Sequence record: LC765218.1 | Direction: 5' to 3' (one strand) | Source of the DNA: Pseudomonas phage BRkr | Length of the DNA stretch: 64,000 nucleotides | Shown: positions 1 to 64,000 of the stretch, one piece after another | How the letters are laid out: each line of letters starts with the position of its first letter | Numbering within the stretch: the stretch's first letter is position 1 | The notes under the pieces: model-generated | Told to the model about the DNA's origin: nothing | Database searches by the model: none | What the model saw: the letters and a program-made list of their open reading frames with translations, nothing else | Program-made: the position numbers and the translations under genes

Positions 1-102
1 CATAGCTCGCCTTAGGGCGGGCTTTATGCCTTATCTGATGAAAGTATAAGGATATATATTTTCGTGTTGTGGAAGAGACCGTGGCCCCTATAGGAGGGGA
101 AG

Positions 103-591
103 ATGGTTATTAGTCAGAATACTGCTACTGAGATTGATTCTCAAGTTGCCAAAGGTTTATCTATTGGGTATTTCGGTAAAGGAGATGACTTATCTCTTAT
201 TCCCCGTATGATCGGTGACTGGAATATCAGAACAATAGAGGAACAGAGGTCACCCGGAACAGGGTATATTGTGGCGGTTCCATCGAATACACGCACTCGA
301 CTTATTTATGCTGCTGGTCGAATAGCGTGGTTAGTAGCTTTAGGTTACTCTGAGCAAACAGCTCATGTTTATCTTAAAGCTAGTTCTACCGTTGCAAAAC
401 GTTGGGATCATGAGGTGGCACAGTTTGTACTAACTAACTACGGAATTGATACATTTATTCTAGAGCAAGCCTTATCCAGTGATAACCCAAAGAAATATCT
501 AGAATCACAAGGATATTATTCTAGGGTATCTCGTGGTAAGATTATTGCTAGTTGTCAGATTCTTCGCAATATCCGTGGTCTATCAAAATAA
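103..591 (+). CDS. hypothetical protein (162 aa)
   Basis: Intact ORF followed by a GC hairpin plus T-tract at 595-618; no recognisable motif. Confidence 0.5.
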   Translation: MVISQNTATEIDSQVAKGLSIGYFGKGDDLSLIPRMIGDWNIRTIEEQRSPGTGYIVAVPSNTRTRLIYAAGRIAWLVALGYSEQTAHVYLKASSTVAKRWDHEVAQFVLTNYGIDTFILEQALSSDNPKKYLESQGYYSRVSRGKIIASCQILRNIRGLSK

Positions 592-594
592 CTG

Positions 595-618
595 GAGCCT
601 TCGGGCTCCTTTTATTTC
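595..618 (+). terminator. rho-independent terminator (ggagccTTCGggctcc + T-tract)
   Basis: Perfect 6-bp GC stem with TTCG loop, followed by TTTTATTT. Confidence 0.6.
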
Positions 619-667
619 GCATAGTCCCTTATTCTTATGACTTCCTTATCGTAAAGGTTCACTCCCT

Positions 668-1099
668 ATGAGATTCTTTTGTGACGCTGAATTTGACGTA
701 CCAACTGATAGTTTGATTTCTCTTGCTATTGTATCTGAAGATGGCAACCGAGAGTTCTATGAAGTACTCGAACATAAGCATATTCAAGACGACTGGGTAA
801 AGGCAAACGTCATTCCTATTCTTCAAAAAGATCCTATTTCGTTTGAAGAATTCCAGATCCGCCTTGAGAAATTTGTATCGCAATTTGCTGGTATGAATAT
901 AATCGTTAACCACCCCAATGACGTTATTTATTTTAACAAAGCTCTATTAGGGGAGAAGGGGAAATGGATTATGATTCAACCATTGACTTTTGATATTGAT
1001 GATCGTCTCAGTGGTAAAGGATCTAAACTTTTGCACAATGCGCTATTCGATGCCAGGGCGACACGCGAGGACTGGTTTAAAAAGAATGGCTATACATGA
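668..1099 (+). CDS. small DEDDh-type 3'-5' exonuclease domain protein
   Basis: Exo motif I CDAEFD (D-x-E), exo II VNHPNDVIYF (H-N-x-x-D) and exo III HNALFDARAT (H-x4-D), in canonical order and spacing. Confidence 0.55.
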   Translation: MRFFCDAEFDVPTDSLISLAIVSEDGNREFYEVLEHKHIQDDWVKANVIPILQKDPISFEEFQIRLEKFVSQFAGMNIIVNHPNDVIYFNKALLGEKGKWIMIQPLTFDIDDRLSGKGSKLLHNALFDARATREDWFKKNGYT

Positions 1100-1120
1100 A
1101 ACCATTTTGGATAAATAGAA

Positions 1121-1792
1121 ATGACAACTGTACTTGAACAGATGACGGGTAAACCCGGTCGTAAATGCCGAGGCGAATCTCTTTTACGTCTTCTGATCTC
1201 CACGAGTTATCCACAGACAATTCTGTCGGATCTAACATTTGCTTTTACTAAGCACTCTGGAACAGATGACGAAGAGTCGCTTGAAAAACTTGCAGTACTA
1301 ATGCGAAATATCGAAAAAGAATTTGATATGTTCGACTTCATCCGCTGTATTGAAATTAGACGAGATGGCGATGTTATTAACATCATTGTTAAACGACTTG
1401 ATTTTGATCCAACCATGCGTGCACTGAATGATAGTGTTGATACGCATGAACACATGGCTAGCTCGTGCGTAACTCTATCCAATGCAGATGACCGCCTTGA
1501 AGATGTTGAGCAACTAGCTATTAAACTGCTGGAAGTATTCTATCGTTCTCAAGTTAAAGTTAAACGTGGTACAGAAATTGCGACTACAACTTGGAAATGT
1601 CGTTATCGTGAATCTGATCGTCGTAAATCGAAAGCTGAGCAAACTGCGATCGATACTAACCTTGACTTTGAAGGTGTAGTAGAAACAATCGCTGCTTCGC
1701 TCTGTAAGCGCCGTTTCCATTTAGTCCTTACACAGAATGCCTTTCTGCTTCTGGATCAACGTAAACGCATCTGGGGCGTTAGCAGGGGATGA
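1121..1792 (+). CDS. hypothetical protein (223 aa)
   Basis: Long ORF with a plausible composition; ends just before the bidirectional hairpin at 1802-1826. Confidence 0.5.
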   Translation: MTTVLEQMTGKPGRKCRGESLLRLLISTSYPQTILSDLTFAFTKHSGTDDEESLEKLAVLMRNIEKEFDMFDFIRCIEIRRDGDVINIIVKRLDFDPTMRALNDSVDTHEHMASSCVTLSNADDRLEDVEQLAIKLLEVFYRSQVKVKRGTEIATTTWKCRYRESDRRKSKAEQTAIDTNLDFEGVVETIAASLCKRRFHLVLTQNAFLLLDQRKRIWGVSRG

Positions 1793-1801
1793 CAACATAA
1801 A

Positions 1802-1826
1802 GCCTCCCCGAAGGGAGGCGTTTATG
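1802..1826. terminator. bidirectional terminator hairpin (gcctcccCGAAgggaggc) between convergent genes
   Basis: 7-bp GC stem placed between the plus gene ending at 1792 and the minus gene ending at 1830; followed by TTTATG on the plus strand. Confidence 0.55.
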
Positions 1827-1829
1827 TCG

Positions 1830-4800
1830 TTATTGTACAGGTACTGGATTTCCATTAACTGGAATCATCCAACGTTTTGTTGGATCTTCAAAACTTTGAA
1901 GAATCCTTGGTGCACCGTAGATGTCTTTTACCTTAGTGTTAGGTAAGATAGTCCAGGTATCATTAAACCAAGCATATACCGTATTGGTTTTCATATCGCA
2001 AACAATATTTCTCTTTAGACTACTCTCGTAAGTAATGTCTTTGAAATAAGAGTTAGCCTGCGACAAACTACCAAAACCATATTTCTTACCACCTTTGAAA
2101 ATACTTAATTCAGGATGGTCATTTAGATTAATACTCATGTCATAGGCTGGATTAAATGTTGTTCCATTCCAATCCGAACATTTAACATTAAACAGGTCAC
2201 CTGTTCTGATTACCTTAACACGTATGAATCTACCGCTCCAACCTTTAGGTGGTGTTGCTTCCCTAACTGAATATTCCTTATACTCAGTGGGATTCGCATT
2301 CCAAGTCGTATGCTTGCTAAAGTCCTTTACAATGGACTGAACTGGCCATACTGGTCTATTAGACCAATCTCCACTTGGACCGGATATTACTAAGTCAAGT
2401 GTATGGTTACGTCCAGCAGCTTCATCACGATTAAATGCTAGAATAACCGTGTTAAAGTCGTCGTCAGCATCACTTGATGTAAGAGTGACTTCAAGTTCAT
2501 ATGACTCTGGAGCTTCATCAGAAATGAATCCATTATAAAGACTAGTATTGATTGGTTGAACCGCAGCCTGTAATGTATCATTCCAGTACCAACTAGCGGC
2601 ATCACCTTCTGCACCTACACCACCAGGGAATAGTTTATCATTATTAAACCTATCCCAACTCTCGAAGATTTGTTTTGGCGTCGGAGGTTTTAACCTTTCA
2701 AGAGTCTCTAACGTTTCGGCTGTAGTTGCATAAGCTAAACCCTGAACATTAGTTTTCTGTAACTCACCAGTGAAATAACTAATAAGATTCTTAAAGTGAG
2801 AACCTACACTTAAAGTATTATTTAGAATATTGTAAACTGGTCGGAGTTGATGAATATCTTCAACTAGTTTGTGGGGCACTTGGATAGGAGTAACAGAATA
2901 GATAGGTTCACCCGTTTCTGTAGTACCTGTCTTAAATCGATCAAGATACGGCTTGGTATTTTCAGCGCGACCATATCGGTTAGCAATAGCAGGCGTATAA
3001 CGTTTGATCGGTAATCGGGATTCGTACTCAAACGGCTCTACGATTTTAACTCGTATTTCATCGTTATCATTAACATAGATTCCGTCTACTGGATAGATCG
3101 TCTGATGACTACCTGTTTCAGTAGAGTACCAAGCCTGACCAACTTTTGTTTCCCTTGCTGCCGCCGAACCTTCAGAACGGTAAATATCTGCTATAATACT
3201 ACCAACAGAAGATCCATCGATTTCTATTGTAATGTCAGCAATATCAGACAAGTCGGTATCGAGCAGGGTGATATTATTACCTTCTTTATCTTTGAAGATA
3301 ACATAGTCACCTGTACCAATGAGGTATGCGAAACTCATCGACTTAACGCTACCGTCCGTTAACCGTAGCAAGAAGTTAACAGTATGTTTTCCAGGGTTGA
3401 AGGTTAATGTCACTGGATCCTTCTTTTGGAAAACAACTTCTTTAACGACTACACTCGACTCACTACCACCAGCTACGATAAAATCGCCATCAGTTAGATC
3501 ATTGTAGAGAACATGATCGCCGTAAGTCGATCGTATAAATCCAACGTTAACATTCGATCTATCGACAGAACCACTGAAATATGCGTTGAAGTTTACAGCA
3601 AGTTGGTTAGCAGTAACAAAGAAACAGTTAGATGCAGTTGGAACCGGATACGCTTCTTCGATGCTGTTAATAACTGGACCATGGTCTGTAAATATGAAAA
3701 TGCCATTACCAGCTTTCCGATATGTAAGAATATCCTGAATCGCAGTTTGCGTAAACTTACCGTTAACTGATTGATTCGGATCACTTAAAGAACCAACAAA
3801 TACCAACCCTGCGTAATTGTTTAATTCCGTTAAGGTTGGATTTAAATGGGTTCCATCATAATCGGTCTGATCTTTCAGAGTGCATGTAAAACCACCAGCT
3901 CCCGCAACCTTAGTAATGTATTCATTGAACGCGGTCTTCAGTACATAGTTACCAGTAGTTGCATCACCTAGGACAAGAATGTTTTTATTACCGCTAGCGA
4001 CTTTCGCAGGGTTAGCAATAAAATCAAGACAGTTCTTAAAATAGGTTTGACTAGAGTTTAGGTTTTTACCTGGACCAAGATAGCGTTTACGGGTAACAGT
4101 CCAACTACCTATCCAATCCTGCGGTGTTGTTGGATTAACCACAAGACTGTTCGTCATGATAGCGAAAGCAACAGTTGTTCCGTTAAGGATCCGTGCATTT
4201 CTCAGCTGCCCACGATACTCTTTTACAAGGGTAGGATCTGCTTCATTTTCAAATGCCACGGTCCAAGTCGATAACCGCTTACCAACAATGGCTTCCAATG
4301 GGACTGTACGTGTTACCCATTTGTTTTTCCATTCTGGCCTATCTCTACACATAACTGGATGTGTTGCAGTGGCGGGGTTACCATTGTCTTTGATTACAGG
4401 ACTGTAGTTCCTAAATCGAACAGGGTTATTACCAGTTTCATCATAAACAGTACAGTCTAAACCAAAATATGCATCATCGAACACATAGTGATCGTAAACA
4501 AGAACATCTCCACTTTTAACTGTGTAAGTGTTATTGTTAATTACTTCATAGTAGCAAAGGTCTAGACCGTTTGCATCAGGTTGTAGTCTAGCAGAGAAAT
4601 CTAGAACACCCTGAGTCATGGAAATGTTTGCTGCCTGTGGATTCATGAACTTTGGAAAACCACCATCGTAAACAACGTTGCCGTTACCATCTTGGGTAAC
4701 GGCAATGAATGGAGTAGGCGGGCTTAAAGAATCGTAAGCGATATACTCAGAAACGACCGGCGGTAAACCATTAACAGAATACGCGACACCATTAGTAGCG

Positions 4801-4880
4801 ACATTAGAATCAAATGTCCATTTTACAACCTGGGTACTAGGATAGGCCCCAGGTTTTTTGTCTGGATTAGCATATGCCAT
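1830..4880 (-). CDS. large N/T/G/S-rich structural protein, putative tail fiber or baseplate receptor-binding protein (1016 aa)
   Basis: Very long ORF with a fiber-like composition and no enzymatic motifs; last gene of the minus-strand operon, downstream of the helicase. Specific function not established. Confidence 0.45.
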   Translation of the reverse strand: MAYANPDKKPGAYPSTQVVKWTFDSNVATNGVAYSVNGLPPVVSEYIAYDSLSPPTPFIAVTQDGNGNVVYDGGFPKFMNPQAANISMTQGVLDFSARLQPDANGLDLCYYEVINNNTYTVKSGDVLVYDHYVFDDAYFGLDCTVYDETGNNPVRFRNYSPVIKDNGNPATATHPVMCRDRPEWKNKWVTRTVPLEAIVGKRLSTWTVAFENEADPTLVKEYRGQLRNARILNGTTVAFAIMTNSLVVNPTTPQDWIGSWTVTRKRYLGPGKNLNSSQTYFKNCLDFIANPAKVASGNKNILVLGDATTGNYVLKTAFNEYITKVAGAGGFTCTLKDQTDYDGTHLNPTLTELNNYAGLVFVGSLSDPNQSVNGKFTQTAIQDILTYRKAGNGIFIFTDHGPVINSIEEAYPVPTASNCFFVTANQLAVNFNAYFSGSVDRSNVNVGFIRSTYGDHVLYNDLTDGDFIVAGGSESSVVVKEVVFQKKDPVTLTFNPGKHTVNFLLRLTDGSVKSMSFAYLIGTGDYVIFKDKEGNNITLLDTDLSDIADITIEIDGSSVGSIIADIYRSEGSAAARETKVGQAWYSTETGSHQTIYPVDGIYVNDNDEIRVKIVEPFEYESRLPIKRYTPAIANRYGRAENTKPYLDRFKTGTTETGEPIYSVTPIQVPHKLVEDIHQLRPVYNILNNTLSVGSHFKNLISYFTGELQKTNVQGLAYATTAETLETLERLKPPTPKQIFESWDRFNNDKLFPGGVGAEGDAASWYWNDTLQAAVQPINTSLYNGFISDEAPESYELEVTLTSSDADDDFNTVILAFNRDEAAGRNHTLDLVISGPSGDWSNRPVWPVQSIVKDFSKHTTWNANPTEYKEYSVREATPPKGWSGRFIRVKVIRTGDLFNVKCSDWNGTTFNPAYDMSINLNDHPELSIFKGGKKYGFGSLSQANSYFKDITYESSLKRNIVCDMKTNTVYAWFNDTWTILPNTKVKDIYGAPRILQSFEDPTKRWMIPVNGNPVPVQ

Positions 4881-4892
4881 TTCAGGCTCCTA

Positions 4893-5294
4893 TTAAGGTA
4901 CGATTTTCTTATGGGGTGCTCTGACAATGACAATGTATGCAACGGTGGCAGACGACGGGTTAGCAATAACCAACGTACCATCATCTTTAATACCCCAGGT
5001 TAATACAGCAGAAGCGTCAATGTAACAATCTTTGGTGAGAGAACCGTTTACAGTATCTCTAATCTTTACTTCTACAGAAGCCGCACGGGGTACCTCTGAA
5101 CCAGCTGGAATCAAAGGAACAAGATCATACGTCCTAGTTCCGCCTGCCGGTACCGTTGTACTCTCGTAAATGATGGCTGCTGCGCCACCACCTCCACCAG
5201 AACCGCCACCAGCGATTAGTTCTTCGATCTTAAGTAGATAACGGTTGATGGCCGCAATCATACCTTTATTTGTTTCACTCATTGTAGACTCCAA
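4893..5294 (-). CDS. Gly-rich small protein, possibly structural (133 aa)
   Basis: GGGSGGGGGAAA linker-like tract; start overlaps the helicase stop (translationally coupled). Confidence 0.45.
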   Translation of the reverse strand: MESTMSETNKGMIAAINRYLLKIEELIAGGGSGGGGGAAAIIYESTTVPAGGTRTYDLVPLIPAGSEVPRAASVEVKIRDTVNGSLTKDCYIDASAVLTWGIKDDGTLVIANPSSATVAYIVIVRAPHKKIVP

Positions 5295-8200
5295 TCACCG
5301 CAAATATGCGGGAACATTAGATTTGGGTTTAAGGGGTATCTCGAAATCAACTGTCGGAATCTCGATGTCGAATTTTTCGAATGCTTTCTGAAGAACACTA
5401 TGGATTACTTTGTTCTCATCAAACTGTGTTTCATCACCATAGTCTTCCATTGCCTCTCCAATCTCAAATGGAGACTTGATACCCATAATCGCTTCTACTT
5501 GATCCTGACTCCATTTAAGAATATCAGCCGATCGGGTAGAGATATTTGGGATATCCCCAGTATCGAGAGAACACTGGTAAACAACAACTTGAGAATCTTG
5601 ACCTAAACGATAAGCACGAGATATAGCCTGTTCCAGAATATAAGCTCTGAATGGACTATTCAATAGAATCAAGGTATCTGCCATTGTCAGGCGAACAGCC
5701 GTCGATAGAGAAGCATATGTAGCATTGAGTGGATTTAGATCCTTACCCGAATCAAAGCGTTTAACGATTTCAGCCAGTTCATTAGTAGTCTTCCCATAAA
5801 CGGCTAGTGGTTTCATACCTAGCTTAACACAATGTGCATCTGCTGCTTCCACTGCTTCAACAAAGCTAGTAAACATAATCGTCTTCTTGTGAGTAGATTC
5901 TGTAATACCAACCCAGTCGACATACGGGACCATTGCCACGTGGCACTCAATACGTTTACCACCTAACACACGTCCAAGACATTCACCTTGAATCTTAAGG
6001 TTAGTATATTTAATAACCGATTTGATGTCTCTGAACTCATGGATGAATTGCTTTGGAAGGGAAGGTCCAAATACTAATTTCTCGTATTGGTTCGTTGCTT
6101 TAATTTCCTCTCCTGCAAAGCGTGGATCAGGGATCTGTTGAACATACTTGACCAGATCCAAGTACTCTTTGAAGGCTCTTTCCTGTGCGGCTGTTTTGAG
6201 GGTTTTTCGATGGAGTCCACAGAACTCTGCCCAGCGTTTATCATCTTCAGGTCTCCGCTTCTTGTAGTAAGCCCAGCGTTCTTGAATAAATGCTTCCATA
6301 ACCTTTCTAATAGCCGGAAGGGTGAAGTCATCACCATTCGGAATTTTAATTGGATAAGGACGCATGATCGGGGGCTCTAGGTCGAGTTCTTGTTTCTCTA
6401 CCTTGTAGGATACGAGACCTAATCGATGTCTGATTATATCGAGTCCTTTAGATGCTTCTTTACCATACATCTTCTTGAAGCGTTCTTCTACCTGCGGAGT
6501 GAATAGAGGATCTACTATTCGCAGTAAGTTAATCAGTTCAACACCCAATGCTTTTACAGGCGTGCCCGAAGCTAAAAGATTATTACGAGAACCGACCATC
6601 TTTACAATGAGTTGATAAAGTTTAGTCCGTGTAGAGTTAGGGTCATTCATGTTGTGCGATTCATCTAGAATCGTCACAGTACGTTTGCTACCAACTATAT
6701 TACGGTTTCTAAGAAGTTCTACTACCTTATCCATTGCATCGTAATGACAGACGATCCAACGCTGTCCTTTGTAGGGCATATTAGGTTCGAACGTATGCCA
6801 AACTGTTTGCGGCTTATGGAACATCTCTTTCAGGGAATCTAACCAGACTAGATCCAAAGCATTCTTAGGACACATTACAACAATGAGTTCAGCATCAAGC
6901 ATCTCGGCAATAGCTGAAGTAAGATATGTGTTATGTGTCACGACGAAATCATCGGTTACATAAAGGTGATCGGGATGTTCAACCTGAATACATTGACATT
7001 CCACTCGATCTGACAGGTTAACATGTTTCACCTGTAAACGAAGATTATCCGCGTATTGGTGATTGTCGTTGCATCGAGCTATTTTGCGATCAAGGCGGAA
7101 AAGCGCACTGGGGGTATCAAACCGGACAGCTACCCGATAAGACATGTTACCGTACTTCTTGACGCCGTTGTACGTGAATGTAGGCTCTTTGAACGCCAGT
7201 TTGGCAATTCCACCCAGGGAACGAACTAGGTACTGGAACTGCTTGGCTAACATGTAGCTGCAACTGGTGAAACTGAGGTTGCTATTCTCGTCAACTGTAC
7301 CATCCGTGTCCATAAGACCTTGTACAAGAGCCAATCGCTGGGCAGTAGAACTGAACAGGTATTCTTGCGGAATGAATTTAGAAAGGGAATTCGTTCCTAG
7401 CAAATTCATATCTCGAAGAGCACTGATATATGGGTTACGTTCACCTTTCTTGTTGATGACCCCCATGGTAATGGAGTCACGGGCAATAAGATTGAGGTTA
7501 TCCGGGAGAGCTTTACTAAACGTGTCGAATAGCTGAGGATCACCACTGGTAATGGTCACACAACTCGAACTGATCCCACCGGCGCCAAGAATAACTCCGA
7601 GGTTATACGGATCGATCGGTAGATCGACATCCATACCTTCTTCGGACTTACAGAGTTGCACGTAAAGTCGATTCCGGTATGACTTCATAGACATGTAACC
7701 GAACAGGGTGGCGGTGTTGATTACTCGCCAACCATCGCTACCGTCCCTCGTCCAATTATAGCAATAGACTCGCCATAGGTGCTCATCACATGCTTCGGTC
7801 GTGCGACCGTCTTTGAAGGTAACCGTAAAAGTTTGTTTCTTCCCTTGTGGGTAAACGCCGGTGACCTTAGTCGGGGTACCGTCCCAAGCAGTGACCATGT
7901 CACCAACTTGAATATCACCCATACGTTTCCAGCCACCAGGAATTTTAACCATGGCGTTTAGTGGTTGTGCCTTACCCGTACCGGCGGCCGCGGCAATTAA
8001 GTCACCATTTAGATTGTATTGATCTAGCCGATAGGTATAGTTCTTGAAATATTCTAATTGATACGGTTTTGGATCAAATTTTAATCGAGACAGATTAGCT
8101 AGATTAAGTCGCCCTTGTACTGATTTCTCATCAATGGCTTTAGTAGAGGCAAGCCAAGTATTCTGTAAAAGCGCATCTTTAATAGCAGCGATCATTTTTA

Positions 8201-8450
8201 CAGAGGTGTATCGAGAACGGTAATAGACAATGTTTTCCAACATGTACATTACTTCAGGTGCAAAGAACTTATAGAAGCTTAATGAGTTCCGACCAATGTT
8301 GTTGAACAAGTTGGTTGTAATCTTGGAAGTCTTCCAATGCTTACTGATATCTCGGACTATGTCGAAGCCACGAATACCAGAGATGATAATCTCCGTTTCA
8401 GTTTCTTTGACTGTCAAGCCGCCAAATATCGAACGGAATGAGTCTAACAT
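5295..8450 (-). CDS. SNF2-family helicase/ATPase interrupted by an intein in the Walker A P-loop
   Basis: DEAH box ILDESH, motif III LLASGTP and textbook SNF2 motif VI QAISRAYRLGQ. Walker A is split as AAAAGTGK|intein|TYLTSAIAEM, which restores GTGKT after excision. Confidence 0.85.
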   Translation of the reverse strand: MLDSFRSIFGGLTVKETETEIIISGIRGFDIVRDISKHWKTSKITTNLFNNIGRNSLSFYKFFAPEVMYMLENIVYYRSRYTSVKMIAAIKDALLQNTWLASTKAIDEKSVQGRLNLANLSRLKFDPKPYQLEYFKNYTYRLDQYNLNGDLIAAAAGTGKAQPLNAMVKIPGGWKRMGDIQVGDMVTAWDGTPTKVTGVYPQGKKQTFTVTFKDGRTTEACDEHLWRVYCYNWTRDGSDGWRVINTATLFGYMSMKSYRNRLYVQLCKSEEGMDVDLPIDPYNLGVILGAGGISSSCVTITSGDPQLFDTFSKALPDNLNLIARDSITMGVINKKGERNPYISALRDMNLLGTNSLSKFIPQEYLFSSTAQRLALVQGLMDTDGTVDENSNLSFTSCSYMLAKQFQYLVRSLGGIAKLAFKEPTFTYNGVKKYGNMSYRVAVRFDTPSALFRLDRKIARCNDNHQYADNLRLQVKHVNLSDRVECQCIQVEHPDHLYVTDDFVVTHNTYLTSAIAEMLDAELIVVMCPKNALDLVWLDSLKEMFHKPQTVWHTFEPNMPYKGQRWIVCHYDAMDKVVELLRNRNIVGSKRTVTILDESHNMNDPNSTRTKLYQLIVKMVGSRNNLLASGTPVKALGVELINLLRIVDPLFTPQVEERFKKMYGKEASKGLDIIRHRLGLVSYKVEKQELDLEPPIMRPYPIKIPNGDDFTLPAIRKVMEAFIQERWAYYKKRRPEDDKRWAEFCGLHRKTLKTAAQERAFKEYLDLVKYVQQIPDPRFAGEEIKATNQYEKLVFGPSLPKQFIHEFRDIKSVIKYTNLKIQGECLGRVLGGKRIECHVAMVPYVDWVGITESTHKKTIMFTSFVEAVEAADAHCVKLGMKPLAVYGKTTNELAEIVKRFDSGKDLNPLNATYASLSTAVRLTMADTLILLNSPFRAYILEQAISRAYRLGQDSQVVVYQCSLDTGDIPNISTRSADILKWSQDQVEAIMGIKSPFEIGEAMEDYGDETQFDENKVIHSVLQKAFEKFDIEIPTVDFEIPLKPKSNVPAYLR
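6930..7970 (-). mobile_element. intein (~347 aa) with a LAGLIDADG homing-endonuclease domain; Ala-1 N-terminus
   Basis: Begins AQPLNAMVKIPGGW directly after GTGK and ends VVTHN followed by Thr+1. Block B-like TEACDEHLW, LAGLIDADG-like LALVQGLMDTDGTV, block F Cys (VECQCIQV). Confidence 0.7.
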
Positions 8451-8688
8451 GTGGGTTTATCCTTAAGGGGTAAATTCATAGAATTGGCCTACGTGTAAGA
8501 TTTAGAAAAAGATTACTAAAACAGTAATGATATAGTCAAGGCAGTCGCGCATAGCGCTGCACTTTAAGGGGGTGATCCAGCCGATTCTTTAACTTGATAC
8601 GTTAAAGTATTTGCGGGAGCAAAGACGAGTATCTAACTACGGTGCCTTGACGACTATGTTTGGACTCTCTAATCTAAACAGACATATC

Positions 8689-8716
8689 GCCCGGCTCAAT
8701 GCCGGGCTTTATGTTG
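8689..8716 (+). terminator. hairpin gcccggcTCAATgccgggc followed by TTTATG
   Basis: 7-bp GC stem lying between two minus-strand genes; same hairpin-TTTATG architecture as the plus-strand terminators. Confidence 0.4.
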
Positions 8717-8718
8717 TC

Positions 8719-9672
8719 TCATCGAATCAAACGTAAAGCTGGATTGAATCCACGGCTACTACCATAAGCTGTAAAAGCATTGTCAAGCTGGTGAGCGATA
8801 GATGTGCTAAATCCACGTTGGATACAACGGTTATCTTCAGTAACAGCTTTATAGAAAATATTCAAGCCATTACCTGGAGCTATAGACGATGGTAACTGAT
8901 TACCATAACGACTGCGTTGATAACCAGAATACAACTGTCCAGTTGGGTTTACTGCTGTATTGAATAGACGTTCGAAGGTATCTAAAGCTAGATCATTCAT
9001 CACATGGAGACTTACCATCGCATCAGTAGCATTGGTGTATACTACCTTATCACCATGTGGGATACATCCAACAGCAAAACTATTACCATTCCTAGAATAG
9101 ATCCTACCCTGCATTACAGCTGGATTAGTGAGAGATGATGGCAAAGTACCAACACCGTCTTCTACCGTATCAAGGAGAACACCTGTCCTATAAACATCCA
9201 TGAATGACATTCCAGAATATGGAACTCTGTTCGGGATGTAATACGTTACACCTTTGAACTGTATTTTCCATGCTTCTGTTGGTTGATCAACAGTATTCGT
9301 GAAGTTAGATGGTAAAGCCAAATTTGTTTTAAAATCAGCCACCTCAAAGACATCTTCGATTGGACATGTTCCGAAGTAGCCAATCCACCAGTCACCGAAT
9401 ACGGGAGTTTCGGGACCAGGTCCTTTATTAGTGTAATCAATAATGCAAATAGCTTTTACATCACTCAATACGAAAGAACCTGTATTGTCCGTACCAATAA
9501 CAAGATAGAAATAAGGTGTATCTTTCAAAGCAGTATCGTCTACAAATTCTCGATCAGTAACATCCAGCTGCTTAAAAACAGCTGGAAGATTATTCACATC
9601 AAATGGTTCTGTAGAACGATAAGCTTTTAAGTCAACAATATCACCTGTAACCGAAAAGCCTACTTTAATCAT
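8719..9672 (-). CDS. paralog 1 of 4: FN3-like N-terminus, putative fiber/adhesin-like protein (317 aa)
   Basis: Shares the YRSxT...YYY N-terminal block, the GPGP...GYFG block and W/DVY blocks with the three upstream ORFs. Confidence 0.55.
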   Translation of the reverse strand: MIKVGFSVTGDIVDLKAYRSTEPFDVNNLPAVFKQLDVTDREFVDDTALKDTPYFYLVIGTDNTGSFVLSDVKAICIIDYTNKGPGPETPVFGDWWIGYFGTCPIEDVFEVADFKTNLALPSNFTNTVDQPTEAWKIQFKGVTYYIPNRVPYSGMSFMDVYRTGVLLDTVEDGVGTLPSSLTNPAVMQGRIYSRNGNSFAVGCIPHGDKVVYTNATDAMVSLHVMNDLALDTFERLFNTAVNPTGQLYSGYQRSRYGNQLPSSIAPGNGLNIFYKAVTEDNRCIQRGFSTSIAHQLDNAFTAYGSSRGFNPALRLIR

Positions 9673-9680
9673 CGAATCAC

Positions 9681-10631
9681 CTATAGCTCTAGTTCTAGAA
9701 TTGGCATGAATGCAGCCGCGCTATTTACCAGAGTACTGGAAACGTTTATAAGCGCTGCACCTCTGACCAATATAGACTGGGTTTCACCTACGAATGTACG
9801 CGTCATGAAGATACCCGAACCAGGTGCGCCGCCCGTCATTACAACGTTCGTTGAAGTCGAGTTAACGCGTGTTTTAAGGTTAGGCTTATTGATGTTCGAT
9901 GCATATGCAATTAGACGATCCCATGTGAGGCCAAGTAGATCATTAAACTGATCATAGACAGCCTGTCCAGCAGCTATACTTGCGAGTGATCGTTCACCAG
10001 CAAATGTAGGCAGGCCAACTCTGTAACTATGATTCTTAATAATGACAGTCTTACCTTGTTCGGTTGGCGTACCAACTACAGTCTTAACAGGAGCAGGAAG
10101 ATCATCCCAATGGTCTCCGGACGTTGACCAAGCACAACCCGCATTATAGACATCGGCCCAACGTAGGTTATAAGCCACGTAGCGAATTGGCAGCATGAAA
10201 ATGCGCCCATCTACAACGAACTTATGCCAAATGAAATCCGTTACAGGTGGAATTCTAATATCAGTCAAAAGACTGAGTCCACAAAGATCTGTTATTTCAC
10301 CAGGTAATACAAAATCTGGAACCTCACCAAAATAACCTAATTCATAGTCTCCAGAACGAAGGGTATTTGGTCCGAAACCAGTGTAAGGCATGTTAGCAAG
10401 TGCAACCACTTTGGAATAGGTTACATCACCATTTTCAAAATTAGAACCGATGCAGTAATAGTAGACTTTATTTCTAATAGCTGTTGTATCATCGTATTCT
10501 TTGATGTTTCCTTGCACATTAACTAATACACTAGGTAATGTCGATTCATCGAATTTTGTTTCAGAACGAAAAATATCAAATGTGACTGCTTCGCGATCAT
10601 TGGTCAAACCCCATTGTACTTTAATACCCAT
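9681..10631 (-). CDS. paralog 2 of 4 (316 aa)
   Basis: FRSETKF...VYYYCIGS, FGPNTL...GYFGEVP, DVYNAG; C-terminus PILELEL. Confidence 0.55.
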   Translation of the reverse strand: MGIKVQWGLTNDREAVTFDIFRSETKFDESTLPSVLVNVQGNIKEYDDTTAIRNKVYYYCIGSNFENGDVTYSKVVALANMPYTGFGPNTLRSGDYELGYFGEVPDFVLPGEITDLCGLSLLTDIRIPPVTDFIWHKFVVDGRIFMLPIRYVAYNLRWADVYNAGCAWSTSGDHWDDLPAPVKTVVGTPTEQGKTVIIKNHSYRVGLPTFAGERSLASIAAGQAVYDQFNDLLGLTWDRLIAYASNINKPNLKTRVNSTSTNVVMTGGAPGSGIFMTRTFVGETQSILVRGAALINVSSTLVNSAAAFMPILELEL

Positions 10632-10633
10632 TA

Positions 10634-11620
10634 TTACACCTCAAAGTCAACGAAGTTACCAGGGATAAGTTCCAGTACAGGGAACCAAATGTTTGAACTT
10701 GAGGTTCTACTTGTATGTTGAGGTACAAAAGCCGAAGCTTTCGTTGCACTCGTATTTCGCGAAATATATGCAAAAGCTTGAGTGGTTGGAGTATCTCGTG
10801 TTAGAATAGCTTTATTATTAACACGTGTAGCCTCATTATCACCGGTTACGTTAACTCGTTCCAATGTTTTATTAGCATAGAACTGACTAGTTATACCAGC
10901 TAAAAATAACTCGACGGTACCATTGCTGAGAGATGGGTCAGAATTACCTAATGCAGTCGCCGCGGATGACGATAGATCACTAACAGAATTAGGATCATCG
11001 TGATCAACTAGAACGGAAGGTAAAGATACCTCAAACTCAGATAGAGCAAAGTTAATTCGCTTGCCCTGAGGAACAGGAGTAGTCACACCAGGGACAGTGG
11101 ATGGTACTGCATTCCTACTGTACACTAGACCCGCATTATAGAGGTCCATCCAGTACAGATCACCAGTAGCGATGGAATATTCAGGTACATAGAAAGTCCG
11201 TCCTTTCCATGCGAATTTATGCCAACGTTGACCAGCATTATTAGCGGCGTTCCAGGACAAACCACAACGAGCGATTAGTTCACTGTCCGAAATAAATTCA
11301 ACAGTGGGAAGAGAACCGTAGTAACCATAATTGATGTTACCTGCAACTAAGCGCTGTGGACCAGGTCCAGTGAAAGGCACCGCATGGAACTGGAATACAC
11401 GAGATTTAGCTACATCCCCATCTTTCGATGATTCAAACATGTAGTAGTAAATAAGTCCATATGTAAGCCCTTCGTCAGCATAACCGTCAACGTCACCATT
11501 GACTTCTGCTATTGGTGTACCAGGGTTGTTTCTATCAATCATTGTTGCCGATCGATAAATTTTAATACTTACGGACGCGTCGTTTGGGTTTACCCAACGT
11601 AGATTGATTGTAAATGCCAT
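10634..11620 (-). CDS. paralog 3 of 4 (328 aa)
   Basis: IYRSATM...YYYMFES, FTGPGPQRL...GYYGSLP, DLYNAG; C-terminus WFPVLELIPGN. Confidence 0.55.
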   Translation of the reverse strand: MAFTINLRWVNPNDASVSIKIYRSATMIDRNNPGTPIAEVNGDVDGYADEGLTYGLIYYYMFESSKDGDVAKSRVFQFHAVPFTGPGPQRLVAGNINYGYYGSLPTVEFISDSELIARCGLSWNAANNAGQRWHKFAWKGRTFYVPEYSIATGDLYWMDLYNAGLVYSRNAVPSTVPGVTTPVPQGKRINFALSEFEVSLPSVLVDHDDPNSVSDLSSSAATALGNSDPSLSNGTVELFLAGITSQFYANKTLERVNVTGDNEATRVNNKAILTRDTPTTQAFAYISRNTSATKASAFVPQHTSRTSSSNIWFPVLELIPGNFVDFEV

Positions 11621-11632
11621 GTTAAATCATCC

Positions 11633-12583
11633 TCATGTGAAACTAAAGCTATTAATTCTAACTTCAGCTGTTTTATCTATCTTTCGCGATATACTGTTCA
11701 AGTCGATAAGCGTTTCATCTTGTGGGGCATTGCTAATATAAGCAATACTTACAGGAGTTGGTAGTGAAGTAAGCTGAATAATAGGTTGAATTCCACCAGA
11801 GCTGATTTCTGTATTAGTTATAATACTAGCTTCGGCTAAATTACTGTAAGCATTAATAGTCGTTTCTATTGGTACTAGGTGATATTCATCTTTAGGAATC
11901 AGCTCTAATACCGGACGCCAAATACCATTATTCGTTGGGGCATTATTATTTACAGACGTGATACTTGTGTTGTAAAACTGATACATTGGGCGCTGGGCTG
12001 TATTTAATGCCTTTGTCCATGTACCGTTACCAAGACCGATAACACTTGTGGGTCTATTGTCCCAAGACCCATTAGTCACTCGTGTAAATACCTGACCAAG
12101 TTCACTTGTTGGGTCTTCATTATTAGTTGGAGTGAATGGGTTCTCAGTTAGATGACCCATACGGATTCTAAACTGCCAGCTCCCTTCATCGTCAGTAAAA
12201 TGATAGAACTTATCTTGAACGGTATTATATCCACTTGGAATATTTTGACCAATCGTGTTGTCTCCAAATACAAGGCCTTTATCGTAAAGAACCTTCCATG
12301 AGACGTTGGTCATGTAGATAGATAAAGGTGCAAAACAAACCTTACCCATCCAGAAATATTTAACCCATTGTTGATTAGCGAATGAACCTACAATAGAGTT
12401 GGTATAGTCGGCTATATCTGCTTGTTCGATAAACCGTTCACGAAAATAAATATCTTTCGAATCGACTAGACCGAAATACCCAAGTGTCTCATTACCCTTT
12501 ATTAGGAATTTACTTCCTGGTCCAGAAAATGGATACTCTATAGCTTGCTTCTTTTGACTCAATGATAACAGCACTTCAAACAT
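11633..12583 (-). CDS. paralog 4 of 4 (316 aa), N-terminally divergent
   Basis: FSGPGSKF...LGYFG and the C-terminal WRPVLELIPKD shared with paralog 3; first gene of the minus-strand block. Confidence 0.5.
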   Translation of the reverse strand: MFEVLLSLSQKKQAIEYPFSGPGSKFLIKGNETLGYFGLVDSKDIYFRERFIEQADIADYTNSIVGSFANQQWVKYFWMGKVCFAPLSIYMTNVSWKVLYDKGLVFGDNTIGQNIPSGYNTVQDKFYHFTDDEGSWQFRIRMGHLTENPFTPTNNEDPTSELGQVFTRVTNGSWDNRPTSVIGLGNGTWTKALNTAQRPMYQFYNTSITSVNNNAPTNNGIWRPVLELIPKDEYHLVPIETTINAYSNLAEASIITNTEISSGGIQPIIQLTSLPTPVSIAYISNAPQDETLIDLNSISRKIDKTAEVRINSFSFT

Positions 12584-12635
12584 ATTAGCACCTTTGCTGT
12601 TAAGGAAGAACTATATGATTGCCTAATAAAAATTA

Positions 12636-12655
12636 TCTTACATCTATATTACCTA
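12636..12655 (+). promoter_or_regulatory. class A promoter-like motif (CATCTATATTACC)
   Basis: Copy of the recurring CTATATTAC element 36 nt upstream of the first plus-strand gene, inside the divergent intergenic region. Confidence 0.45.
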
Positions 12656-12688
12656 AGAGAACATCTTTTCAAAGAAAGGAGAATATCG

Positions 12689-13471
12689 ATGAATATTGCT
12701 GAAAAAGTAAATGAGCTTATTAAGGAACTAGACAATAACAAATTTTATCTCATTCAGTTCAACCAACGAGTTGATGGAGAGTGCCAACATTTCTATCTTT
12801 GTGATGATATGGCAGGAGCGAGGCTCGACCGAGACCATCGGAAAGCAACTCTATTTAACCCGGTAAAAGATGATATTAGTCTCTTCATTAACCTTGGATA
12901 CTGTTTAGTAACGACTCGTACGCATCAGAGTCTTATTAAGTCAGCCAATATGGATCACCCGGCCTGGGTTGGTGATTGGGACGTAGAGCTAGCTCCCTGT
13001 ATGGTCGAATATGATAATTCGCTCCGTTTAGGTTTCACCGTTAGTAAAGAGGGAGATGTTCAAGCCGGTTATGTTTTCCCACCCGTTCATGTGACGGAAG
13101 AGAAACCTATAATCGTTCATGATAAGGAATCCATGGATTCCATCGTTGAAGAACAGCTTAATGCTCGGGTAACTCCAGATTTCTTTGATGGATTCGATAT
13201 TCTGTCTGTCCAAGATATCTTAACCTTGCTGCGTACTTTCAAATGGCAGAATGCTGATAAGGTTAAATGTGCTGGCCAACATGCAGTTCGACAAAAGAAA
13301 GATATGTTGATTTACGAATTCGGCATCAACGGAGTTATCCATATTGATATCTTGAATGAACTATACAGCGTTCTGAAAGAACAAGGTTGGACTGGTGCGT
13401 CTACTGCTGTATCAGGTATGGCCTCTGGTTCTTGGACCCGTCTCATGTTACATCGAAAGGTAGCTGTATGA
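12689..13471 (+). CDS. hypothetical protein (260 aa)
   Basis: AAGGAG RBS 8 nt upstream; first gene of the plus-strand block. Confidence 0.55.
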   Translation: MNIAEKVNELIKELDNNKFYLIQFNQRVDGECQHFYLCDDMAGARLDRDHRKATLFNPVKDDISLFINLGYCLVTTRTHQSLIKSANMDHPAWVGDWDVELAPCMVEYDNSLRLGFTVSKEGDVQAGYVFPPVHVTEEKPIIVHDKESMDSIVEEQLNARVTPDFFDGFDILSVQDILTLLRTFKWQNADKVKCAGQHAVRQKKDMLIYEFGINGVIHIDILNELYSVLKEQGWTGASTAVSGMASGSWTRLMLHRKVAV

Positions 13472-13884
13472 GGAGAGTAAAATTCTATTCACGGTTAGCT
13501 GCACAGGCATTGACTGACGAAAGCTACATTATTTCTATTCGCTGTCCCGAACAAGACGTAAAATTTGTACGCGAACACAAAGCTGTATTGGTTCTTGTTT
13601 TCGATGATATTGAAGATTATGTAGATAATCGTTATCAAATGTTTGACTACGTGCATGCTGATAAGATTCTTACATTCATCGATAAGATTCCAGATGGCGA
13701 AACGTTAATCGTTCACTGCGAGGCTGGCGTATCACGTAGTGCAGCTGTGGCTAAGTTTCTTCAGGGTATTGGCTGGGAAATCAAGAAAGATCGTTTTTGT
13801 AATGGTAAATTAGACATGGCTAATGGTCGAGTCTACGGTATGCTTCGTACTGTACATTATAGCCGTTCCAAAAATGAAGCTTAA
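13468..13884 (+). CDS. Cys-based protein phosphatase (dual-specificity/PTP-like), copy 1
   Basis: Canonical CX5R P-loop VHCEAGVSRSAAVA; start ATG overlaps the upstream stop (ATGA). Start moved from 13387 to 13468. Confidence 0.65.
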   Translation: MRRVKFYSRLAAQALTDESYIISIRCPEQDVKFVREHKAVLVLVFDDIEDYVDNRYQMFDYVHADKILTFIDKIPDGETLIVHCEAGVSRSAAVAKFLQGIGWEIKKDRFCNGKLDMANGRVYGMLRTVHYSRSKNEA

Positions 13885-13913
13885 CGATATGTCTATTCAA
13901 AAGAAGGTGTAAC

Positions 13914-14273
13914 ATGGCATTCCCAACATTTGATGAACTTGTCGATATCATCAAAGCTGATGATGTTGACTCCACAGCAGTCGTAGCTGCATTAGAAGCC
14001 GACATGGCAGATGCTGATAAAGTTAAAGCTGGTCATCGCCTGGTCAATGGAACTAGTACTTTTCAGTTCCACGTCCTTGGTCACATTACTGATTCCGACG
14101 TAATCACCAAACTTATTAAAGATCTGGGTGAAGCTGGTTTCATTATTAAAGACCTCAGTAGTATTACTGGTCGCATGCCACCTAATAGCCAGGACCGAAT
14201 CTTCAATGTTGAAGGTGAAGGTAATTCCTCTACAAAGTGGTCTCGTCTGGTAGTCGCTAAGAAACCTGACTAA
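13914..14273 (+). CDS. hypothetical acidic protein (119 aa)
   Basis: ORF followed by the terminator at 14279-14302. Confidence 0.5.
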   Translation: MAFPTFDELVDIIKADDVDSTAVVAALEADMADADKVKAGHRLVNGTSTFQFHVLGHITDSDVITKLIKDLGEAGFIIKDLSSITGRMPPNSQDRIFNVEGEGNSSTKWSRLVVAKKPD

Positions 14274-14278
14274 CATAC

Positions 14279-14302
14279 TGCTCCCTTCGGGGAGCTTTAT
14301 GC
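14279..14302 (+). terminator. terminator gctcccTTCGgggagc + TTTATG
   Basis: Perfect GC stem with TTCG loop. Confidence 0.6.
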
Positions 14303-14327
14303 CATCTCTCATTAAAAGGAAAATCAA

Positions 14328-15428
14328 ATGTCTTATCGTGGCCCTAAACTTAATCCTAACCAGCAATATTGGATTGAGCGTTATGTTGAACTAGCTCTGC
14401 GAGCTGGTCAAGCCGGTTCCCCTTGGAAAGTACACCACTATATTCTCAATGAAAAGGGTCTCAATACAGATAGCGAGAAGCTCCGCATCTATTATCCTTT
14501 TGGCGTTGATCGTGAAGAGTATATTAAAGAACGGATTGTCGAGATTAAGAAGAATGTCATTGAGACATTTAACCTTACTGCTTTTTCTATTAGTGGTGGT
14601 TGGGCGCTGCTTGATGCAGAAGGTATCCTCGGTTTCCTTATTGAGGGAATGGAAGGTTCAACTAGCCATGGCTTCACCATTTACTCCACTGAAGAATTTG
14701 CTCAGAAGTTCAAGGAACGTTTTGAGTCTGTATTCGATCAGACCAGACCTCCGAGCATCAAGCGCATTCGATTGAATCGTCAGAAGGATGAACTCTATGC
14801 ATGGAGTGAGGTAATTGCTACGCGTGAATACAATGATAAGCTGATGGCAATGTATCCGTTCCTGACTCGTTCCCCAGCTGAAACTTGGGAGGCATTCGCA
14901 GCATCCGATTCTAATATCCTCCTGTTGATTGGGCCGCCTGGCACGGGTAAGTCTACGTTCATTAACGAAATGGTTCGTGCACGTGGTTATGACGACCGTA
15001 ACGTATACTTGGCAGACCAAGACTCCGTACTGAGTCATGGTGATCTCACCAGCTTTATTCGTGGTGTCGAGGATAACTCGCTGATCATTACTGAAGACTC
15101 TGATAAGATGGTTGCCAAACGCGAGGATGGTAACAGTAATATGGCAGGGCTGTTGAATGCGACTGCTGGACTTGTGTCTACCAAAACCAAGATCATCATC
15201 TCTACTAATCTCCCAACTCTTCGTGATGTTGACGAGGCTCTAGTTCGTCCTGGACGTGCTTTCGATATCCTCACCTTTAAGACCCTTACGGCTGAACAAG
15301 CAAACGATGCTCGTATTGCTAACGGTCTTGAGCCTGTGGATTTCGTTGGTAATAACTTCACTCTGGCTGAAGCATTGAACACTGATGCAGCTAGTTCTCC
15401 CCGTAAAGCAAACCGTATTGGTTTCTAA
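14328..15428 (+). CDS. classic AAA-family ATPase with a unique ~190-aa N-terminal domain
   Basis: Walker A LLLIGPPGTGKST and Walker B LIITEDSD. Second region of homology STNLPTLRDVDEALVRPGRAFD matches the classic-AAA TNRPDxLDxALLRPGRFD. Confidence 0.7.
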   Translation: MSYRGPKLNPNQQYWIERYVELALRAGQAGSPWKVHHYILNEKGLNTDSEKLRIYYPFGVDREEYIKERIVEIKKNVIETFNLTAFSISGGWALLDAEGILGFLIEGMEGSTSHGFTIYSTEEFAQKFKERFESVFDQTRPPSIKRIRLNRQKDELYAWSEVIATREYNDKLMAMYPFLTRSPAETWEAFAASDSNILLLIGPPGTGKSTFINEMVRARGYDDRNVYLADQDSVLSHGDLTSFIRGVEDNSLIITEDSDKMVAKREDGNSNMAGLLNATAGLVSTKTKIIISTNLPTLRDVDEALVRPGRAFDILTFKTLTAEQANDARIANGLEPVDFVGNNFTLAEALNTDAASSPRKANRIGF

Positions 15429-15437
15429 GGAAAAAGA

Positions 15438-15902
15438 ATGGCACATTCAGAAGCGTTTGAAGACGCTTGGGATCAAGTGAAAGCAGCGGTAGGTGCTGTC
15501 CCTATCGAACATCGAATAAAGATCATTGAAGCAGCTGTACGCAAGCATAAAGAAACTCTCCGTGAGCGCTGCTGGATCGAAGATGATGAAGATGGTTTCA
15601 CTGGATGGCGTTGGGATAAATATAATAAGACCCGCTACATTGTCTGTGCAGCTAACCGTTACAAAGACTACATTGTAACGGGTTCTCGCCATTACTGTGT
15701 ATCCATGAATGCGCAGATCGATCTTATCGGTATGGACGCACTCAGAGCTTATGCAGCCGATGACTATGAGCAAGGCTTCATTGATCAATACGGTGTATTC
15801 TGGTCTCGGAGTGATGCCCTGGAACACGTGAAGAAAACTGGCCAATTGCGTTACCCTGAACATTGCACACGAGATGAGCTTTTCTCGGAAGGTTTGTACT
15901 AA
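15438..15902 (+). CDS. hypothetical protein (154 aa)
   Basis: ORF with GGAAAAAGAATG-type spacing; the overlapping antisense ORF was rejected. Confidence 0.5.
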   Translation: MAHSEAFEDAWDQVKAAVGAVPIEHRIKIIEAAVRKHKETLRERCWIEDDEDGFTGWRWDKYNKTRYIVCAANRYKDYIVTGSRHYCVSMNAQIDLIGMDALRAYAADDYEQGFIDQYGVFWSRSDALEHVKKTGQLRYPEHCTRDELFSEGLY

Positions 15903-16216
15903 TGCTCGTTGAAACTATCGACCTTATAGAAATCGTAAAGTCTTCTAATAAGAAAACCGTTGAATTGCGTGATGCAATCGTAGGAGTACTGCGTGATCTA
16001 CTCTATGAAACCTCTAGCCTTAGAACTCGACTTAGATGTCAGTCAAAGAGAGAGGCTCCTTGGGTTCGTAAATACATTGCTAAGCGTACTGCATACAGAC
16101 ATCGACCTTTCCATTTGTCTGTACAGAGGGAAAACGGAATTACAGTTAGAGGCAGTTCATACAAACGTCGCTATATTGAAGGAACACTTCCGTTCCGCAC
16201 TAGAAGGGGCTACTAA
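15902..16216 (+). CDS. hypothetical basic protein (104 aa); frame ambiguous with 15993..16274
   Basis: Chained by TAATG overlaps to both neighbours, which favours this frame. The alternative frame 15993..16274 also reads protein-like. Confidence 0.3.
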   Translation: MLVETIDLIEIVKSSNKKTVELRDAIVGVLRDLLYETSSLRTRLRCQSKREAPWVRKYIAKRTAYRHRPFHLSVQRENGITVRGSSYKRRYIEGTLPFRTRRGY

Positions 16217-16638
16217 TGTCGAAAAAGAAACAACGTCAACTCGTTACTGTCACCCTCAATGGCTTGGATATTGAGCTTAAAGATGTAGAGATCAAAAACA
16301 TTGGTCGTGGTAAAGGTGACATGTTTGTTCATCTGGAAGAACGTAATGAACGTTGGACGATCATTCACACAGATAGTCCGGTACAGAATGAAATGGGTGA
16401 TGAGCTAACCATTGAATTCAAACGTGGCGGGGATTTCCTTTTCCTGGAAGCTATTAATCCATCTGGACAGGGCTATGGTTTCGCTATTTCAAAAGCAGCT
16501 AAAATCGTTTCTGCTGGAGCGCCTAAGTTCTTGCATATTGATCAGCTGCCAGACGGATTCGAATACCGTATGAACTGGAGTGGGAATTTCTTTGATGAAT
16601 CTCGCTGCATTCAATCGATCGTAATTAAAAAGCAATGA
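16216..16638 (+). CDS. hypothetical protein (140 aa)
   Basis: TAATG coupling to the upstream gene. Confidence 0.5.
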   Translation: MSKKKQRQLVTVTLNGLDIELKDVEIKNIGRGKGDMFVHLEERNERWTIIHTDSPVQNEMGDELTIEFKRGGDFLFLEAINPSGQGYGFAISKAAKIVSAGAPKFLHIDQLPDGFEYRMNWSGNFFDESRCIQSIVIKKQ

Positions 16639-16709
16639 GGTCCTAACATGCCTATCTACAACCAAGTGTTTCCTGGCTTTATTAACATAGAGCCAAAGGA
16701 GGCACTCTC

Positions 16710-16871
16710 ATGTCGCGTAGCAATCATTCCAAACACCAGTCCGCCAAAGAGTTCTGGAGCCGTCGTCCAATGCGCTATTTCACTTCCTGTAAATGGGCTA
16801 AAGTGAAATGCCATCGGATCGAACGAGCACAAGCCCGTAATCTGGTTAGGAAAGAAGTGGACAAGCTGTAA
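16710..16871 (+). CDS. small basic protein (53 aa), below the ORF-track cutoff
   Basis: Strong RBS AAGGAGG 7 nt upstream of ATG; followed at once by the terminator at 16880-16903. Cys- and His-containing basic sequence. Confidence 0.4.
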   Translation: MSRSNHSKHQSAKEFWSRRPMRYFTSCKWAKVKCHRIERAQARNLVRKEVDKL

Positions 16872-16879
16872 CTAGAAAA

Positions 16880-16903
16880 GGGAGCTTCGGCTCCCCTTTT
16901 TAT
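16880..16903 (+). terminator. terminator gggagcTTCGgctccc + T-tract
   Basis: Perfect stem with TTTTTATTT. Confidence 0.65.
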
Positions 16904-16909
16904 TTCTTT

Positions 16910-17659
16910 TTGGAAATAGCGATGAACCCATTGATCTTATTCTCGGGTGGATTAGATTCCACTTACATGCTTCAGCAGTATCTTCAAAAAGGTTCGGTGG
17001 ATGTCATGTACATCAATGCTGGTCAAGACGAAGAAAAGATGAAGTTAGAACTCAGGCAACGACAAGTAATCCTTGAAAAGTTTTCTGAGTTCTACCCTTA
17101 CAAAGTACAAGCGCAATATGAACGTCTGAAAAGTACCCAGTTACAAGGTGATAATACCAAATGGTCACAAGTTGCACCGTGGTTATTTGGGGCGCTAGCT
17201 ATAGCTGATTCGGCTCGACATAGCAAGTTGATGATAGGGTATGTCAGTGATGATGGTGCCTACTTCGGATCACATCTACGGTACATCGAAGACGCTTGGT
17301 ATAATCTACAAAAGGTATCTTGCGTTAATGATCCTATTCCAATTGAGTTCCCTTTACTCGGCATGACGAAGGTCGATATTCTTCGTGATCTAGATAAGAG
17401 AGTACTGAACGACATTTGGATATGTGAGACACCTACTAATGAAAAACATTGTGGCAAATGTAAGCCGTGTGTAACCATGACTCGTGTTCTTAGCGATTAC
17501 AAAATTCGACATAAGGAAACTGTATTTGCTACAGCTCGCAGAGCACTGATTCCACATAAGTTTCCAGTGGATAGATACCCAGGTCCGATGGATAAAGATC
17601 ACAACCATTATGTCTTTAACATGGCTGGTCCAGATTACTACAAAATCCCGAGGCACTGA
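16910..17659 (+). CDS. QueC-family PP-loop ATPase (7-cyano-7-deazaguanine synthase-like)
   Basis: PP-loop LILFSGGLDST and C-terminal Zn motif C-x8-C-x2-C-x2-C (ICETPTNEKHCGKCKPC) with QueC spacing. True start may be the second ATG at 16922. Confidence 0.65.
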   Translation: MEIAMNPLILFSGGLDSTYMLQQYLQKGSVDVMYINAGQDEEKMKLELRQRQVILEKFSEFYPYKVQAQYERLKSTQLQGDNTKWSQVAPWLFGALAIADSARHSKLMIGYVSDDGAYFGSHLRYIEDAWYNLQKVSCVNDPIPIEFPLLGMTKVDILRDLDKRVLNDIWICETPTNEKHCGKCKPCVTMTRVLSDYKIRHKETVFATARRALIPHKFPVDRYPGPMDKDHNHYVFNMAGPDYYKIPRH

Positions 17660-17660
17660 A

Positions 17661-18137
17661 ATGACAGACAAGAACAAAGACGAATCTATTATTGTACTTA
17701 GTGCGAATGCATTCGAAGAACTGATGGCGTATGCGAGGATAGGCTGTGAAGAAGCTGGTTGCCCTGAGAAAGCAAACTCTCTGCACAAGCATGCACGTAA
17801 GCGCAACACTTGGTTGCGTGATAAACACATGCAAGATACTCAAGAGGCTCGTCGTAACTATGCTAACCTGAAACAACAGGTCAAGCAGTTCGTTGGTGCT
17901 CATGGCGGCACTACTGTTTACATGCGTTATGACGAATTCGTCGTTATCCCGGTTAAGGTACTTGCTGTCTATCTTCCCAACCGAGTTAAGATCCGTGTCA
18001 AAGAACATGGTTTCAATGGCGGCGAGAAATTGGTTGATCTGAGCCAATTGACTATCACCAAACCGGCAGGCACATGGACACCGATGGAACTTGCCCAGCT
18101 TCAATGGGATTCATCGAAGAGTCGCTATCGTGGCTAG
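17661..18137 (+). CDS. hypothetical protein (158 aa)
   Basis: Start placed at the first ATG after the upstream stop; the longer ORF-track start at 17610 overlaps queC. Confidence 0.45.
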   Translation: MTDKNKDESIIVLSANAFEELMAYARIGCEEAGCPEKANSLHKHARKRNTWLRDKHMQDTQEARRNYANLKQQVKQFVGAHGGTTVYMRYDEFVVIPVKVLAVYLPNRVKIRVKEHGFNGGEKLVDLSQLTITKPAGTWTPMELAQLQWDSSKSRYRG

Positions 18138-18144
18138 GGGATAC

Positions 18145-18783
18145 ATGGCAATCGTAGGTTCTCGTAACGTACCCGAATGGATCCTTGAGGTAATGATCCG
18201 TCTTGGTCGTACACTCACGGACTACGGTTGGGCTATTAGTTCAGGCGACGCCTATGATTCTGATCGGGCTGGTTGGTATGGTGCAAAGCAGTCGCGTAAG
18301 TATGGTGAGGTAGGCGCTAGGATCTATCTCGCTAGTGGTACAGGTAGAAGCTTCTATCGTATTCGTGATAATGCTTTCTTTATGGATGCGTCTCAGTTCA
18401 CTGATACATGGGCTACAGCTGAAAGTATGGCTGCTTGTGCTCGTGGTAGTTTTGGTGGGTTGAACGATTACGGTAAAGCTCTCCATACTCGGAACGTCTT
18501 CCAGATCCATGGTCATACTCTCGATGAGTTGGTCACTGGTATTTTCTATTATGCCGTCCCTAAGGGGAAACGTGAGAATGAAGTGGTGAACGGTGGTACT
18601 AATACAGCAGTTCGCTTAAGTGTTAATGCTGGTGTTCCTATCCGTAAGAACCTGTACTACGATGATGACTTAAAATGGGTCATCAAGTTCCTAGATAAAT
18701 ACGAGCTTGATTATCCATACGAGCCGATTGACTGGACAGCTATCCATCATCCACAAGACCCGAGGATACTTGATTTTGAATAA
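18145..18783 (+). CDS. DprA/Smf-like Rossmann-fold (SLOG superfamily) protein
   Basis: MAIVGSRNVPEWILEVMIRLGRTLTDYGWAISSGDAYDSDRAGWYGA matches the DprA core (IVGSR, ivSGxAxGxDxxA). AGGGGA RBS upstream of the ATG at 18145. Confidence 0.5.
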   Translation: MAIVGSRNVPEWILEVMIRLGRTLTDYGWAISSGDAYDSDRAGWYGAKQSRKYGEVGARIYLASGTGRSFYRIRDNAFFMDASQFTDTWATAESMAACARGSFGGLNDYGKALHTRNVFQIHGHTLDELVTGIFYYAVPKGKRENEVVNGGTNTAVRLSVNAGVPIRKNLYYDDDLKWVIKFLDKYELDYPYEPIDWTAIHHPQDPRILDFE

Positions 18784-19168
18784 ACAAATAAAAGGCGTCA
18801 TATTCAAGAATTCCCCTATTGATCCGATTGAGTTCGGCAAACAACTCAAACGTAACACAGGGGAAACATACAAACTGGAAAAAATCAAAGGTACTCTGAA
18901 TTCAGCTAATGCGTCAGTTCAATGGCAACATGTTCATCAACGCCCATTGGATGAACAGATGATTTTGGCTAATATTGAATTGACTATAATTGAAGAAATC
19001 TTACTGGGTAACGATGTAGAGGGTATGTATGAACGTTTGTTGCAACAAGCTATTTCGCTCGATGGGTCGGAACCGAAGAGCACTGTTTGTGGATGCTTCT
19101 CTTGTAGAAACGTTATCTTCGGAAAAAGAGCTCCCACCTATCAATTGGAGAAAAGCCGTGACAATTAA
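18776..19168 (+). CDS. hypothetical protein; start uncertain (TTG at 18776 or ATG at 18959)
   Basis: ORF frame continues from 18707; there is no ATG until 18959. TTG with an upstream AGGA would keep the gene packing. Confidence 0.3.
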   Translation: MNKQIKGVIFKNSPIDPIEFGKQLKRNTGETYKLEKIKGTLNSANASVQWQHVHQRPLDEQMILANIELTIIEEILLGNDVEGMYERLLQQAISLDGSEPKSTVCGCFSCRNVIFGKRAPTYQLEKSRDN

Positions 19169-19337
19169 AGCATCTGAGGATTGGGTTCGTCGGAAACTCA
19201 AACTGTCAATGAAAGGAGATGAAAATCCAATCATTGAACTCGCTGAGAAATATGAATTCCGTAAAGCAGAGTTTAATCCGGACCACCTTAAGAAACATTA
19301 CTTTACCACTAACGGAGATTCCCATGCAACGCAATAA
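19161..19337 (+). CDS. possible small protein (58 aa, GTG start)
   Basis: Protein-like frame (EDWVRRKLKLSMKGDENPIIELAEKYEF...) bridging the two flanking genes; start codon uncertain. Confidence 0.25.
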   Translation, partial: TIKASEDWVRRKLKLSMKGDENPIIELAEKYEFRKAEFNPDHLKKHYFTTNGDSHATQ

Positions 19338-19902
19338 TGATCCGCAACAAATTATCATGTCCATCGAAGCATACAACAATCTTGTTGCTATGGCCGATAC
19401 CTCGCCGCGTTATAGCACCAAACTGATTCGACGACATGTTCGAAAAATGAATCCTTTCCTGCAACCAGCACATCAGAAAGCGGTTAGAGAAGCAGAGATT
19501 ATTCGCACGAAACGTATTAGGGAAGCACGAGCTTTCTTTGAAGCTAATCATGGTAAACTTCTTTACGCTGAAGTGGACTTGGGTAGTCTTAAGCAAGGTG
19601 ATGATCCCGTTTACTTCCCTTGTGTATCGGAACGGATTGACCGTAACCGTCAATGTATCCGAATTCACCATGTGAATGATACAGGTGAAAATATTCGTAC
19701 ACGAATTGTTACTGCTGATATTTTGACCACTGAGCTCCCGGATGGTTATATCCAAGGTATCTGGCATTTCCGTGACTATCTCGTAAAAGAGAATGGACCT
19801 TATGACCTTCGTGAGCAAGAAAAGCAACGGGAGATTTCACTTAAGAAATATGTAGATTCTCTTCCGGCATACAAAGGCGATGAAATTCTGGTAGAGCGTT
19901 GA
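19324..19902 (+). CDS. hypothetical protein (192 aa)
   Basis: ATG with GGAG 8 nt upstream; the ORF-track start at 19219 reads as lower-complexity sequence. Confidence 0.45.
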   Translation: MQRNNDPQQIIMSIEAYNNLVAMADTSPRYSTKLIRRHVRKMNPFLQPAHQKAVREAEIIRTKRIREARAFFEANHGKLLYAEVDLGSLKQGDDPVYFPCVSERIDRNRQCIRIHHVNDTGENIRTRIVTADILTTELPDGYIQGIWHFRDYLVKENGPYDLREQEKQREISLKKYVDSLPAYKGDEILVER

Positions 19903-19950
19903 TTTACTGACCATGTTAATAGTGTACGTCTCCAACAGGTAAATTAAAAA

Positions 19951-20595
19951 ATGACAGTTCTCTCTGATAAAACAATTCGTGAATACTGCGAAGGCACAAT
20001 GGTCGGTGCACATGGTCCAATGATAGAACCATTTCACGGTTCGTCAGTGAAAGAAGATAGTCATGGAAAGCGTATCGCTTCCTATGGTCTGTCCTCTGGG
20101 GGTTATGATCTTCGAGCTGGTACTGAGTTTAAAGTATTCAAGCCTCTACCTAAGTTCACTCTTTGGCAACGTTTCAAAGCCTGGGTAACAGGTAAAGAAC
20201 TTGAACACCCTGTACTGGATTACAAGAACATCAGCGCTGATCTGTTTGATACAGTCTACGGTGATAAAGTTGTAGTTCCCCCAGGTGGTTTCCTTCTGAC
20301 TCATTCGAAAGAGTATGTTCGAATGCCTCGGAATGTAATCGCAATGTGTATTGGTAAATCTACCATCGCGCGAGCTGGTTGGAACTGTCTGTGTACTCCA
20401 ATCGAGCCAGGTTGGGAAGGACATATCACGTTCGAGTTCCAGAACACTACTAATCGCCCTAACGTGTTCTATGCACATGAAGGTGTTTTGCAACTGGTGT
20501 TCCATGATCTCGATCAAGATTGTGAAACTTCCTATGCAGATCGTGGTGGTAAATACATGAAACAGGCAGATAAGGTTATTCTGCCTCGGGTATAA
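19951..20595 (+). CDS. dcd: dCTP deaminase family protein (Dcd/dUTPase-fold)
   Basis: EPGWEGHITFEFQN matches the Dcd DPGWSGCIVLEFYN block; overall length and motif order match Dcd. Confidence 0.65.
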   Translation: MTVLSDKTIREYCEGTMVGAHGPMIEPFHGSSVKEDSHGKRIASYGLSSGGYDLRAGTEFKVFKPLPKFTLWQRFKAWVTGKELEHPVLDYKNISADLFDTVYGDKVVVPPGGFLLTHSKEYVRMPRNVIAMCIGKSTIARAGWNCLCTPIEPGWEGHITFEFQNTTNRPNVFYAHEGVLQLVFHDLDQDCETSYADRGGKYMKQADKVILPRV

Positions 20596-20628
20596 TTTAT
20601 TAAGGTGGTTTGGTTTACATTTAAGCCT

Positions 20629-20650
20629 TTTTAAAGGCTATATTACAAAT
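20629..20650 (+). promoter_or_regulatory. class A promoter-like motif (TTTAAAGGCTATATTACAAATG)
   Basis: Conserved CTATATTAC 38 nt upstream of the ATG at 20685; the TTTAAAGGC part lies in a small palindrome. Confidence 0.5.
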
Positions 20651-20684
20651 GTGAACTACAAACCACCAATAGGAGAATACAAGC

Positions 20685-21152
20685 ATGGCACGCGTTAAAT
20701 TCAACTCGCTTAAAGACCTTATTGCTGCTCAAGGTCCTATTGCAACTGTACCGGCACCCAAGAAAGAAAAGAAGAAGGCAGAGCCTGTAGCTACACCTAA
20801 AACTGCTCTTCCGATGCCTACAGTACCTAAGCGAGTGAAGAACAAGAAGAAAGATCCGGTACATCGTCCTGCACCTGAAAAGGAAATTCGCTACGCCCAA
20901 GTAACGGATTTCCGCGTTAAACCCGAGGGGCAGAAAGAGGTCTCCAAGCCGGACCAATCTGGTTTGTCTGAACTGGGTCACTTTAAAAATAAACTTGATT
21001 GTCTCGGTCTTGAACTGTTTGGTTGTGAAGTTCGCAAGAAGAAAGAATTCGCTGATGAGTTCTTTAATGATGCAACTGAGACACCGACTCAACGGGCAAT
21101 GATCAAAGAGTTCCAAGATCTCTATGATTCTAAGTTCCGTGTAAAGGTTTAA
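20685..21152 (+). CDS. hypothetical Lys/Pro-rich protein (155 aa)
   Basis: ORF downstream of the class A motif; followed by the hairpin at 21161. Confidence 0.5.
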   Translation: MARVKFNSLKDLIAAQGPIATVPAPKKEKKKAEPVATPKTALPMPTVPKRVKNKKKDPVHRPAPEKEIRYAQVTDFRVKPEGQKEVSKPDQSGLSELGHFKNKLDCLGLELFGCEVRKKKEFADEFFNDATETPTQRAMIKEFQDLYDSKFRVKV

Positions 21153-21160
21153 AACATAGT

Positions 21161-21203
21161 GCTCCTACCCAAAGGTAGGAGCATTTGCTTTCTTTTTATT
21201 TTT
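21161..21203 (+). terminator. terminator gctcctaccCAAAggtaggagc + T-rich tail
   Basis: 9-bp stem followed by TTTGCTTTCTTTTTATTTTTT. Confidence 0.6.
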
Positions 21204-21217
21204 TCTCAGATCTACAT
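21204..21217 (+). promoter_or_regulatory. class B motif TCTCAGATCTACAT
   Basis: Identical 14-mer also at 28497 and 47701, each right after a terminator and 27-40 nt upstream of a start codon. Confidence 0.45.
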
Positions 21218-21243
21218 TATCAAAATGTATAACTATCGGAGAT

Positions 21244-23839
<2,596 letters not shown>

Positions 23840-23857
23840 CTATCCTAGGAGATTACA

Positions 23858-24109
23858 ATGTTCGCGTCTATTAAAGAATGGTTCCGTAACCATATCCGTT
23901 CTATCCGGATTGCCAAGCTGGAAGAAAAACACCGTAAAGACGTTAAGGCTTTCCTCGATAAGATCGATAAATGGGGTCTGACTGTCCGTAAAGGTCGTGT
24001 AGTTGGAAATGCAAAAGATATCAGCATTTCCAATGATGCACGCGTCGAGCTTGAAGTTGAATATAAGACCATCGTATGGGAACATCAGCAAGCGTTGAAA
24101 GCGCTGTAG
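23858..24109 (+). CDS. hypothetical protein (83 aa)
   Basis: ORF with GGAG 7 nt upstream. Confidence 0.45.
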   Translation: MFASIKEWFRNHIRSIRIAKLEEKHRKDVKAFLDKIDKWGLTVRKGRVVGNAKDISISNDARVELEVEYKTIVWEHQQALKAL

Positions 24110-24144
24110 GTTCCCTTCCATTAGGATCGGTCGAGGTCTCAATA

Positions 24145-24354
24145 ATGAAAAAGCTGCGATTGGTTAAAGTAATAGCTAAACGGGTTCTCTGGGTATTGAC
24201 TTTTATTGCCCGAGTCCAGATAGTTGATCCCATCGTGAAAGCAAAAGCCCGGCGTGCTGGATTCTATAGTAACCCTGTAGATCGTTCGTTGGAATGGAAA
24301 CTTGCAGATGCGAACTTCCATGCTGACTACAACCTTGCACGTGCAGTTAAATAA
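24145..24354 (+). CDS. hypothetical small protein (69 aa)
   Basis: First ATG after the upstream stop, within the ORF 24076..24354. Confidence 0.35.
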   Translation: MKKLRLVKVIAKRVLWVLTFIARVQIVDPIVKAKARRAGFYSNPVDRSLEWKLADANFHADYNLARAVK

Positions 24355-24358
24355 AAAT

Positions 24359-24380
24359 AGCCTGTCCAGATGGACAGGCT
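24359..24380 (+). terminator. hairpin agcctgtccAGATggacaggct
   Basis: Perfect 9-bp stem followed by ATATTCC rather than a T-tract. Confidence 0.4.
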
Positions 24381-24398
24381 ATATTCCGTGAGGTCCTG

Positions 24399-24887
24399 AT
24401 GATTGGATTATTTAAGATGTGGCGGGGTTTCCGTAAAGTGCATTCACTACATCGTGAAGGTACACAAGCGATGTGGTTTAGACTACAAAGACTTGATCCT
24501 AAGCGGAAGTTGTTCAACCCTAATAAAATGAAAGAGTCTATTGCTCTGATTGACTTCTTGACTAATGTTAGTATTGGACTAGGTGATGAATTCACACGTT
24601 TCCTAATCGAGTCAATTGGAGATAATCGTAACTGCGACATTATTGCAAGAGAGCTCCGCGAATGGCATCGTAATACCGATGTATTGGCGAAGATTTTCTC
24701 GTTAGCATATACACAAGAAAATGCCGCAGCTCAAAGATATGCAATACTATTAGCTAAAGAACTCTCGTCTTTTATGCCGGAAAATGTGTACCTATGGTAT
24801 AGTCGAGTACGTTTTGCTGTTAGGAAACAATTGCATGAACTCGATAAGGGTAGACCAGAACCGTCACCCTGGGAAGCAAATTTGTAA
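24399..24887 (+). CDS. hypothetical protein (162 aa)
   Basis: ORF only. Confidence 0.45.
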   Translation: MIGLFKMWRGFRKVHSLHREGTQAMWFRLQRLDPKRKLFNPNKMKESIALIDFLTNVSIGLGDEFTRFLIESIGDNRNCDIIARELREWHRNTDVLAKIFSLAYTQENAAAQRYAILLAKELSSFMPENVYLWYSRVRFAVRKQLHELDKGRPEPSPWEANL

Positions 24888-24973
24888 GCAACACCCTCAA
24901 ACCGAAATGGCATATTACTCCTTCCGGATAGGATGGGGTAATATGTTGTCTATGCTATTTAAAGGAAATAGGA

Positions 24974-25363
24974 ATGTACGAACATAAAGAAGCCATGAAC
25001 AATATGCACCAGCGTATAGCTCTGCACAATGACTACTATAATGTCGTTATCGGCGGTATAAGGATGACCGATGAAAACGGCAATGTATTCGTAGTGGAAG
25101 GTGGTAGGAAGATGAAAGTTCGTCGCAGTAGTATCTTCCTGAAGAAACGAATTGGGAAGAAACGGCATAAAAAGGAACAGGATCAAAATGACATCCTTAA
25201 ATGGATTTATGATCTCAGGATGTATCTGGTCGAAGCAAATGGCGAAGATGAACGTGTAATTATTGACCAGTTCAAAAACAAAATGAAGAGTGTCAACAAC
25301 ATGTACTTTAAGGCGCCGTTAATGAATCATTACGTCAGTGTAGCGATGGGTGACACATTGTGA
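24974..25363 (+). CDS. hypothetical basic protein (129 aa)
   Basis: Preceded by the variant class A element GGCATATTACTCC at 24909-24921. Confidence 0.45.
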   Translation: MYEHKEAMNNMHQRIALHNDYYNVVIGGIRMTDENGNVFVVEGGRKMKVRRSSIFLKKRIGKKRHKKEQDQNDILKWIYDLRMYLVEANGEDERVIIDQFKNKMKSVNNMYFKAPLMNHYVSVAMGDTL

Positions 25364-25743
25364 GAGACGTTATTATTGTCGGATCAGGTGACCTAGGGCG
25401 CGCCTCAGCACTTGCTCTAATTGGTTCCATGGCGCTTAAAGCAATCGTGGATATTCCAATTAATGAAACTTACCCACAATATCTAACTGCTGCTGATGAG
25501 GATGACCTTGATAACGTTCAAGGTCATCCCACTTGCTATGGTTGGCGACAATGTCGAAAAATGAACCAGCGTGATAAAGCCTGGGATATTTATTGCTTTT
25601 TCTTAACTGCCTATAAAAATGCCACTACAAAGAAAATGAAACAAAAAGCAATAACGGAGTTTAAACGTAATATGCGTCGTAATGGTGGTAGGCATTTCCC
25701 AACCAGTCGTATGCATGAATATATTGTTTCCGCATTAAAATAA
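25360..25743 (+). CDS. hypothetical protein (GTG start, 127 aa)
   Basis: GTGA overlap with the upstream stop; an alternative ATG lies 69 nt downstream. Confidence 0.4.
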   Translation: MRDVIIVGSGDLGRASALALIGSMALKAIVDIPINETYPQYLTAADEDDLDNVQGHPTCYGWRQCRKMNQRDKAWDIYCFFLTAYKNATTKKMKQKAITEFKRNMRRNGGRHFPTSRMHEYIVSALK

Positions 25744-25789
25744 TCCCAGCTCAAGCTGGGTACTATAACGAGCTATCGAGGACTCAGCT

Positions 25790-26140
25790 ATGCAAACACA
25801 CATTGATTTATTCACAGTGTACAGAGGGAAGTTAAATTCTCTCTTTACCGAAGAAGTGGACCTCACTCTACAACAAGCAATTACACGAGTAGAAATCCTT
25901 TCTGATAATAAAACTACAGATGAGTTTAAATGGTCTATTAGTCGGTCAAAAAACATAGATGGTTTGGTTGACACTATTTTTATTGTTCCGCGTGATCAGC
26001 AAGGCATTGTCGTTGCTTATATTGAACTTCAGTATGGTTCTAACCATTTTGAAACCTTTGTAAGTCCAAGCTATCGAACACGGTTCATTTCCGTAACATT
26101 CGATCTGGAGGTTGATAATGGAATTAACTATACCGCTTAG
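25790..26140 (+). CDS. hypothetical protein (116 aa)
   Basis: ORF after the cccagcTCAAgctggg hairpin. Confidence 0.45.
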   Translation: MQTHIDLFTVYRGKLNSLFTEEVDLTLQQAITRVEILSDNKTTDEFKWSISRSKNIDGLVDTIFIVPRDQQGIVVAYIELQYGSNHFETFVSPSYRTRFISVTFDLEVDNGINYTA

Positions 26141-26450
26141 TTTAGACAATAACTTCGAACATGTTATTTTTAAATACGGTGACCTGACAGATTGTATCTC
26201 TATACTTGACCGTAAAGGTAGGATCGACAATACGTATTCTATCACGGTTGAGATGGATGACCTGTTTGACAACGAATGGTTAGTGACGATTCAATCTAAA
26301 CCAAACTGCCGACGCTTCTTAAAATTCAAACGGTATTGGTTTAGATATAATTCAGCAACAGGTCGTTTTGCTGGAGATCCATTCTTCATAGCCGGTTTAA
26401 GAAAACGCTTTATTCATATAAAAACACCATCTGGCATATCGCTTCCCTAA
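26118..26450 (+). CDS. hypothetical protein (110 aa)
   Basis: GGAGG 6 nt upstream of the ATG at 26118. Confidence 0.45.
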   Translation: MELTIPLSLDNNFEHVIFKYGDLTDCISILDRKGRIDNTYSITVEMDDLFDNEWLVTIQSKPNCRRFLKFKRYWFRYNSATGRFAGDPFFIAGLRKRFIHIKTPSGISLP

Positions 26451-26516
26451 GGGGAGGCTTTATGCCTTTTTTTATTTTCCTAACCAATCCTGTAGATTAT
26501 TACAATCTGAGGATAT

Positions 26517-26912
26517 ATGAGTACTCGATTAAACTCTGTTTTTGTTGACCTTGAATACTACTTCCGTGGAACTTACTCTGAACGTTTTAAGTCACTTCGC
26601 AAGAATGGCATTGAAGCGTTAGAATTCACTGATGTAGATATAGAAAGGATTATCAACGGTGATACACAAAAAGATGCCGATACACTAAAGTTCTATAAAG
26701 AGACATGGCTAGAGAAACCAAGACATGTCTGCTTTACCATCTTCGAAAAACAAAGAAACCGTGTCTTAGTCGAACTGCATGTAGAGCTCGATAAGAAACG
26801 TATATATTGGAAGAAACCTATTACACGTTGGAACATGCCTAACTTTAAGCTTCGGCTTAAGATAATACAGGATACATCCAAACGTAACTGGTCCGGATCG
26901 GAGCAACTGTAA
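26517..26912 (+). CDS. hypothetical protein (131 aa)
   Basis: ORF only. Confidence 0.45.
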   Translation: MSTRLNSVFVDLEYYFRGTYSERFKSLRKNGIEALEFTDVDIERIINGDTQKDADTLKFYKETWLEKPRHVCFTIFEKQRNRVLVELHVELDKKRIYWKKPITRWNMPNFKLRLKIIQDTSKRNWSGSEQL

Positions 26913-27337
26913 TGTCAGCGCAACGTGTTATTATCCCAATGTACCATGGTGTAAAAGGGGATTTAAAACAGTTCTTTTATTCACGCGATGGAAACCTGAA
27001 ACTAACTGAGGTGTTTTGGCTAGTACCAGTAGCTGTCTTCACTCCAGATGGATTAAACGTTTTCGAATTCAAGACAATACCTACAACTGCTCGATACGAA
27101 AACAATCTTACGTTCGAGGTTTGGGATAAGCTTCGTAATAGTACGCCTAAACTTGTAGCTACTGTAAAAATCGACACCATTGCAGATACTTATGTTGTTG
27201 AAGTTTCTGAGCGATATATGAAAAACCGTTTCACGATGGAATTCAATTTAATTATCGCAAATCGAGAACCTGATCCAGCTCTGCTGTATCGGAACAATAC
27301 CCATCATGGCGACATTCACTATAAAGGTAAACTTTAA
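26912..27337 (+). CDS. hypothetical protein (141 aa)
   Basis: Overlap coupling with the upstream gene. Confidence 0.45.
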   Translation: MSAQRVIIPMYHGVKGDLKQFFYSRDGNLKLTEVFWLVPVAVFTPDGLNVFEFKTIPTTARYENNLTFEVWDKLRNSTPKLVATVKIDTIADTYVVEVSERYMKNRFTMEFNLIIANREPDPALLYRNNTHHGDIHYKGKL

Positions 27338-27501
27338 TGGGTGATAAGAGTGAACGTATAGCTCTATTAGAGCAGCGTTTAGACGATATGGCGATCCAGT
27401 TTGAATCTATAGTAAAAATGCTAAGTGAATCAAGACGGATCATCGAACGCCAGCAGACAGCATTGGCTAGTTTGCAACGTAAAGTTAATCGCAAGTCCTA
27501 G
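27337..27501 (+). CDS. small coiled-coil protein (54 aa), below the ORF-track cutoff
   Basis: TAATG coupling to the upstream gene; heptad-like MGDKSERIALLEQRLDDMAIQFESIVKMLSESRRIIERQQ. Confidence 0.35.
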   Translation: MGDKSERIALLEQRLDDMAIQFESIVKMLSESRRIIERQQTALASLQRKVNRKS

Positions 27502-27509
27502 GAGAGCAT

Positions 27510-28010
27510 ATGTCCGTAAACATTCATCAATTCTCGCACGGCCTATCGTTCTGCACTGCTGTTATTCAGTATCACAAACTCGTGACATTCATACAACAGC
27601 ATACAGAATCTAATTCACTCTCCATCGAGAAAGGGTCAAGTCTATATACGCAGTTTATTGAATGGTTCAATAATAACTGCGAGTGGATTCCATCAGCTGC
27701 AAAGTCGGATCCAGAACTAATTCGTTTTATGGTATCCGCCGATGTTTCTGGTTATGATGACCCTAGATCCATTGTTTACGAAACAACAAGTCAGCTCTAT
27801 GGAATAAATGGTAGGGGTCTTCTGACTGAACATGCTATAAATTCAATGGTTGAAAACGTTAAAGAATATTTCGAGAGTAACAACTCTAATGTCATATTTG
27901 GAGACGAGAATACATTCATTGAACTTATTACAGATGGGACACCCAATGGAACTAAGATGTATTCCATTGTCTTCATCGACGTTAATGAGGCTACCCCAAA
28001 GAAAGAATAA
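27510..28010 (+). CDS. hypothetical protein (166 aa)
   Basis: ORF only. Confidence 0.45.
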   Translation: MSVNIHQFSHGLSFCTAVIQYHKLVTFIQQHTESNSLSIEKGSSLYTQFIEWFNNNCEWIPSAAKSDPELIRFMVSADVSGYDDPRSIVYETTSQLYGINGRGLLTEHAINSMVENVKEYFESNNSNVIFGDENTFIELITDGTPNGTKMYSIVFIDVNEATPKKE

Positions 28011-28062
28011 GATACGCTGTAGTGTATTATATTCTGACCTAACAACCAAAGGTACCAACGTG

Positions 28063-28428
28063 ATGCAATGTTTTACACACGTAATGCGGCTAATGGTTGT
28101 AGCTGGAATCTTAATGGTTCCACTGCAAGCTGAAGCTACAGAGGTGCGTGTCGATGAGGTTTATTGTGAAGCACTAGCACTAGCTGCTCATGCTACAGCA
28201 GAAGCCCGCGGCCGTTCTGAACCCATTGCAAAATGGAAACAGAACCTCCTTGCCCTAAAGGGATACGGTGTGAAGGACAAAGATAACGTTCTTTACAAAA
28301 TCCTGCCCAAAGCTATTCAAGACGTCCGTGGTATATACGACGCTAAGGATAGTCCGCGAGACGCATACATGGCATCGTTTGATTCATGCATGTCTGAAGA
28401 TTACGGCAAAATGGTCGTGATTAGGTAA
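28063..28428 (+). CDS. secreted protein with a signal peptide (121 aa)
   Basis: N-terminus MQCFTHVMRLMVVAGILMVPLQAEA has a hydrophobic core and an AxA cleavage-like site; start moved from 27850. Confidence 0.45.
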   Translation: MQCFTHVMRLMVVAGILMVPLQAEATEVRVDEVYCEALALAAHATAEARGRSEPIAKWKQNLLALKGYGVKDKDNVLYKILPKAIQDVRGIYDAKDSPRDAYMASFDSCMSEDYGKMVVIR

Positions 28429-28439
28429 TGGTACATTTG

Positions 28440-28480
28440 GCCCTCCCTTCGGGGAGGGCTATATGTCGTTTTTTATTTTA
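28440..28480 (+). terminator. terminator gccctcccTTCGgggagggc + TATATG + T-tract
   Basis: 8-bp GC stem followed by TTTTTTATTTT. Confidence 0.65.
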
Positions 28481-28496
28481 CTTACGCTAAAAAATA

Positions 28497-28510
28497 TCTC
28501 AGATCTACAT
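28497..28510 (+). promoter_or_regulatory. class B motif TCTCAGATCTACAT
   Basis: Second identical copy, 40 nt upstream of the ATG at 28551. Confidence 0.45.
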
Positions 28511-28550
28511 CATGTGTTTGATCCCCCTACACACCCAACGAGGAAAATCA

Positions 28551-29066
28551 ATGTCTTTTATATCTGCGGAATCTTTCACTAATTGGAAGTTCTATAAGGA
28601 ATTGAGAAAACAGCATCGCAAACATTTACAACTGTGTCGCCACCGAGCAATTTTGTTCTTTGGCGATGTAATAGGTAGACCCAGGTTGCATATTGATGGT
28701 ATTTTATTCAAAGATCTATTTGTCATTCCAGATGTCTTCGTTGTCAGTGGTGGTGACGAGGATTCATTCGATCATCGACTGGAAGAACTGGACAAAGAAA
28801 TATGTGTGATCATGAACAATGTCTTCGTACAGCTTGAAGCGGAAGCTATCAACGATTACTACAAAAGTTCTTCACGAGGTGTTACTATTCGTCCTAATGG
28901 AGAAACTCCAGTAAAAGACGATGTTGTTATTGGTGAAGGGAAAATTTATATCTGTGATGGCAATGGCAATCTAAACTTACTTTCGAACGAACCTGGTGTA
29001 GTCTATGCATCGACAACTCCATGGTATCTTAAGCCATGGAATTTCATAAAGAACATGTTCCGTTGA
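28551..29066 (+). CDS. hypothetical protein (171 aa)
   Basis: GAGGA RBS before the ATG at 28551; the ORF-track start at 28512 lies inside the class B motif. Confidence 0.45.
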   Translation: MSFISAESFTNWKFYKELRKQHRKHLQLCRHRAILFFGDVIGRPRLHIDGILFKDLFVIPDVFVVSGGDEDSFDHRLEELDKEICVIMNNVFVQLEAEAINDYYKSSSRGVTIRPNGETPVKDDVVIGEGKIYICDGNGNLNLLSNEPGVVYASTTPWYLKPWNFIKNMFR

Positions 29067-29073
29067 GGTAATC

Positions 29074-29505
29074 ATGTATCCATTCCAGAAACCCAATGAG
29101 CTGCAACCACGTCATGAACTTGATGGTGATGTTATTACCAATCGTTGGGTTCCGGGTGTAGCACCGCGTACTTTAAAAGAACTCAAAGAAGTACATGCTA
29201 ACCTTCCCAAAGGTGATCTTAGTGCTCTCGATGAATTCAGCCGATCGGTTAGTCAATCCATCGATGCTTATCTCATTGAAGATAGCGATGAGTCTAATGC
29301 AGCTGTAAAGAAAATAATCTCGGAATCCAAGACATGGAACATTAGTGTCTATACGGGTACCCAGATCCATCACATACTCACGGCCAATCCCAAAATGGCA
29401 AATGGTCCTGAAGATGTAGGTTACTTCAAGAAATACCGTGATCACATGTCTTCTCTCAATAAAGAAAAGAAACTGATCACTTCTATCACTGAACGATTCC
29501 TTTAA
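29074..29505 (+). CDS. hypothetical protein (143 aa)
   Basis: ORF only. Confidence 0.45.
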   Translation: MYPFQKPNELQPRHELDGDVITNRWVPGVAPRTLKELKEVHANLPKGDLSALDEFSRSVSQSIDAYLIEDSDESNAAVKKIISESKTWNISVYTGTQIHHILTANPKMANGPEDVGYFKKYRDHMSSLNKEKKLITSITERFL

Positions 29506-29519
29506 TCTGGAGACTCAAA

Positions 29520-30317
29520 ATGATCAAACTCACTTCTGCACTGAATCAAAAACTGGTTGAAGCATACTACAACTGGAATGCAGATAACAACATGTACCGC
29601 TTCGACTGTGTTATCGATGTAGGTTATCTGGCAGAACCGCTTCGTAAAATCATGATGCGTTCGAAAGATTTCAATGCCACTAATGGTACCATCGTTCTCA
29701 ATCTGTCGGTAAATGCGTGCCGCCACATTGATTATTCGGGTGATTGCTTCTATGGTGAAATTGCTTTCTCGGGTATGCCTACTCGTTTGCATCTGCCATG
29801 GCATTCTTTCATTGGTGTGAATGTGCAGATCTCTGAGAATGCAAGTGTGTTCTCTTCGTTCCCTAATGTCGATCGGATTTTGTTTGATGCCGAGAATCCG
29901 ACGTATGTTCATCCCTTCCGCGATATTGCTAATGGTGCGCCTGGTACCGTCAGCATTGATATCGTAGATGTAATGGCATGGCTGGCAGAGAAGGGAATCA
30001 CCGATGTTCCCGTAGAGAAAGCGCTTGAACATGTACAGCACATGGTTAGCAACGATGACGATTTGTTCTCTCAGTTCTTGTCCTATGTTTCCGAACGTGC
30101 AAATACTCGGAAACTAAAAGAACTGGAAGAAACTGAAGATTTCATTGCTAATCAACCTGGTGTGGAGGTTAGTCCGATCAAGAAATACCCCGAACTGAAG
30201 GTTGTTGATAAACCTCTTCTCGACTTTGGCGATCTTCCCGGTGCACCAGTTAATGTTGCTCCATCCCGTTATAAAGGCAAGCCGAAGCTTACCGTAATTA
30301 AAGGAGGTAAAAAGTAA
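29520..30317 (+). CDS. SspB-like ClpXP adaptor homolog
   Basis: The N-domain aligns block-by-block with E. coli SspB: AYYNWNADNNMYRFDCVIDV vs AFYEWLLDNQLTPHLVVDV, NGTIVLNLSVNAC vs DGQIVLNIAPRAV, GEIAFSGMPTRLHLPWHSFIGV vs FNARFGGIPRQVSVPLAAVLAI. Acidic linker, then KPKLTVIKGGKK resembling the ClpX-binding tail RPALRVVK. Confidence 0.65.
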   Translation: MIKLTSALNQKLVEAYYNWNADNNMYRFDCVIDVGYLAEPLRKIMMRSKDFNATNGTIVLNLSVNACRHIDYSGDCFYGEIAFSGMPTRLHLPWHSFIGVNVQISENASVFSSFPNVDRILFDAENPTYVHPFRDIANGAPGTVSIDIVDVMAWLAEKGITDVPVEKALEHVQHMVSNDDDLFSQFLSYVSERANTRKLKELEETEDFIANQPGVEVSPIKKYPELKVVDKPLLDFGDLPGAPVNVAPSRYKGKPKLTVIKGGKK

Positions 30318-30565
30318 TGTCTCTTGCAGGAGCTATTCTCATTAGCACTACTATTGTCTCTGGTATTTATGCTGGTGGTTCTTCTGAAACCACCACTAAG
30401 ATGGAAAGCATTGACTCCTGTTGGAAAGCTGTAGGTGCTATTCAAGATACAACAGCAGCGAATGGAACTAAAGTTAAAGTAGTTCGTACTCAGGCCGGTG
30501 TGGTTCTGGAATACGAATTCGATAATAAAAACATTCGTCGCGAAATGTCATGCGTTTCAATGTAA
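30317..30565 (+). CDS. small secreted or membrane protein (82 aa)
   Basis: N-terminal hydrophobic segment LAGAILISTTIVSGIYAGG. Confidence 0.4.
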   Translation: MSLAGAILISTTIVSGIYAGGSSETTTKMESIDSCWKAVGAIQDTTAANGTKVKVVRTQAGVVLEYEFDNKNIRREMSCVSM

Positions 30566-30598
30566 TATTATGTAGTTGATCGTAAAGGTCAGCGCACC

Positions 30599-30635
30599 GG
30601 GGCTCCTTCGGGAGCCCCATCTATTTTCTTTTTGT
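30599..30635 (+). terminator. terminator ggggctccTTCGggagcccc + T-rich tail
   Basis: 8-bp stem followed by TCTATTTTCTTTTTG. Confidence 0.65.
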
Positions 30636-30649
30636 CGTGAGGTATAGAA

Positions 30650-31405
30650 ATGACATCTCCATTCGTAATGTCCCGTATCCATAAAGAGATCGCTGATGGT
30701 CTTTCTCTTGGCACTGTAGATATCGGACGCAAACCACTGGAGTTCGTATTTTGCACCCCCAGTTATGAAGAGTTTCAAGAACTCGTAGCTATCTCTGATT
30801 TTGTCAAGCAACTTGGACATGACCTTAAAGTGTTTCATGGTACGCTTGATGCACTCGGAGACCACGCGGACGAGTTTGACTACTACATGACCGCGGGTAA
30901 CTCATACGGGCATATGACCGGTGGATATGATGGTGCCCTAGCTACCCGTTTTGTTAACATGCAGAAAAATGTGGTTCACGATATCAATCGTTTCCACAAC
31001 GGTGAGTTAAACGTAGGTTCCTGTGCTTGCGTTCAATTCACCAAACTTAATGGTATCACTGCAACACTCCTGTACACTCCTACGATGCGTGTTCCTCGCA
31101 GGCTACCCAAAGGTTCGGATGTTCCGTATCTAGCCTCTAAGGCAGCTCTAGATGGCATTGCTGGGTGTGAATGGTACGGTAAACAAAAGAAAGATTCTTT
31201 CCGTGTCCTCGGTTGCCTGATGGGAACCGGCACTGGTGTTATTCCAGCCCGAGTAGCTGTAACCCAATTTGCAATTGCGTTGTACAACTATACTTACCCG
31301 TCCAATGTAGAGAAGCTGTTTAAGGATGGTCAACGTACTGACAACGCTATTCGTGAAACCTGGAAAGAAGAGGGCGGGTTCTGGAAACTTCGTCTTGAGG
31401 AATAA
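30650..31405 (+). CDS. macro-domain protein (ADP-ribose binding/processing)
   Basis: HGTLDALGDHADEFDYYMTAGNSYGHMTGGYDGALA aligns with the macro core GDITxxxxDVIVNAANxxLxGGGGVDGAIH. A later GTGTGVIP matches the macro P-loop-like GxGxxGxP block. Confidence 0.6.
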   Translation: MTSPFVMSRIHKEIADGLSLGTVDIGRKPLEFVFCTPSYEEFQELVAISDFVKQLGHDLKVFHGTLDALGDHADEFDYYMTAGNSYGHMTGGYDGALATRFVNMQKNVVHDINRFHNGELNVGSCACVQFTKLNGITATLLYTPTMRVPRRLPKGSDVPYLASKAALDGIAGCEWYGKQKKDSFRVLGCLMGTGTGVIPARVAVTQFAIALYNYTYPSNVEKLFKDGQRTDNAIRETWKEEGGFWKLRLEE

Positions 31406-31407
31406 AC

Positions 31408-31674
31408 ATGGCATCCTTAATTAGCTATACCCCTGTTGAACGCAAACGAGAATTCGATCTGAAGTACAAACACAATAATAACATCCACTTCGTTATCGAC
31501 AACAGTCACACTGGTAATATGCCGGTCGTGGAATCAGTTGCAGATGGGTTTAAAGTCATCTGTACGGATTATCAGAATTTCAATATGCACCGCCGTGACG
31601 AAAGTCCATATTGGGATCATTTCTACGAAGTAGCTGGTATCCCGAAATCCTACGACCCTGAGGAAAAGAAATGA
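31408..31674 (+). CDS. hypothetical protein (88 aa)
   Basis: ORF chained by overlaps. Confidence 0.4.
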   Translation: MASLISYTPVERKREFDLKYKHNNNIHFVIDNSHTGNMPVVESVADGFKVICTDYQNFNMHRRDESPYWDHFYEVAGIPKSYDPEEKK

Positions 31675-31979
31675 TTAGTTACGTTGCTGAAAGCACCACT
31701 GAAGATTCGCTGGTTAAATACAAAGTCGACTTCGGTACTATTCCAACTCCCCGTAAACTGATTGCCATTAAGCAAAATGATGAAGTTTTCGAACTGGGTG
31801 AAATCAACACTGATGATAACACTTATCAGTATTACGATAAACGTAATAACCTAGTCGTAGCTGTTGTCAAATATGACGAATTCAATAACAGTATTCGTCT
31901 CCTTACCGAACGTAAACACACTGAGAATTATGAATTCATATTCGGTTCTCACTCGGTGAAATTCAAAGGTGAAAAATGA
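31671..31979 (+). CDS. hypothetical protein (102 aa)
   Basis: ATGA overlap coupling. Confidence 0.4.
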   Translation: MISYVAESTTEDSLVKYKVDFGTIPTPRKLIAIKQNDEVFELGEINTDDNTYQYYDKRNNLVVAVVKYDEFNNSIRLLTERKHTENYEFIFGSHSVKFKGEK

Positions 31980-32380
31980 ACAATCCAACTGTAAACGCTT
32001 TACCTCTTCCAACTACTAATGAAGTCAAATTTTTGTTGACTCCGTTCAACAATTATAAACTGACTGTACCGCCGTCTCGTGGTCACTACTTCATCGGGTT
32101 GACTGAAGTCACTGCTTACATTAACCCAGGTAACATGGGTATCATCGTACCCAGTTGCGATCACCTGATGGGTATCTCTCGCACTAGCAATAGTTCAGGC
32201 GATTACACTGAAGTTCAATACATGGCAACTGATGAACTTGTTCCGAACGGTGCTCGTGTGTGGGTTGATGGCGGTAGTATCCATTATGAATCTGATGGTG
32301 ATGACGCCCGTGCCGAATCTGGTATCATTCTCCAAGTAACTGCAAAGTTCCTAAAGGTAGTTGAAGATGACAATCTCTGA
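31976..32380 (+). CDS. hypothetical protein (134 aa)
   Basis: ATGA overlap coupling; faint dUTPase-like motif, not supported. Confidence 0.4.
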   Translation: MNNPTVNALPLPTTNEVKFLLTPFNNYKLTVPPSRGHYFIGLTEVTAYINPGNMGIIVPSCDHLMGISRTSNSSGDYTEVQYMATDELVPNGARVWVDGGSIHYESDGDDARAESGIILQVTAKFLKVVEDDNL

Positions 32381-32705
32381 AATCGTAAGTCGTAACCTAC
32401 TGCAATCCACTGGTGCTTGGGCAGTCGTCCATAACCGTGCTACCATGAACTTCATTGCTATCGGTCATGACCGTAAGGTTATTAAAGGTATCAGTCTGGG
32501 TTATCCGGTGAATGTTGGTGATGTCGATTTCAGTCATGTCGTGGATGTCCCTATGACCTTCGAAATCAGTTATCAAAATGATCCTCATCTGGGTCATCCT
32601 ACTGGTAATATGGAAGCTCTTCTGAAAGCTATTGAAGAAACTACCCATAAAACTCTAGGTCTTCCTAGCAAGTTGACCGTAGCTTCTAACGATGGAGGTG
32701 TTTAA
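32361..32705 (+). CDS. hypothetical protein (114 aa)
   Basis: Overlap coupling. Confidence 0.4.
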   Translation: MKMTISEIVSRNLLQSTGAWAVVHNRATMNFIAIGHDRKVIKGISLGYPVNVGDVDFSHVVDVPMTFEISYQNDPHLGHPTGNMEALLKAIEETTHKTLGLPSKLTVASNDGGV

Positions 32706-34048
32706 TGCATCAGTATCTACAACTACTTGAAGATACCCAGAAGTACGGTGTATTTAAAGGTGACCGTACTGGTACGGGTACTACCTCTTTGTTCGGTAGA
32801 CAGTTCCGCTATGATCTTCGTAACGGTAACCTCCCTGTAGTGACCACCAAGAAGATTCATCTTCCGTCGGTTGAAGAAGAACTCAACTGGATGAAGTCTG
32901 GTGACACTCGCCTTGAGTATCTCCTGAGCAAGAACGTTACCATTTGGAATGAATGGGTTAAACCAGGTACTGAAGTATTTGAAATTGTTTCTGATGAGTG
33001 GTTAACCACGGCTGTTCAGAAAAAGTTCAAAAACGTTCCATTTGAAATGCACTTCAGTAATGAGATCGGTGATGTTGATTGGAAGTGGCTTGAACCCGAG
33101 CAGGGTACCCCAGCTAAACTTCTGATTAATCTGAAGACGTGGGCCGATACGGAACGCTTTGGTCCTGGTCCTAGTGCTTATGATTATTACGGCATGGCTC
33201 TACGTGTTTATCGCATCACTATTGGCGATGCAAAGATCGTAGTCAAAGACAAAGATGGTTCTCTTGTTGCTTACCGTTTAATCGGTGGTGACCTTGGTCC
33301 TGTCTACGGCAAGACATGGCGTGATATCGATGACGTTCGAATTGTCCCCAAAGTCGACTGGGTTAACTACGAGAAACGTGGTTTTAAATTCGTGGTAGAC
33401 GTACCTGGTGAAGACTATACTAAAGACGAGTGTGTTATTCGTCGACATGTGGATCAGGTTCAGGAACTCTTGTATCAGTTGGAGCATAATCCGGATAGTC
33501 GTCGTCTGATTATCTGCGCTTGGGATCCTCGGTTGGTTGAAGATCAAGCACTACCTCCATGCCACGCATTTATTCAGTTCTGGACTCGTGAGCTGACTCT
33601 AGAAGAACGTTATGAATGGGCGCAGGAAAATGATCCAGAATCACAGAACATTTATCTAGAGGATCAGCAACCTGAAACTGGACACGAGCTATGGGATAAA
33701 CTCGGGGTTCCGAAACGAGCTATCAGTTGCCAACTCTATCAAAGATCGGCGGACGAATTTTTGGGCGTGCCCTTTAACATCATGTTCTATTCGCTGATGA
33801 CCCATCAATTGGCGAACCAGTTTAACATGGTAGCAGAAGAGTTCATCTGGACTGGTGGTGACTGTCACATCTACAGTAACCATGAGGAACAGGTTACTCT
33901 GCAACGTTCGCGGAATACTTATCCTACTCCTACCATCCGCTTCAAGCCTGAGGCCAAAGGTAAACCTTTCCTTGATATCACTCGGGAAGATTACGAGATT
34001 CTGGATTATCAGTTCCATCCGCACATTGCTGGTAAAGTTGCTGTTTAA
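32705..34048 (+). CDS. thyA: thymidylate synthase (ThyA) family enzyme with three large insertions (447 aa)
   Basis: DRTGTGT, DLGPVYGK, catalytic Cys in LPPCHAFIQFW and FLGVPFNI. GGDCHIYSNH keeps the Asn typical of uracil substrates. About 180 aa of extra sequence relative to the 264-aa E. coli enzyme. Confidence 0.8.
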   Translation: MHQYLQLLEDTQKYGVFKGDRTGTGTTSLFGRQFRYDLRNGNLPVVTTKKIHLPSVEEELNWMKSGDTRLEYLLSKNVTIWNEWVKPGTEVFEIVSDEWLTTAVQKKFKNVPFEMHFSNEIGDVDWKWLEPEQGTPAKLLINLKTWADTERFGPGPSAYDYYGMALRVYRITIGDAKIVVKDKDGSLVAYRLIGGDLGPVYGKTWRDIDDVRIVPKVDWVNYEKRGFKFVVDVPGEDYTKDECVIRRHVDQVQELLYQLEHNPDSRRLIICAWDPRLVEDQALPPCHAFIQFWTRELTLEERYEWAQENDPESQNIYLEDQQPETGHELWDKLGVPKRAISCQLYQRSADEFLGVPFNIMFYSLMTHQLANQFNMVAEEFIWTGGDCHIYSNHEEQVTLQRSRNTYPTPTIRFKPEAKGKPFLDITREDYEILDYQFHPHIAGKVAV

Positions 34049-34055
34049 CATAAAC

Positions 34056-34082
34056 GCCTCCCTTCGGGGAGGCTTTATTTTC
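34056..34082 (+). terminator. terminator gcctcccTTCGgggaggc + TTTATTTTCC
   Basis: 7-bp stem and T-rich tail. Confidence 0.65.
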
Positions 34083-34101
34083 CTTTGGAGGTATACTTCT
34101 T

Positions 34102-34509
34102 ATGAACAATATCGAACTTAAACATCAGCTTGAACTCGCCGTAGAACTGATGGGTGTAGACCCTGCTCCACTTAAAATCGGTATCGCTGGTGATCGAGTT
34201 GATACTGCAACACGATGCGGTATTTTCAATGGGAAAGATCCGGGTAGAGAATTCAGTATCGGTCTTGGAATTGTTAGCCGAAAGCAATGGCTTGAACTCA
34301 CTGATGATTCCCTGATTCTCAATAAACCAAATAAAGATCCGGTTGTCATTCCCTATGACGCTATCTATGAGTTGAACATTCCTCTGGAATATGGCGAACA
34401 AGCAGAAAAAGAAGGTTGGATGTATTACAACCTTCTCGGGGAATCGATGTTCATGTATTTGGATACCGGTAAAGAAGAGAAACTTCAACTAGCTAAGGTA
34501 GAAGCCTGA
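34102..34509 (+). CDS. hypothetical protein (135 aa)
   Basis: ORF only. Confidence 0.45.
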   Translation: MNNIELKHQLELAVELMGVDPAPLKIGIAGDRVDTATRCGIFNGKDPGREFSIGLGIVSRKQWLELTDDSLILNKPNKDPVVIPYDAIYELNIPLEYGEQAEKEGWMYYNLLGESMFMYLDTGKEEKLQLAKVEA

Positions 34510-35333
34510 TGGATCCACGACACCCAGTTAGCGATGAAATGCGCGCAACGGTAAACGCTGAACTTGACCGAATTGAGAGGAAGTACGGTGTAAAGATTAT
34601 TTACGCTTGTGAGTCTGGTAGTCGTGGTTGGGGTTTTGCTTCTACTAACAGTGACTATGATGTTCGTTTCATCTACGTTAACCATCCGAGTCATTACGTT
34701 CGTGTAGATAACGAAGGTCGTGACACTATCGAGGAGATGGTATCGAAAGAACTCGATCTAGCTGGTTGGAATATCACCAAGACTCTACAGTTGGCTTATA
34801 AGTCCAACCCAACTCTGTTGGAATGGCTAAACTCTCCGATCGTCTATCGGAAGAATCAATGGGACTACGATCTGATTCGTTCCTATGCCATCAAGCACTT
34901 CATTCCTGAATCGAGCTTCATGCATTATATCTCCATGGCCAAACAAACCAAGATGCGATGGCTGTCGGATGATAAGGTTCGAATGAAGAAATACTTCTAT
35001 GCTTTGCGTCCTCTACTTGCAGCATTGTGGGTAGAGACCAGTCGTGAACATCCACCCATGGTGTTCCATGAACTGTTGCCTATTCTGTCTGATCCTACTC
35101 TGTACAAGCGTATCCAAGAATTGGTTAACGCTAAGGTTGGAGCTACTGAGCAGGATCTCGTTGACCGTTGCCCAGTTCTTGATCGGTTCATTGATTTCCA
35201 TCTGGCTAAAGAGAAACCAAACTTCGGCGAATACGAACGTCCGGATATCTACAGGCTCAGTGAACTCGCTTGGCACTTCGTTGATCAATACAAGTTCGAC
35301 ACGTTCCAGTTACTACATGGTACTGAAAAATGA
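34509..35333 (+). CDS. Pol-beta-superfamily nucleotidyltransferase (predicted)
   Basis: NTase signature ...CESGSRGWGFASTNSDYDVRFIY (hG[GS] x9-13 DhDh). Confidence 0.55.
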   Translation: MDPRHPVSDEMRATVNAELDRIERKYGVKIIYACESGSRGWGFASTNSDYDVRFIYVNHPSHYVRVDNEGRDTIEEMVSKELDLAGWNITKTLQLAYKSNPTLLEWLNSPIVYRKNQWDYDLIRSYAIKHFIPESSFMHYISMAKQTKMRWLSDDKVRMKKYFYALRPLLAALWVETSREHPPMVFHELLPILSDPTLYKRIQELVNAKVGATEQDLVDRCPVLDRFIDFHLAKEKPNFGEYERPDIYRLSELAWHFVDQYKFDTFQLLHGTEK

Positions 35334-35920
35334 ACGGCGGATTAGAGATGGCTATTATAAATGCAGCAGCGGCACGTTCCCCACACGGTTACAGTGAATC
35401 CATCGGCTGTAAGATAACTACCCGTAAGGAACCGTACGTGCCTATTTCCAAATGGGTTAAATTACGGTGTGTCGTATTGTATCTACTCTGTCTGTTATTC
35501 TTGAGTGGCGCAATCTACAACAGCTTGTATTCGGAATACGTAACCAAACGTAAGACGGAGGTGATTCTAACTTGGAAGTGGGAGGAATCTTACAAGTACA
35601 AGAATGGCGTTTATACCGAACTAATGAGTCGTTGGGAAGGGAAGATGAAAGGAAAACCTTTCGTCTATGAAACCAAGCTGGATAATTACACCTATCACCA
35701 TGTTCCCGTAGGTACAAATTATGTCCTCGATATCGCCCCGCGCGATGTTGATGAAAGTAATAGCCTATGGATTATCATGAGCTTGGTATGGGCAGCTTTA
35801 GCTGCCATCTTGGGTGGACCTGCAATGTGGTTCAGTGTGAGACCATGGTTTGTTGATGTAGAACTCCGGAGGAAAGAGAAAGAATGTGCTATGAAAGAAG
35901 AATCATCCCACTCGCAATAA
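35330..35920 (+). CDS. membrane protein (2 TM segments)
   Basis: Hydrophobic segments VVLYLLCLLFLSGAIY and LWIIMSLVWAALAAILGG; ATGA coupling. Confidence 0.45.
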   Translation: MNGGLEMAIINAAAARSPHGYSESIGCKITTRKEPYVPISKWVKLRCVVLYLLCLLFLSGAIYNSLYSEYVTKRKTEVILTWKWEESYKYKNGVYTELMSRWEGKMKGKPFVYETKLDNYTYHHVPVGTNYVLDIAPRDVDESNSLWIIMSLVWAALAAILGGPAMWFSVRPWFVDVELRRKEKECAMKEESSHSQ

Positions 35921-36130
35921 ACTCTTATCCTCTTCCAGCGTTCTTATGGAATGAGCGGTGCCTTCGGGCACCAAAGCCCTTCATGATCGATGGCTACTAT
36001 CACATACCTCCCTATCGTAGGGTAAGACCGGGATTTATAGTTGTTCCTACTGGCTTCACGACAACGCCTAGTACCGTAAGAGATGTAGTTGAGCCTCTAC
36101 GCGGTCGAGTGCGTAATACCAATAAGGCTA

Positions 36131-36160
36131 TTGACAATTTACTCAAAAGTCTTATCTAAT
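36131..36160 (+). promoter_or_regulatory. sigma70-like promoter candidate (TTGACA-18-TCTAAT)
   Basis: Exact -35 hexamer and a 5/6 -10 hexamer at 18-nt spacing, about 110 nt upstream of rtcB. It sits in one of only two long non-coding stretches in the window. Confidence 0.35.
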
Positions 36161-36162
36161 AC

Positions 36163-36191
36163 GGACATGCATGACATTACTCTACATGTCC
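36163..36191 (+). promoter_or_regulatory. leader hairpin ggacatg(15 nt)catgtcc
   Basis: 7-bp inverted repeat directly downstream of the candidate promoter, upstream of rtcB. Confidence 0.3.
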
Positions 36192-36270
36192 TTGGAATTC
36201 TGCGATCCCGACCTTGGCACAACGTTAAATCGTTGAATTCCTAAACCTTAAAACATCCGGAGCGTCTACA

Positions 36271-37524
36271 ATGACTACTCAAAATTACGTTATGCTGAAC
36301 GAACAAAATGAATTCCCAATCAAAGGCTGGGTTAAGGGCGTACCGGTTGAAGCCGATGCTAAGCGTCAGCTGAAAAACATTGCGGGACTCCCGTTCATTT
36401 ACAAGCATTTGGCAGTAATGCCTGATGTCCATCTTGGGACCGGTGCTACCATCGGTTCTGTTATCGCTACTCGGGGTGCAATCATTCCGTCTGCGGTAGG
36501 GGTCGATATTGGGTGCGGAATGGCCTGCCAGCTGACTGATCTGACAGCTAACGACATGACTCGTGGCCTACAACATCTTCGATATAGAATCGAGTCCCGT
36601 ATCCCCCATGGTCGTACTGACAATGGCGGACCTAACGACCGTGGTGCATGGAGTGACTTCAACCTCGTTTACAAGAAACTCGAACCAGAACTCCAAGTTC
36701 AGGTTAAGAAGCTTGAAGAGGAACTGAAGCTCATTGTAGCTAAACACCCCAAACTGGGTAAAGCAGCTAACCGTGCGTTCAACCATGCTGGTACCCTCGG
36801 CACTGGTAACCACTTCGTCGAAATCTGTCTGGATGAACAAGATCGAGTTTGGATCATGCTCCATTCGGGTTCTCGTGGGATCGGTAACGCTATTGGTCGG
36901 TACTTCATCGAGAAAGCAAAAGAGGAGATGCGGCTCTACCACATCAACCTGCCTGATCAGGACCTCGCTTATCTGCCGGAAGGTACCAAGTACTACAACG
37001 ATTACATCGAAGCTGTACATTGGGCTCAGCGTTATGCAGCACTCAACCGTACCATCATGATGCGGGCGACCATTGAGGCTGTAGCTGATTACATGGGTCG
37101 TCCAATCAATACCAGTCTCACTGCGGTCAACTGCCACCACAACTACGTGTCGTTCGAGAATCACTTCGGTGCGAAAGTATCCGTTACTCGTAAAGGCGCT
37201 GTACGGGCAGATGAAGGCATGTATGGTATTATCCCTGGATCGATGGGTGCAAAGAGCTTCATCGTGAAAGGTAAAGGGAACCGCGAGTCCTTCTGTTCGT
37301 GTTCGCACGGAGCAGGACGTGTCATGTCCCGAACCCAAGCCGCTAAGACTTTCACTCTTGAAGATCATGCTCGTGATACTGCCGGTATAGAATGCCGGAA
37401 AGACATTGACGTAATCGACGAGACTCCAAAGGCTTATAAGAACATCGAAGACGTAATGGCTGCTCAGGATGACCTCATTGAGATCGTCCACACCCTGCGT
37501 CAAATTGTTTGCGTCAAGGGCTAA
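36271..37524 (+). CDS. rtcB: RtcB RNA 3'-phosphate/2',3'-cyclic phosphate--5'-OH ligase
   Basis: Hallmark blocks NHAGTLGTGNHFVEI, HSGSRGIG, CHHNYVSFENHFG and the C-terminal SCSHGAGR. Confidence 0.85.
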   Translation: MTTQNYVMLNEQNEFPIKGWVKGVPVEADAKRQLKNIAGLPFIYKHLAVMPDVHLGTGATIGSVIATRGAIIPSAVGVDIGCGMACQLTDLTANDMTRGLQHLRYRIESRIPHGRTDNGGPNDRGAWSDFNLVYKKLEPELQVQVKKLEEELKLIVAKHPKLGKAANRAFNHAGTLGTGNHFVEICLDEQDRVWIMLHSGSRGIGNAIGRYFIEKAKEEMRLYHINLPDQDLAYLPEGTKYYNDYIEAVHWAQRYAALNRTIMMRATIEAVADYMGRPINTSLTAVNCHHNYVSFENHFGAKVSVTRKGAVRADEGMYGIIPGSMGAKSFIVKGKGNRESFCSCSHGAGRVMSRTQAAKTFTLEDHARDTAGIECRKDIDVIDETPKAYKNIEDVMAAQDDLIEIVHTLRQIVCVKG

Positions 37525-37571
37525 CCCGAACGGGGACTTCGGTCCCCATAACTTTCCTAAAGGAAAAATAA

Positions 37572-38459
37572 ATGATTCGAATTACTCAGCTTCACGGTAA
37601 CGGCCTGGCAGATCACTACGATTGTCAGCCCTTTAAATTCCCTGGCGGTGAGATCGGTATCAAGATCCCTCTGAAAGATCACAGAAAGAAAGGTGAACAA
37701 TTCATAGTCAATGCTTGGCTTCGTAATAGCGATGACATCATGGAACTGTTCCTGGTGTTCGATGCTATTCGTCGTCAACGTATTCGTCCTGAAATGCACC
37801 TGGTTATTGGTTATCTGCCGTATGCACGACAAGATCGTGTTTGCGATGAAGGTGAACCTTTGTCGATCAGTGTGATGACTAGCTTGATCAACGCATTGGA
37901 TGCTACATCCGTGTGTTTGTACGATCCGCACAGCAATGTGTCGCTACCGCTCATCAACAACTGTCGTGAAATCACCCAAGCTGATATTATCAAGAGCTGG
38001 GTATGTGTAGAAGGACAACTTCTGGAAACTCCACAAGAATGGTGGTTGGTTGCCCCTGATGAAGGTGCACGTAAAAAGATCGAAGCCATTGCAAAAGAGA
38101 TTGGCGCTGCTGGCGTACTCTACGCTTGCAAGAACCGTGAACTGTCGACTGGTAAGATCACCCATACGTCTTTGTTGAATGCCCATGATGTTCCTCGGTT
38201 AGCAAAGCTGTTGGTTATCGATGACATCTGTGATGGTGGCCGCACGTTCATTGAACTTGCTAAGGTTATCCACGAACAGTGCATCGTAGATCAACTGGGT
38301 CTGTTTGTAACCCATGGTATTTTCTCCAAGGGTTTCGACGAGCTGAACGAATACTACGACTATATCCAGACCACTAACACCTATCATCCTAACGCCGTAA
38401 ATGATTATCGGCATGATGGTGTACGTGACCCGAAATTCTTCTCCCATTCTGTTTTCTAA
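37572..38459 (+). CDS. prs: ribose-phosphate pyrophosphokinase family enzyme (Prs, or ADPR-PP synthetase Adps-like)
   Basis: FPGGEIGIKI (Prs FxDGE-type), LPYARQDR and PRPP-binding loop LLVIDDICDGGRTF. Confidence 0.7.
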   Translation: MIRITQLHGNGLADHYDCQPFKFPGGEIGIKIPLKDHRKKGEQFIVNAWLRNSDDIMELFLVFDAIRRQRIRPEMHLVIGYLPYARQDRVCDEGEPLSISVMTSLINALDATSVCLYDPHSNVSLPLINNCREITQADIIKSWVCVEGQLLETPQEWWLVAPDEGARKKIEAIAKEIGAAGVLYACKNRELSTGKITHTSLLNAHDVPRLAKLLVIDDICDGGRTFIELAKVIHEQCIVDQLGLFVTHGIFSKGFDELNEYYDYIQTTNTYHPNAVNDYRHDGVRDPKFFSHSVF

Positions 38460-38475
38460 TCCGAGGATCAAAAAT

Positions 38476-40242
38476 ATGTCTAATGCTCTCTATGCTGCAA
38501 CTGCTACTGACTGCTACAAACCCGGTCATGGTGCTCTGTACCCGAAAGGTACTGAACGTAAATATGCTAACTTCACCCCGCGCTCTGCTAAGCAGTTCCT
38601 GCGGTCGAAGTCTTGCTCTGCGTTCTACGATAACAAAGTCGTTAACTTCGGGTTGCAAGGTACCTGGCACGAACTGGTAGAACTGTGGGATCGCACCTTC
38701 TTCAATCTGCCTCGTGAAATTGCCGTCAAACGTGCACAACGTCGTTTCGACAACATGTGCGGTAAAGGCGTAATCAAACATGAGTGTCTGTACAAACTAC
38801 ATGAACTGGGTTATCTGCCTCTGACTGTACTGGCTATTGATGAAGGTGAACGTGTTAACATTGGTGTTCCAACTTTCGTAGTTTACAACAGTCTGGATGA
38901 CGATGATCATTACTGGCTGGTGAACTATCTGGAAACCATCGTTAGTTCGTACAACTGGAAAATGATTTGCAACGCAACCATCGCTGCTGAATACCAACGT
39001 GTATTGAACCATTATGCTGACCGTACTTGCGATAACCGTGAGCACGTTAAGTTCCAAGCACATGATTTCAGCTTCCGTGGTATGAGTGGCCCTGAAGATG
39101 CAATGCGTTCTGGCTCGGCTCACCTGACTAGCTTCGCTGGTACTGATACCATCCCGGCACTTGATTACGCTGAGATGTATTACGGTGCTAATAGCGATAC
39201 TGAACTGTTGGGTGCTTCGGTTACTGCAACCGAACACGCTGTAGCCACTACCAACATCCTGTACCGTTTGCAAATGAAGATCAACTTCCTCAAAGAGGAA
39301 GGTACTGTGATCACGCCGGAACTGCATGACAAACTGCGACTGGAAGCTGAACGTGACTACATTCTGGAGATCATTCTTCAGAAAGTTCCGGAAGGCATCA
39401 TCTCGCTGGTCTGTGATTCCTTCGACTTCTGGGGTGTTATCTCTGATGTTCTCCCGAGCATCCGTGCAGAAATCGAAAGTCGTCTGAAGAATGAACTTGG
39501 CCTTGCCAGGGTTGTTGTTCGTCCTGACTCCGGTGATCCGGTTAAAGTTATTACTGGCTACATGGCTTACCCGACTGAGTTTGCAGATCGCGCTGATTTC
39601 GAGAAGCACATCGGTGAACTGGGGTCCATTGAGTTCAGTGGCTACGAAGTTGTACGTATCGCAGGCGAATACTACGAGATCAATCACATTGCTTCGTTGC
39701 TCTCCGATTTCCTGTCTGAAAAGACTATCCCGGAAGTTGAAGTACGTGGTGCGATTGAAGTCCTGTGGGATTCCTTTGGCGGTACTGTTAACGGTAAAGG
39801 CTTCAAATGCCTGAACGAATATGTTGGCCTGATCTATGGCGATTCGATTACTGTAGAACGTACCGAGCAGATCATGTCTCGCTTGGAACGTAAAGGCTAC
39901 GCCTCTAGTAACGTCGTTCTCGGTATTGGTAGCTACACCTATCAGTACAACACTCGCGATACGTTCGGTATGGCCGTTAAAGCCACTGCTGTTCAGATCG
40001 AAGAGGAATTCGTAGAGCTGTATAAAGATCCAAAAGCTGCATCTAGTAAGAAGTCTGCAAAAGGTTTCCTTCGTGTAATTAAAGATGAAGAAGGTAACTT
40101 CGTTCTTGAACAAGAAGCCGACATGTCTTGGGCGACTCTGGAGACAGAATCCGGCGAATTGAAGCTGTTCTTTAAGAATGGTGAATTCTACAAGAACGAC
40201 ACGATGGCAAAAATCCGGGAACGGATTGCGACCTCTCTGTAA
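38476..40242 (+). CDS. nadV: nicotinamide phosphoribosyltransferase family enzyme (NAMPT/NadV or Namat-like)
   Basis: N-terminal AATATDCYKPGH matches the NAMPT TDSYK block; ~590 aa; GAGGA RBS before the ATG at 38476. Confidence 0.75.
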   Translation: MSNALYAATATDCYKPGHGALYPKGTERKYANFTPRSAKQFLRSKSCSAFYDNKVVNFGLQGTWHELVELWDRTFFNLPREIAVKRAQRRFDNMCGKGVIKHECLYKLHELGYLPLTVLAIDEGERVNIGVPTFVVYNSLDDDDHYWLVNYLETIVSSYNWKMICNATIAAEYQRVLNHYADRTCDNREHVKFQAHDFSFRGMSGPEDAMRSGSAHLTSFAGTDTIPALDYAEMYYGANSDTELLGASVTATEHAVATTNILYRLQMKINFLKEEGTVITPELHDKLRLEAERDYILEIILQKVPEGIISLVCDSFDFWGVISDVLPSIRAEIESRLKNELGLARVVVRPDSGDPVKVITGYMAYPTEFADRADFEKHIGELGSIEFSGYEVVRIAGEYYEINHIASLLSDFLSEKTIPEVEVRGAIEVLWDSFGGTVNGKGFKCLNEYVGLIYGDSITVERTEQIMSRLERKGYASSNVVLGIGSYTYQYNTRDTFGMAVKATAVQIEEEFVELYKDPKAASSKKSAKGFLRVIKDEEGNFVLEQEADMSWATLETESGELKLFFKNGEFYKNDTMAKIRERIATSL

Positions 40243-40250
40243 TAGACATG

Positions 40251-40275
40251 GGGAGCTTCGGCTCCCCTTTATGTC
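40251..40275 (+). terminator. terminator ggggagcTTCGgctcccc + TTTATG
   Basis: 7-bp stem. Confidence 0.65.
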
Positions 40276-40284
40276 ATAAAAAAG

Positions 40285-40305
40285 ATTTCAAATCTATATT
40301 ACTCT
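40285..40305 (+). promoter_or_regulatory. class A promoter-like motif (TTCAAATCTATATTACTC)
   Basis: CTATATTAC 30 nt upstream of the ATG at 40332. Confidence 0.5.
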
Positions 40306-40331
40306 CTTGTATCCACAACGAGGTAACTGCA

Positions 40332-40730
40332 ATGTCGAATAAAGACCGTTTAGATGAAAAGAAAGAATGGCAAGAATCGAACCCAGTTCTCAATGAGTTC
40401 TGCTGGACTATAAGTCGTACCATGGGCGACGTAGCACGTACCAGTGACGACCGTACTCCCATTGTCGATATCCCTGCTGGAAAGACTTATGAAATCACTA
40501 CCAACCAGGAGAACGATATTTATAATGTCGGTCTTGAAACTGGTATGGTGAACTTCGTTGATCACCTACGCGAGAATGGTTACAAGATCATCTCGCCGGT
40601 AAGTGGGCATCCTGTCCCATTTGAGCAAGCTGTAACCTTGGTAAATAGCACAGAGCAGGTCGTACAAGAACTACCTGGTAAGTCTTTCGTTGAAACCTTC
40701 TATGATTATAACTGGGGTGTGAATACATGA
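40332..40730 (+). CDS. hypothetical protein (132 aa)
   Basis: ATG after the promoter-like motif; the ORF-track start at 40248 lies inside the terminator. Confidence 0.45.
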   Translation: MSNKDRLDEKKEWQESNPVLNEFCWTISRTMGDVARTSDDRTPIVDIPAGKTYEITTNQENDIYNVGLETGMVNFVDHLRENGYKIISPVSGHPVPFEQAVTLVNSTEQVVQELPGKSFVETFYDYNWGVNT

Positions 40731-40933
40731 TCGCAGCGCCGCCGACACCGGGTAAAGTAACGATAGATGGTTTACGTCGAACGTTGTCAGATCAGATTGA
40801 AGCTGAAATTTCATTGGCTTGTCGTGAAATTGAACTGACAGACATTCGTTATGTAGATCAAAAAGAAATACTCGAAATAGTGCGGCGGTTCCGTAATGAC
40901 GTTCGCACAACCATCACTGATAAAGGTAAATAA
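40727..40933 (+). CDS. hypothetical small protein (68 aa)
   Basis: Overlap coupling. Confidence 0.4.
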   Translation: MIAAPPTPGKVTIDGLRRTLSDQIEAEISLACREIELTDIRYVDQKEILEIVRRFRNDVRTTITDKGK

Positions 40934-40934
40934 A

Positions 40935-42290
40935 ATGACGATTGAAATGGATGAATTGAAACCGATCCGCGAAGGTTTTGGTGTAGTAGAAGAAACTCGT
41001 AAGCTTGCACGCATTGTTGAGATCGATGATGTTGTGAAACACCCTAATGCCGATGCTCTGGAATTGGCTATTGTTGGTGGTTGGCAACTTTGTGTAAAGA
41101 TGGGCGAATATAAGAAAGGTGATCGCGCTATTTACTGCGAGATTGATTCTCTTCTTCCTCTGGATAACGTTAAGCTCTTCGGTTTTCTTGAGAGCCGTCG
41201 GTCCGACAATCGACGTGTAGACGGTAAAAACTATCATCGTTTGAAAACTATCAAGCTTCGTAAAGAGCTCTCTCAAGGACTACTGGTTCCGATTCCCGAT
41301 GAGTTCAAAGATGAACCCGTTGATACTAACCTGACCCTGAAGCTGGGTATCCTTAAGTACGAGTCTGCTCCTCCGATGGTATCGAAGGCTCATGCAGCAC
41401 GTAACGCTCCGTGGATCGTTAAGCTTGGTGCCAAGCTGATTGGTAATCTGGGTGGCGCTCTGAAACCGTGGCCTGAGATGCTAACTAAGTCCGATCAAGA
41501 CCGCATTCAGAATAAGACCGTTGCGTTTTATAACCTGAAAGAAGACGGTGATGACATGGAAGTTACCTATAAGCTGGATGGTAGCTCCATGACCGTATTC
41601 TGTGTCGATGACAAAGGTATTCGTACTGGCGTTTGTTCGCGGAACTACGAACTCGGAATGGGTGGTGAGAAGTGGGGATTCATCCAGCAGCTTCGGTATT
41701 GGGTTGGTAACTTCCTTATCCGTAACCGTAATCTGTTCCGTAAGAAGACCTGGGTTACTCCAGAAGGTAAACTTCGTAATGGTATTATTCTGCCCCTTTG
41801 GACGAAAGGTACCGCTATCGAAGACAATAACTTCGTACGTGTAACTAACCAACAACAGATCATCGAACGTCTTCTCAAGTTCCACAAGAACACCGGTCGC
41901 TTCATTTCTGTACAAGGGGAACTGATTGGACCATCTATTCAAGATAACTTTGAAGAAGTGGCTGATTACGATTATTACATCTTCAACGTATATGAGGATG
42001 GTAATCGTGAACTCCTGCCGGCCGAAGCACGAGCTGTTGTAAAAGACCTTGGTCTGAATTATGTTCCCGTACTTGACCCGTGCTGGAAACCTTCTAAGGA
42101 AATGTCTGTTAAAGATGTTCTCGCTATGGCTGAAGGTCCATCTGCATTTAAGAACAAGCGCGGATACCGGGAAGGTCTGGTATTTAAGTCCAACCAACGT
42201 GTTCTGTCGTGGAAAGCCATTTCGACTAATTATCTCTTGAAGAAAGAGAAAGAAGAAGAGAAAGCAGCTGCTAAAGAAGACGCTGTATAA
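40935..42290 (+). CDS. ATP-dependent RNA ligase with an N-terminal tRNA-binding-type OB domain (Rnl5-like architecture)
   Basis: N-terminal VVKHPNADALELAIVGGWQLCVKMGEYKKGDRAIYCEIDSLLP resembles the tRNA-binding OB (Myf/Trbp111) fold. Nucleotidyltransferase motif I TYKLDGSS (KxDG), motif IV-like GYREGLVFK, Lys-rich C-terminus. Confidence 0.6.
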   Translation: MTIEMDELKPIREGFGVVEETRKLARIVEIDDVVKHPNADALELAIVGGWQLCVKMGEYKKGDRAIYCEIDSLLPLDNVKLFGFLESRRSDNRRVDGKNYHRLKTIKLRKELSQGLLVPIPDEFKDEPVDTNLTLKLGILKYESAPPMVSKAHAARNAPWIVKLGAKLIGNLGGALKPWPEMLTKSDQDRIQNKTVAFYNLKEDGDDMEVTYKLDGSSMTVFCVDDKGIRTGVCSRNYELGMGGEKWGFIQQLRYWVGNFLIRNRNLFRKKTWVTPEGKLRNGIILPLWTKGTAIEDNNFVRVTNQQQIIERLLKFHKNTGRFISVQGELIGPSIQDNFEEVADYDYYIFNVYEDGNRELLPAEARAVVKDLGLNYVPVLDPCWKPSKEMSVKDVLAMAEGPSAFKNKRGYREGLVFKSNQRVLSWKAISTNYLLKKEKEEEKAAAKEDAV

Positions 42291-42299
42291 CGACATAAA

Positions 42300-42326
42300 G
42301 GGAGCTCTAGCTCCCTTTTTATTTTT
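42300..42326 (+). terminator. terminator gggagcTCTAgctccc + T-tract
   Basis: 6-bp stem followed by TTTTTATTTTT. Confidence 0.65.
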
Positions 42327-42343
42327 GTCAAGAAGGTGAATAT

Positions 42344-42730
42344 ATGTCACAAGCTCTAAAATTCCTGACTCGTAATTTGGATAGTGAAGAACTATACCTG
42401 ATATTGAACTGGAAGACCGATAAGGTTCTCTCTCCTATTCTTCAGACAGTTGGTATCCTATCTGAAGAAATGGGTGAAGAAGGGCGACGCGTCTACTATA
42501 AGTTCGATAACGCCATTTGGAAACTTTGTCGACTTATCCGGGCCGAACATAATCTTCCAGAGTTCCAAGAAGATCTCATCAGTGTTGTTCGCAACTACTT
42601 TAAGTTTATCTGGCGTGACGATGGATTCAATATTGTTATCTTTGAAGAACCTGGATATGCTCGTGTCGAGTATAGTACTACCATTGACGTAATGGACATC
42701 TTCCATGAAGGTAAACCTCGTCGGCTCTAA
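42344..42730 (+). CDS. hypothetical protein (128 aa)
   Basis: ORF only. Confidence 0.45.
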   Translation: MSQALKFLTRNLDSEELYLILNWKTDKVLSPILQTVGILSEEMGEEGRRVYYKFDNAIWKLCRLIRAEHNLPEFQEDLISVVRNYFKFIWRDDGFNIVIFEEPGYARVEYSTTIDVMDIFHEGKPRRL

Positions 42731-42986
42731 GAAAACCATAACTGCATTGCTGTATAACAACAATGTATATTCGTTTGCTTTCTTTGCTGAGACAATCAGG
42801 AAAGCTATTGAAGCGTATGACCCAAATCAGCGCTTCACCATCAGCTATCGTCGTTATATGCCACTATGGCAGAAAATCCGGATGACGATATTCCGCCAAT
42901 ACTCGGATCAGATGTATGTCAATCAAATAAGGATCCAGCTTCAGACGGACAAAACCTGGGAAACTATTCTTGACGTAGAGGGATAA
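42705..42986 (+). CDS. hypothetical protein (93 aa)
   Basis: 26-nt overlap with the upstream gene. Confidence 0.35.
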   Translation: MKVNLVGSKKTITALLYNNNVYSFAFFAETIRKAIEAYDPNQRFTISYRRYMPLWQKIRMTIFRQYSDQMYVNQIRIQLQTDKTWETILDVEG

Positions 42987-42988
42987 AC

Positions 42989-43438
42989 ATGTCAATATTT
43001 TACCGTTACGCTAGTCAACCTAAAACAGAAATTGTTTGGTGGAATCCCATTAGTTGGATTAAACGTGGTTGGCAAGAACTCACCACAGCTAATGCATCTG
43101 ATGGACACACGTTCTTTACAGCGTTATATTTCTGTTCTCTCCTTCTGTCAATGTGGTTGATCCATATTCTATTCGTGGGTTGGTTCCGTTGTCTGTTTAT
43201 ACCTCGGTGTTGGATTGGTCGAGTTGATCAGCTGAAGGAAGGTTACATTTATGATTGGGGTACTTACACGAAAGAGGCTAGAGAATGTATTCTAGCTAAT
43301 TCTGATAGCCCTCACGCAATTGTAAAAATCGTTGAACGAGTTAATCCAATCTTCATGGCAGATGAAGGTTTCTGTAGTATATACTCACCTAACTACAAAT
43401 GGAAACGAAGCTGGCGTGAACTTTTTTCTCGGAATTAG
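42989..43438 (+). CDS. membrane protein (149 aa)
   Basis: Hydrophobic LYFCSLLLSMWLIHILFVGWF segment. Confidence 0.4.
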   Translation: MSIFYRYASQPKTEIVWWNPISWIKRGWQELTTANASDGHTFFTALYFCSLLLSMWLIHILFVGWFRCLFIPRCWIGRVDQLKEGYIYDWGTYTKEARECILANSDSPHAIVKIVERVNPIFMADEGFCSIYSPNYKWKRSWRELFSRN

Positions 43439-43490
43439 AAAATACCGAGTTAACTGATAATGTGTTATTAACTATAAACAGGAAACGAAA

Positions 43491-44048
43491 ATGTCTCAAG
43501 AAATCGATTTGACTGTATCTCCGCTGGAACCTCGTAAAGAGACTCCCCTACAACCGACTGACGTTTTTGACATCGTCCGTAAGTGTGGTCTTACTGAAGA
43601 CTTTAAACGTCTCTGCTATGAAGATGCCACTCCAGAAGAACTCGATTTTAATCCTGACGTAGTTACTGTCTACCGTCATGATCTCGGATTGAAATTCCTT
43701 CGTGGTAAAAATCTGCCGACTACGCTGGAAGATCTGAAGGATCGAACTGAAGTTCTGTTTGAAACCATGACTGCTGGTAAGATTGACTATAAAGCCGGTG
43801 AAATGATTGTTCTTTTCCCTCGCCCTGTTTATAGTGGTAGCGATCTTAAAAATAACATGGTCATTGCCATTGTTAAAGAAGACTTTAAGTTCGAATCTGA
43901 CGTAGATCTTAACTGTGGCGGCGAAGAGAATTTCGAAATTGCGATGCGCCCCTATGTAGAAGGTGGACAACTGGAACTGGTTACTAATCCTGGTCTTCGT
44001 GTGTATAGCGCGTATGAACGTTGGACTTTCCTGGAACGGTTTAAATGA
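43491..44048 (+). CDS. hypothetical protein (185 aa)
   Basis: Preceded by paired GTTAAC palindromes at 43452-43478. Confidence 0.45.
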   Translation: MSQEIDLTVSPLEPRKETPLQPTDVFDIVRKCGLTEDFKRLCYEDATPEELDFNPDVVTVYRHDLGLKFLRGKNLPTTLEDLKDRTEVLFETMTAGKIDYKAGEMIVLFPRPVYSGSDLKNNMVIAIVKEDFKFESDVDLNCGGEENFEIAMRPYVEGGQLELVTNPGLRVYSAYERWTFLERFK

Positions 44049-44614
44049 AAATTCTTGAACAACTGACACAAAAAGGTCTGCTTGACGAATTCATTTCTGA
44101 ATTTTGTACGACCTCTGCTCTCGGTCCACAAGTTATTTCAGATCGTCTTCCCGATGCCAAGAAATGGTTGGAAAGTCATTCTATCACATTTGAGTCGAAG
44201 GGGAGCATCGAAAGAACCCCTCGGCTCATTGCAGAATCTGATTTCCGTATTGATCAATGGATGCGTGTTGTAAACAATAAGCTGGACTATCTTGAGACAG
44301 CTTATGATAAAGCAATTGAACAAGGGGTTAGTCTAAATAACAGCTTCTTCAATTACGATATCAGTGTCCTGTATACTCTTGATAAAAAGCGTCTAGATGC
44401 TTACCCAATAACTGTCGCTCGGGTTAGAGCCTTTGCAGAGAAGATCGGTGCGCAACCTTATCGTCTTCTTAATGGCGATATTAATACGAGGATAGCTTAT
44501 GAGGAAGAATACTACGCCGCGTACGTCAAGGAACCATATAAGGCGATCATGGGAAACCCCGACTACTACAAGGAAACCATCGAAGCCGCGAATGAATGCT
44601 ACGGACGTCCGTGA
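44045..44614 (+). CDS. hypothetical protein (189 aa)
   Basis: ATGA overlap coupling. Confidence 0.45.
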   Translation: MKILEQLTQKGLLDEFISEFCTTSALGPQVISDRLPDAKKWLESHSITFESKGSIERTPRLIAESDFRIDQWMRVVNNKLDYLETAYDKAIEQGVSLNNSFFNYDISVLYTLDKKRLDAYPITVARVRAFAEKIGAQPYRLLNGDINTRIAYEEEYYAAYVKEPYKAIMGNPDYYKETIEAANECYGRP

Positions 44615-44870
44615 TATTTATCGCGACATCGAATCGTTAGTTCCTGTCCCACCTCCATTGAAAGAACCAATTCCAGTGAGTGTCGATCCAGTCTATTCGA
44701 CGATAGACATAGATTGGAATGAGAAGAAATCTGGTGTCAAGTTTGTACCCAGAGAACGATTCAATCTGTTTGACGGTATATCGCCGTGGACATGGTTCTG
44801 CATCGCCTTTCTCTCTGGATGTTGGATTGGTATCGAAATCATTAGCGCTTACTTAACGAGGTCATTATGA
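44592..44870 (+). CDS. small membrane protein (92 aa)
   Basis: C-terminal TM segment WTWFCIAFLSGCWIGIEIISAYL; start moved from 44499. Confidence 0.35.
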   Translation: MNATDVRDIYRDIESLVPVPPPLKEPIPVSVDPVYSTIDIDWNEKKSGVKFVPRERFNLFDGISPWTWFCIAFLSGCWIGIEIISAYLTRSL

Positions 44871-45178
44871 GTCTGCTCCTTTCTGCTTGTCAACGACTGC
44901 ATGCTATCGCCACTGTTGGTTTCCCCAACTATCTAAAAGATCGAGCTACTTTTGTTGGAGATAAGGAGTATATTCTCCAGGTAATTGCACATTTCGAAAA
45001 GTATCACTGGACTGAACAGTTGAGTGAAGCTATCAATGATTATGTACGCAGTCGTAAGAAAGCGCGTACATGGACAGTCACCGTTGTACCTTCGATTCTT
45101 CAACCTGGTACAGCTCTGTTTAAGTTCAAAGGTGACGATGGTAGTACTCTTTCTATTCGCATTAGGAAAGCTCTATGA
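44867..45178 (+). CDS. hypothetical protein (103 aa)
   Basis: ATGA coupling. Confidence 0.4.
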   Translation: MSLLLSACQRLHAIATVGFPNYLKDRATFVGDKEYILQVIAHFEKYHWTEQLSEAINDYVRSRKKARTWTVTVVPSILQPGTALFKFKGDDGSTLSIRIRKAL

Positions 45179-45280
45179 GAGACGATTATGAAGGTTTCTG
45201 ATTCTTGGGAAGACTACATCTTCTCTTAACGTCATATAAGCCCGGCGTTAGCTGGGCTTTATATCGATTAGGGTATTCCG

Positions 45281-45748
45281 ATGTCAGCAAAAAATAAAAT
45301 CAACATAGATCTATACGAAGTGTATCTCCGCTTCATTTATTTGAATCAGGCGATAAAACTTCCACGTACTGAATTCGAGCAATTCAAAAAAGAGTTTGTC
45401 AGAAAGGTACGCTATTTTTATAAAAACGTAACCAGAGCTCCTCTCATCTGGAACAATAGTCATTATCTCGTTCAACTTTACAGAGTAATGGTTGAAGAAG
45501 ATAAAGAAGCTATTCAAAAAGAAATTCAAACCGAACTCGATTGGCTGTTCGATATTTGTCGTATTTGGATCGACTCTCCTAATTGGAATGGAGTCGGTGT
45601 AGATGAGTATGTTTACCGAACAGATCTATTCCATATCGAATCTTATTACAGATGGGTTTGGAATAGAAGGGCAGAAATTGTTTATCCTCCCTTCTCAGAA
45701 ATCAAAGAAATCTACATCGCCATCGAAAAAGAACTTGAAGGAAAATAA
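45281..45748 (+). CDS. hypothetical protein (155 aa)
   Basis: ORF after the hairpin at 45239-45266. Confidence 0.45.
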   Translation: MSAKNKINIDLYEVYLRFIYLNQAIKLPRTEFEQFKKEFVRKVRYFYKNVTRAPLIWNNSHYLVQLYRVMVEEDKEAIQKEIQTELDWLFDICRIWIDSPNWNGVGVDEYVYRTDLFHIESYYRWVWNRRAEIVYPPFSEIKEIYIAIEKELEGK

Positions 45749-45749
45749 A

Positions 45750-46310
45750 ATGCAATCCAACAGTATCCGTAATCAAATCCTCGTTATGACCGATGACCCT
45801 GCTACCAGCCTGGCTATTCGCAATGTGCTTTCTAATGGGTTGACATCTCTTGGTCTTAACCACGAAGTAATGCACACCGGTCGTGAAGACTATGATAATC
45901 TCGATCCCGCTGTAATCTTGGGTAAGTTCAAAGAAGACAAGTATCATCTCACTGTCAGTGAACATGCTATTCATCCATGTGGAACCAAAGTGTCTCCACC
46001 GGTGAATAATGCAATTAACCCACTTTGGAGTAAAGAACTCCGCATTGCTGTTCTTGGTGGTACTCATCGTGGTAAATTAATTCTGTGTAGCGCCATTTAC
46101 CACATTCTGGTAGAACACCTGAAACTGGTTGATGCTAACAAGTTCACTCTACGTGATATCGATGGTCCTCGTTTCGCCATCGAGTGTCCTCTTGGTACAG
46201 AGCATTGGCCTGCTGCGGCTGAAGCCATTAGTCGTTGGGGTATCGATCTGCGTTCGGTGTTCCTGGAATCTACCCAGAGTCTCGATCCGATTCTGCGTCG
46301 CTCCATCTGA
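45750..46310 (+). CDS. hypothetical protein (186 aa)
   Basis: ATG directly after the upstream stop. Contains GGTHRGK, but not a canonical Walker A. Confidence 0.4.
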   Translation: MQSNSIRNQILVMTDDPATSLAIRNVLSNGLTSLGLNHEVMHTGREDYDNLDPAVILGKFKEDKYHLTVSEHAIHPCGTKVSPPVNNAINPLWSKELRIAVLGGTHRGKLILCSAIYHILVEHLKLVDANKFTLRDIDGPRFAIECPLGTEHWPAAAEAISRWGIDLRSVFLESTQSLDPILRRSI

Positions 46311-46316
46311 ATCACG

Positions 46317-46350
46317 GGGAGCTTCGGCTCCCCTTTGTTCTTTTCTTTTT
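46317..46350 (+). terminator. terminator ggggagcTTCGgctcccc + T-rich tail
   Basis: 7-bp stem followed by TTTGTTCTTTTCTTTTTTT. Confidence 0.65.
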
Positions 46351-46364
46351 TTGCATTTAAATAC

Positions 46365-46385
46365 ATTAAAAACCTATATTACCAA
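46365..46385 (+). promoter_or_regulatory. class A promoter-like motif (TTAAAAACCTATATTACCAA)
   Basis: CTATATTAC downstream of a terminator, upstream of 46455. Confidence 0.5.
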
Positions 46386-46454
46386 TTTGATATTCGTAAA
46401 GATATCATTCAAATACGTAAAGAAGATCATCGATAGTCCATAGAGGAATGTTCC

Positions 46455-46859
46455 ATGAACACCGAAATCCAAACCAGCGTACATATCACCATTCTGCAAC
46501 GCATTGCAGAAGCTGTATTCGTTTACTATAATAACGCTTTCCGTCGTGAAGCTGCTAATGCCCTCCCCACTGTTGAGGTTGGTGACGCTACTGTTACCTT
46601 CCATCATCGCTCCGTTGATCGTCGCCTGAGCTATGTCGTTGCTGAAGTAAAGGTATCTGATCGTCTGTGGAACGTCGTACAGGAATATAGCTATGGCGTC
46701 CCTGGTGGCATTGACTTCCAACTAGTTGGAGGTACAGTTTCTGATGACATCATTTCGGATATGGAAGAAGTGAACAGTTTGTTTACAGAGGCAGTTGCAT
46801 ACTGTTCCTCTAACTTCGATCAATACGGTAAACCTATCACGGTTAAAACTAAAGTCTAA
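46455..46859 (+). CDS. hypothetical protein (134 aa)
   Basis: ORF only. Confidence 0.45.
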   Translation: MNTEIQTSVHITILQRIAEAVFVYYNNAFRREAANALPTVEVGDATVTFHHRSVDRRLSYVVAEVKVSDRLWNVVQEYSYGVPGGIDFQLVGGTVSDDIISDMEEVNSLFTEAVAYCSSNFDQYGKPITVKTKV

Positions 46860-46895
46860 CTGTTTCTTCTAACCCACATTGCAAGGATTTAATTT

Positions 46896-47234
46896 ATGGA
46901 TACCGATAAGCGTTATCAAGAGCTGTGGAAGAAAACAATAGTCATGGTTGTCACCGATACGGTCATGTCGCATCCAAGTTGCTTGGATAAAGAGCATGTA
47001 CATTTCTGCGATGGGACACAGGTGATAATCGGTGATACCAGTTTTGATCCGGAAGTAAAAACCTGGACAATCGCCGTAGGTACCGGTCCTGGTATCCTTC
47101 ACTTCGATGTGACCGTTCATGACGGTGGCGTAATAATTAATGACTACGCTAGTCGCGGTTGTATCGAATCTGCTGAGCTATACCGTGACTGTGCGCAGGT
47201 TCTTGTGAAATGGGCCGAGTATGTAACTCGATAA
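46896..47234 (+). CDS. hypothetical protein (112 aa)
   Basis: ORF only. Confidence 0.45.
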   Translation: MDTDKRYQELWKKTIVMVVTDTVMSHPSCLDKEHVHFCDGTQVIIGDTSFDPEVKTWTIAVGTGPGILHFDVTVHDGGVIINDYASRGCIESAELYRDCAQVLVKWAEYVTR

Positions 47235-47244
47235 GGAAAAAGTA

Positions 47245-47637
47245 ATGGATCAAGAATTCCATCGCCTTCGTCGTAATGAACTTTATATCCTTGAACACGA
47301 TGCAATCTCAATGGCATTGTTCAGGTTCATTCTCGATAAAGTTACACCAGAGAAGCTTCCATATATCCTCAACAACATCACTGGTCCAGATAACCACTCG
47401 GTTGATGTGAGGATTGATTGGAAATCTGAAGCACCAGAACGTTTCATCGTTCATATCACGGCAACTCGTGACAAAGAGACATCTTGGATCGAATATGAAT
47501 TCGACATAGACTGCATGAACCATTTGACGATCTTTAAGAAATATCGTCAAGGAAGTCGCTCCGAGGGTTGGATGAGAAGTCTTCTTCATGAAGTGCTTCG
47601 CTACGTAGCCCAGAACTGCGATGCATTAAAAGCTTAA
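47245..47637 (+). CDS. hypothetical protein (130 aa)
   Basis: ORF followed by the terminator at 47649. Confidence 0.45.
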   Translation: MDQEFHRLRRNELYILEHDAISMALFRFILDKVTPEKLPYILNNITGPDNHSVDVRIDWKSEAPERFIVHITATRDKETSWIEYEFDIDCMNHLTIFKKYRQGSRSEGWMRSLLHEVLRYVAQNCDALKA

Positions 47638-47648
47638 GGTGCATAAAG

Positions 47649-47685
47649 CCCTCTCCTTCGGGAGAGGGTACTCTATCTTTTTCTT
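47649..47685 (+). terminator. terminator ccctctccTTCGggagaggg + T-rich tail
   Basis: 8-bp stem. Confidence 0.6.
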
Positions 47686-47700
47686 TACCGTTAAAGATTA

Positions 47701-47714
47701 TCTCAGATCTACAT
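47701..47714 (+). promoter_or_regulatory. class B motif TCTCAGATCTACAT (here extended into the palindrome ATCTACA-TCA-TGTAGAT)
   Basis: Third identical copy, 33 nt upstream of 47747. Confidence 0.45.
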
Positions 47715-47746
47715 CATGTAGATGATCATGAACTCATTACTAGGAG

Positions 47747-48232
47747 GTGTCCATGATAGAACTACATCCTATTTTGGAGGCGGTTGTACTTACAGCCATC
47801 CGTTCTTCTACCATGGCATGCGGTAGAGCGGACGAGCTTGAAGAGGAATATAGGGCATTCTTTGCCGAGCCTCAATTTAAGCGCCGGATTCCAATTAAAG
47901 ATAAGAAACATTGGTTCACAGTTGAAAGTGGTCAACAATTCCTTTATCGTGAACACGTGCTTGATTTAATGAGCGGTGTGGACGATGAGGATGATGACGA
48001 CGAAGACCTCGATGATACCCTAGACGAAGAGGATATGTCCAAACTTCGATTCTATCAATTGCAGATTGAAGATGGTCCGATCTATTATGGTTCATTCGAT
48101 CCGCTTGATCTAATCGATCTTGAAGATGCATATGAAACGGGTATTCTCCAAACTAAAACTTGGATGGACGTAATTCTCGTTAATTGTGGATTCTTTGTTG
48201 ATCCTAACGAGAAGATCCTTTTTCCTCAATAG
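47747..48232 (+). CDS. highly acidic protein (DDEDDDDEDLDD tract)
   Basis: ORF with a polyacidic tract. Confidence 0.45.
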   Translation: MSMIELHPILEAVVLTAIRSSTMACGRADELEEEYRAFFAEPQFKRRIPIKDKKHWFTVESGQQFLYREHVLDLMSGVDDEDDDDEDLDDTLDEEDMSKLRFYQLQIEDGPIYYGSFDPLDLIDLEDAYETGILQTKTWMDVILVNCGFFVDPNEKILFPQ

Positions 48233-48255
48233 TACTAACGCTTAACGTGGAGTAA

Positions 48256-48864
48256 ATGATGGATATTGTAGCAGAAGCATATCAGCAAGTTAAAGCTATC
48301 TTGGATACTCGCATCCCGGCGAACGTGCTTCCGCTATGGAAAGGGCATCACACAGTAGAGTTAGCAGCAGCTATTGGTGTAGGTTATACGATCGGTTCTG
48401 GTGAACGACGTAAAGGTTCTGGGCTACCGGTATGGACACATTTGCACAATGCAGCATCCATCGGTAAAATGTTTGGACTTGGTCCTGGCGAACAGGCTGC
48501 CTTGTGGTTACATGACATCGTCGAAGATAGTAGCTGGACTCTCGATGACGTTCTAACTCATTTCACGCCGTATATCACCAAACTTGTACAAGGTTTAACG
48601 CAGCCGAATTTTGATGCTCCTCGGAAAGTTCGAATCGATGCGTATCATCGGCAATTAGAAGAATGTTGTGACGTTACACAGACGTGCAAACTTATTGAAT
48701 CTCTCACCAACGTGTATGTCATCGTTGATGATGCTCCTAAGTTTGCGCCCGTCTTCCTCAAAGAGAAATTGGACCTCTATAATCGAATGACTAAAGCTCA
48801 TCCGGTAGTAAGAGATGTATTCAAGATTTTCTTAGACGAGGCATTTGCTAAACTGGAGGCTTAA
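48256..48864 (+). CDS. HD-domain phosphohydrolase (SpoT/Mesh1-like ppGpp-hydrolase-type HD)
   Basis: H...HD signature: HTVELAAAI followed by ALWLHDIVEDS, matching the RelA/SpoT HD motif LHDVIEDT. Confidence 0.55.
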   Translation: MMDIVAEAYQQVKAILDTRIPANVLPLWKGHHTVELAAAIGVGYTIGSGERRKGSGLPVWTHLHNAASIGKMFGLGPGEQAALWLHDIVEDSSWTLDDVLTHFTPYITKLVQGLTQPNFDAPRKVRIDAYHRQLEECCDVTQTCKLIESLTNVYVIVDDAPKFAPVFLKEKLDLYNRMTKAHPVVRDVFKIFLDEAFAKLEA

Positions 48865-49136
48865 TGTCATACTACCTTGCTTTTATAGTTGGTATAGTAA
48901 CCGCCTATATCTCTGCTTATCATGAGAGTGTAGCGATAGTTATGTTCATAGGTACATCCATCTGGTTCTACCTTTATATACAACTGGAAGCACGTGGTAT
49001 TTGGAAAGATATTTTCAAATGGTCACCCGTGTGGTATAAACGTTGGGTAATTGGACATAACTTTTTGATGCCATGCGTATTCGCTATATGGATTGGCTAT
49101 CTGGTCGGTCCAATTGTAGAGTCGTATGCTATCTAA
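48864..49136 (+). CDS. small membrane protein (3 predicted TM; 90 aa)
   Basis: Hydrophobic segments YLAFIVGIVTAYISAY, AIVMFIGTSIWFYLYI and CVFAIWIGYLVGPIV. Confidence 0.4.
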   Translation: MSYYLAFIVGIVTAYISAYHESVAIVMFIGTSIWFYLYIQLEARGIWKDIFKWSPVWYKRWVIGHNFLMPCVFAIWIGYLVGPIVESYAI

Positions 49137-49141
49137 ACATA

Positions 49142-49170
49142 GTCCTCCCTTCGGGGAGGACTTTATGTTG
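49142..49170 (+). terminator. terminator gtcctcccTTCGgggaggac + TTTATG
   Basis: 8-bp stem. Confidence 0.65.
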
Positions 49171-49243
49171 GATGGATATTACATTTAAAACATTTGAATC
49201 ACTACATAACAAACTTGACATATACTCAAAAGAGGTTAAGGAG

Positions 49244-49600
49244 ATGAAACGCTATATAATCGCTTTTCTGATCATGATGTTTACTGGTTGCCAACCATCG
49301 TTCGCTGAACGTGATCAACAGATAACCGAAAAATCCTGTAAGATCGCTGTATCTATGTCCCGCGATGTTATCAAGATCTTTCGGAATGGCGGTGACCAGT
49401 TCCAAGCAATGTCCTATTTGAATAAGCGCATGGGCGACACTGATAACGATGACATTCGTACTGGTGCCATCTATGCACAAGTTCTTGTAATAGATATTAA
49501 ACGCAACATAACTAAACGTTTTCCTGATAAAGATATTATTCAGGCCGTAATCGAAAGTTGTGAAGCTAACATGGGTTACAAATTCGCAGGGAGTAAATGA
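49244..49600 (+). CDS. lipoprotein (signal peptide with lipobox FTGC)
   Basis: MKRYIIAFLIMMFTGCQPSFA; AAGGAG RBS; start moved from 49073. Confidence 0.5.
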   Translation: MKRYIIAFLIMMFTGCQPSFAERDQQITEKSCKIAVSMSRDVIKIFRNGGDQFQAMSYLNKRMGDTDNDDIRTGAIYAQVLVIDIKRNITKRFPDKDIIQAVIESCEANMGYKFAGSK

Positions 49601-50052
49601 ATATGTTCGTTCGTCTTATTGTAGGTTTTGTAATGATAGCGGTAATGAGCGTGGCCAATGCAGCGCCGGTACCTAAAGGTTTCATGCGGGATATCCGGAT
49701 GGTTGACACTGAGCTCTGCGAAAAAGTCGAGATTATCGCGACTGCTCTTGCCATCGATAACATGCAGAGTTCTGTGGGTGCACGGGATCTTTCTCAACAA
49801 GTAGTTACTGCTCTTCTTAATAACGAGAGCAAAGACCCAACCAGTTGGGCAACATTCCATTTCATTTCGGTCTATTCGCCAACGTTGCACGGTAACCTCT
49901 ACAGTAAAACCTACCGGCTTAGCTGGCTTAATCTGAAAGGTAATCTCAGCCAATACCCTGATTTTATTGGCGGTGCAGCTTACCTCGATTGCAAAAAAGC
50001 AATCGGCACTAAGTTCGAATACCTTCGTCCTATTGTAGGTCGCGCCCTTTAA
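49597..50052 (+). CDS. secreted protein (signal peptide)
   Basis: MNMFVRLIVGFVMIAVMSVANAAPVP. Confidence 0.5.
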   Translation: MNMFVRLIVGFVMIAVMSVANAAPVPKGFMRDIRMVDTELCEKVEIIATALAIDNMQSSVGARDLSQQVVTALLNNESKDPTSWATFHFISVYSPTLHGNLYSKTYRLSWLNLKGNLSQYPDFIGGAAYLDCKKAIGTKFEYLRPIVGRAL

Positions 50053-50066
50053 ACTGAGGATATTTC

Positions 50067-50516
50067 ATGAAACATGTAGCAGCTCTATTTCTTCTCGTCT
50101 TGTCCTTTGCAGTCAATGCGAATAATTATCTCGTGTTGAACGATGACGTATGTGCGCTGGTTTATCAAACCAGCATCGTTGTCGGTAATCAGATTGAGGA
50201 GAAGAACGCTAATTCTGATCAAGCTTCGATTGCTGTTCAGAATGCGTATTGGACTCTATGGAATAAAGTGAAAGACATGCCGAAATCCATGGAGTACGAA
50301 ATCACTGCAAACCTTACGGCTCTGTGGTATATCAAAGACAAGATCGTTAACTTCCATGTTGACATTACGCGATACAGGAAACAGTTTGGTCCAAATGGTT
50401 TTAATGGGATGACTGCGACCGATCGTGCGGCTGAAAGATTGTTTTCTGCATGTCGGATGAGTAAGAGTTTCGATCCTAAACCTTTTACGGTGCCTAACCC
50501 AGCCGATAAGAAATAA
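50067..50516 (+). CDS. secreted protein (signal peptide)
   Basis: MKHVAALFLLVLSFAVNANN. Confidence 0.5.
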   Translation: MKHVAALFLLVLSFAVNANNYLVLNDDVCALVYQTSIVVGNQIEEKNANSDQASIAVQNAYWTLWNKVKDMPKSMEYEITANLTALWYIKDKIVNFHVDITRYRKQFGPNGFNGMTATDRAAERLFSACRMSKSFDPKPFTVPNPADKK

Positions 50517-50524
50517 ATGCATAT

Positions 50525-50546
50525 GCCCTCTCCTTCGGGAGAGGGC
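50525..50546 (+). terminator. terminator gccctctccTTCGggagagggc
   Basis: 9-bp stem; followed by TGTATG, a weaker T-run. Confidence 0.55.
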
Positions 50547-50563
50547 TGTATGTACTAAAATTT

Positions 50564-50584
50564 TTTTCAAATCTATATTACGTA
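50564..50584 (+). promoter_or_regulatory. class A promoter-like motif (TTCAAATCTATATTACGT)
   Basis: CTATATTAC 31 nt upstream of the ATG at 50612. Confidence 0.5.
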
Positions 50585-50611
50585 TTTGCTGAATCCATAA
50601 GGACTTTACAA

Positions 50612-50782
50612 ATGACGTATAAGAGGAAACAGTCTATCTGGTTAATGATAATTGGACTAATCGTCTTTGTCATTATTGCCTGTATCTACACGAAGAAACA
50701 CGCTGAACGTCAAGTTGAGCAATGTAAAAAATATCCCCTTTCTTGTCAAGAGGTAGTTACACATGTCCAGTCGTTCCGCTGA
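50612..50782 (+). CDS. small single-pass membrane protein (56 aa), below the ORF-track cutoff
   Basis: First ATG after the class A motif; TM segment IWLMIIGLIVFVIIACIY. Overlaps the start of 50763..50957 by 20 nt. Confidence 0.3.
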   Translation: MTYKRKQSIWLMIIGLIVFVIIACIYTKKHAERQVEQCKKYPLSCQEVVTHVQSFR

Positions 50783-50957
50783 TCGTCTTCAAGTACTTGT
50801 AAATGGTGGTAAATCGGTTATCGCTACAAACCCAGATATCGCAAAACGTATCGCCAGTCTTGAGATAGGTTGGGAAGAACGTTCTGGTGAATTACTTCCC
50901 ACTGTAAAAATTACATTCCGAGATCCAGAACCTTTGAGGGGTGGTGTAATTGGCTAA
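50763..50957 (+). CDS. hypothetical protein (64 aa)
   Basis: ORF with AGAGG upstream. Confidence 0.35.
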   Translation: MSSRSADRLQVLVNGGKSVIATNPDIAKRIASLEIGWEERSGELLPTVKITFRDPEPLRGGVIG

Positions 50958-51444
50958 CAAGATCGCAATAATCCACGGTACATGGATGCCTGATCCAGAT
51001 AATGAGACCGGCTGGGAACTCGCTGTCGTTCCGCTTGTTCAGACGTATTGCAATTCAAATTGTACTCGTTATATCCCTGGTGGTCAATTCAGTCTGATTA
51101 ATCTGACTGATGATACTGTTCTCGATAAGGCTATTAATAACTCAATGTCATTTACGCATGACATTGAAACTTTTATCAAGGTAACAAATAAACCAGGTAT
51201 TCATCGAATGACACCTGTTCCTAAAACAGGTAGTATCACCATGCATAATCTCGGCCAGTTGGACGATGAAGGTGAAGAGTATGATGTTTACCTGATGATC
51301 CCAAGTAATATTAATGCCGCTCTTAAAGACCGGTGTTTTGAATGGGATGGAATGTACTTACTGAGAGACATCGAGGTTGAAGAAGATGAGCTGTTGGAAT
51401 TGGCTACCTTGGAACTTCTCAAGCAAGTCCGCTTCGGTGAATGA
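50950..51444 (+). CDS. hypothetical protein (164 aa)
   Basis: ORF only. Confidence 0.45.
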   Translation: MANKIAIIHGTWMPDPDNETGWELAVVPLVQTYCNSNCTRYIPGGQFSLINLTDDTVLDKAINNSMSFTHDIETFIKVTNKPGIHRMTPVPKTGSITMHNLGQLDDEGEEYDVYLMIPSNINAALKDRCFEWDGMYLLRDIEVEEDELLELATLELLKQVRFGE

Positions 51445-51832
51445 CTCAAATGTCACGTCACTAAATAAAAAAGAGTTATCTTTTATGCTTCGAGATAGAA
51501 CCATTGTCATAGATTCTAAAGAAGAGTTCTATGACAAATATGTTCGCTACATGACAACTCAAATTCTTCGGGATATCCGTTCTGAAATGGAATTGGATGA
51601 TTATGGTGGAAATTACGCGAACGTAAAATATGATTCGTCTGGAGCAGCCTGGTTCGAAATACATGTATCCCACATACTCACAAAAGAGTTAAAACTCTCT
51701 CTAAGAGAAGCAATGGGTAAGCATGGTTGGTCAATTGAAATCATTGATGAGGCTAGCCCTACTAATGAAACAGGTGAGTCAATTGTGACCCGTATTAAAA
51801 TCTATCTCACTCATGGAGAGCTTGTCCGATGA
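51437..51832 (+). CDS. hypothetical protein (GTG start at 51437, or ATG at 51485)
   Basis: GTGA overlap with the upstream stop. Confidence 0.35.
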   Translation: MNDSNVTSLNKKELSFMLRDRTIVIDSKEEFYDKYVRYMTTQILRDIRSEMELDDYGGNYANVKYDSSGAAWFEIHVSHILTKELKLSLREAMGKHGWSIEIIDEASPTNETGESIVTRIKIYLTHGELVR

Positions 51833-52173
51833 CCCTTGGTATTTCAAAATCGCTTCTGGAAGATGCAATCAAAACTCTCCGGATGGAAACCGACAATTGT
51901 TCTATTCCGACAAAAAGTGAAGTTATTGCGATGCTGGTAGAACGCCAGGCTAATGAAGTCTGTGCAAGCATCCGTAAAAAGATCCTTGAAGATCTACCTG
52001 GTTTCAATAACTTCCATTATGTCAGAAACTATGAGATTGTTGTCGAACATAAAGACGACATTGCTTTGTCTGTAAAGAAAGTTGTTAAAGCGCGGTTGAA
52101 AGAAGCAGGATGGACGAAGGTAGAGTTCTGCGAACATAGTTGCGGTATTACAAAGATCAGGATCAAGCTATGA
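51829..52173 (+). CDS. hypothetical protein (114 aa)
   Basis: ATGA coupling. Confidence 0.45.
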   Translation: MTLGISKSLLEDAIKTLRMETDNCSIPTKSEVIAMLVERQANEVCASIRKKILEDLPGFNNFHYVRNYEIVVEHKDDIALSVKKVVKARLKEAGWTKVEFCEHSCGITKIRIKL

Positions 52174-52592
52174 AAAACACCCGTTTAGTAGAAGTGGCTA
52201 AACATGCCTATTGTTTAATCGGTGGTCTGCCTGAGCCAGAAGACCTTGATGAAAATGAAAAAGAATACTGGGCGACTATACCGAGTGAAGACATCAAACT
52301 TGCTTCGCATTGGAAACTCGTATCTACCGGTCCTCTTTACGACCTCCTGATGAAGTTTAGTAAAATAGACCACGATCGAGTTAACCCTTATCCGGGTGGT
52401 CCCACTCTTAACACCGATGAACTTGAAACATTCAGGATTCCAGGTGAAGATGAGGGTGCTTTGATTTGGCGTGATGTCTGTATCACGTGGTACAAACGAC
52501 CAGGGCGTTGCATGTGTGCTTCAAGGGATCTCACCGATGAAGAACTCGTGCAACTAGAACAAGAACTCAACAAAGCGATCGAAAAACCATGA
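52170..52592 (+). CDS. hypothetical protein (140 aa)
   Basis: ATGA coupling; start moved from 52140. Confidence 0.45.
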   Translation: MKNTRLVEVAKHAYCLIGGLPEPEDLDENEKEYWATIPSEDIKLASHWKLVSTGPLYDLLMKFSKIDHDRVNPYPGGPTLNTDELETFRIPGEDEGALIWRDVCITWYKRPGRCMCASRDLTDEELVQLEQELNKAIEKP

Positions 52593-52957
52593 CCGTATAT
52601 TTCGAAGGCACTGGTGAACCGCGCGCAGCCACGTTCAGTGAAGTACGTGATCTGTTTATAGACGCGGTAAATAGTAAACGAGATGAAATTCTCGCTGAAG
52701 CTGAACAAGGTAAGTATGAGGCATATGTCAATCCGAATGCTGCCATGGCGGATGATATTGTCTCTGGTGTACTCGGTGTGATTGAAGGTAACCATCCCGA
52801 CTGTCCCGGTTTTTCACTCATTCCTAAGGTGGGTGAAGAAGAAAAAGCCGAAGCTATTGAAGCAGGTGGAAACTGGATTCCATTCGCATCTGAAGATGTG
52901 GAAGCAATCGATATTTCCGATGGGGTAGTTGATTATTTCAAATTGGTAAACAGCTAA
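52589..52957 (+). CDS. hypothetical acidic protein (122 aa)
   Basis: ATGA coupling. Confidence 0.45.
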   Translation: MTVYFEGTGEPRAATFSEVRDLFIDAVNSKRDEILAEAEQGKYEAYVNPNAAMADDIVSGVLGVIEGNHPDCPGFSLIPKVGEEEKAEAIEAGGNWIPFASEDVEAIDISDGVVDYFKLVNS

Positions 52958-53457
52958 TGAACTACAGTATCATCGAAGCTCCCATTCTTGTGAAGATGTC
53001 CCTACGTTCGATCATAGAGAACAAACTTTACGAACAATCCGGTTCACTCTGTCGTTATATCAAAACCATTCTGAAAAATGGTACCGTGAGACGTTACCGT
53101 GTGGTAATGGCGATCGATGATACTGATGGTGCACTGGTTGGTTATATCTTGCACAATACTGGCCGTCGTAATCTCTGTATGTTCTACGTTAAACCCGAAT
53201 TCCGGCGAAAAGGCGTCGGTTCAGGTATGGTGAAAGAACTACGACGATTGACTGGTTCAAAACTTCTACGTGGTTATTATGGTTTCCATGGATACCAACA
53301 TTTCTACGAGAAGCATTACATCTACCAAGTCGATGCTGACTTCACGACTGAAGAAACTAAACGCATTCTGAGGGGTGAAGTTAAAGCATCATCCATTCTG
53401 AAATACCGGCAACACAAACTACGTCTTAAAACCAAACAACTTGTAGGAGAAGCTTAA
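52957..53457 (+). CDS. GNAT-family N-acetyltransferase
   Basis: Acetyl-CoA motif A: FYVKPEFRRKGVGSGMVKEL (R-x-x-G-x-G). Confidence 0.55.
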   Translation: MNYSIIEAPILVKMSLRSIIENKLYEQSGSLCRYIKTILKNGTVRRYRVVMAIDDTDGALVGYILHNTGRRNLCMFYVKPEFRRKGVGSGMVKELRRLTGSKLLRGYYGFHGYQHFYEKHYIYQVDADFTTEETKRILRGEVKASSILKYRQHKLRLKTKQLVGEA

Positions 53458-53747
53458 TGGCTACTCAACTGATTGGCGCTGCTGTAGAAGTACGTACTGA
53501 GGCAATTGAACTGTTCAAGAACAAAGTTCGTGAACTCAGTAAAGATGACACCAACGACGGCAATGATGTTCTTTGCGGGGCAGCTGCTGCCGCTATTGAC
53601 TATGCGGTGGGTGGTGTTCTCGACGCTGTTGAAAACCATTACGAGGATATCATCACTGGGTCTACCGACCACGATGAAGACCCTGGTGTGAATCTCACTT
53701 GTGTCTCCGGGCTCTCGGAAACCTACTTCGAGTCCGTGAATACCTGA
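53457..53747 (+). CDS. hypothetical protein (96 aa)
   Basis: TAATG coupling. Confidence 0.4.
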   Translation: MATQLIGAAVEVRTEAIELFKNKVRELSKDDTNDGNDVLCGAAAAAIDYAVGGVLDAVENHYEDIITGSTDHDEDPGVNLTCVSGLSETYFESVNT

Positions 53748-54088
53748 TGAAGGTTCCTTCGTTAGATTGGAACGATCCAGACCTTGACTCCTTGCTCCGA
53801 GTGAGTGGGGAGTTTTCTGCCGTTGTTATCGACCTTGAGAAATCCATTATCAATGTCGGTGTTGCAATGTTAAATGATCTTCTGGATAAAGCAACGGTTG
53901 ACGTGGTTGACAAGACGGGTATAGCTGAAGGACCTGTCCGTGAATGGCTAACTGACTTTGCTTACAAGCTCGGTGACATTAACCTCTCCGCTGTGAAAAT
54001 GGTGGAGAACCATTCTCTGGATACTTCAGCTGCTAGTCACGTTGTGGGTTCCATCTACTCCTATCACTACGACAGGGTTAACACATGA
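53747..54088 (+). CDS. hypothetical protein (113 aa)
   Basis: ATGA coupling; start moved from 53699. Confidence 0.4.
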   Translation: MKVPSLDWNDPDLDSLLRVSGEFSAVVIDLEKSIINVGVAMLNDLLDKATVDVVDKTGIAEGPVREWLTDFAYKLGDINLSAVKMVENHSLDTSAASHVVGSIYSYHYDRVNT

Positions 54089-54300
54089 GTGATCCGGCTA
54101 ACGCTCTTATCGAGTATTACGCATCTCGTGGTCTTAGTGGCGTAATGGCTACACATGAACTACATACACAGATCAACGGCGATCACATCATCTTCGGTGG
54201 TGGTTGGACCGAGACAACAGAGAAAGCAGCATCATCGCTAAGGCGGCGAATGAAGCGTAGTTCCATAACCGAGGTGAATGTATGGAAGAAGCGAAAGTAG
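54085..54300 (+). CDS. hypothetical protein (71 aa)
   Basis: ATGA coupling. Confidence 0.4.
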   Translation: MSDPANALIEYYASRGLSGVMATHELHTQINGDHIIFGGGWTETTEKAASSLRRRMKRSSITEVNVWKKRK

Positions 54301-54617
54301 AATACCCCTACCATGATAACGAATTTCAGAGCGGGAAAACAAAATTCCTACAAGATGAAATTCGCGAACGGGTAGATGGCATCATCAATGAAGGTTTCGC
54401 TGATATTTCATATAACGGCGAAGGACGAATGATGTCTAAACTCTTCACTGATACTGCAAGAAAAGCTGCTTTGGCTACTATCGATGCTATTCAGACTCAT
54501 GGTCAAATCATGATCGTCGGTAGTGATGTGTACGATGAAGAGGGTAAAATCCGCCTCACTAGTACGCCGTGGTATCCTGATCTCACGCAATCTCTTTTTG
54601 AGGGAGTTAACACGTGA
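54282..54617 (+). CDS. hypothetical protein (111 aa)
   Basis: ORF in the chain. Confidence 0.4.
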   Translation: MEEAKVEYPYHDNEFQSGKTKFLQDEIRERVDGIINEGFADISYNGEGRMMSKLFTDTARKAALATIDAIQTHGQIMIVGSDVYDEEGKIRLTSTPWYPDLTQSLFEGVNT

Positions 54618-54958
54618 CTGATACGAAAGATGATTGTCCCTTTAAACCTACAAAAGAGTGGTTAAGAGCAAATGACTTATTCCTCCAAGAGTTTTCAGAA
54701 ACTCATGAAACGTTCAGCCGAGAAAATGTGCTCCGTTACACGGACGCTGCACAACAAGACGCGTTCGATGAAGGAATTAAAGAAGGTATCCTTCTGGCCC
54801 TTCGGTTCCTGAGTTCAGGTAACTATCGTTGCTCCAGGGATTATGACTCTAAGCTCAAGCGGAGTAAATCTGTAACTGATCGCGCTGTTGGTGTTAGGCT
54901 TATTTCTGATAATAACAATACCTTAGCAGATCAATATTTCAAACACGTTAATCAATGA
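54614..54958 (+). CDS. hypothetical protein (114 aa)
   Basis: GTGA coupling. Confidence 0.4.
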   Translation: MTDTKDDCPFKPTKEWLRANDLFLQEFSETHETFSRENVLRYTDAAQQDAFDEGIKEGILLALRFLSSGNYRCSRDYDSKLKRSKSVTDRAVGVRLISDNNNTLADQYFKHVNQ

Positions 54959-54965
54959 GGTAAGT

Positions 54966-55316
54966 ATGCATAATCTAAACATCGTTATTATTGGTAGTCC
55001 ATTCCTCTATGGAATCCTCACACTGATTTCGATTGGTCTGGCGGGATGGATTCTGTTCTCTAAAAAGAACTGGGTAAAACAACTTGGTTTTGCAAAACGC
55101 TTCCTCATCGCTTTGGTCATCGTAATCTTCTTCCAGTTGTCGCTGCTTCAAATTACCACTCCGGTGAAACAATCAGCGGTAACTCGATTCGATGCACCGC
55201 TGGTTGATCAATCAACTATCCCGGAAAAAGTTACCAAACCCCAAGATAATGTGTCGAAAGCTCAATCTTCTTTTGACGAACAACTCAAGAAATCTAAACA
55301 GGAAAACGCGCAATGA
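54966..55316 (+). CDS. membrane protein (3 TM segments)
   Basis: IVIIGSPFLYGILTLISIGLAGWILF and LIALVIVIFFQLSLLQI. Confidence 0.45.
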   Translation: MHNLNIVIIGSPFLYGILTLISIGLAGWILFSKKNWVKQLGFAKRFLIALVIVIFFQLSLLQITTPVKQSAVTRFDAPLVDQSTIPEKVTKPQDNVSKAQSSFDEQLKKSKQENAQ

Positions 55317-56179
55317 AAAAGTATATCCAATTTGTTTTTGCAATTCTGATCGCTCTCGCAGTTACCGGTTGTTCGTTTGAGGTTATTCCTCCGGCGCACA
55401 AAGGTAAGCTACTCACTGTTAACGGCTATTCCCCGGAAGTTCTCGAACCCGGTAAACTCACTGTCTATGGACGTGATCAACTCATCCTGCTGGATGGTTC
55501 GGTACAGACCAAAAACGAACAACTGACTGTAAAAATGGCAGATAAACTCGATCTGACTTTTACCGTTAGCTTCCGGACTCGCGTTGCTGGTAACGAACAA
55601 GTTATCAACGCCATGTTCAACTCGATCACCGTTGTTGACAACATCGTTACCCTGGATCAAGTTTACAGTATCTACGGGCGTGATGTAGTTAGCTCGGTTT
55701 CTCGTTCTGTGCTCGGCAAATATAAAGTCGAAGAAGTTCCTGCAAACTTCGATAAGATCACTGCTGATCTTCTGGCCAAACTCCAAGAAGCAATGAAAAA
55801 TTCTCCGCTTGAAGTATCTAACGTTACTCTCGGTAGTCTGAAGTATCCGAGTGTTATTACTGAAGCTATTGAGAAACAAGCTGAGCGTGAACTTGCTATT
55901 CAGACCGAGAATAACCAGCAAGCGATTGAAATGACCAAACGCACTAACGCCTTGAAACTGGCCGAAGCTGATCGTGAGGTTGAGCTGACTAAAGCACGTA
56001 CCCTGCGTGATCAGAACCAAATCGTTGCTGCGGGTATCAGCGAGAAGCTTCTGCAATATCGTGCTCTGGAAGTCCAAGAGAAAATGGCTAACAGTCTGGG
56101 TAACTCCGGCTCGTCCATCTTCGTTCCGTATGAAGCACTGAACAGCACTGGCATGAGCAATCGTGTATTCAGCAAGTAA
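55313..56179 (+). CDS. SPFH/Band-7 (HflK/C-, prohibitin-like) lipoprotein
   Basis: Lipobox LAVTGCS. The SPFH region and the coiled-coil tail EKQAERELAIQTENNQQAIEMTKRTNALKLAEADREVELTKARTLRDQNQIVAAG fit band-7 architecture. Confidence 0.6.
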   Translation: MKKYIQFVFAILIALAVTGCSFEVIPPAHKGKLLTVNGYSPEVLEPGKLTVYGRDQLILLDGSVQTKNEQLTVKMADKLDLTFTVSFRTRVAGNEQVINAMFNSITVVDNIVTLDQVYSIYGRDVVSSVSRSVLGKYKVEEVPANFDKITADLLAKLQEAMKNSPLEVSNVTLGSLKYPSVITEAIEKQAERELAIQTENNQQAIEMTKRTNALKLAEADREVELTKARTLRDQNQIVAAGISEKLLQYRALEVQEKMANSLGNSGSSIFVPYEALNSTGMSNRVFSK

Positions 56180-56184
56180 TCTAA

Positions 56185-56208
56185 GCTGCGCATCTTAGGG
56201 TGCGCAGC
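56185..56208 (+). terminator. hairpin gctgcgcaTCTTAGGGtgcgcagc
   Basis: 8-bp stem after the SPFH gene; weak T-run. Confidence 0.45.
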
Positions 56209-56238
56209 TATACCTTCTCTCTAATTAAGGATATGAAA

Positions 56239-56550
56239 ATGGAACATGTAGAAAACGTAATTGAACAACATGCGTCTCTGACCAATGCTGGTGCTTCTGT
56301 ACTGAAGTATTGCGAGGATCTTAAAGCAGATCTTCTTAAAGGTCTCGATATTGAAGCTGAAGCAGTCAAGGTGCATTCGACGTTTATCGATCGAGCTATC
56401 GCTGGTACCATGGCTGGTATCCAGAATGATTTCCATCTGGTACCAAAGTTCATCGTTAATGAGAGTGGTGAATCTCAGACTGTTGAAGTCGCTCCTAATA
56501 CTCTGGAGATTGATCTGGCAGCATCCTACTGGGCCACTGTCAACAACTGA
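56239..56550 (+). CDS. hypothetical protein (103 aa)
   Basis: AAGGA 8 nt upstream of the ATG at 56239. Confidence 0.4.
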   Translation: MEHVENVIEQHASLTNAGASVLKYCEDLKADLLKGLDIEAEAVKVHSTFIDRAIAGTMAGIQNDFHLVPKFIVNESGESQTVEVAPNTLEIDLAASYWATVNN

Positions 56551-56561
56551 TCTGACATAAG

Positions 56562-56589
56562 GCTGTCCCTACGGGGACAGCTTTTTTGA
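56562..56589 (+). terminator. terminator gctgtcccTACggggacagc + TTTTTT
   Basis: 8-bp stem plus T6. Confidence 0.65.
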
Positions 56590-56603
56590 CGTTTAATTTT
56601 TAG

Positions 56604-57035
56604 GTGAAAGGTATGCCATTTACTATACCGACATCAGCTATTATTCTTTTAATTCTAGCTGGTTTAATTTGGTTAACATTGCCATCTGAAACAAGTAAGA
56701 AAGAGAAACCAAAAAAGAAAGAAAAGCGACGTGTCATTATTGGTAGTATGACACACTACGTTGGTAGTAATCTTATTGCTTATTCAGACTTCCGTCGAAT
56801 GTATCTAGACTTTCCAGATACCCAAGGCACTGTGTTTCTTTGCTGTCAGGATAGAACAATTGAAGTATACCAATCTCTTGAATCGGCATACCGAATGGCA
56901 GGGGAAGATACGCATTCTATTCTAGAAGTTACTTTGGTTGGCGATCCTGAATGGAGTGTTAAAGTAGAGCAGGTTACAGAGGGGCAAACCGGTGTACGGA
57001 CTGAACTTGGCTTTGGTATTATCGCTATGAAGTGA
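56604..57035 (+). CDS. N-terminally anchored membrane protein (143 aa)
   Basis: TM segment AIILLILAGLIWLTL followed by a Lys-rich tract. Confidence 0.45.
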   Translation: MKGMPFTIPTSAIILLILAGLIWLTLPSETSKKEKPKKKEKRRVIIGSMTHYVGSNLIAYSDFRRMYLDFPDTQGTVFLCCQDRTIEVYQSLESAYRMAGEDTHSILEVTLVGDPEWSVKVEQVTEGQTGVRTELGFGIIAMK

Positions 57036-57038
57036 CCG

Positions 57039-57494
57039 ATGTTATGTACAGCAATACCGCTGTTCATGACTATGGAGAATCACCCAATGGCGATTTATTC
57101 CCTGGACGAAGCCGGCAAGGCTATGTCCGATGCTGAGATTGCTCAGTACGAAGATGCTATCAACGAATATCTGTCTCTTCCTGGGACTGTTGATTTCCTT
57201 AACGATCCGGAACAAGCTGTCCATTTCGTTCACCGTCATTTCCGTAATGTCACCATTGCTGAAACTTCCGTTGCTGCTCTAAAGAAAGCGATTGAAGATG
57301 CCGGTTGGAAATCCGTTTCCGTTGAAATCAAGAATGGAAATGAGATGTTCGTTAGCTTCTATGTTGAAGAACAACCGGAAGCTCCGGTAGAACCTGAACC
57401 TGGTGAAGGCGGCGATAACGAAGGTGAGAATGGTGGCACTGGCGGTACTCCTCCGGAGACTGGCGGCGAAACCGAACCCGACGTTGGTGAGTAA
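57039..57494 (+). CDS. hypothetical protein with an acidic Gly/Glu-rich C-terminal tail
   Basis: C-terminus PEAPVEPEPGEGGDNEGENGGTGGTPPETGGETEPDVGE. Confidence 0.45.
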   Translation: MLCTAIPLFMTMENHPMAIYSLDEAGKAMSDAEIAQYEDAINEYLSLPGTVDFLNDPEQAVHFVHRHFRNVTIAETSVAALKKAIEDAGWKSVSVEIKNGNEMFVSFYVEEQPEAPVEPEPGEGGDNEGENGGTGGTPPETGGETEPDVGE

Positions 57495-57502
57495 ACATAA
57501 TT

Positions 57503-57545
57503 GCCTCTCCTTCGGGAGAGGCGTTATGTCCTTTTTTTCTTTTAT
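57503..57545 (+). terminator. terminator gcctctccTTCGggagaggc + T-tract
   Basis: 8-bp stem followed by GTTATGTCCTTTTTTTCTTTT. Confidence 0.65.
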
Positions 57546-57554
57546 ATTTAAACG

Positions 57555-57576
57555 CATTAAAAGCCTATATTACAAC
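57555..57576 (+). promoter_or_regulatory. class A promoter-like motif, first of a tandem pair
   Basis: ATTAAAAGCCTATATTACAACTG. Confidence 0.5.
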
Positions 57577-57604
57577 TGTGATAATAGAAGGTTATATTTA
57601 AACC

Positions 57605-57626
57605 TTTTAAATCCCTATATTACAAA
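57605..57626 (+). promoter_or_regulatory. class A promoter-like motif, second of the tandem pair
   Basis: TTTTAAATCCCTATATTACAAATG; 36 nt upstream of the ATG at 57660. Confidence 0.5.
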
Positions 57627-57659
57627 TGTGATATTCCACCATGTAAAAAGGATAGTACA

Positions 57660-58265
57660 ATGAAACAATTGCGAAAAGAAATTCTGAGTAATACCATCGA
57701 CGGTATTCCGTCTGCATGTGAGCTTCACCTGTACGTTGATTTCATTTTTAACGTACCTGTGTTCATCGTCCATAATCAACTAGCTAAAGATTTCGATGTA
57801 GACGATGTTCGTCGTTACGGTGCTGTGTTCGTGGATTTCTATTCCGCGATGAATTTCATGCAACTCGCTAAAGCTACCTGGTATGGTAACACCGAGATCG
57901 AACTCGGGCGGGTACAAGGGTGCATCAAATACCATGAGCTTTATGAGCTACTGGAAGACAAAAACGGTGATGATGAACTTATCATCGAGATCTCGGCTGG
58001 GAACAAATTTGTGTTTCTCACTGTTGGAGATGATCCCAATTCTCTTCACTTCACATCGGATATCAGCAAGGCATGTAACTTCAATAATCTTGGACATGCT
58101 GACATGATTATCGCTCGCCTTGGACTCGCGTGCGAGATGGCGTCCGTAACCGAAATCATCAAAACTGGAGTTTTCAACGATCATGATGTCGTTAACTTCA
58201 GTGTTCTCCGAAAAACCGCAGAGCGTACACATAGTGTCGTTCGCCACTACACCACTAATATTTAA
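57660..58265 (+). CDS. hypothetical protein (201 aa)
   Basis: ORF only. Confidence 0.45.
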   Translation: MKQLRKEILSNTIDGIPSACELHLYVDFIFNVPVFIVHNQLAKDFDVDDVRRYGAVFVDFYSAMNFMQLAKATWYGNTEIELGRVQGCIKYHELYELLEDKNGDDELIIEISAGNKFVFLTVGDDPNSLHFTSDISKACNFNNLGHADMIIARLGLACEMASVTEIIKTGVFNDHDVVNFSVLRKTAERTHSVVRHYTTNI

Positions 58266-58279
58266 AAGGAAAATTCAAA

Positions 58280-58516
58280 ATGCTGACTTACAACATCCTG
58301 AACGATATGGTTACCATCATCCATCTGGATCCGGTTACCATGACTCCCGAGCGCTTCCAGGCTTACAACATGCATGTGGCTGGTAAACTCGGACATGATG
58401 CACGTGCTTTCATGAAGAAAGATGGGCACGGCTACGACGTGATCGAATGCTGGGGTTCCAGCGTAGAAGCCAAAGAAAAACTGATTCAAGCACTGCGCGA
58501 GGTTGATTCCAAATGA
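58280..58516 (+). CDS. hypothetical protein (78 aa)
   Basis: ORF only. Confidence 0.4.
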   Translation: MLTYNILNDMVTIIHLDPVTMTPERFQAYNMHVAGKLGHDARAFMKKDGHGYDVIECWGSSVEAKEKLIQALREVDSK

Positions 58517-58905
58517 GTATCGTATCTGTAAAGGTTACTCGTAAGCGTAAAGGCGTTATCCATGTTCCTCGTGGTGTTGGGTGTGCCGTTAATCCCGGTA
58601 CCAATCTGATCAGTATCGAATACAACCGTGCTGATAATTACGGTATCGCTGACGGTGTCAATGTCTTCGAGATTGATGGATTCGATAATCCCATCAATAG
58701 CCGTAATGCAGAGCTCGTCGAATGGGTAAAAGCCTGTAATGGCGAAAATATCGTTGTCCATTGTGAAATGGGCATGAAGCGTTCCAAGCAAGTAGCTCTG
58801 TGGATCATCGAACACTTCGGTTACCACATGATGGATACCATTGAATTCCAGCGGCCGGGTGATGGAAACTGGGTTCGTTACAACCGCTATCGCTCGGGAG
58901 AATAA
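58513..58905 (+). CDS. Cys-based phosphatase (CX5R), copy 2, divergent
   Basis: VHCEMGMKRSKQVA: HC-x5-R-S P-loop. Confidence 0.5.
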   Translation: MSIVSVKVTRKRKGVIHVPRGVGCAVNPGTNLISIEYNRADNYGIADGVNVFEIDGFDNPINSRNAELVEWVKACNGENIVVHCEMGMKRSKQVALWIIEHFGYHMMDTIEFQRPGDGNWVRYNRYRSGE

Positions 58906-58906
58906 C

Positions 58907-59437
58907 ATGTTCGAACTCAAATTCGCTGAAAAGGAAAGTTTCCCTGGTCGTGGTCCATGCATTGAACTCTATGGTGACTATGTCACCGAGCGTGTATGGG
59001 AAGCTGTTCATCGGGTTGTTACATGTAACCTGATGTCCTCTCCGTTCTATCAAGCAAAACAAGGTTTCAGTGTATTCTTCCAAGGCGGTCATAATGACCC
59101 ACGTGGAAAATGGATCCTTCTGGAATTCTGGGTTGATGACATCGAGAAAACCAACGAATTCGTCCGACTCTTGTCGATTGAAGTTGATAAGGTTCTGATG
59201 AAGCGTAATACCCAGATCTGCGTTAACCCGTACAAAATGGGTTACGATGATGGCAGTGGTTCTTATACCGCTCTCAGTGAAATCCATAAAGAAACTGGCT
59301 GTCGTGTTGACTGGGGTTGTTCGATGAGCCCCATCACATTCCATCCAGAAAATAACCTGGAACATCGTGCAGTAACTAAACTCTGTGAGATGTTCCAACT
59401 TCCTGTAACTCGCTGGAAAGACACCTGGGAAGTCTAA
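58907..59437 (+). CDS. hypothetical protein (176 aa)
   Basis: GGGAGA RBS before the ATG at 58907; start moved from 58841. Confidence 0.45.
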   Translation: MFELKFAEKESFPGRGPCIELYGDYVTERVWEAVHRVVTCNLMSSPFYQAKQGFSVFFQGGHNDPRGKWILLEFWVDDIEKTNEFVRLLSIEVDKVLMKRNTQICVNPYKMGYDDGSGSYTALSEIHKETGCRVDWGCSMSPITFHPENNLEHRAVTKLCEMFQLPVTRWKDTWEV

Positions 59438-59479
59438 CCCGGAATCCCAATCTACTGATTAACTAAAAAGGAAAATGTA

Positions 59480-59953
59480 ATGTTCGGTTCTAATAATACT
59501 GCTGATCGCCGCCTCGCTTCCACTCTGGCTCAAGAAAACAAAATCGAGATCGTGGGTGGTAATATCGTCCTGTCGGATCTGTATCGTGCAACTCCTCTGA
59601 TGGACGACAAGCTGTTGTTCAACGTGGAGGCTCTTCCGGAATTCATGCCCCACCTACTGACCTTCGCTCCGGTGGAAGTCGAACGCAAAAATCTGATCCT
59701 GGGCGATGAGCGGGTGTTCCAGCTGATCGAGAACTACATCGAAAATATGACCGATGAGGAAGCGCTGGTTATTCGTAACCAAATCGATCGCATCAATGTC
59801 GTTTATGGCATTCGTTCCATCGAGTGTTACAAAGACAGCTTCATCGTGCACTTCAACATGGGCAAGAAACCCATGAGCGCGATCATCGCTGTGTTCAACA
59901 TGGTTGATGGTGTCGATACCTTCGAGTACGCTCATCGCACTTCTCTGAACTAA
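59480..59953 (+). CDS. hypothetical protein (157 aa)
   Basis: ORF followed by a terminator. Confidence 0.45.
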   Translation: MFGSNNTADRRLASTLAQENKIEIVGGNIVLSDLYRATPLMDDKLLFNVEALPEFMPHLLTFAPVEVERKNLILGDERVFQLIENYIENMTDEEALVIRNQIDRINVVYGIRSIECYKDSFIVHFNMGKKPMSAIIAVFNMVDGVDTFEYAHRTSLN

Positions 59954-59957
59954 TGAC

Positions 59958-59980
59958 AGGGGACCTTCGGGTCCCCTTTC
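59958..59980 (+). terminator. terminator ggggaccTTCGggtcccc + TTTC
   Basis: 7-bp stem. Confidence 0.6.
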
Positions 59981-60007
59981 TATACATTTTTCTTTAGGGT
60001 CTTGAAA

Positions 60008-60358
60008 ATGCAAGTTAAACAAGGTTGGGGTTCACTCCCCGAGTCGTTGTCTCTCTTCGACAACACGAGTAAGGCTTCTGAAGCATTCCGTAAGGTACGC
60101 GAAGCTAATCCAGAAATGTTCAATGTTGTTGATCAAACGCGCATTATTATTCGGTCTGGTGTATTGGAACCGGAGAACTGGAAACTCGATGACCACACTA
60201 AAGGTCTGGTCTATCGCGTCAGTATGGGTAGTATGCCGTGGAACATGGCAGACTATCAAGAACTCCGGCAATGGCTTTTCCGTTTGGGTTATGTCAACCC
60301 TTACATCGAATACAACCCTGAAAAATCTATGGTCACCATTCAATTTGAGATGCCATAA
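60008..60358 (+). CDS. hypothetical protein (116 aa)
   Basis: First ATG; the ORF-track start at 60002 is a TTG. Confidence 0.4.
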   Translation: MQVKQGWGSLPESLSLFDNTSKASEAFRKVREANPEMFNVVDQTRIIIRSGVLEPENWKLDDHTKGLVYRVSMGSMPWNMADYQELRQWLFRLGYVNPYIEYNPEKSMVTIQFEMP

Positions 60359-60780
60359 TGACTGAACTCGACGAAAAGATAAAGAAGTTATTGGACTGGA
60401 GTTGGCGTGTAGAGATAGAGCCTCGCCATTATAATGGAAAGGCCACTCTGACACAAATGCTATGTGGCCGTAGTTGCTATTATGGATCCTTCATCGATGC
60501 CAATAAACTCTTGGTGTCTGATGAAGACAAGAAGACTATGTTTGAATCCGCTAAGGCTACGAAGCAATTCGTATCACTTAGCATCGAGCTTACCTACAAA
60601 GAACCTAAAAAGTACTCGTGGGAAAAACAAACATATCGAACTAAAACCTTGTGCATCTGGGCCGATACCATTAGCAAAGCTGTGCAGATAGCTTATCTCT
60701 ATTTAGATGAACATACGACTAATGAGACACATGACAATGGTCAGTCTGTTTATAAGGTCGTAAAATTACCCGGAGAATAG
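60358..60780 (+). CDS. hypothetical protein (140 aa)
   Basis: TAATG coupling. Confidence 0.45.
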   Translation: MTELDEKIKKLLDWSWRVEIEPRHYNGKATLTQMLCGRSCYYGSFIDANKLLVSDEDKKTMFESAKATKQFVSLSIELTYKEPKKYSWEKQTYRTKTLCIWADTISKAVQIAYLYLDEHTTNETHDNGQSVYKVVKLPGE

Positions 60781-60782
60781 AC

Positions 60783-61043
60783 ATGAATTCTAACATCAAA
60801 CTGGTAAAAAACGAAGGCGAATGGCTGGTACAGAAAATGGAAACTCAAAACAAGTTTACGTTTTCGCTGGATGATGATACCAGTTGGGTGTCACTAGGAA
60901 TTCATCCTGACTCGGGTCTTCGTTTCGAATGTAATATGAGTGGTGTTCTAGAACGGGTTTATCGAGTGAAAGACAACATTGATCTTGATGTGGTTGAAAT
61001 CCCATCTAACCATGGTCTTGCACGCCAACTTAATATTCAATGA
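60783..61043 (+). CDS. hypothetical protein (86 aa)
   Basis: ORF only. Confidence 0.4.
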   Translation: MNSNIKLVKNEGEWLVQKMETQNKFTFSLDDDTSWVSLGIHPDSGLRFECNMSGVLERVYRVKDNIDLDVVEIPSNHGLARQLNIQ

Positions 61044-61444
61044 GGTTATCAATGTTTATTGAAACACTGGTTAACTTATGCATCATAGTTGCGGTAATTG
61101 CACTTGCTTATACAGTCGTTCGTTTTGTATTTAGGATCAGGAAACATTTCGTCGTAAATGTACTACATGTCCGAGGTGCAGTGAGTCGCAAAATACCAAT
61201 TAAAAATAAAGGTAATTGCTATGGGCTGCGTGATGGTAGGAACCAGTTCTATGTTGTAGTTAGAAATGGTGAAGTGACCTACCACAAAAACCTTACCAAT
61301 CTGGAGATAGATTTAATCTCCAACGATGCTGATACCCTGTACTTCAAATATCACCAAGTCTGGTTAAGAGGCGGTGGTGCTTATAAATTCGAGGAATTCG
61401 ATTTGAAGGGTAACAATAACGTTATTGATTGGAGGACAATCTAA
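61040..61444 (+). CDS. membrane protein (134 aa)
   Basis: N-terminal TM segment LVNLCIIVAVIALAYTVV. Confidence 0.4.
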   Translation: MRLSMFIETLVNLCIIVAVIALAYTVVRFVFRIRKHFVVNVLHVRGAVSRKIPIKNKGNCYGLRDGRNQFYVVVRNGEVTYHKNLTNLEIDLISNDADTLYFKYHQVWLRGGGAYKFEEFDLKGNNNVIDWRTI

Positions 61445-61458
61445 CACGGAGATTCCGT

Positions 61459-61836
61459 ATGGATAAAACTCTCATTGAGTTATCTTTTCTATTATTCATG
61501 ACTGCATTACTACTAACTTGGGTAATGATTATTATTCATCGTCCTCTTGTAGTGAATAATAAGCGCGTGAATATAGAAGTAGTAGGATACTCACATGACG
61601 GTATAAAAACGACTCCGGTCTGTTCGAATCCTGTTGTGGTCGATAGCTTAGATTCGACATTTTATGTCTATCTTTCTAATGACATGGTTATACTAGATCA
61701 ACGCTATAGGGAAGATTTGATATATCAGTCCTCGTTCTATTATGTCATTGAAACTTCATTGAATGAATTTGTTCGAGTCATTAGAACGCGATCTGATAAA
61801 CCCATTAGCTTCAATTTCAAATTTGGAGAATACTGA
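61459..61836 (+). CDS. membrane protein (125 aa)
   Basis: GGAG RBS; TM segment LSFLLFMTALLLTWVMIIIH; start moved from 61429. Confidence 0.4.
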   Translation: MDKTLIELSFLLFMTALLLTWVMIIIHRPLVVNNKRVNIEVVGYSHDGIKTTPVCSNPVVVDSLDSTFYVYLSNDMVILDQRYREDLIYQSSFYYVIETSLNEFVRVIRTRSDKPISFNFKFGEY

Positions 61837-62276
61837 TGACTGAGAAAGTCTCTAGTTCTATCCGTGTACCGCTTTACCAAATGGGTAAGAGCGATAAGCA
61901 CTTCGCACAACATCTACGTATGCCTGTTTATCGGGTTGATATAGAAGGTGTTGGTTCGGTTCTGTCTAGTTATGTGAAGGTGGATTCCACGTTCAATATC
62001 TTTGCACTCTGCGGTGGTGATGAAGACATTCGTAAACTGAAGATTGAAGAAGTCGCCTACGTTGATTCGGGTGATAATATTCTATTCCACAAAGTCACCG
62101 AACACGATCCTATCGAAATTCGTCGCGATGGTCTTTTCCGTTTTGGTATGGTATCCAAGATGGATGGACTGCGGTGGGGAACTACCTTCGAAGTCGATGG
62201 TGTTACTGGTCATGCTGTGATCAAGATCGATCGGGAATCTCCGATTATCGGAGTTAAGTTCTCTCTGGTAGCTTAA
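61836..62276 (+). CDS. hypothetical protein (146 aa)
   Basis: Overlap coupling; followed by a terminator. Confidence 0.45.
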   Translation: MTEKVSSSIRVPLYQMGKSDKHFAQHLRMPVYRVDIEGVGSVLSSYVKVDSTFNIFALCGGDEDIRKLKIEEVAYVDSGDNILFHKVTEHDPIEIRRDGLFRFGMVSKMDGLRWGTTFEVDGVTGHAVIKIDRESPIIGVKFSLVA

Positions 62277-62282
62277 CATAGA

Positions 62283-62310
62283 GCTCTCCCTTCGGGGAGA
62301 GCATTATGTC
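62283..62310 (+). terminator. terminator gctctcccTTCGgggagagc + ATTATG
   Basis: 8-bp stem. Confidence 0.6.
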
Positions 62311-62324
62311 GTTACATTCAATTG

Positions 62325-62346
62325 TTTTAAAAGCCTATATTACAAG
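62325..62346 (+). promoter_or_regulatory. class A promoter-like motif (TTTTAAAAGCCTATATTACAAG)
   Basis: CTATATTAC 26 nt upstream of the ATG at 62370. Confidence 0.5.
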
Positions 62347-62369
62347 CTTGGTCAACCGGGGAACATGTA

Positions 62370-62726
62370 ATGAAAGATATACTGATCCGTGAATCACGTA
62401 ATGCGGCTGTAACTAGCGTCATGCGTATTTATTACGATCAACAACATAAGGCTGGTGTAACGACTGAAGCTGCAACGAATGCTATCGTTGATGCTTTCAA
62501 CAATCGTTTCGACTTCAAAGCTGAACTGAGGGATAACGCAAACGATGAACGTCTGTTTGTTGTAAACTGTATCTTCGAGGGACGGGATCGCCGTTACCTC
62601 ACTGTTTGGGTTGATCGTTCCACGGGTGAGATCAATGCACATGCAAATCACACTCTGAATTGGCCCGATGCAAATCGTTTCCAACGTGAACTAATCTCTG
62701 TCGCTGTAATTGCTTCAACGGTGTAA
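62370..62726 (+). CDS. hypothetical protein (118 aa)
   Basis: ORF only. Confidence 0.45.
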   Translation: MKDILIRESRNAAVTSVMRIYYDQQHKAGVTTEAATNAIVDAFNNRFDFKAELRDNANDERLFVVNCIFEGRDRRYLTVWVDRSTGEINAHANHTLNWPDANRFQRELISVAVIASTV

Positions 62727-62837
62727 AATGCAACAAGTTACAACAAGTAAACAAAAATATATCATCAACACGATACTCGACCAAAAATGGAGAGAGCGTA
62801 AAGATGTAGTGACAGATAAAGCGAAAGGTAAAAAGAA

Positions 62838-63137
62838 ATGAACTTCAGTACTCTCATTAGTGATACAATGAAACTTAGTGCTAACCTGGCAAAGAACGAT
62901 GTCGTTAAAGGCATGGTATTGCAGGCGGCCAGGGATATCTTTATTACCCGTACTGATAGAGAAAAAGGTTATACCGAAACAAAGTATGCCAATGAAGGTG
63001 ATGACCTTGAAATCATTTGTGAGGATGTAGATAATCCAGCTGGTGGTTTCCGGGTAATCAACCATGATAATTTCAATCAGATTGAAACCATCCCATTTAG
63101 TGAGATGGAAGATACATTCAACGACTATGGTAAATAA
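62838..63137 (+). CDS. hypothetical protein (99 aa)
   Basis: ORF only. Confidence 0.4.
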   Translation: MNFSTLISDTMKLSANLAKNDVVKGMVLQAARDIFITRTDREKGYTETKYANEGDDLEIICEDVDNPAGGFRVINHDNFNQIETIPFSEMEDTFNDYGK

Positions 63138-63168
63138 ACATAGTTATCTCGATCAAGAGGAATAAACC

Positions 63169-63366
63169 ATGAGTGTTAAAGCTACTGCTCTGGAAAACAT
63201 CACTGCCAACGTTAGTGATAGTGGGCCTGGTTTAATAATGGCAAATAAAGGTGATGAACTCAAGATCATTCGTAAGGTAAGCGGGGACACTTACGAGGTT
63301 GTTCTATCGAGTGATCCTGAAGCTGTATCGTTCTATGCCTCCCGTAGTCAGATTGTCATTCATTAA
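63169..63366 (+). CDS. hypothetical protein (65 aa)
   Basis: ORF only. Confidence 0.35.
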   Translation: MSVKATALENITANVSDSGPGLIMANKGDELKIIRKVSGDTYEVVLSSDPEAVSFYASRSQIVIH

Positions 63367-63380
63367 TAGAGGATTCGAAA

Positions 63381-63905
63381 ATGAAAGTAGGTGATCAGTT
63401 CTATACAACCACCACACTGCGCACGCAGGATAATCCGAATGTAACCTATCATCCTGGCTGGGTACTTACCCTCGAAAAAGAAATGGAAGGCACTACACTG
63501 TTTATCGGTGTAGATAGCTGCGGACGTCGATTCGTGGTCGGACCTCATAATGGGGTAGCCACTGATATCCCAGTCGATCCTGAACTTTTCCGCCGTGCTG
63601 TTGCACGAGGATATGATGGTAGCCCCGAGTTCTTCCGCAAAGGTTACAACCGTATCCTCGAAATGCAATTGAAGGTGGCGATGGAAGGTCGTCAGATCTT
63701 TATGATTTCTGACGAGGCATTGGACAAAGCCATTCAACTCGACTCCGAAATGGAATCTATTGGTGTATTCGATCCTATGTATGAGCAACATAAAGCTAGC
63801 CGAGATGCGTATCTCAACATGGCTGAGATTCTCAGTAAGCTGGAATCGCTTGTTGTTACATATCGAGAAGAATCCCGTCTACTCTTCCCAGAATACCACA
63901 AGTAA
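63381..63905 (+). CDS. hypothetical protein (174 aa)
   Basis: ORF only. Confidence 0.45.
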   Translation: MKVGDQFYTTTTLRTQDNPNVTYHPGWVLTLEKEMEGTTLFIGVDSCGRRFVVGPHNGVATDIPVDPELFRRAVARGYDGSPEFFRKGYNRILEMQLKVAMEGRQIFMISDEALDKAIQLDSEMESIGVFDPMYEQHKASRDAYLNMAEILSKLESLVVTYREESRLLFPEYHK

Positions 63906-64000
63906 TACTGGGCTGCTAAATGTAATAGTCATTTAGCAAGGATTTTGAAATGCAACAGGCATTCCATGGTGAAACCCAATACAACAAATGGTCTTCGACT

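What the first reader, a model, noticed from the sequence alone, without database searches (positions are those of the whole stretch)
6930..7970. Ala-1 intein with a LAGLIDADG endonuclease inserted exactly in the Walker A P-loop of an SNF2 helicase
The host protein reads AAAAGTGK | AQPLN...VVTHN | TYLTSAIAEM. Only removal of the 347-aa element regenerates GTGKT. The element has the N-terminal Ala typical of class 2/3 inteins, a block-B-like TEACDEHLW, a LAGLIDADG-like LALVQGLMDTDGTV and the penultimate HN plus Thr+1. P-loop insertion is the classic intein niche, but in an SNF2-type helicase of a phage it marks both a mobile-element invasion and an essential gene.
Basis: seen in the sequence. 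Interest (0 to 1): 0.6.

Follow-up and report, generated by a model that had tools for sequence, protein, structure and literature searches.

The report
Class 3 intein in phage helicase

Summary
ORF 5295-8450 (-) encodes a 1051-aa precursor. Residues 161-507 (window 6930-7970, -) read A1...THN|T and split the Walker A motif GTGK|T.

A related Pseudomonas jumbo phage, HPP-Temi, carries a 704-aa allele with no insert and the predicted junction.

The element belongs to a large intein family, and in 107 aligned members the class 3 signature never varies:
- His B:10, Trp B:12, Cys F:4, Thr G:5 and the terminal His-Asn are in 107 of 107.
- Ala1 is in 104 of 107.
- The +1 residue is always Thr or Ser.

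C327, W66 and T345 align with the experimentally defined residues of the M. smegmatis DnaB-1 class 3 intein. An AlphaFold model (pLDDT 96.8) matches PI-SceI-type inteins and class 3 mini-inteins.

- It is class 3, not class 2.
- The host gene is the orthologue of phiKZ gp203, a head-packaged helicase reported as non-essential.

In this phage alone, the catalytic Asp of the first LAGLIDADG motif is Ala, so the endonuclease is probably crippled.

Relatives show ongoing turnover at the site: a 64%-identical allele starting with Ser1, a degenerate 274-aa intein in SL2, and an orthologous intein in PhiPA3.

Verdict: a real feature, and a new member of a known kind.

The parts
5295..8450 (-). Precursor gene: 1051-aa helicase plus intein, stop codon included. 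Orthologue of phiKZ gp203 and PhiPA3 gp233.
   Evidence: ORF list. tblastn of the spliced product finds 203 phage records, including phiKZ PHIKZ203 at 57.6% and PhiPA3 gp233 at 67% identity.
7971..8450 (-). N-extein, residues 1-160, ending in AAAAGTGK.
   Evidence: It is 100% identical in protein to phiLBG22 and PS119XW.
7971..7991 (-). Walker A (P-loop) residues A154-K160. The motif is completed by Thr+1 at 6927-6929 only after the intein is removed.
   Evidence: On the spliced sequence the Pfam ResIII match improves from E = 6e-4 (partial) to 2.3e-10 and spans the junction.
6930..7970 (-). Class 3 intein, 347 aa (A1...H346-N347).
   Evidence: Family profile E = 5e-131. An intein-less allele exists. 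AlphaFold model pLDDT 96.8. Foldseek matches PI-SceI, the TliVMA intein and class 3 DnaB inteins.
7968..7970 (-). Ala1 (block A), a non-nucleophilic first residue.
   Evidence: Ala in 104 of 107 family members.
7773..7790 (-). Block B core, C61-D-E-H64-L-W66. H64 is B:10 and W66 is B:12, the Trp of the WCT triplet. B:7 is Cys.
   Evidence: H and W are in 107 of 107 members, and Cys at B:7 in 93 of 107. H64/W66 align with H65/W67 of the M. smegmatis DnaB-1 intein (numbering from PMC5222942).
7056..7655 (-). LAGLIDADG homing-endonuclease domain, about residues 106-305, inserted between the two halves of the splicing domain.
   Evidence: Pfam LAGLIDADG_3. Foldseek matches PI-SceI, PI-PfuI and I-DmoI. 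dN/dS is about 0.09-0.12 against phiLBG22 and phiHQ.
7575..7601 (-). First LAGLIDADG motif, LGVILGAGG (residues 124-132). Codon 7581-7583 (GCC) encodes Ala130 where the catalytic Asp belongs.
   Evidence: Asp in 97 of 107 family members. The other five intein alleles compared in Pawinskivirus-type phages and PhiPA3 read GAT or GDG. Residue 130 ends helix 121-130 in the model, as D223 ends helix 209-223.
7299..7325 (-). Second LAGLIDADG motif, VQGLMDTDG (residues 216-224), with the catalytic Asp223 intact.
   Evidence: Asp in 106 of 107 members. Pfam match covers residues 211-258.
6990..6992 (-). Cys327 (block F position 4), the predicted class 3 initiating nucleophile.
   Evidence: Cys in 107 of 107 members. 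It aligns with Cys118 of the M. smegmatis DnaB-1 intein, the defined F:4 residue.
6930..6938 (-). Block G: Thr345 (G:5, the Thr of the triplet), His346, Asn347.
   Evidence: All three are in 107 of 107 members.
6927..6929 (-). Thr+1, the first C-extein residue. It is both the splice-acceptor nucleophile and the Walker A Thr.
   Evidence: The +1 residue is Thr in 91 and Ser in 14 of 105 relatives, never Cys.
5298..6929 (-). C-extein, 544 aa: the rest of the SF2/SNF2-type ATPase core and the Helicase_C domain.
   Evidence: Pfam SNF2-rel_dom 27.8 bits (cut-off 24.9) and Helicase_C 28.1 bits. PHROG_62 'DNA helicase' E = 1e-132.

Best explanation
The 347-aa insert is a class 3 intein that contains a LAGLIDADG homing-endonuclease domain. 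It sits between Lys and Thr of the Walker A motif of a Chimalliviridae (Pawinskivirus-type) SF2/SNF2 helicase, the orthologue of phiKZ gp203.

Inferred mechanism, by homology to the Bethlehem DnaB and M. smegmatis DnaB-1 inteins:
1. The gene is translated as a 1051-aa precursor that cannot bind ATP, because its P-loop is split.
2. Ala1 cannot start the usual acyl shift. Instead Cys327 (block F:4), assisted by His64 and Trp66 (B:10, B:12) and Thr345 (G:5), attacks the Lys160-Ala1 peptide bond. This forms a thioester-linked 'block F' branched intermediate.
3. The N-extein is passed to the side chain of Thr+1.
4. Asn347 cyclises and releases the intein.
5. An O-to-N shift gives the 704-aa helicase with GTGKT restored.

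At the DNA level the element spreads by homing. Its endonuclease cuts empty alleles in co-infecting phages, and repair copies the intein in.

In this phage the first catalytic Asp is Ala, so the endonuclease is probably inactive or at best a nickase. The intein is then inherited vertically as a splicing-competent passenger.

What is shown: the anatomy, the homology, the residue conservation, the empty allele and the allele turnover. What is inferred: splicing, the branched intermediate, and the state of the endonuclease.
For: Insertion and boundaries:
- The insertion is precise. HPP-Temi has a 704-aa intein-less allele with the junction GTGK|TYLTS.
- Ten further orthologous genes read at this junction, including phiKZ and 201phi2-1, are also uninterrupted.
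- Removing the insert restores a contiguous ResIII/SNF2 ATPase match.

Family and class 3 signature:
- 187 homologues at E <= 1e-5.
- In 107 aligned inteins, A1 is in 104, and H64, W66, C327, T345, H346 and N347 are each in 107.
- Of 105 relatives, 76 sit in GxxxxGK|[ST] sites. The +1 residue is Thr 91 times and Ser 14 times.
- In a direct HMMER alignment to M. smegmatis DnaB-1 (PDB 6bs8), H64/W66/C327/T345/N347 fall on H65/W67/C118/T137/N139. H65, W67, C118 and N139 are the residues named in PMC5222942.
- Definition and mechanism of class 3: PMC2807308 and PMC4031507.

Fold:
- The AlphaFold model has pLDDT 96.8 and pTM 0.93.
- Foldseek gives PI-SceI at TM 0.77-0.79, the TliVMA intein at E = 5e-18, class 3 DnaB mini-inteins at target TM 0.87-0.90, and I-DmoI.

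Selection and origin:
- dN/dS in the intein is 0.06-0.10 against phiLBG22 and phiHQ.
- Against PhiPA3 the intein is 82% identical in protein, while the exteins are 63-69% identical.
- The intein has 47.3% G+C against 39-42% in the exteins.

Mobility:
- Against phiLBG22 the exteins differ at 3 of 2115 nt but the intein at 27 of 1041 nt.
- Against PS119XW the exteins are 97-98% identical in DNA but the intein only 62.6%.
- HPP-Temi's empty site is identical over +-15 nt.
Against: - No experiment shows splicing, the block F intermediate or endonuclease activity for this element.
- Pfam and NCBIfam splicing-domain models match only below their curated cut-offs: Hom_end_hint 18.8 bits against 32.1, and intein_Cterm 14.8 against 15.6. 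The splicing-domain assignment therefore rests on the family profile, the PDB homologues and the predicted fold.
- Grafting the WCT triplet onto a class 1 intein did not give splicing (PMC7664689), so the triplet alone does not guarantee activity.
- The host gene's orthologue is dispensable in phiKZ, and PA1C carries a 1-nt frameshift inside the intein. A non-splicing copy could therefore be tolerated.
- The effect of Asp130Ala on the endonuclease is inferred from general knowledge of LAGLIDADG enzymes. It was not measured.
Confidence: 0.88

Rival explanations
1. The element is a decaying, splicing-dead intein. The helicase is then a pseudogene in this phage, tolerated because the gp203-type helicase is dispensable.
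For: - The phiKZ orthologue gp203 tolerates transposon insertions (PMC12676376).
- PA1C has a frameshift inside the intein.
- The window allele has already lost an endonuclease catalytic residue.
- SL2 shows an advanced stage of endonuclease decay at the same site.
Against: - Every splicing residue is intact and invariant across the family.
- The splicing halves show dN/dS of 0 to about 0.3, based on very few substitutions, and are 99-100% identical in protein to phiLBG22 and phiHQ.
- The exteins of intein-bearing phages remain under strong purifying selection (dN/dS 0.02-0.09).
- Even the degenerate SL2 intein keeps A1, HLW, QCI and THN|T, as expected if splicing is still required.
Confidence: 0.07
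2. It is an intein, but it splices by the class 1 or class 2 route rather than by the class 3 route through Cys F:4.
For: - Ala1 also occurs in class 2 (KlbA) inteins.
- The sister allele in PS119XW and HHBS36_1 starts with Ser1, a possible class 1 nucleophile.
Against: - Ala1 cannot perform the class 1 acyl shift.
- Class 2 inteins are KlbA orthologues with Cys+1, Ser at G:6, Asp at F:4 and no WCT triplet (PMC4031507). Here the +1 residue is Thr, G:6 is His, and F:4 is an invariant Cys with the full triplet.
- WCT inteins with Ser1 or Cys1 were already noted in the defining paper (3 of 37; PMC2807308).
Confidence: 0.04
3. The insert is a native accessory domain of this helicase, such as a DNA-binding LAGLIDADG or WhiA-like module, and is not removed from the protein.
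For: LAGLIDADG folds have been recruited as DNA-binding domains. WhiA appears among the weaker Foldseek matches (rank 36).
Against: - Orthologues work without it and have an unbroken P-loop.
- If retained, it would split GxxxxGK|T.
- The same element sits at P-loops of unrelated ATPases: PhoH, DnaB, the large terminase subunit, RecG-like and Clp-like proteins.
- It has intact intein termini.
Confidence: 0.01

Closest known systems
Mycobacteriophage Bethlehem DnaB intein (MP-Be DnaB), the prototype class 3 intein (Tori et al. 2010, PMC2807308)
   Same: - The first residue is non-nucleophilic.
- It has the Trp B:12 / Cys F:4 / Thr G:5 triplet, Thr+1 and a terminal His-Asn.
- It is phage-borne, lies in a helicase, and is of a similar size (Asn341 against Asn347) with an endonuclease domain.
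   Different: - The host protein is DnaB rather than an SF2/SNF2 helicase.
- B:7 is Ser62 there and Cys61 here.
- No sequence comparison with MP-Be itself was run. Only the related DnaB-1 inteins were compared.
Deinococcus radiodurans Snf2 intein (Brace et al. 2010, cited in PMC4031507 and PMC5222942), the class 3 intein in which the block F branched intermediate was detected
   Same: It is a class 3 intein in an Snf2-family helicase. The defining paper states that such inteins occur in DnaB, RecG, SNF2 and terminase proteins, mostly in the ATPase P-loop.
   Different: - It is bacterial rather than from a jumbo phage.
- I could not obtain its sequence or the paper, so its insertion site and identity to this intein are untested.
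- Bacterial SNF2 genes with this intein family at DDMGLGK|T were seen in Hymenobacter and an Anaerolineae MAG.
M. smegmatis and M. chimaera DnaB-1 class 3 mini-inteins (PDB 6bs8, 6rix, 6riy)
   Same: - These are the best solved-structure relatives of the splicing domain (E = 6e-9; Foldseek target TM 0.87-0.90).
- The catalytic residues align one to one.
   Different: - They are mini-inteins without an endonuclease domain.
- They are about 12% identical in the structure-based alignment.
- They come from the bacterial replicative helicase.
Mycobacteriophage TerL1-a 'classic' P-loop inteins (Kelley et al. 2016, PMC5050341)
   Same: - The insertion lies between the invariant Lys and the nucleophilic Thr of Walker A.
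- They are phage-borne, with LAGLIDADG endonuclease blocks C, D, E and H.
- The paper shows the WCT triplet conserved in phage class 3 inteins.
   Different: - The host protein is the large terminase subunit.
- The phages infect actinobacteria rather than being Pseudomonas chimalliviruses.
PI-SceI (VMA1 intein) and the TliVMA intein
   Same: The two-domain architecture is the same: a HINT splicing domain plus a double-motif LAGLIDADG endonuclease. Query TM is 0.77-0.79.
   Different: - They are class 1 inteins (Cys1, Cys+1).
- They are 14-17% identical.
- Both of their catalytic Asp residues are present (established knowledge for PI-SceI, not tested here).
PhiPA3 gp233 intein (GenBank HQ630627; annotated only as 'putative SNF2 domain helicase' or 'DarB-like antirestriction')
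   Same: It lies in the same host gene at the same site, starts with Ala1, is 345 aa long and 82% identical, and has both GDG and DTDG motifs intact.
   Different: - It is not described as an intein in any paper I could search.
- Its first LAGLIDADG Asp is retained, unlike in the window.

Membership tests
Intein (HINT protein-splicing element) | In-frame insertion, absent from orthologues, whose exact removal restores a conserved host motif | tested here: met
   HPP-Temi's 704-aa allele has GTGK|TYLTS. Ten further orthologous genes read at this junction are uninterrupted. The ResIII match becomes contiguous after removal.
Intein (HINT protein-splicing element) | Splicing blocks A, B, F and G, with a terminal His-Asn and a Ser/Thr/Cys at +1 | tested here: met
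   H64, H346 and N347 are in 107 of 107 members, and the +1 residue is Thr. PDB intein homologues score E = 2e-9. Pfam and NCBIfam HINT models match only below their cut-offs.
Intein (HINT protein-splicing element) | HINT fold | tested here: met
   The AlphaFold model (pLDDT 96.8) matches PI-SceI, VMA, PI-PfuI, class 3 DnaB, Prp8 and Hedgehog HINT structures. This is a predicted structure, not a solved one.
Intein (HINT protein-splicing element) | Protein splicing demonstrated (ligated exteins plus free intein) | not testable with these tools
   This needs expression with western blot or mass spectrometry.
Class 3 intein | Non-nucleophilic N-terminal residue | tested here: met
   Ala1, found in 104 of 107 family members. 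The sister allele in PS119XW has Ser1. The defining paper also records WCT inteins with Ser1 or Cys1.
Class 3 intein | Trp at block B position 12 | tested here: met
   W66, two residues after His B:10, is in 107 of 107 members and aligns with W67 of M. smegmatis DnaB-1.
Class 3 intein | Cys at block F position 4 | tested here: met
   C327 is in 107 of 107 members and aligns with C118 of M. smegmatis DnaB-1.
Class 3 intein | Thr at block G position 5, and Thr/Ser at +1 | tested here: met
   T345 is in 107 of 107 members. The +1 residue is Thr here, and Thr or Ser in 105 of 105 relatives.
Class 3 intein | Block F branched intermediate; absolute requirement for Cys F:4 | not testable with these tools
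   This needs mutagenesis (C327A or C327S) and detection of the intermediate, as in PMC2807308 and PMC5222942.
Class 2 (KlbA-type) intein | Ala1 with Cys+1, Ser at G:6, Asp at F:4 and no WCT triplet | tested here: not met
   The element has Thr+1, His at G:6, Cys at F:4 and the WCT triplet. Definition from PMC4031507.
Double-motif LAGLIDADG homing endonuclease | Two LAGLIDADG helices in one chain, with the LAGLIDADG fold | tested here: met
   The motifs lie at residues 124-132 and 216-224, at the ends of helices 121-130 and 209-223. Pfam LAGLIDADG_3 matches. Foldseek matches I-DmoI and PI-SceI.
Double-motif LAGLIDADG homing endonuclease | A catalytic acidic residue at the end of each motif | tested here: not met
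   Motif 2 has D223. Motif 1 has Ala130 (codon GCC), where 97 of 107 relatives, the other five intein alleles compared and PhiPA3 have Asp. The family is an active-type endonuclease; this copy is probably impaired.
Double-motif LAGLIDADG homing endonuclease | Site-specific cleavage of the empty allele | not testable with these tools
   The candidate target exists: HPP-Temi's site is identical over +-15 nt.
SNF2 / SF2 helicase (host protein) | Walker A, SNF2-related ATPase core and Helicase_C | tested here: met
   On the spliced sequence: ResIII E = 2.3e-10, SNF2-rel_dom 27.8 bits (cut-off 24.9) and Helicase_C 28.1 bits (cut-off 23.5). PHROG_62 'DNA helicase' E = 1e-132. The SNF2-specific score is only just above its cut-off, so 'SF2, SNF2-like' is the safe name.

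The most novel reading that the evidence does not exclude
The P-loop of the gp203-type, head-packaged helicase may be a contested homing site among Pseudomonas aeruginosa chimalliviruses. At least three divergent class 3 intein lineages plus empty alleles coexist there.

Under this reading, the intein endonuclease does more than copy itself. Like the intron endonuclease gp210 of PhiPA3 (PMC11620839), it would have to be imported into the phage nucleus, where it could act as an interference-competition weapon against co-infecting phages that lack the intein.

A second, independent novel possibility concerns the conserved Cys pair at B:7 and F:4 (C61 and C327). This pair could make splicing of a virion helicase redox-conditional, as in M. 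smegmatis DnaBi1.
Probability: 0.12. Interest if true: 0.6.

Novelty: new member of a known kind. Interest (0 to 1): 0.28.

Why it matters
Practical value for annotation:
- The GenBank records for this phage group label the gene 'hypothetical protein', 'DarB-like antirestriction protein', or two separate 'SNF2 domain helicase' CDSs.
- None marks the intein, so the mature protein (704 aa, P-loop intact) is misdescribed.

Biological value:
- The group gives a compact natural series for studying intein turnover in nucleus-forming jumbo phages. The series contains:
  - an empty site (HPP-Temi);
  - two 64%-identical full-length alleles, one starting with Ala1 and one with Ser1, in host genes whose exteins are 96.8-99.4% identical in DNA;
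  - an endonuclease point mutant (this window);
  - a possible frameshift (PA1C);
  - a degenerate mini-like copy (SL2).
- In these phages a homing endonuclease must cross the phage nuclear shell to reach its target.

This does not change what is known about inteins. Class 3 inteins in the P-loops of phage helicases, SNF2 included, were described in 2010.

Tried and rejected
- Pfam and NCBIfam splicing-domain models (Hint, Hom_end_hint, intein_Cterm) match only below their curated cut-offs. They could not be used for membership, so I relied on a family profile, PDB homologues and the predicted fold instead.
- Tori & Perler 2011 (PMC3133030) and Brace et al. 2010 on the D. radiodurans Snf2 intein (PMC2923505) are not held. 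The D. radiodurans insertion site and sequence could therefore not be compared.
A narrower alignment, A2, worked, but Deinococcus was not among the 80 loci kept.
- Model coordinates are not exposed to scripts. Distances between C327, C61, H64, T345 and the scissile bond could not be measured.
- I considered recent horizontal transfer of the intein between PhiPA3 and the Pawinskivirus lineage, because the intein is 82% identical against 63-69% for the exteins. Synonymous sites are saturated in both intein and exteins, so the difference may only reflect stronger constraint. This is left open.
- I looked for a second intein of this family in the window and found none.
- I found no published description of an intein in Pawinskivirus, PhiPA3 gp233 or gp203-type helicases in the searchable library.
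Full report
**1. The observation**

ORF 5295..8450 on the minus strand encodes 1051 aa. DDFVVTHN | TYLTSAIAEM...

The insert is residues 161-507, which is window 6930..7970 (-), 347 aa. Removing it leaves 704 aa with GTGKT restored. The coordinates, the length and the size of the spliced product are all exactly as stated.

**2. It is an insertion, not a native domain**

The gene is 97.5-99% identical in DNA to Pseudomonas jumbo phages phiLBG22, phiHQ and PA1C. PS119XW and HHBS36_1 match at 95-96% over the 74-76% of the gene that aligns. PS119XW is the type species of Pawinskivirus, family Chimalliviridae.

HPP-Temi, a more distant member of the genus, encodes a 704-aa 'DNA helicase' whose sequence runs ...AAAAGTGK-TYLTSAIAEM... 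with no insert.

tblastn with the spliced product finds 203 phage records. Examples:
- phiKZ PHIKZ203, 57.6% identical, uninterrupted.
- 201phi2-1, 65% identical, uninterrupted.
- PhiPA3 gp233, 67% identical, interrupted.

Six of seven IMG/VR relatives are also uninterrupted.

On the spliced sequence, the Pfam ResIII match becomes contiguous across the junction (E = 2.3e-10). SNF2-rel_dom and Helicase_C both pass their cut-offs. PHROG_62 'DNA helicase' scores E = 1e-132.

**3. It is an intein of a large, recognisable family**

A database search with the insert returns 187 proteins at E <= 1e-5. The full-length matches are 30-48% identical.

In these proteins the homologous segment starts AQPL and ends (V/I/L)THN. 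In 105 relatives, the insertion sites and the +1 residue are:

| Site or residue | Count (of 105) |
|---|---|
| Canonical Walker A, GxxxxGK\|[ST] | 76 |
| Second PhoH site, RGR\|T | 17 |
| Thr at +1 | 91 |
| Ser at +1 | 14 |

The hosts are unrelated P-loop NTPases: mostly PhoH, but also DnaB, SNF2, the large terminase subunit, ABC and AAA proteins.

The family is widespread:
- 735 phage records contain it. These include Mycobacterium, Salmonella and Vibrio phages and many jumbo phages such as EL.
- At least 583 loci in bacterial genomes contain it. Hosts include DnaB at GRPSMGK|T, RecG-like and Clp-like ATPases, and bacterial SNF2 proteins at DDMGLGK|T.

A profile of 107 members scores this ORF at E = 5e-131 and nothing else in the window.

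The AlphaFold model built on the family alignment is very confident, with pLDDT 96.8 and pTM 0.93. Its Foldseek matches in the PDB are:
- PI-SceI, TM 0.77-0.79.
- The TliVMA intein, E = 5e-18.
- PI-PfuI and PI-PkoII.
- The class 3 DnaB mini-inteins 6bs8, 6rix and 6riy, with target TM up to 0.90.
- I-DmoI.

The architecture is therefore a HINT splicing domain split by a LAGLIDADG endonuclease domain.

**4. It is class 3**

The defining paper (PMC2807308) characterises class 3 by four things:
- a non-nucleophilic first residue;
- a co-varying Trp (B:12), Cys (F:4), Thr (G:5) triplet;
- Thr or Ser at +1;
- occurrence in helicase-like proteins (DnaB, RecG, SNF2, terminase), mostly in the P-loop.

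Conservation in the 107-member alignment:

| Residue | Block position | Members (of 107) |
|---|---|---|
| Ala1 | A:1 | 104 |
| His64 | B:10 | 107 |
| Trp66 | B:12 | 107 |
| Cys327 | F:4 | 107 |
| Thr345 | G:5 | 107 |
| His346 | G:6 | 107 |
| Asn347 | G:7 | 107 |

The HMMER alignment to the M. smegmatis DnaB-1 intein puts H64/W66/C327/T345/N347 on H65/W67/C118/T137/N139. H65, W67, C118 and N139 are the residues listed in PMC5222942.

Class 2 features (Cys+1, Ser at G:6, Asp at F:4, no triplet; PMC4031507) are absent.

The mechanism is inferred by homology:
1. Cys327 attacks the Lys160-Ala1 bond and forms the block F branched thioester.
2. The N-extein is transferred to Thr+1.
3. Asn347 cyclises.
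4. An O-to-N shift completes the ligation.

None of this was or could be tested here. WCT grafting experiments show that the triplet alone is not sufficient (PMC7664689).

**5. The endonuclease**

There are two LAGLIDADG motifs:
- LGVILGAGG (residues 124-132) and VQGLMDTDG (residues 216-224).
- They lie at the ends of helices 121-130 and 209-223 of the model.

Conservation of the catalytic acid differs between the two motifs:
- The second motif has Asp in 106 of 107 relatives, and in the window.
- The first motif has Asp in 97 of 107 relatives.
- PhiPA3 and the other five intein alleles compared (phiLBG22, phiHQ, PA1C, PS119XW, HHBS36_1) also have Asp in the first motif.
- The window has Ala130, codon GCC where those alleles read GAT.

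From general knowledge of LAGLIDADG enzymes, each motif supplies one metal-binding acid to one of two active sites. This copy should therefore be inactive for double-strand cleavage, or at most a nickase. That is an inference.

Across the lineage the endonuclease domain is under purifying selection. dN/dS is about 0.09-0.12 against phiLBG22 and phiHQ, and the domain is 82.5% identical in protein to PhiPA3. The loss is therefore recent and specific to this phage.

**6. Signs of mobility and turnover**

- Mosaic divergence. Against phiLBG22 the exteins differ at 3 of 2115 nt, but the intein differs at 27 of 1041 nt, and 21 of the 26 changed codons are synonymous.
- Two alleles in near-identical genes. 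PS119XW and HHBS36_1 carry, at the same site, an allele only 62.6% identical in DNA and 64% in protein. It starts SLRL (Ser1) instead of AQPL but keeps W, C, T and HN. Their exteins are 96.8-99.4% identical in DNA.
- PhiPA3 gp233 has an Ala1 intein that is 82% identical.
- Decay in SL2. Phikzvirus SL2 has a 274-aa intein at the same site. Its endonuclease region carries a deletion and the second motif reads MDTCG, yet the splicing residues are intact.
- Possible frameshift in PA1C. One C of a CC pair is deleted inside the endonuclease domain, which splits the annotation into two CDSs. It may be real or a sequencing error.
- Foreign composition. The intein has 47.3% G+C against 39-42% in the exteins.
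- An available target. HPP-Temi's empty site is identical to the window's extein junction over +-15 nt.
- A local tract of low divergence. Across the gene, the window's spliced sequence and HPP-Temi differ at 17% of nt, but nt 361-600 around the site differ at only 5.4%. The longest mismatch-free run in the gene (38 nt) straddles the insertion point. This could be a recombination or co-conversion tract. It is unexplained.

**7. The host gene**

- It co-pellets with genomic DNA, and it tolerates transposon insertions (PMC12676376; see also the bioRxiv core-genome paper).
- The gene's neighbours here and in the relatives are virion structural genes.

**8. Comparison with what is known, and novelty**

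Everything about the element fits the published description of class 3 inteins, including occurrence in SNF2 proteins and a proposed phage origin.

I found no paper that describes an intein in Pawinskivirus, PhiPA3 gp233 or gp203-type helicases. The GenBank records do not annotate it either.

It is therefore a new member of a known kind.

**9. The most novel reading not excluded**

In nucleus-forming phages the intein endonuclease must enter the phage nucleus to reach its target. It might then act in competition between phages, as shown for the PhiPA3 intron endonuclease gp210 (PMC11620839). Separately, the conserved Cys61/Cys327 pair might make splicing redox-sensitive. Both readings are speculative.

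Noticed in passing
window 7581-7583 (-), intein residue 130: The catalytic Asp of the first LAGLIDADG motif is Ala (GCC) in this phage only. phiLBG22, phiHQ, PA1C, PS119XW and HHBS36_1 have GAT, PhiPA3 reads GDG, and 97 of 107 family members have Asp. The two-base change creates a GGCGCC site.
   Followed up: yes
L004 (PS119XW) and L002 (HHBS36_1), 1501-4650: A second intein allele sits at the identical site. It is 345 aa long, 64% identical in protein, and starts with Ser1 (SLRLDAD...) instead of the family-wide AQPL, but keeps the Trp-Cys-Thr triplet. The last N-extein codon is AAA instead of AAG. The exteins are 96.8-99.4% identical in DNA to the window.
   Followed up: partly
L003 (PA1C) 1501-4655, gene position 977: A one-base deletion (GACGCCATT to GACGCATT) inside the intein's endonuclease domain splits the gene into two annotated 'SNF2 domain helicase' CDSs. 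It is either a sequencing error or a real pseudogene, which would be tolerable if the helicase is dispensable.
   Followed up: partly
L014 (Phikzvirus SL2) 301-3234: The gp203 orthologue carries a 274-aa class 3 intein at the same P-loop site. Its endonuclease is degenerate, with an internal deletion and the second motif reading MDTCG. The splicing residues are intact (A1, HLW, QCI, THN|T).
   Followed up: partly
L001 (HPP-Temi) 2525-4639 against the window exteins: Divergence drops from 17% across the gene to 5.4% in nt 361-600 around the empty insertion site. The longest identical run (38 nt) straddles the site. This may be a recombination or co-conversion tract.
   Followed up: partly
window 7788-7790 and 6990-6998 (-): intein C61, C325, C327: Block B position 7 is Cys in 93 of 107 family members (motif CxxHLW) instead of the usual Thr. 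It should lie near the catalytic Cys327, and the window also has a CQC at residues 325-327. This is a possible disulfide or redox or metal switch. Distances could not be measured.
   Followed up: no
window 8719-11620 (-): Three tandem ORFs of 317, 316 and 328 aa lie upstream of the helicase. They share motifs (YYY, GPGP, GYFG, a W.KF...Y.P core) and look like paralogues. Relatives annotate them as virion structural proteins.
   Followed up: no
L015 (Salmonella phage SA002) about 2058-4648: An intein of the same family (49.7% identical) sits in a different SF2 helicase next to the RNA polymerase beta-subunit genes. The N-extein and the intein are in different reading frames at an A-rich run just before GK|AQPL, so the gene is annotated as 'helicase 1' and 'helicase 2'.
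   Followed up: no
window 6930-7970 against its flanks: The intein has 47.3% G+C, against 39.4% in the N-extein, 41.7% in the C-extein and 42.8% in the whole window.
   Followed up: yes
L016-L095 (bacterial genomes): The same AQPL...THN intein family is common in bacterial chromosomes, with at least 583 loci. Most are at the DnaB P-loop of Polynucleobacter, Massilia, Trinickia and Paraburkholderia. It also occurs in bacterial SNF2 genes at DDMGLGK|T (Hymenobacter L064, Anaerolineae L095).
   Followed up: partly

What the first reader, a model, noticed from the sequence alone, without database searches (positions are those of the whole stretch)
29520..30317. Phage-encoded SspB-like ClpXP specificity adaptor
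The first ~110 residues align block-for-block with the substrate-binding domain of bacterial SspB. The protein then has an acidic flexible region and ends in KPKLTVIKGGKK, which resembles the ClpX N-domain-binding tail (RPALRVVK) of SspB. A phage copy could retarget host ClpXP towards new substrates such as defence proteins, or away from ssrA-tagged or phage proteins. This is a host-proteostasis takeover not commonly annotated in phages.
Basis: partly seen in the sequence, partly recalled or inferred. Interest (0 to 1): 0.7.

Follow-up and report, generated by a model that had tools for sequence, protein, structure and literature searches.

The report
Jumbo-phage SspB-like protease adaptor
A Pseudomonas jumbo phage encodes a diverged copy of the bacterial SspB adaptor that probably hooks onto the host ClpXP protease through a conserved tail peptide; relatives in other jumbo phages were already flagged as SspB-like, but the same tail peptide also turns up on many unrelated small phage proteins, which appears not to have been described.

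Summary
The ORF is real (29520..30317, +, 265 aa). The window is a ~300 kb Pseudomonas aeruginosa jumbo phage (BRkr/PA1C/PS119XW group).

The tail SRYKGKPKLTVIKGGKK is the most conserved part (78% pairwise identity, against 32% for the domain). A graded series links it to the bacterial ClpX-binding peptide: RPSLKVVK*, KPTLRVVK*, KPTLTVVK*, KPKLTVIKGGKK*.

It differs from bacterial SspB in five ways:
- Thr replaces the basic residue after Leu.
- A GGK(K) extension follows the motif.
- A second conserved motif, PLLDFG, is present.
- A folded helical insert replaces part of the linker.
- The YARENG signature is lost, so the cargo is probably not the classical ssrA tag.

ClpX binding is inferred, not shown.

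The idea is not new. PhiPA3 gp270, RAY gp039 and some phiKZ gp232 records are already labelled SspB-like, but none has been tested.

What appears new is that the extended tail is portable. A viral-contig scan found it on about 12 unrelated protein families, at the C-terminus in 30 of 33 hits (permuted control: 3 hits).

The parts
29520..30317 (+). SspB-like gene, 265 aa, orthologue of PhiPA3 gp270 and phiKZ gp232
   Evidence: ORF list. 100% identical to a BRkr hypothetical protein. Orthologues: PhiPA3 39% identity, Psa21 26%; phiKZ/PA7 gp232.
29541..29894 (+). SspB substrate-binding-domain homologue (aa 8-125): helix alpha1 plus beta-sandwich
29961..30149 (+). Acidic three-helix insert (aa 148-210), specific to the BRkr/PhiPA3 clade
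   Evidence: AF2 helices 148-157, 165-177 and 180-210 with block pLDDT 80-96. Net charge -8. No significant fold match. Linker pairwise identity in the family is 17%.
30213..30230 (+). Second conserved short motif P-L-L-D-F-G (aa 232-237), partner unknown
   Evidence: Invariant P232, L233, L234 and G237 among close relatives. Present in about 14 of 22 family members, with 60% pairwise identity inside an otherwise 17%-identical linker.
30264..30314 (+). Basic tail SRYKGKPKLTVIKGGKK (aa 249-265): XB-like core P-K-L-T-V-I-K plus G-G-K-K extension
   Evidence: 18 of 22 members carry P-x-L-x-[VIL][VIL]-[KQH]-G-G-[KR]. Core pairwise identity 78% against 32% for the domain. Graded series to bacterial [RK]PxL[RK]VVK*. 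Net charge +7. Disordered in the model.
30301..30308 (+). Shine-Dalgarno AAGGAGGT lying inside the K-G-G-K codons, 8 nt before the ATG of the next gene
   Evidence: Junction sequence AAGGAGGTAAAAAGTAATG. Gly codons vary synonymously between phages. A relative with no coupled downstream gene still keeps K-G-G-K.
30317..30565 (+). Translationally coupled 82-aa ORF with a hydrophobic N-terminus and two conserved Cys; conserved partner gene
   Evidence: Start overlaps the stop of the SspB-like gene. Homologue follows the SspB-like gene in phiKZ/PA7 (blastp E=3e-10) and, unannotated, in PhiPA3. PHROG 32080, function unknown.
28512..29505 (+). Two upstream orphan ORFs (184 aa and 143 aa) in the same tightly packed block
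   Evidence: ORF list. No Pfam or PHROG family.
28438..28461 (+). Terminator-like hairpin upstream of the four-gene block
   Evidence: 10-bp stem with 7 GC pairs plus a T-run. The overall count in the region is not above shuffles, so this is suggestive only.
30599..30618 (+). Terminator-like hairpin downstream of the four-gene block
   Evidence: 8-bp stem with 7 GC pairs plus a T-run, in the intergenic gap after the 82-aa ORF.

Best explanation
The gene encodes a diverged member of the SspB adaptor superfamily that acts in the host cytoplasm, outside the phage nucleus.

Shown: residues 8-125 adopt the SspB peptide-binding fold, and the disordered C-terminal region ends in a strongly conserved basic peptide derived from the SspB ClpX-binding (XB) motif.

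Inferred: the protein dimerises through helix alpha1 as SspB does. Its tails dock on the zinc-binding N-domains of host ClpX. The groove holds a peptide of a cargo protein, so the cargo is tethered to ClpXP and degraded faster.

The most conserved SspB signatures outside the central IVLN-x-x-x-A strand are replaced (RPY, R75, YARENGxG). The cargo is therefore most likely not the classical ssrA tag but some other host or phage peptide, still unidentified.

The extra PLLDFG motif, the helical insert and the co-translated 82-aa partner gene are candidate cargo-handling or regulatory elements.
For: Fold and homology.

Architecture (domain, spacer, disordered basic tail).

The tail is the most constrained segment: 78% pairwise identity against 32% for the domain and 17% for the linker; 18 of 22 members carry it.

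The tail is homologous in position to XB and linked to it by intermediates within SspB homologues: Pseudomonas SspB GRPSLKVVK*, pf16 gp18 KKPTLRVVK*, RAY gp039 KKPTLTVVK*, P0019 KPPFLKIVK*, phiKZ gp232 and this protein KPKLTVIKGGKK*. The published XB peptide is RGGRPALRVVK (PMC3983244, PMC8808172).

Retained SspB core residues: A16, W20 and D23 of alpha1, and I51-V52-L53-N54-I55, A59, G78, P86.

Cytoplasmic and non-virion, as a ClpXP partner must be. RAY gp039-GFP is diffuse in the cytoplasm (PMC10299810). phiKZ gp232 is expressed, absent from virions, elutes in a high-molecular-weight fraction, and is diffuse outside the shell (PMC10449902).

No phage-encoded ClpX-type unfoldase lies in the window. 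The only AAA proteins nearby are a generic AAA ATPase here and a BCS1-like one in Psa21.

The same tail peptide occurs as a C-terminal module on about 12 unrelated phage protein families (33 hits against 3 for the permuted control). That behaviour fits a docking peptide.
Against: No binding or degradation data exist for this protein or any orthologue.

The basic residue after Leu is Thr in every jumbo-phage version. That residue is part of the LKxh consensus for binding the ClpX zinc-binding domain (PMC7226468).

The motif is not at the C-terminus, unlike 78 of 80 bacterial SspBs.

A similarity-predicted XBR in RssB failed to bind the zinc-binding domain.

26 of 40 columns that are at least 90% conserved in bacterial SspB are changed in the phage family, so part of the groove or dimer interface has changed.

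The single sequence fails the curated family thresholds.

The spacer contains a folded insert, and it is unknown whether that is compatible with SspB-type delivery geometry.
Confidence: 0.45

Rival explanations
1. Competitive decoy. The protein occupies the ClpX N-domain docking sites with a high-affinity tail and delivers nothing. This blocks host adaptors (SspB, RssB-type) and N-domain-dependent substrates, so that phage proteins or chosen host proteins are protected from ClpXP.
For: SspB, or its XB peptide alone, competitively inhibits RssB-mediated sigma-S turnover (PMC7226468), so a tail alone can act as an inhibitor. The tail is far more conserved than the substrate domain. Very small proteins (53-91 aa) carrying only this tail exist, which fits blockers better than adaptors.
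Against: The SspB-like domain is conserved across the whole family, including the central groove strand IVLN-x-x-x-A. A pure decoy would not need this.
Confidence: 0.2
2. Classical SspB replacement. The protein still binds ssrA-tagged polypeptides and simply boosts their clearance by ClpXP during infection, for amino-acid recycling and ribosome-rescue hygiene.
For: Homology to SspB is clear. The central strand and A59 are conserved. Host-like SspB copies do occur in phages, for example pf16 gp18, which passes an NCBIfam SspB cut-off.
Against: The signatures R10-P11-Y12, R75, Y94 and E97-N98-G99-Q100-G101 are invariant in bacterial SspB and kept in pf16 gp18 (partly in RAY gp039), but are lost here. 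Ghanbarpour et al. state that only the dimer interface and the ssrA groove are highly conserved in SspB. Losing 26 of 40 such columns therefore implies a changed groove. The host already has SspB (Q9HVY8, seen).
Confidence: 0.12
3. The SspB fold is reused as a generic peptide-binding module, and the tail docks on a different hub. That hub could be another host protein or a phage protein such as a phage AAA+ ATPase or the nuclear shell. In that case ClpXP is not involved.
For: The tail differs from XB at the basic position and carries a conserved GGK extension that bacterial XB never has. The extended motif is found on many unrelated phage proteins from contigs of 33-71% GC, so it could be a separate motif that resembles XB by convergence. 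phiKZ gp232 co-eluted with, and was enriched in, shell preparations. Psa21 has a BCS1-like AAA+ gene two genes downstream.
Against: Positional homology and sequence intermediates within SspB homologues (RAY KKPTLTVVK*, P0019 KPPFLKIVK*) argue for descent from XB. The tagged phiKZ gp232 did not localise to the shell. The BCS1-like neighbour is not conserved next to the gene in this window.
Confidence: 0.18

Closest known systems
Bacterial SspB (E. coli / H. influenzae / Pseudomonas; Pfam PF04386; PDB 1OX9, 1OU8, 8ET3)
   Different: About 22-24% identity. Fails the Pfam and NCBIfam cut-offs. RPY, R75 and YARENGxG are lost. It is 265 aa rather than ~135-165 aa, with a folded three-helix insert. 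Thr replaces Arg/Lys after Leu, and GGKK follows the motif so it is no longer C-terminal. There is an extra PLLDFG motif.
Erwinia phage RAY gp039 and Agricanvirus relatives ('putative SspB-like ClpXP adaptor', Prichard et al. 2023, PMC10299810)
   Same: SspB-like accessory gene of a nucleus-forming jumbo phage. It is cytoplasmic, and its tail also has Thr after Leu (KKPTLTVVK*).
   Different: RAY gp039 is short (150 aa) and keeps YARE and R-F. Its motif is at the true C-terminus, and it lacks the GGK extension, PLLDFG and the helical insert. It scores higher against the SspB models (55 bits against 25). It is not detectably similar to the window protein by tblastn.
phiKZ gp232 / PA7 gp129 (PHROG 25970) and PhiPA3 gp270
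   Same: True orthologues. They have the same N-domain, the same tail ...PKLTVIKGGKK*, and the same downstream coupled small ORF. PhiPA3 gp270 also has PLLEF.
   Different: phiKZ gp232 is 302 aa with a different, longer middle region and no PLLDFG. Identity to the window protein is low: 39% for PhiPA3, and about 15% in the structural alignment with PA7.
Pseudomonas phage pf16 gp18 (host-derived SspB, PMC5587285)
   Same: A phage-encoded SspB with an XB tail.
   Different: pf16 gp18 is a near-bacterial copy. It passes the NCBIfam NF008769 cut-off (166 bits, cut-off 135), keeps all signatures and has a canonical C-terminal KPTLRVVK*. The window protein is an old, diverged jumbo-phage lineage.
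Other phage tools that act on Clp proteolysis (jumbo-phage ClpS, ClpP, ClpX; Iyer et al. 2021, PMC7824862)
   Same: The same theme of phage interference with host AAA+ proteolysis.
   Different: Different proteins and a different protease partner (ClpS works with ClpAP). SspB-like genes are not discussed in that survey.

Membership tests
SspB superfamily (ClpXP specificity-enhancing factor) | SspB substrate-binding-domain fold (N-terminal helix packed on a small beta-sandwich) | tested here: met
SspB superfamily (ClpXP specificity-enhancing factor) | Statistically supported sequence homology to SspB | tested here: met
   Family profile against PDB SspB E=1e-15. hhalign 99.3%, E=3e-20. 18 of 21 family members hit PF04386 individually, best 6e-10.
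SspB equivalog (Pfam PF04386 gathering score; NCBIfam NF0087xx equivalog cut-offs) | Single sequence scores above the curated family threshold | tested here: not met
   Pfam 16.3 bits against a gathering score of 27. Best NCBIfam 24.9 bits against a cut-off of 162. The control pf16 gp18 passes NF008769 (166 bits, cut-off 135).
SspB superfamily (ClpXP specificity-enhancing factor) | Conserved ssrA-tag-binding groove residues | tested here: inconclusive
   Conservation was used as a proxy because contact lists were not readable. Of 40 columns at least 90% conserved in 75 bacterial SspBs, 14 are kept in the phage family (including I51-N54, A59, G78, P86). 26 are changed, including R75, Y94 and E97-G101. 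This suggests a re-specified groove.
SspB superfamily (ClpXP specificity-enhancing factor) | Homodimer through helix alpha1 | not testable with these tools
   The alpha1 residues A16, W20 and D23 are conserved. phiKZ gp232 elutes at high molecular weight. No multimer prediction was available.
SspB superfamily (ClpXP specificity-enhancing factor) | Flexible spacer between the domain and the ClpX-binding peptide | tested here: met
   Residues 211-250 have pLDDT <=61 and no secondary structure. The spacer is acidic. However, it also contains a folded helical insert (148-210) that bacterial SspB lacks.
SspB superfamily (ClpXP specificity-enhancing factor) | C-terminal XB peptide [RK]-P-x-L-[RK]-[VI]-V-K-COOH | tested here: inconclusive
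   P, L, V, I and K are kept in register, and the preceding R-x-x-G-[KR] is also matched. The basic residue after Leu is Thr, and four residues (GGKK) follow the motif. Intermediates exist in RAY gp039 and P0019.
SspB superfamily (ClpXP specificity-enhancing factor) | Binds the ClpX N-terminal zinc-binding domain and enhances ClpXP degradation of bound cargo | not testable with these tools
   No experimental data were found for any orthologue.
PHROG 25970 (phiKZ gp232-like, unknown function) / PHROG 8945 (SspB-like) | HMM match | tested here: met
   phrog_25970 E=8e-10 over residues 1-121. phrog_8945 'stringent starvation protein SspB-like' E=7e-5.

The most novel reading that the evidence does not exclude
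The extended tail K-P-x-[LF]-T-[VL]-I-[KQ]-G-G-K is an undescribed, portable short linear motif. It would be a phage-borne docking tag for a universal host hub, most likely the ClpX N-domain. It sits at the C-terminus of many unrelated and mostly orphan phage proteins, from phages of very different hosts (contig GC 33-71%).

On this reading the jumbo-phage SspB-like protein is only one carrier. Phages would possess a whole toolkit of XB-mimic-tagged adaptors, blockers or self-destructing proteins that plug into ClpXP.
Probability: 0.3. Interest if true: 0.75.

Novelty: new variant of a known kind. Interest (0 to 1): 0.5.

Why it matters
No phage-encoded ClpXP adaptor has been functionally characterised in the literature I could search. 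Nucleus-forming jumbo phages such as phiKZ, PhiPA3 and this group are therapy candidates whose cytoplasmic takeover functions are largely unknown.

If the protein docks on ClpX, it gives a concrete and cheap way to find which host or phage proteins are destroyed or spared during infection. These could include defence proteins, antitoxins or sigma-factor regulators.

The portable tail, if it is a ClpX-docking tag, would define a sequence signature for finding many more phage proteins that act on host proteolysis. It would also provide a natural alternative to the XB peptide for engineered degradation systems.

Tried and rejected
1. A single-sequence Pfam or NCBIfam call is below threshold. I rejected it as a decisive test because profile and fold evidence are strong.

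2. The first AF2 model, built from 3 sequences, was unusable (pLDDT 41). I repeated it with 21 sequences.

3. The search for related loci with the full family alignment failed because there was no conserved 7-10 column stretch.

4. I tried to obtain the published ssrA-contact and XB-contact residues. The structural papers (Song & Eck 2003; Levchenko 2003, 2005; Chien 2007; Park 2007) are not held, so conservation was used as a proxy.

5. I considered that the GGKK extension exists only because its codons form the Shine-Dalgarno sequence of the overlapping downstream gene. I rejected this as the sole cause for three reasons:
- Gly codons vary synonymously between phages.
- A relative with a terminator and no coupled gene keeps K-G-G-K.
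- Unrelated proteins carry the same peptide.

6. I considered a phage-encoded unfoldase as the tail's partner. The window's AAA ATPase (14328-15425) and Psa21's 'FtsH' are generic or BCS1-like AAA proteins, not ClpX-like.

7. PLLDFG was compared from memory with the beta-clamp motif (QL[SD]LF), the ClpP-docking motif (IGF) and the SSB-tip motif. It fits none of them, so it is left unexplained.

8. The helical insert has no significant fold match.

9. The small tail-bearing proteins have no relatives in named phages and almost no family hits.

10. The stored supplements of the phiKZ interaction-proteomics paper list no partner for gp232.

11. The antisense ORF 29502..30041 (179 aa) is treated as a shadow ORF. 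The + strand frame is the one conserved in the protein family.

Full report
**What is there.** The window carries an ATG-started ORF at 29520..30317 on the + strand. It is 265 aa and ends ...SRYKGKPKLTVIKGGKK. The DNA is 99% identical to ~300 kb Pseudomonas aeruginosa jumbo phages of the PA1C / PS119XW / phiHQ group (genus Pawinskivirus). The protein is 100% identical to a 'hypothetical protein' of phage BRkr. Every record of this group annotates the gene as hypothetical. Orthologues are PhiPA3 gp270 (39% identity), Psa21 gp299 (26%) and, more distantly, phiKZ/PA7 gp232.

**Is it an SspB homologue?** Taken alone the sequence is marginal:
- Pfam SspB: 16.3 bits, E=0.01, below the gathering score of 27.
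- NCBIfam SspB equivalogs: at most 24.9 bits against cut-offs of 135-202 for the five SspB models it matches.
- phmmer against PDB: E=4.6e-5 to H. influenzae SspB.

An exhaustive profile search of 1.8 billion representatives found only about 20 relatives. A profile of these 21 sequences gives much stronger evidence:
- It matches E. coli and H. influenzae SspB at E=1e-15 over the whole substrate-binding domain.
- 18 of 21 members hit PF04386 individually.
- hhalign against 75 bacterial SspBs gives 99.3% probability, E=3e-20.

**How far has the domain drifted?** I compared it with 75 gamma-proteobacterial SspBs. Of the 40 columns that are at least 90% conserved there, 14 are kept in the phage family:
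- alpha1 residues A16, W20 and D23
- the strand I51-V52-L53-N54-I55
- A59, V60, G78, P86 and A95

The other 26 are replaced. These include R10-P11-Y12, T27-P28, R75, Y94 and the E97-N98-G99-Q100-G101 loop, the 'YARENGxG' signature. Ghanbarpour et al. report that only the dimer interface and the ssrA groove are highly conserved in SspB. From this I infer that part of the peptide groove has been re-specified. I could not read the primary structural papers to list the exact contacts. RAY gp039 and pf16 gp18 keep much more of the bacterial signature.

**The spacer.** Residues 126-248 have net charge -10. Residues 148-210, however, are modelled as a three-helix module with high confidence, and only ~211-250 is disordered. 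The helical module has no fold match and is not conserved outside the BRkr/PhiPA3 clade. Within the disordered part, a second short motif, P-L-L-D-F-G (aa 232-237), is conserved in about 14 of 22 members. Its pairwise identity is 60% in a linker that is otherwise 17% identical. I found no known motif that it matches.

**The tail.** 78 of 80 bacterial SspB loci fetched from genomes end [RK]-P-x-L-[RK]-[VI]-V-K at the very C-terminus. In Pseudomonas this is GRPSLKVVK*. The experimentally used XB peptide is RGGRPALRVVK (PMC3983244, PMC8808172). Within SspB homologues there is a graded series:

| Protein | C-terminus |
|---|---|
| pf16 gp18 | KKPTLRVVK* |
| RAY gp039 | KKPTLTVVK* |
| P0019 | KPPFLKIVK* |
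| phiKZ gp232 | TPKLTVIKGGKK* |
| this protein | KPKLTVIKGGKK* |

The upstream R-x-x-G-[KR] also aligns with Pseudomonas R-P-S-G-R. In the phage family the tail core is the most conserved segment, at 78% mean pairwise identity against 32% for the folded domain. 18 of 22 members carry it. This is what one expects of a docking peptide.

There are two systematic differences from XB. Thr replaces the Arg/Lys after Leu, which is part of the LKxh consensus for binding the ClpX zinc-binding domain (PMC7226468). And G-G-K-(K) follows the motif. The same paper gives a warning: RssB's similarity-predicted XBR did not bind the zinc-binding domain.

**Why GGKK?** The codons AAA GGA GGT AAA AAG contain a perfect Shine-Dalgarno sequence (AAGGAGGT). 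It lies 8 nt before the ATG of an overlapping 82-aa ORF. In BRkr, PhiPA3, phiKZ and Psa21 a downstream gene overlaps the stop codon. However:
- The Gly codons vary synonymously: GGA-GGT, GGC-GGA and GGT-GGT.
- A metagenomic relative whose gene is followed by a hairpin, with no coupled ORF, keeps K-G-G-K.
- The peptide recurs on unrelated proteins (see the next section).

Selection on the protein is therefore real. The ribosome-binding site may be an added constraint.

**A portable tail.** I scanned IMG/VR for a back-translated P-x-[LF]-T-x-I-[KQ]-G-G-K pattern. This gave 33 loci, against 3 for a control with the same codon classes permuted.
- Only 3 of the 33 are the jumbo-phage SspB-like genes.
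- In 30 of 33 the motif ends 1-7 residues before a stop codon.
- With the tail removed, the carriers fall into 15 blastp clusters. That is about 12 independent families once the SspB-like genes are merged and one duplicated gene is merged.

The carriers include a 53-aa helical protein (...EKPKFTVIQGGKKDG*), a 91-aa zinc-ribbon protein (...EKPKFTLIKGGKE*), 110-118-aa proteins (...EKPKLTVIKGGKNDNKTD*) and a 220-aa protein weakly similar to replication initiators. In three hits (L090, L101, L105) the motif is not C-terminal; one of these, L090, is a small terminase with the motif near its N-terminus. Contig GC ranges from 33% to 71%.

Almost all carriers are orphans and none occurs in named phages. 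No paper in the library contains the peptide. The preceding K-P-K and the C-terminal position were not imposed by the search pattern. So the extended tail behaves as a short linear motif shared across phages of diverse hosts. ClpX and its zinc-binding N-domain are found throughout bacteria (established knowledge, not checked here), whereas SspB is restricted to certain proteobacteria (PMC8138137). A ClpX partner is therefore plausible, but this is inference.

**Context and experimental hints.** The gene lies in a tightly packed, same-strand block bracketed by two strong hairpin/T-run sites at 28438-28461 and 30599-30618. The block is 28512..29066, 29074..29505, the SspB-like gene, and the 82-aa ORF.

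The two upstream genes are orphans. The 82-aa ORF has a hydrophobic N-terminus and two conserved Cys. It also follows the SspB-like gene in phiKZ (gp232.1, E=3e-10) and in PhiPA3, where it is unannotated. It is thus a conserved gene pair and a candidate partner.

Experimental data exist only for orthologues:
- RAY gp039-GFP is diffuse in the cytoplasm outside the phage nucleus (PMC10299810).
- phiKZ gp232 is expressed, non-virion, elutes in a high-molecular-weight fraction, and is diffuse outside the shell when tagged (PMC10449902).

This fits a protein that works on cytoplasmic host machinery. No interaction partner is recorded in the stored supplements.

**Prior knowledge.** The idea is not new.
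- pf16 gp18 was discussed as a phage SspB in 2017 (PMC5587285).
- PHROG 8945 is 'SspB-like'.
- 78 phage records, mostly jumbo phages, hold an SspB-like gene.
- Two phiKZ-like records name gp232 'stringent starvation protein B'.

None has been tested functionally in the literature I could search.

**Verdict.** Homology and adaptor architecture are solid, while ClpX docking and any retargeting role are inferred.

My best explanation (confidence 0.45) is a cytoplasmic SspB-type tethering adaptor with a re-specified cargo groove and an XB-derived tail. The rivals are:
- a competitive blocker of the ClpX N-domain (0.2)
- a tail that docks on a different hub (0.18)
- a plain ssrA-tag adaptor (0.12)

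As a phage SspB-like gene it belongs to a known but uncharacterised kind. Its subfamily is a distinct variant, with an extended internal XB-like motif, PLLDFG, a helical insert and loss of the YARENG signature. The portable tail motif is the most interesting by-product of this analysis.

Noticed in passing
IMG/VR loci L090-L122 (e.g. L091:5900-5929, L099:1493-1522, L092:11868-11897): The peptide K-P-x-[LF]-T-[VL]-I-[KQ]-G-G-K occurs at the C-terminus of about 12 unrelated, mostly orphan phage protein families. There are 33 hits against 3 for a permuted control, and 30 of 33 lie within 7 residues of a stop. Contig GC ranges 33-71%. The partner is unknown, and the peptide is absent from the searchable literature.
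   Followed up: partly
window 30317-30565 (+): An 82-aa ORF with a hydrophobic N-terminus and two conserved Cys, whose ATG overlaps the stop of the SspB-like gene. A homologue follows the SspB-like gene in phiKZ/PA7 (gp232.1, E=3e-10) and in PhiPA3, where it is not annotated (L002 ~3786-4060, GTG start). A metagenomic relative (L126) lacks it.
   Followed up: partly
window 30301-30308 (+): A perfect Shine-Dalgarno sequence, AAGGAGGT, is encoded by the K-G-G-K codons of the tail, 8 nt upstream of the next gene's ATG. This is a case of dual coding and regulatory use. It is not the sole reason for GGK conservation (L126 control).
   Followed up: yes
window 30213-30230 (+), aa 232-237: A conserved P-L-L-D-F-G motif sits in the disordered region about 18 residues before the tail. 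It is present in about 14 of 22 family members and absent from bacterial SspB. It fits no known binding motif that I could recall.
   Followed up: partly
window 30192-30206 (+), aa 225-229: E-L-K-V-V just upstream of PLLDFG is identical to the core of the Pseudomonas SspB XB motif (S-L-K-V-V-K) and fits the LKxh consensus for binding the ClpX zinc-binding domain. It is not conserved in relatives, so it is probably chance.
   Followed up: partly
window 28438-28461 and 30599-30618 (+): Two GC-rich hairpins followed by T-runs lie in intergenic gaps and bracket a four-gene block (28512..30565) that contains the SspB-like gene. This is a possible transcription unit. The total count of such sites in the region is not above shuffles.
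   Followed up: no
window 30650-31405 (+): This 251-aa protein is annotated 'tail protein' in PS119XW/PA1C, but the PhiPA3 orthologue gp271 carries a macro-domain (histone macroH2A1 C-terminal) note. There is no Pfam hit. PHROG 2613 (unknown) scores 1e-29 and PHROG 14717 'tail protein' 2e-20. The 'tail protein' label looks doubtful.
   Followed up: partly
window 14328-15425 (+): An AAA ATPase (PF00004, E=1e-9) is only 74% identical to its PS119XW counterpart gp239, whereas the region around the SspB-like gene is ~99% identical. This is a locally divergent gene. Psa21 has a BCS1-like AAA+ gene two genes downstream of its SspB-like gene.
   Followed up: partly
window 32705-34048 (+): The thymidylate synthase is 447 aa, although the 266-position Pfam model is covered end to end (residues 2-447). 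This implies an insertion of roughly 180 residues.
   Followed up: no
protein P0019 (metagenomic family member, 151 aa): This short member of the phage family ends KPPFLKIVK at the true C-terminus, without GGK. It is a bacterial-style XB tail on a phage-type N-domain, and so an evolutionary intermediate.
   Followed up: no

Follow-up and report, generated by a model that had tools for sequence, protein, structure and literature searches.

The window analysed here, a contiguous 64-kb stretch of DNA, belongs to a phiKZ-like P. aeruginosa jumbo phage (Pawinskivirus) and is 99.4% identical to phiLBG22. The eight gene calls that the initial annotation had placed between 30650 and 42290 all hold on the + strand, the macro-domain protein included. 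The features of this region and its surroundings are:

21989..23839, + strand: NAD+-dependent DNA ligase, LigA type (Pfam PF01653, E 2e-67, plus OB, HhH and BRCT domains)
30599..30618, + strand: UUCG-tetraloop hairpin, GC-rich with a T-rich tail, terminator-like, just 5' of the macro gene
30650..31405, + strand: macro-domain protein of the Ymx7/YMR087W-like (Macro_2) family, putative ADP-ribose-1''-phosphate phosphatase (profile, Pfam of relatives, AF2/Foldseek)
31408..32705, + strand: four small ORFs (88, 102, 134 and 112-114 aa) between the macro gene and ThyA, no Pfam or PHROG match
32705..34048, + strand: thymidylate synthase ThyA with ~180 inserted residues (Pfam E 1e-81)
34056..34073, + strand: UUCG hairpin with T tail, terminator-like, 3' of ThyA
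34102..34509, + strand: phiKZ gp236-like protein (PHROG 30953, function class unknown)
34509..35333, + strand: RlaP Pol-beta nucleotidyltransferase (PF10127, Pfam E 3e-89)
35330..35920, + strand: 196-aa membrane protein, predicted to span the membrane twice (two hydrophobic stretches evident in the translation)
35957..35972, + strand: UUCG hairpin without T tail, 3' of the membrane-protein gene
36271..37524, + strand: RtcB, 3'-phosphate/2',3'-cyclic-phosphate to 5'-OH RNA ligase (Pfam E 6e-130)
37532..37547, + strand: UUCG hairpin between RtcB and Adps
37572..38459, + strand: putative Adps, ADPR-pyrophosphate synthetase, Prs-like, first NARP1 enzyme (by homology)
38476..40242, + strand: putative Namat, nicotinamide ADPR-transferase, NAMPT-like, second NARP1 enzyme (by homology); 38476 is the likely true start, versus 38401 as listed
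40250..40267, + strand: UUCG hairpin with TTTATGTC, terminator-like, directly 3' of Namat
40295..40302, + strand: TATATTAC phiKZ-type promoter motif with an AT-rich element upstream, 3' of Namat
40332..40933, + strand: two small ORFs of 132 and 68 aa, 5' of the RNA ligase gene
40935..42290 (alternative start 40896), + strand: Rnl5-type ATP-dependent RNA ligase, N-terminal OB plus nucleotidyltransferase domain (PF21189 and PF09414)
42297..42318, + strand: hairpin with T tail, terminator-like, 3' of the Rnl5-type ligase

Since the + strand carries practically all genes between 12.7 and 64 kb of the window, the single transcriptional direction of the region is uninformative. Six GC-rich tetraloop hairpins between genes, together with one promoter motif of the phiKZ type, partition it into segments. 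RtcB, Adps and Namat are separated by short gaps only, with no TATATTAC motif in between. This motif, on record for phiKZ and 201phi2-1 (PMC7058600), has nine matches in the window versus 2.5 expected (all nine on the + strand, eight of them intergenic), and the copy at 40295..40302 is the only one between 30650 and 42290. The 350-nt intergenic gap (35921-36270) around the hairpin at 35957..35972 has an unusually stable fold. Any of the hairpins could act as a leaky terminator or an RNA stabiliser.

Adps and Namat constitute NARP1, a counter-defence pathway described by Osterman et al. (bioRxiv 10.1101/2024.02.11.579819), and homology to it bears out the earlier suggestion that the Prs-like/NAMPT-like pair fits the rebuilding of NAD+ from ADPR and nicotinamide. 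Adps would pyrophosphorylate ADP-ribose with ATP to give ADPR-PP, from which Namat would form NAD+ with nicotinamide, and the pathway would reverse NAD+ cleavage by defence NADases of the SIR2, TIR and DSR types. The remark that neither NMNAT nor Pnkp is visible holds across the 64-kb window, in which a Pfam scan of ~106 ORFs found no NMNAT, Nudix, PNK, Tpt1 or archease family and tblastn with phage PNK, Tpt1, Thg1 and Adpp queries gave no match; as NARP1 is defined by not needing NMNAT (bioRxiv 10.1101/2024.02.11.579819), this absence is no anomaly. The window also lacks tRNA genes, and the LigA-type ligase at 21989..23839, outside the studied region, is the phage's own NAD+-consuming enzyme.

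RlaP, RtcB and the Rnl5-type ligase constitute a bona fide, recognisable RNA-repair set, in keeping with the toolkit first proposed. RtcB aligns with P. horikoshii RtcB (E 5e-33), keeps the metal-binding and His-GMP motifs invariant and is intein-free in this copy, and the Rnl5-type ligase aligns with NgrRnl (5cot, E 4e-46), including the KLDGSS motif, and is 75% identical to PhiPA3 gp289. RtcB would join a 5'-OH end to one that carries a 2',3'-cyclic phosphate or a 3'-phosphate, the Rnl5-type ligase would close 3'-OH/5'-phosphate nicks, and RlaP, whose family extends RNA 3'-OH ends by 1-2 nucleotides (PMC12776372), could restore one or two nucleotides lost at a 3'-OH end; together they may mend the breaks that host ribotoxins make in tRNA or rRNA. 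The gp236-like gene, the stop of which overlaps the RlaP start, gave homologues in phiKZ-like P. aeruginosa phages only, and the 196-aa membrane protein has no family match in Pfam or PHROG.

These parts have different evolutionary partners, and the region is mosaic. The macro protein, ThyA, the 132-aa ORF (also 5' of Rnl5 in PhiPA3) and Rnl5 are common to the window and PhiPA3, as is the 88-aa ORF downstream of the macro gene; the gp236-RlaP segment is 88% identical to phiKZ at the nucleotide level; and RtcB-Adps-Namat is common to the window, Ralstonia phage RP12 and Viktualia. The region is probably an accessory arm of mosaic origin in a phiKZ-like jumbo phage, with three individually known functions side by side that do not form one machine. 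The arrangement probably reflects stepwise gene gain at a variable site 3' of ThyA, with the Ymx7-type macro gene and the long ThyA as a backbone pair. The 266-position Pfam profile of ThyA is stretched across 446 residues, hence the ~180 residues of insertions, and a long ThyA (~460-490 aa) occurs in all four related jumbo phages examined (PhiPA3, KTN4, Viktualia and FBKp24).

Public records of relatives label homologues of the macro protein 'tail protein', and a Pfam search with the window's protein alone gave no match. Six of seven family members matched PF14519 (Macro_2) and two matched PF01661, the family profile matched yeast Ymx7/YMR087W (1njr, E 4e-7), and an AF2 model (pLDDT 85) retrieved 1njr as the best Foldseek hit (E 5e-8), followed by many macrodomains. 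The family motif GNSYGHMTGG(Y/L/F)D(G/L)A is largely invariant. Membership in the Adpp family was rejected, with an hhalign probability of only 22%. The closest solved relative carries the description ADPR-1''-monophosphatase, and the activity is most likely hydrolysis of ADPR-1''-phosphate to ADPR, the step needed upstream of NARP1.

Despite this fit, there is a substantial chance, somewhat short of even, that the macro protein has no link to NARP1 and handles by-products of NAD+-dependent RNA repair by Tpt1/KptA (ADPR-1'',2''-cyclic phosphate, then ADPR-1''-phosphate), de-ADP-ribosylates RNA, DNA or protein, or degrades ADPR-based signals. The homologue in the Klebsiella jumbo phage FBKp24 also keeps its position by ThyA, which follows three genes further on, and an RNA 2'-phosphotransferase precedes it by five genes; PhiPA3 retains the macro-ThyA adjacency in a matching 20-kb region without NARP1; and further homologues reside in the small temperate phages Gifsy-1 and SEN4/5, unlikely NARP1 carriers. 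Among 80 Namat loci from IMG/VR, none has a window-type macro gene nearby, whereas 20 have the Adpp type. The Tpt1/KptA route is weakened, however, as neither Tpt1/KptA nor a 2H enzyme was detected in the 64-kb window of this roughly 300-kb genome.

A bolder reading, which we consider unlikely, treats NARP1, RtcB, RlaP, Rnl5 and the macro protein as one coordinated anti-abortive-infection island, selected and expressed together for joint damage reversal. It would be directed at NADases and RNases, the cytoplasmic immune effectors from which a nucleus-forming phage has no escape. The order ThyA-x-RtcB-Adps-Namat-x-Rnl5 is colinear in RP12 at protein identities of only 34-67%, Viktualia carries the same gene set inside 17 kb, and the short gaps between RtcB, Adps and Namat, free of the TATATTAC motif, also speak for this reading. 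Moreover, NARP1 recurs sporadically near RNA-repair genes in unrelated phages, whose hosts span three bacterial phyla: within ~3 kb of RtcB in Rhodococcus phage Grayson, of PNK and RtcB in Proteus phage Privateer and of Thg1 in Bacillus phage FADO, and adjoining PNK in Mycobacterium phage BigCheese, with an RNA ligase 4 kb away. Where RtcB is within reach of NARP1, the distance is usually <=3 kb. The RP12 colinearity, this proximity in unrelated phages, the short RtcB distance and the possible leakiness of the hairpins as terminators were counted against the mosaic reading.

Yet most NARP1 loci have no RNA-repair neighbour and most RtcB loci no NARP1. Within 10 kb, Adps and Namat accompany 2 of 80 RtcB loci in IMG/VR, and RtcB and Rnl5 accompany 7/80 and 14/80 Namat loci, respectively (raw frequencies without a proper neutral control). 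Some RNA-repair homologue lies within 10 kb of Namat at 25/80 loci, but 14 of these 25 come from two lineages, and tRNA genes near NARP1 (18/80 loci) are, by a rough estimate, about as frequent as expected if they were placed at random in a large phage. Isolate records hold 694 RtcB and 1393 Adps, both within ~3.5 kb in only ~22 cases from five lineages; a contig of 125 kb has ~40 kb between RtcB and Namat, and RtcB directly adjoins Rnl5 without NARP1 in Erwinia phages pEa_SNUABM_37/48 and IMG/VR locus L012. The RtcB/NARP1 linkage is facultative. Finally, a hairpin lies between every sub-block, and the NAD and RNA-repair pathways share no linking chemical step, Tpt1/KptA, which would tie them, not being in the window. 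The claim of a single wired system is not supported, given the mosaic ancestry, the six hairpins with the promoter motif and the 7/80 and 2/80 co-occurrences, and the evidence favours adjacent, separate known tools over one new machine.

It is very improbable that the pair is an ordinary PRPP synthetase plus NadV, making NMN from PRPP and nicotinamide for a host NMN adenylyltransferase (partial NARP2-type or classical salvage): Pfam reports only Prs and NAPRTase/NAMPT, GenBank labels agree and Namat still makes some NMN from PRPP in vitro (PMC12774641), but the NAMPT-like protein is far nearer SPbetaL1 Namat (9w5w, best PDB match, E 1e-102) than human NAMPT (1e-44) and keeps both clamp-helix aromatic residues that NAMPT lacks, while the Prs-like protein is nearer Adps (ICP1, 3e-30 to 4e-34; FelixO1-type, 6e-40) than cellular Prs (1e-14 or weaker) and retains all named Adps substrate and catalytic residues.

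Under the mosaic reading, the components resemble systems already described. The NAD part, initially considered non-textbook, is by homology the published NARP1, already catalogued in this phage lineage: PA1C and PS119XW orthologues, 93-100% identical, are in its supplementary tables, with the Namat orthologues entered as 'Adps-associated' (bioRxiv 10.1101/2024.02.11.579819). Each RNA-repair enzyme is likewise known, the ligase having an NgrRnl/DraRnl-like domain layout; on the sporadically recurring NARP1/RNA-repair gene proximity, our literature search found no paper. The initial grouping of the macro gene with the NAD pair has a precedent in NARP1-AP, where the trio includes Adpp (bioRxiv 10.64898/2026.01.28.702374), but the macro gene here is not of the Adpp family, lies 6.2 kb and ten genes upstream of Adps and travels with ThyA. 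By analogy with NARP1-AP, the Ymx7-type protein, of another macro family, could nonetheless fill the Adpp role, its ADPR supplying NARP1 after NAD+ cleavage by a RES-type phosphorylase. In phage pf16, annotated terminators flank Adps-Namat, as the hairpins do in the window.

The 11.6-kb region has 99.4% identity to the corresponding region of Pseudomonas phage vB_PaeM_phiLBG22, 96.5% to that of PS119XW (genus Pawinskivirus) and 91% to that of PA1C, all three being phiKZ-like jumbo phages of P. aeruginosa with genomes of ~300 kb each. All island ORFs lie on the + strand, as do nearly all genes of the window beyond 12.7 kb, and their co-orientation is therefore uninformative as to whether they form a module. 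The principal genes are as follows:

30650-31405, + strand, macrodomain protein, candidate phosphatase
32705-34048, + strand, ThyA homologue
34102-34509, + strand, gp236-like protein
34509-35333, + strand, RlaP nucleotidyltransferase
35330-35920, + strand, membrane protein with two predicted transmembrane segments
36271-37524, + strand, RtcB
37572-38459, + strand, predicted Adps (Prs-like)
38476-40242, + strand, predicted Namat (NAMPT-like)
40935-42290, + strand, Rnl5-type RNA ligase, preceded by a 132-aa and a 68-aa ORF

Pfam searches confirmed the RlaP (PF10127), RtcB, Prs-like, NAPRTase/NAMPT-like and PHA02142-OB plus RNA_ligase proteins, and all gene calls of the initial annotation hold, the macrodomain by way of a family profile and AF2/Foldseek; the functional guesses for the individual parts were also largely right. 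ThyA (Pfam E 1e-81) is insertion-rich, since its 266-position profile stretches across 446 residues, and the 196-aa membrane protein has two hydrophobic segments, as read from the translation. Neither this protein nor the small ORFs (four between macro and ThyA, the 132-aa and the 68-aa ORF) had a credible Pfam or PHROG match, even at E 0.5, and the gp236-like protein, encoded ahead of RlaP, gave an AF2 model with pLDDT 39 and no readable fold. PADLOC models matched none of the island proteins, and Rfam gave no match across 29-44 kb. Pfam analysis of ~106 ORFs from the whole window detected no NMNAT, Nudix, PNK, Tpt1 or archease family, so that the earlier remark that no NMNAT or Pnkp is visible is true for the window. 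Elsewhere in the window we noted an HD_4 phosphohydrolase (phiKZ gp246-like) and a dCTP-deaminase-like protein (48256-48864 and 19951-20595), along with Pfam matches to QueC-like, Band-7/SPFH, GNAT and LAGLIDADG-type proteins.

By its sequence relationships, the Prs-like/NAMPT-like pair is a predicted NARP1, the published counter-defence pathway in which Adps and Namat rebuild NAD+, and this pathway is already recorded for the phage lineage: the supplementary tables of the NARP1 paper list PA1C and PS119XW, with Adps entered as 'Namat within 10 genes: Yes' and Namat as 'Adps-associated', and likewise the Ralstonia phage RP12 (bioRxiv 10.1101/2024.02.11.579819). The PA1C and PS119XW orthologues of the window's Adps and Namat are 93-100% identical to them, and only a 16-nt gap separates the Adps stop (38459) from the Namat start (38476). 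Namat matched the solved SPbetaL1 Namat (9w5w/9w5x, E 1e-102; 9ke8, E 1e-94; 9W5W is the accession given in the structure paper, PMC12774641) far better than human or rodent NAMPT (~1e-44). Its selectivity-clamp helix reads GIGSYTYQY versus GIGSFTYQY in SPbetaL1, a motif kept in six phage Namats. The aromatic residues of the SPbetaL1 helix are F392 and Y396 (we placed this numbering by way of the 5 residues by which chains 9w5w and 9w5x are offset), NAMPT has Gly and Lys instead, and the mutants F392G and Y396K match the NAMPT residues (PMC12774641). The region of the clamp loop (SPbetaL1 R40) aligns poorly with the window Namat, this loop being variable according to the same authors, and the window protein and other jumbo-phage Namats carry two insertions, of ~40 and ~60 residues, relative to SPbetaL1.

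[quoted passage not shown] The residues that the ICP1 Adps structures single out (F18, R87, H121, D161, K185, D212, D213 and D216; PMC13586617) are all invariant in an alignment of eight sequences including the window protein; position F92 (ICP1 numbering) is variable, with Cys in the window protein and most homologues. On these alignments, the 'Prs/NAMPT' labels should read Adps/Namat. The NAD part had been regarded as an unusual arrangement; it is not, as the absence of NMNAT defines NARP1. The window also encodes a full-length NAD+-dependent DNA ligase of the LigA type at 21989-23839 (adenylation, OB, HhH and BRCT domains), and Viktualia and RTH11 have LigA in the same arm. Because the phage encodes its own LigA-type ligase, its replication consumes NAD+, which is therefore a direct reason for carrying NARP1 and a rationale for the phage's need for NAD+ even if the neighbourhood is mere juxtaposition.

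The macrodomain protein itself had no Pfam match, and confirming its fold required a family profile and a structure model. Members of its family match Macro_2 (6/7) and Macro (2/7) in Pfam, the family profile retrieved yeast Ymx7/YMR087W (1njr, E 4e-7), and the AF2 model (pLDDT 85) had as its best Foldseek match the same 1njr ('ADP-ribose-1''-monophosphatase'), followed by dozens of macrodomains. Judging from the profile and the model, 30650-31405 should read as a Ymx7-type macrodomain and candidate phosphatase. RefSeq (YP_010661009.1), Pharokka and PHROG 14717 label this family 'tail protein' or 'tail fiber protein', including members in the P2-like prophages SEN4/5, which is probably a mis-annotation.

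The initial annotation had also combined the macrodomain with the Prs-like and NAMPT-like enzymes into a trio for NAD+ reconstitution. The pair stands as NARP1, and the trio has a precedent in NARP1-AP (Adps-Adpp-Namat), where the Poa1p-like macrodomain Adpp yields ADPR from ADPR-1''-phosphate, which RES-type NAD+ phosphorylases produce (bioRxiv 10.64898/2026.01.28.702374), but the window macrodomain is not an Adpp orthologue. Comparison with the characterised Adpp of Vibrio phage Gary by hhalign gave a probability of 22% and E 0.001, the best PDB relatives of Gary Adpp are OARD1/TARG1-type macrodomains versus Ymx7 for the window protein, and Adpp-type queries found nothing in the window. Among 80 IMG/VR loci centred on Namat, an Adpp-type macrodomain lies within 10 kb of Namat in 20 and a window-type one in none. 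Synteny ties the macrodomain to ThyA rather than to NARP1: in PhiPA3 the macrodomain (45% identity), an 88-aa ORF and ThyA follow one another as in the window, no RlaP, RtcB, Adps or Namat was found in its syntenic 20-kb region, and NARP1 of PhiPA3 is absent among the NARP1-paper supplementary entries listed and among the top matches listed. In Klebsiella phage FBKp24, the macrodomain is followed by three genes and ThyA, and an RNA 2'-phosphotransferase lies five genes upstream of it. At ~175-202 kb of the FBKp24 record, a ~27-kb group holds NadR and PnuC (a different NAD+ route) together with this RNA 2'-phosphotransferase, the window macro family, a long ThyA, a second macrodomain and RtcB. 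In the window, hairpins at 34056 and 35957 lie between the macrodomain and Adps. We infer as chemically plausible that the macrodomain feeds NARP1; about equally likely, it acts in de-ADP-ribosylation or handles the by-products of RNA repair that depends on NAD. As an alternative phosphatase it is a candidate within the NARP1-AP concept, and the published NARP1-AP search, restricted to ≤2 genes from NARP1, would have missed it.

The island's RNA-repair genes are of known kinds, and the initial reading of RtcB, the nucleotidyltransferase and an Rnl-type ligase as such genes is borne out by Pfam and by the matches to NgrRnl and RtcB. RtcB covers positions 1-426 of the 426 of PF01139 (E 6e-130), matches solved RtcBs too, and has the motifs DIGCGM, GNHF, HSGSRG, HHNY and SHGAGR, which are invariant in the alignment and which we take to have the roles assigned from P. 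horikoshii and E. coli RtcB (metal-binding Cys/His and the His nucleophile for GMP). The RNA ligase comprises PF21189 (residues 37-133) and PF09414, that is, an N-terminal OB domain and an NTase domain without a C-terminal OB domain. Because its best solved relative is Naegleria NgrRnl (E 4e-46; the KLDGSS, EGLVFK and KAIS motifs align) and the KLDGSS lysine motif is aligned, we assign it to the Rnl5 type; relative to the Rnl5 enzymes NgrRnl and Deinococcus DraRnl it has ~110 extra residues, most of them in a single insertion that separates motif I from the distal NTase half. RlaP (PF10127, E 3e-89, profile positions 1-239 of 249) is encoded two genes upstream of RtcB, reads SGSRG...SDYDV at the NTase motif GS...DxD in the translation, and had no relative detected in the PDB. 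Enzymes of this family extend damaged RNA at its 3'-OH by one or two nucleotides, and the Pseudomonas host rtc operon is RtcB-RlaP-RtcA (PMC12776372), so that RlaP near RtcB is a familiar theme. The 3'-OH product of RlaP fits Rnl5 and not RtcB, a mismatch noted by the same authors too (PMC12776372). RtcB is predicted to join 2',3'-cyclic-phosphate or 3'-phosphate ends to 5'-OH ends, Rnl5 would seal 3'-OH/5'-phosphate nicks, and the presumed targets are tRNAs or rRNAs cleaved by host ribotoxins. Phage tRNA genes can be rejected as the explanation for these repair genes, as the window contains none.

Several features around these genes deserve record. RtcB of PS119XW (11708-13912 of the PS119XW locus) is interrupted by an intein-like insertion of 317 aa whose site is exactly that of the metal-binding Cys, between VGVDIG and CGM, and which begins with Cys, ends in ...TGN and is followed by Cys; the window and PA1C copies are without it. 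Upstream of RtcB, the 350-nt gap that follows the membrane-protein gene (35921-36270) folds more stably than shuffled sequence (z = -3.3) and matches nothing in Rfam; in PS119XW a 42-aa ORF is annotated there, and PA1C has a gap of only ~140 nt. Two small stand-alone DSPc Cys-phosphatases (HCxxGxxRS), at 13468-13884 and 58513-58905, lie far from the island and could be nucleic-acid-end or nucleotide phosphatases.

The initial annotation had proposed a single wired anti-abortive-infection system of NAD+ reconstitution and RNA end-healing and sealing. This proposal is unsupported by architecture, by ancestry and by distribution. As to architecture, the window has 23 perfect GC-rich tetraloop hairpins, mostly UUCG, 21 of them intergenic against an intergenic share of ~10%. 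A sigma-70 promoter scan was at background (29 found versus 27 expected), and since phiKZ-like phages employ their own RNA polymerases, we scanned instead for the phiKZ-type motif TATATTAC, which has nine matches, all on the + strand and 8/9 intergenic, against 2.5 expected. This motif is listed as a promoter consensus for phiKZ and 201phi2-1 (PMC7058600). Examples of both signals are:

594, 14280, 16880, 28440, 30599, 34056, 37532, 40250, 46316, 50525, 57503 and 62283, tetraloop hairpins
12645, 20639, 40295, 46375, 50574, 57566, 57616 and 62336, + strand, TATATTAC with an AT-rich upstream element (TTTAAA...CC)

T(T/A)TATGTC comes after many of the hairpins, and the two may form a joint terminator-promoter signal. 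Six hairpins lie in the island or at its edges (before the macrodomain gene, after ThyA, after the membrane-protein gene, in the RtcB/Adps gap, after Namat and after Rnl5). Adps-Namat is a hairpin-bracketed two-gene cassette, since hairpins stand on both of its sides, and in phage pf16 the pair is bracketed alike, by annotated terminators. The sole island match to TATATTAC, at 40295, comes directly after the Namat hairpin and before the 132-aa, 68-aa and Rnl5 genes.

The ancestry of the island is mosaic. PhiPA3 shares, in the same order, the macrodomain, ThyA, the 132-aa ORF, Rnl5 (75% identity) and the genes beyond it. Across 34016-35306, the gp236-RlaP segment has ~88% nucleotide identity to Phikzvirus genomes (KTN4, fnug and PhiPizzaParty), with little else matching by megablast, and its gp236-like protein has 98% identity to the PhiPizzaParty homologue versus 86% to that of PA1C; these identities suggest a recent exchange of the segment between co-infecting jumbo phages. 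RlaP of KTN4 appears fragmented. RtcB, Adps and Namat are 67, 41 and 49% identical to their RP12 counterparts and 70, 39 and 51% identical to those of Viktualia.

Gene order in some relatives speaks against mere chance. RP12 has the order ThyA, one gene, RtcB, Adps, Namat, one gene, Rnl5, which equals the island order once the gp236-RlaP-membrane-protein segment is taken out, and in Viktualia and an IMG/VR locus (L010) these genes are found in different orders, within ~17 kb. The 'hypothetical' ORF215 of RP12 (6184-7086 of the RP12 locus) is a normal-length thymidylate synthase (Pfam E 9e-56). The linkage is, however, facultative in both IMG/VR and isolates. Of the 80 IMG/VR loci centred on the closest relatives of the window RtcB, two have Adps and Namat within 10 kb and none has a RlaP homologue within that distance; conversely, in a separate set of 80 loci centred on Namat, Adps lies within 10 kb in 75, RtcB in 7, Rnl5 in 14 and ThyA in 11, and on one 125-kb contig RtcB and Namat are ~40 kb apart. 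Isolate records with RtcB number 694 and those with Adps 1393, and RtcB lies ≤~3.5 kb from NARP1 in only ~22 records from five lineages. RtcB directly adjoins Rnl5 without NARP1 in the Erwinia phages pEa_SNUABM_37/48 and in another IMG/VR locus (L012).

RNA-repair genes also lie near NARP1 outside this phage group: RtcB in Rhodococcus phage Grayson (together with a cluster of tRNA genes), PNK and MazG in Proteus phage Privateer (RtcB 3 kb off), PNK directly beside NARP1 in Mycobacterium phage BigCheese (an RNA ligase 4 kb off) and a Thg1-like enzyme at 2 kb in Bacillus phage FADO. Some RNA-repair homologue lies within 10 kb in 25/80 Namat loci, 14 of the 25 coming from two lineages, and tRNA genes lie near 18/80, about the number expected, by a rough estimate, if they were placed at random in a large phage; all these neighbourhood frequencies are uncontrolled counts. 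Our literature search found no paper mentioning RtcB together with Namat, and the two papers that name RtcB and NAMPT in phages place them in separate sections. Surveys from the Aravind lab kept phage NAD+ salvage and RNA repair apart, linked only via KptA/Tpt1.

The neighbourhood data fit general clustering of accessory genes, and there may be a modest real enrichment of RNA-repair genes near NARP1. It is rather unlikely, in our estimate, that NARP1 and the RNA end-repair genes are co-selected neighbours, damage-reversal counter-defences bundled in an early-expressed island with the Ymx7-type macrodomain as a second solution to the ADPR-1''-phosphate problem, non-orthologous to Adpp. Under such co-selection, a hairpin-bounded Adps-Namat cassette inside an RtcB/Rnl5 pair would have been kept across genera (PA1C-like and RP12-like jumbo phages), pairings of NARP1 with PNK, RtcB or Thg1 would have arisen independently in phages of Actinomycetota, Bacillota and Enterobacterales, and the bundle would unite metabolite rebuilding with RNA resealing. 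If the recurrent proximity is selected, it would define 'repair-type' counter-defence islands, make NARP1 neighbours minable for anti-defence functions, and predict which host systems limit therapeutic P. aeruginosa jumbo phages, namely NADases, RES phosphorylases, tRNA/rRNA nucleases and Cas13/type III effectors. If it is mere juxtaposition, the gains are a corrected annotation, a candidate NARP1-AP phosphatase and the NAD+-need rationale. What is new is modest: the re-annotation of the macrodomain, the placement of NARP1 within an RtcB/Rnl5 pair in two genera of jumbo phages, and its recurrence near RNA-repair genes elsewhere.

Set against known systems, the macrodomain has as its closest solved relative the Ymx7 of the yeast tRNA-splicing by-product pathway (Tpt1, then Cpd1, then Poa1p/Ymx7), whereas the window is without Tpt1 or a cyclic phosphodiesterase, such a link being seen only in FBKp24. 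With NARP1-AP the island shares a macrodomain with predicted ADPR-1''-phosphate hydrolysis in the same arm as NARP1, a chemistry that fits upstream of Adps; it differs in that this protein is of the Ymx7/Macro_2 type, has 251 aa versus ~158 aa for Adpp, and is encoded 10 genes and 6.2 kb upstream of Adps, whereas Adpp is defined as ≤2 genes from NARP1. Like the Pseudomonas Rtc operon, the island has RtcB and RlaP close together with the same predicted chemistry, but it is without RtcA and RtcR, and its RlaP lies upstream, with the membrane-protein gene and the 350-nt gap before RtcB. T4 Pnkp and Rnl1, which counter the anticodon nuclease PrrC, follow a common logic with the island, phage resealing of host-cut RNA; here there is no end-healing kinase/phosphatase, RtcB can act on ends that have not been healed, and Rnl5 seals nicks instead of being specialised for anticodon loops. 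Published NARP1 is the closest counterpart to the NAD part, with the same adjacent Prs-like and NAMPT-like pair, the same conserved residues, no NMNAT in the window and no essential difference, the pair of the window having RtcB and the Rnl5 unit on its flanks.
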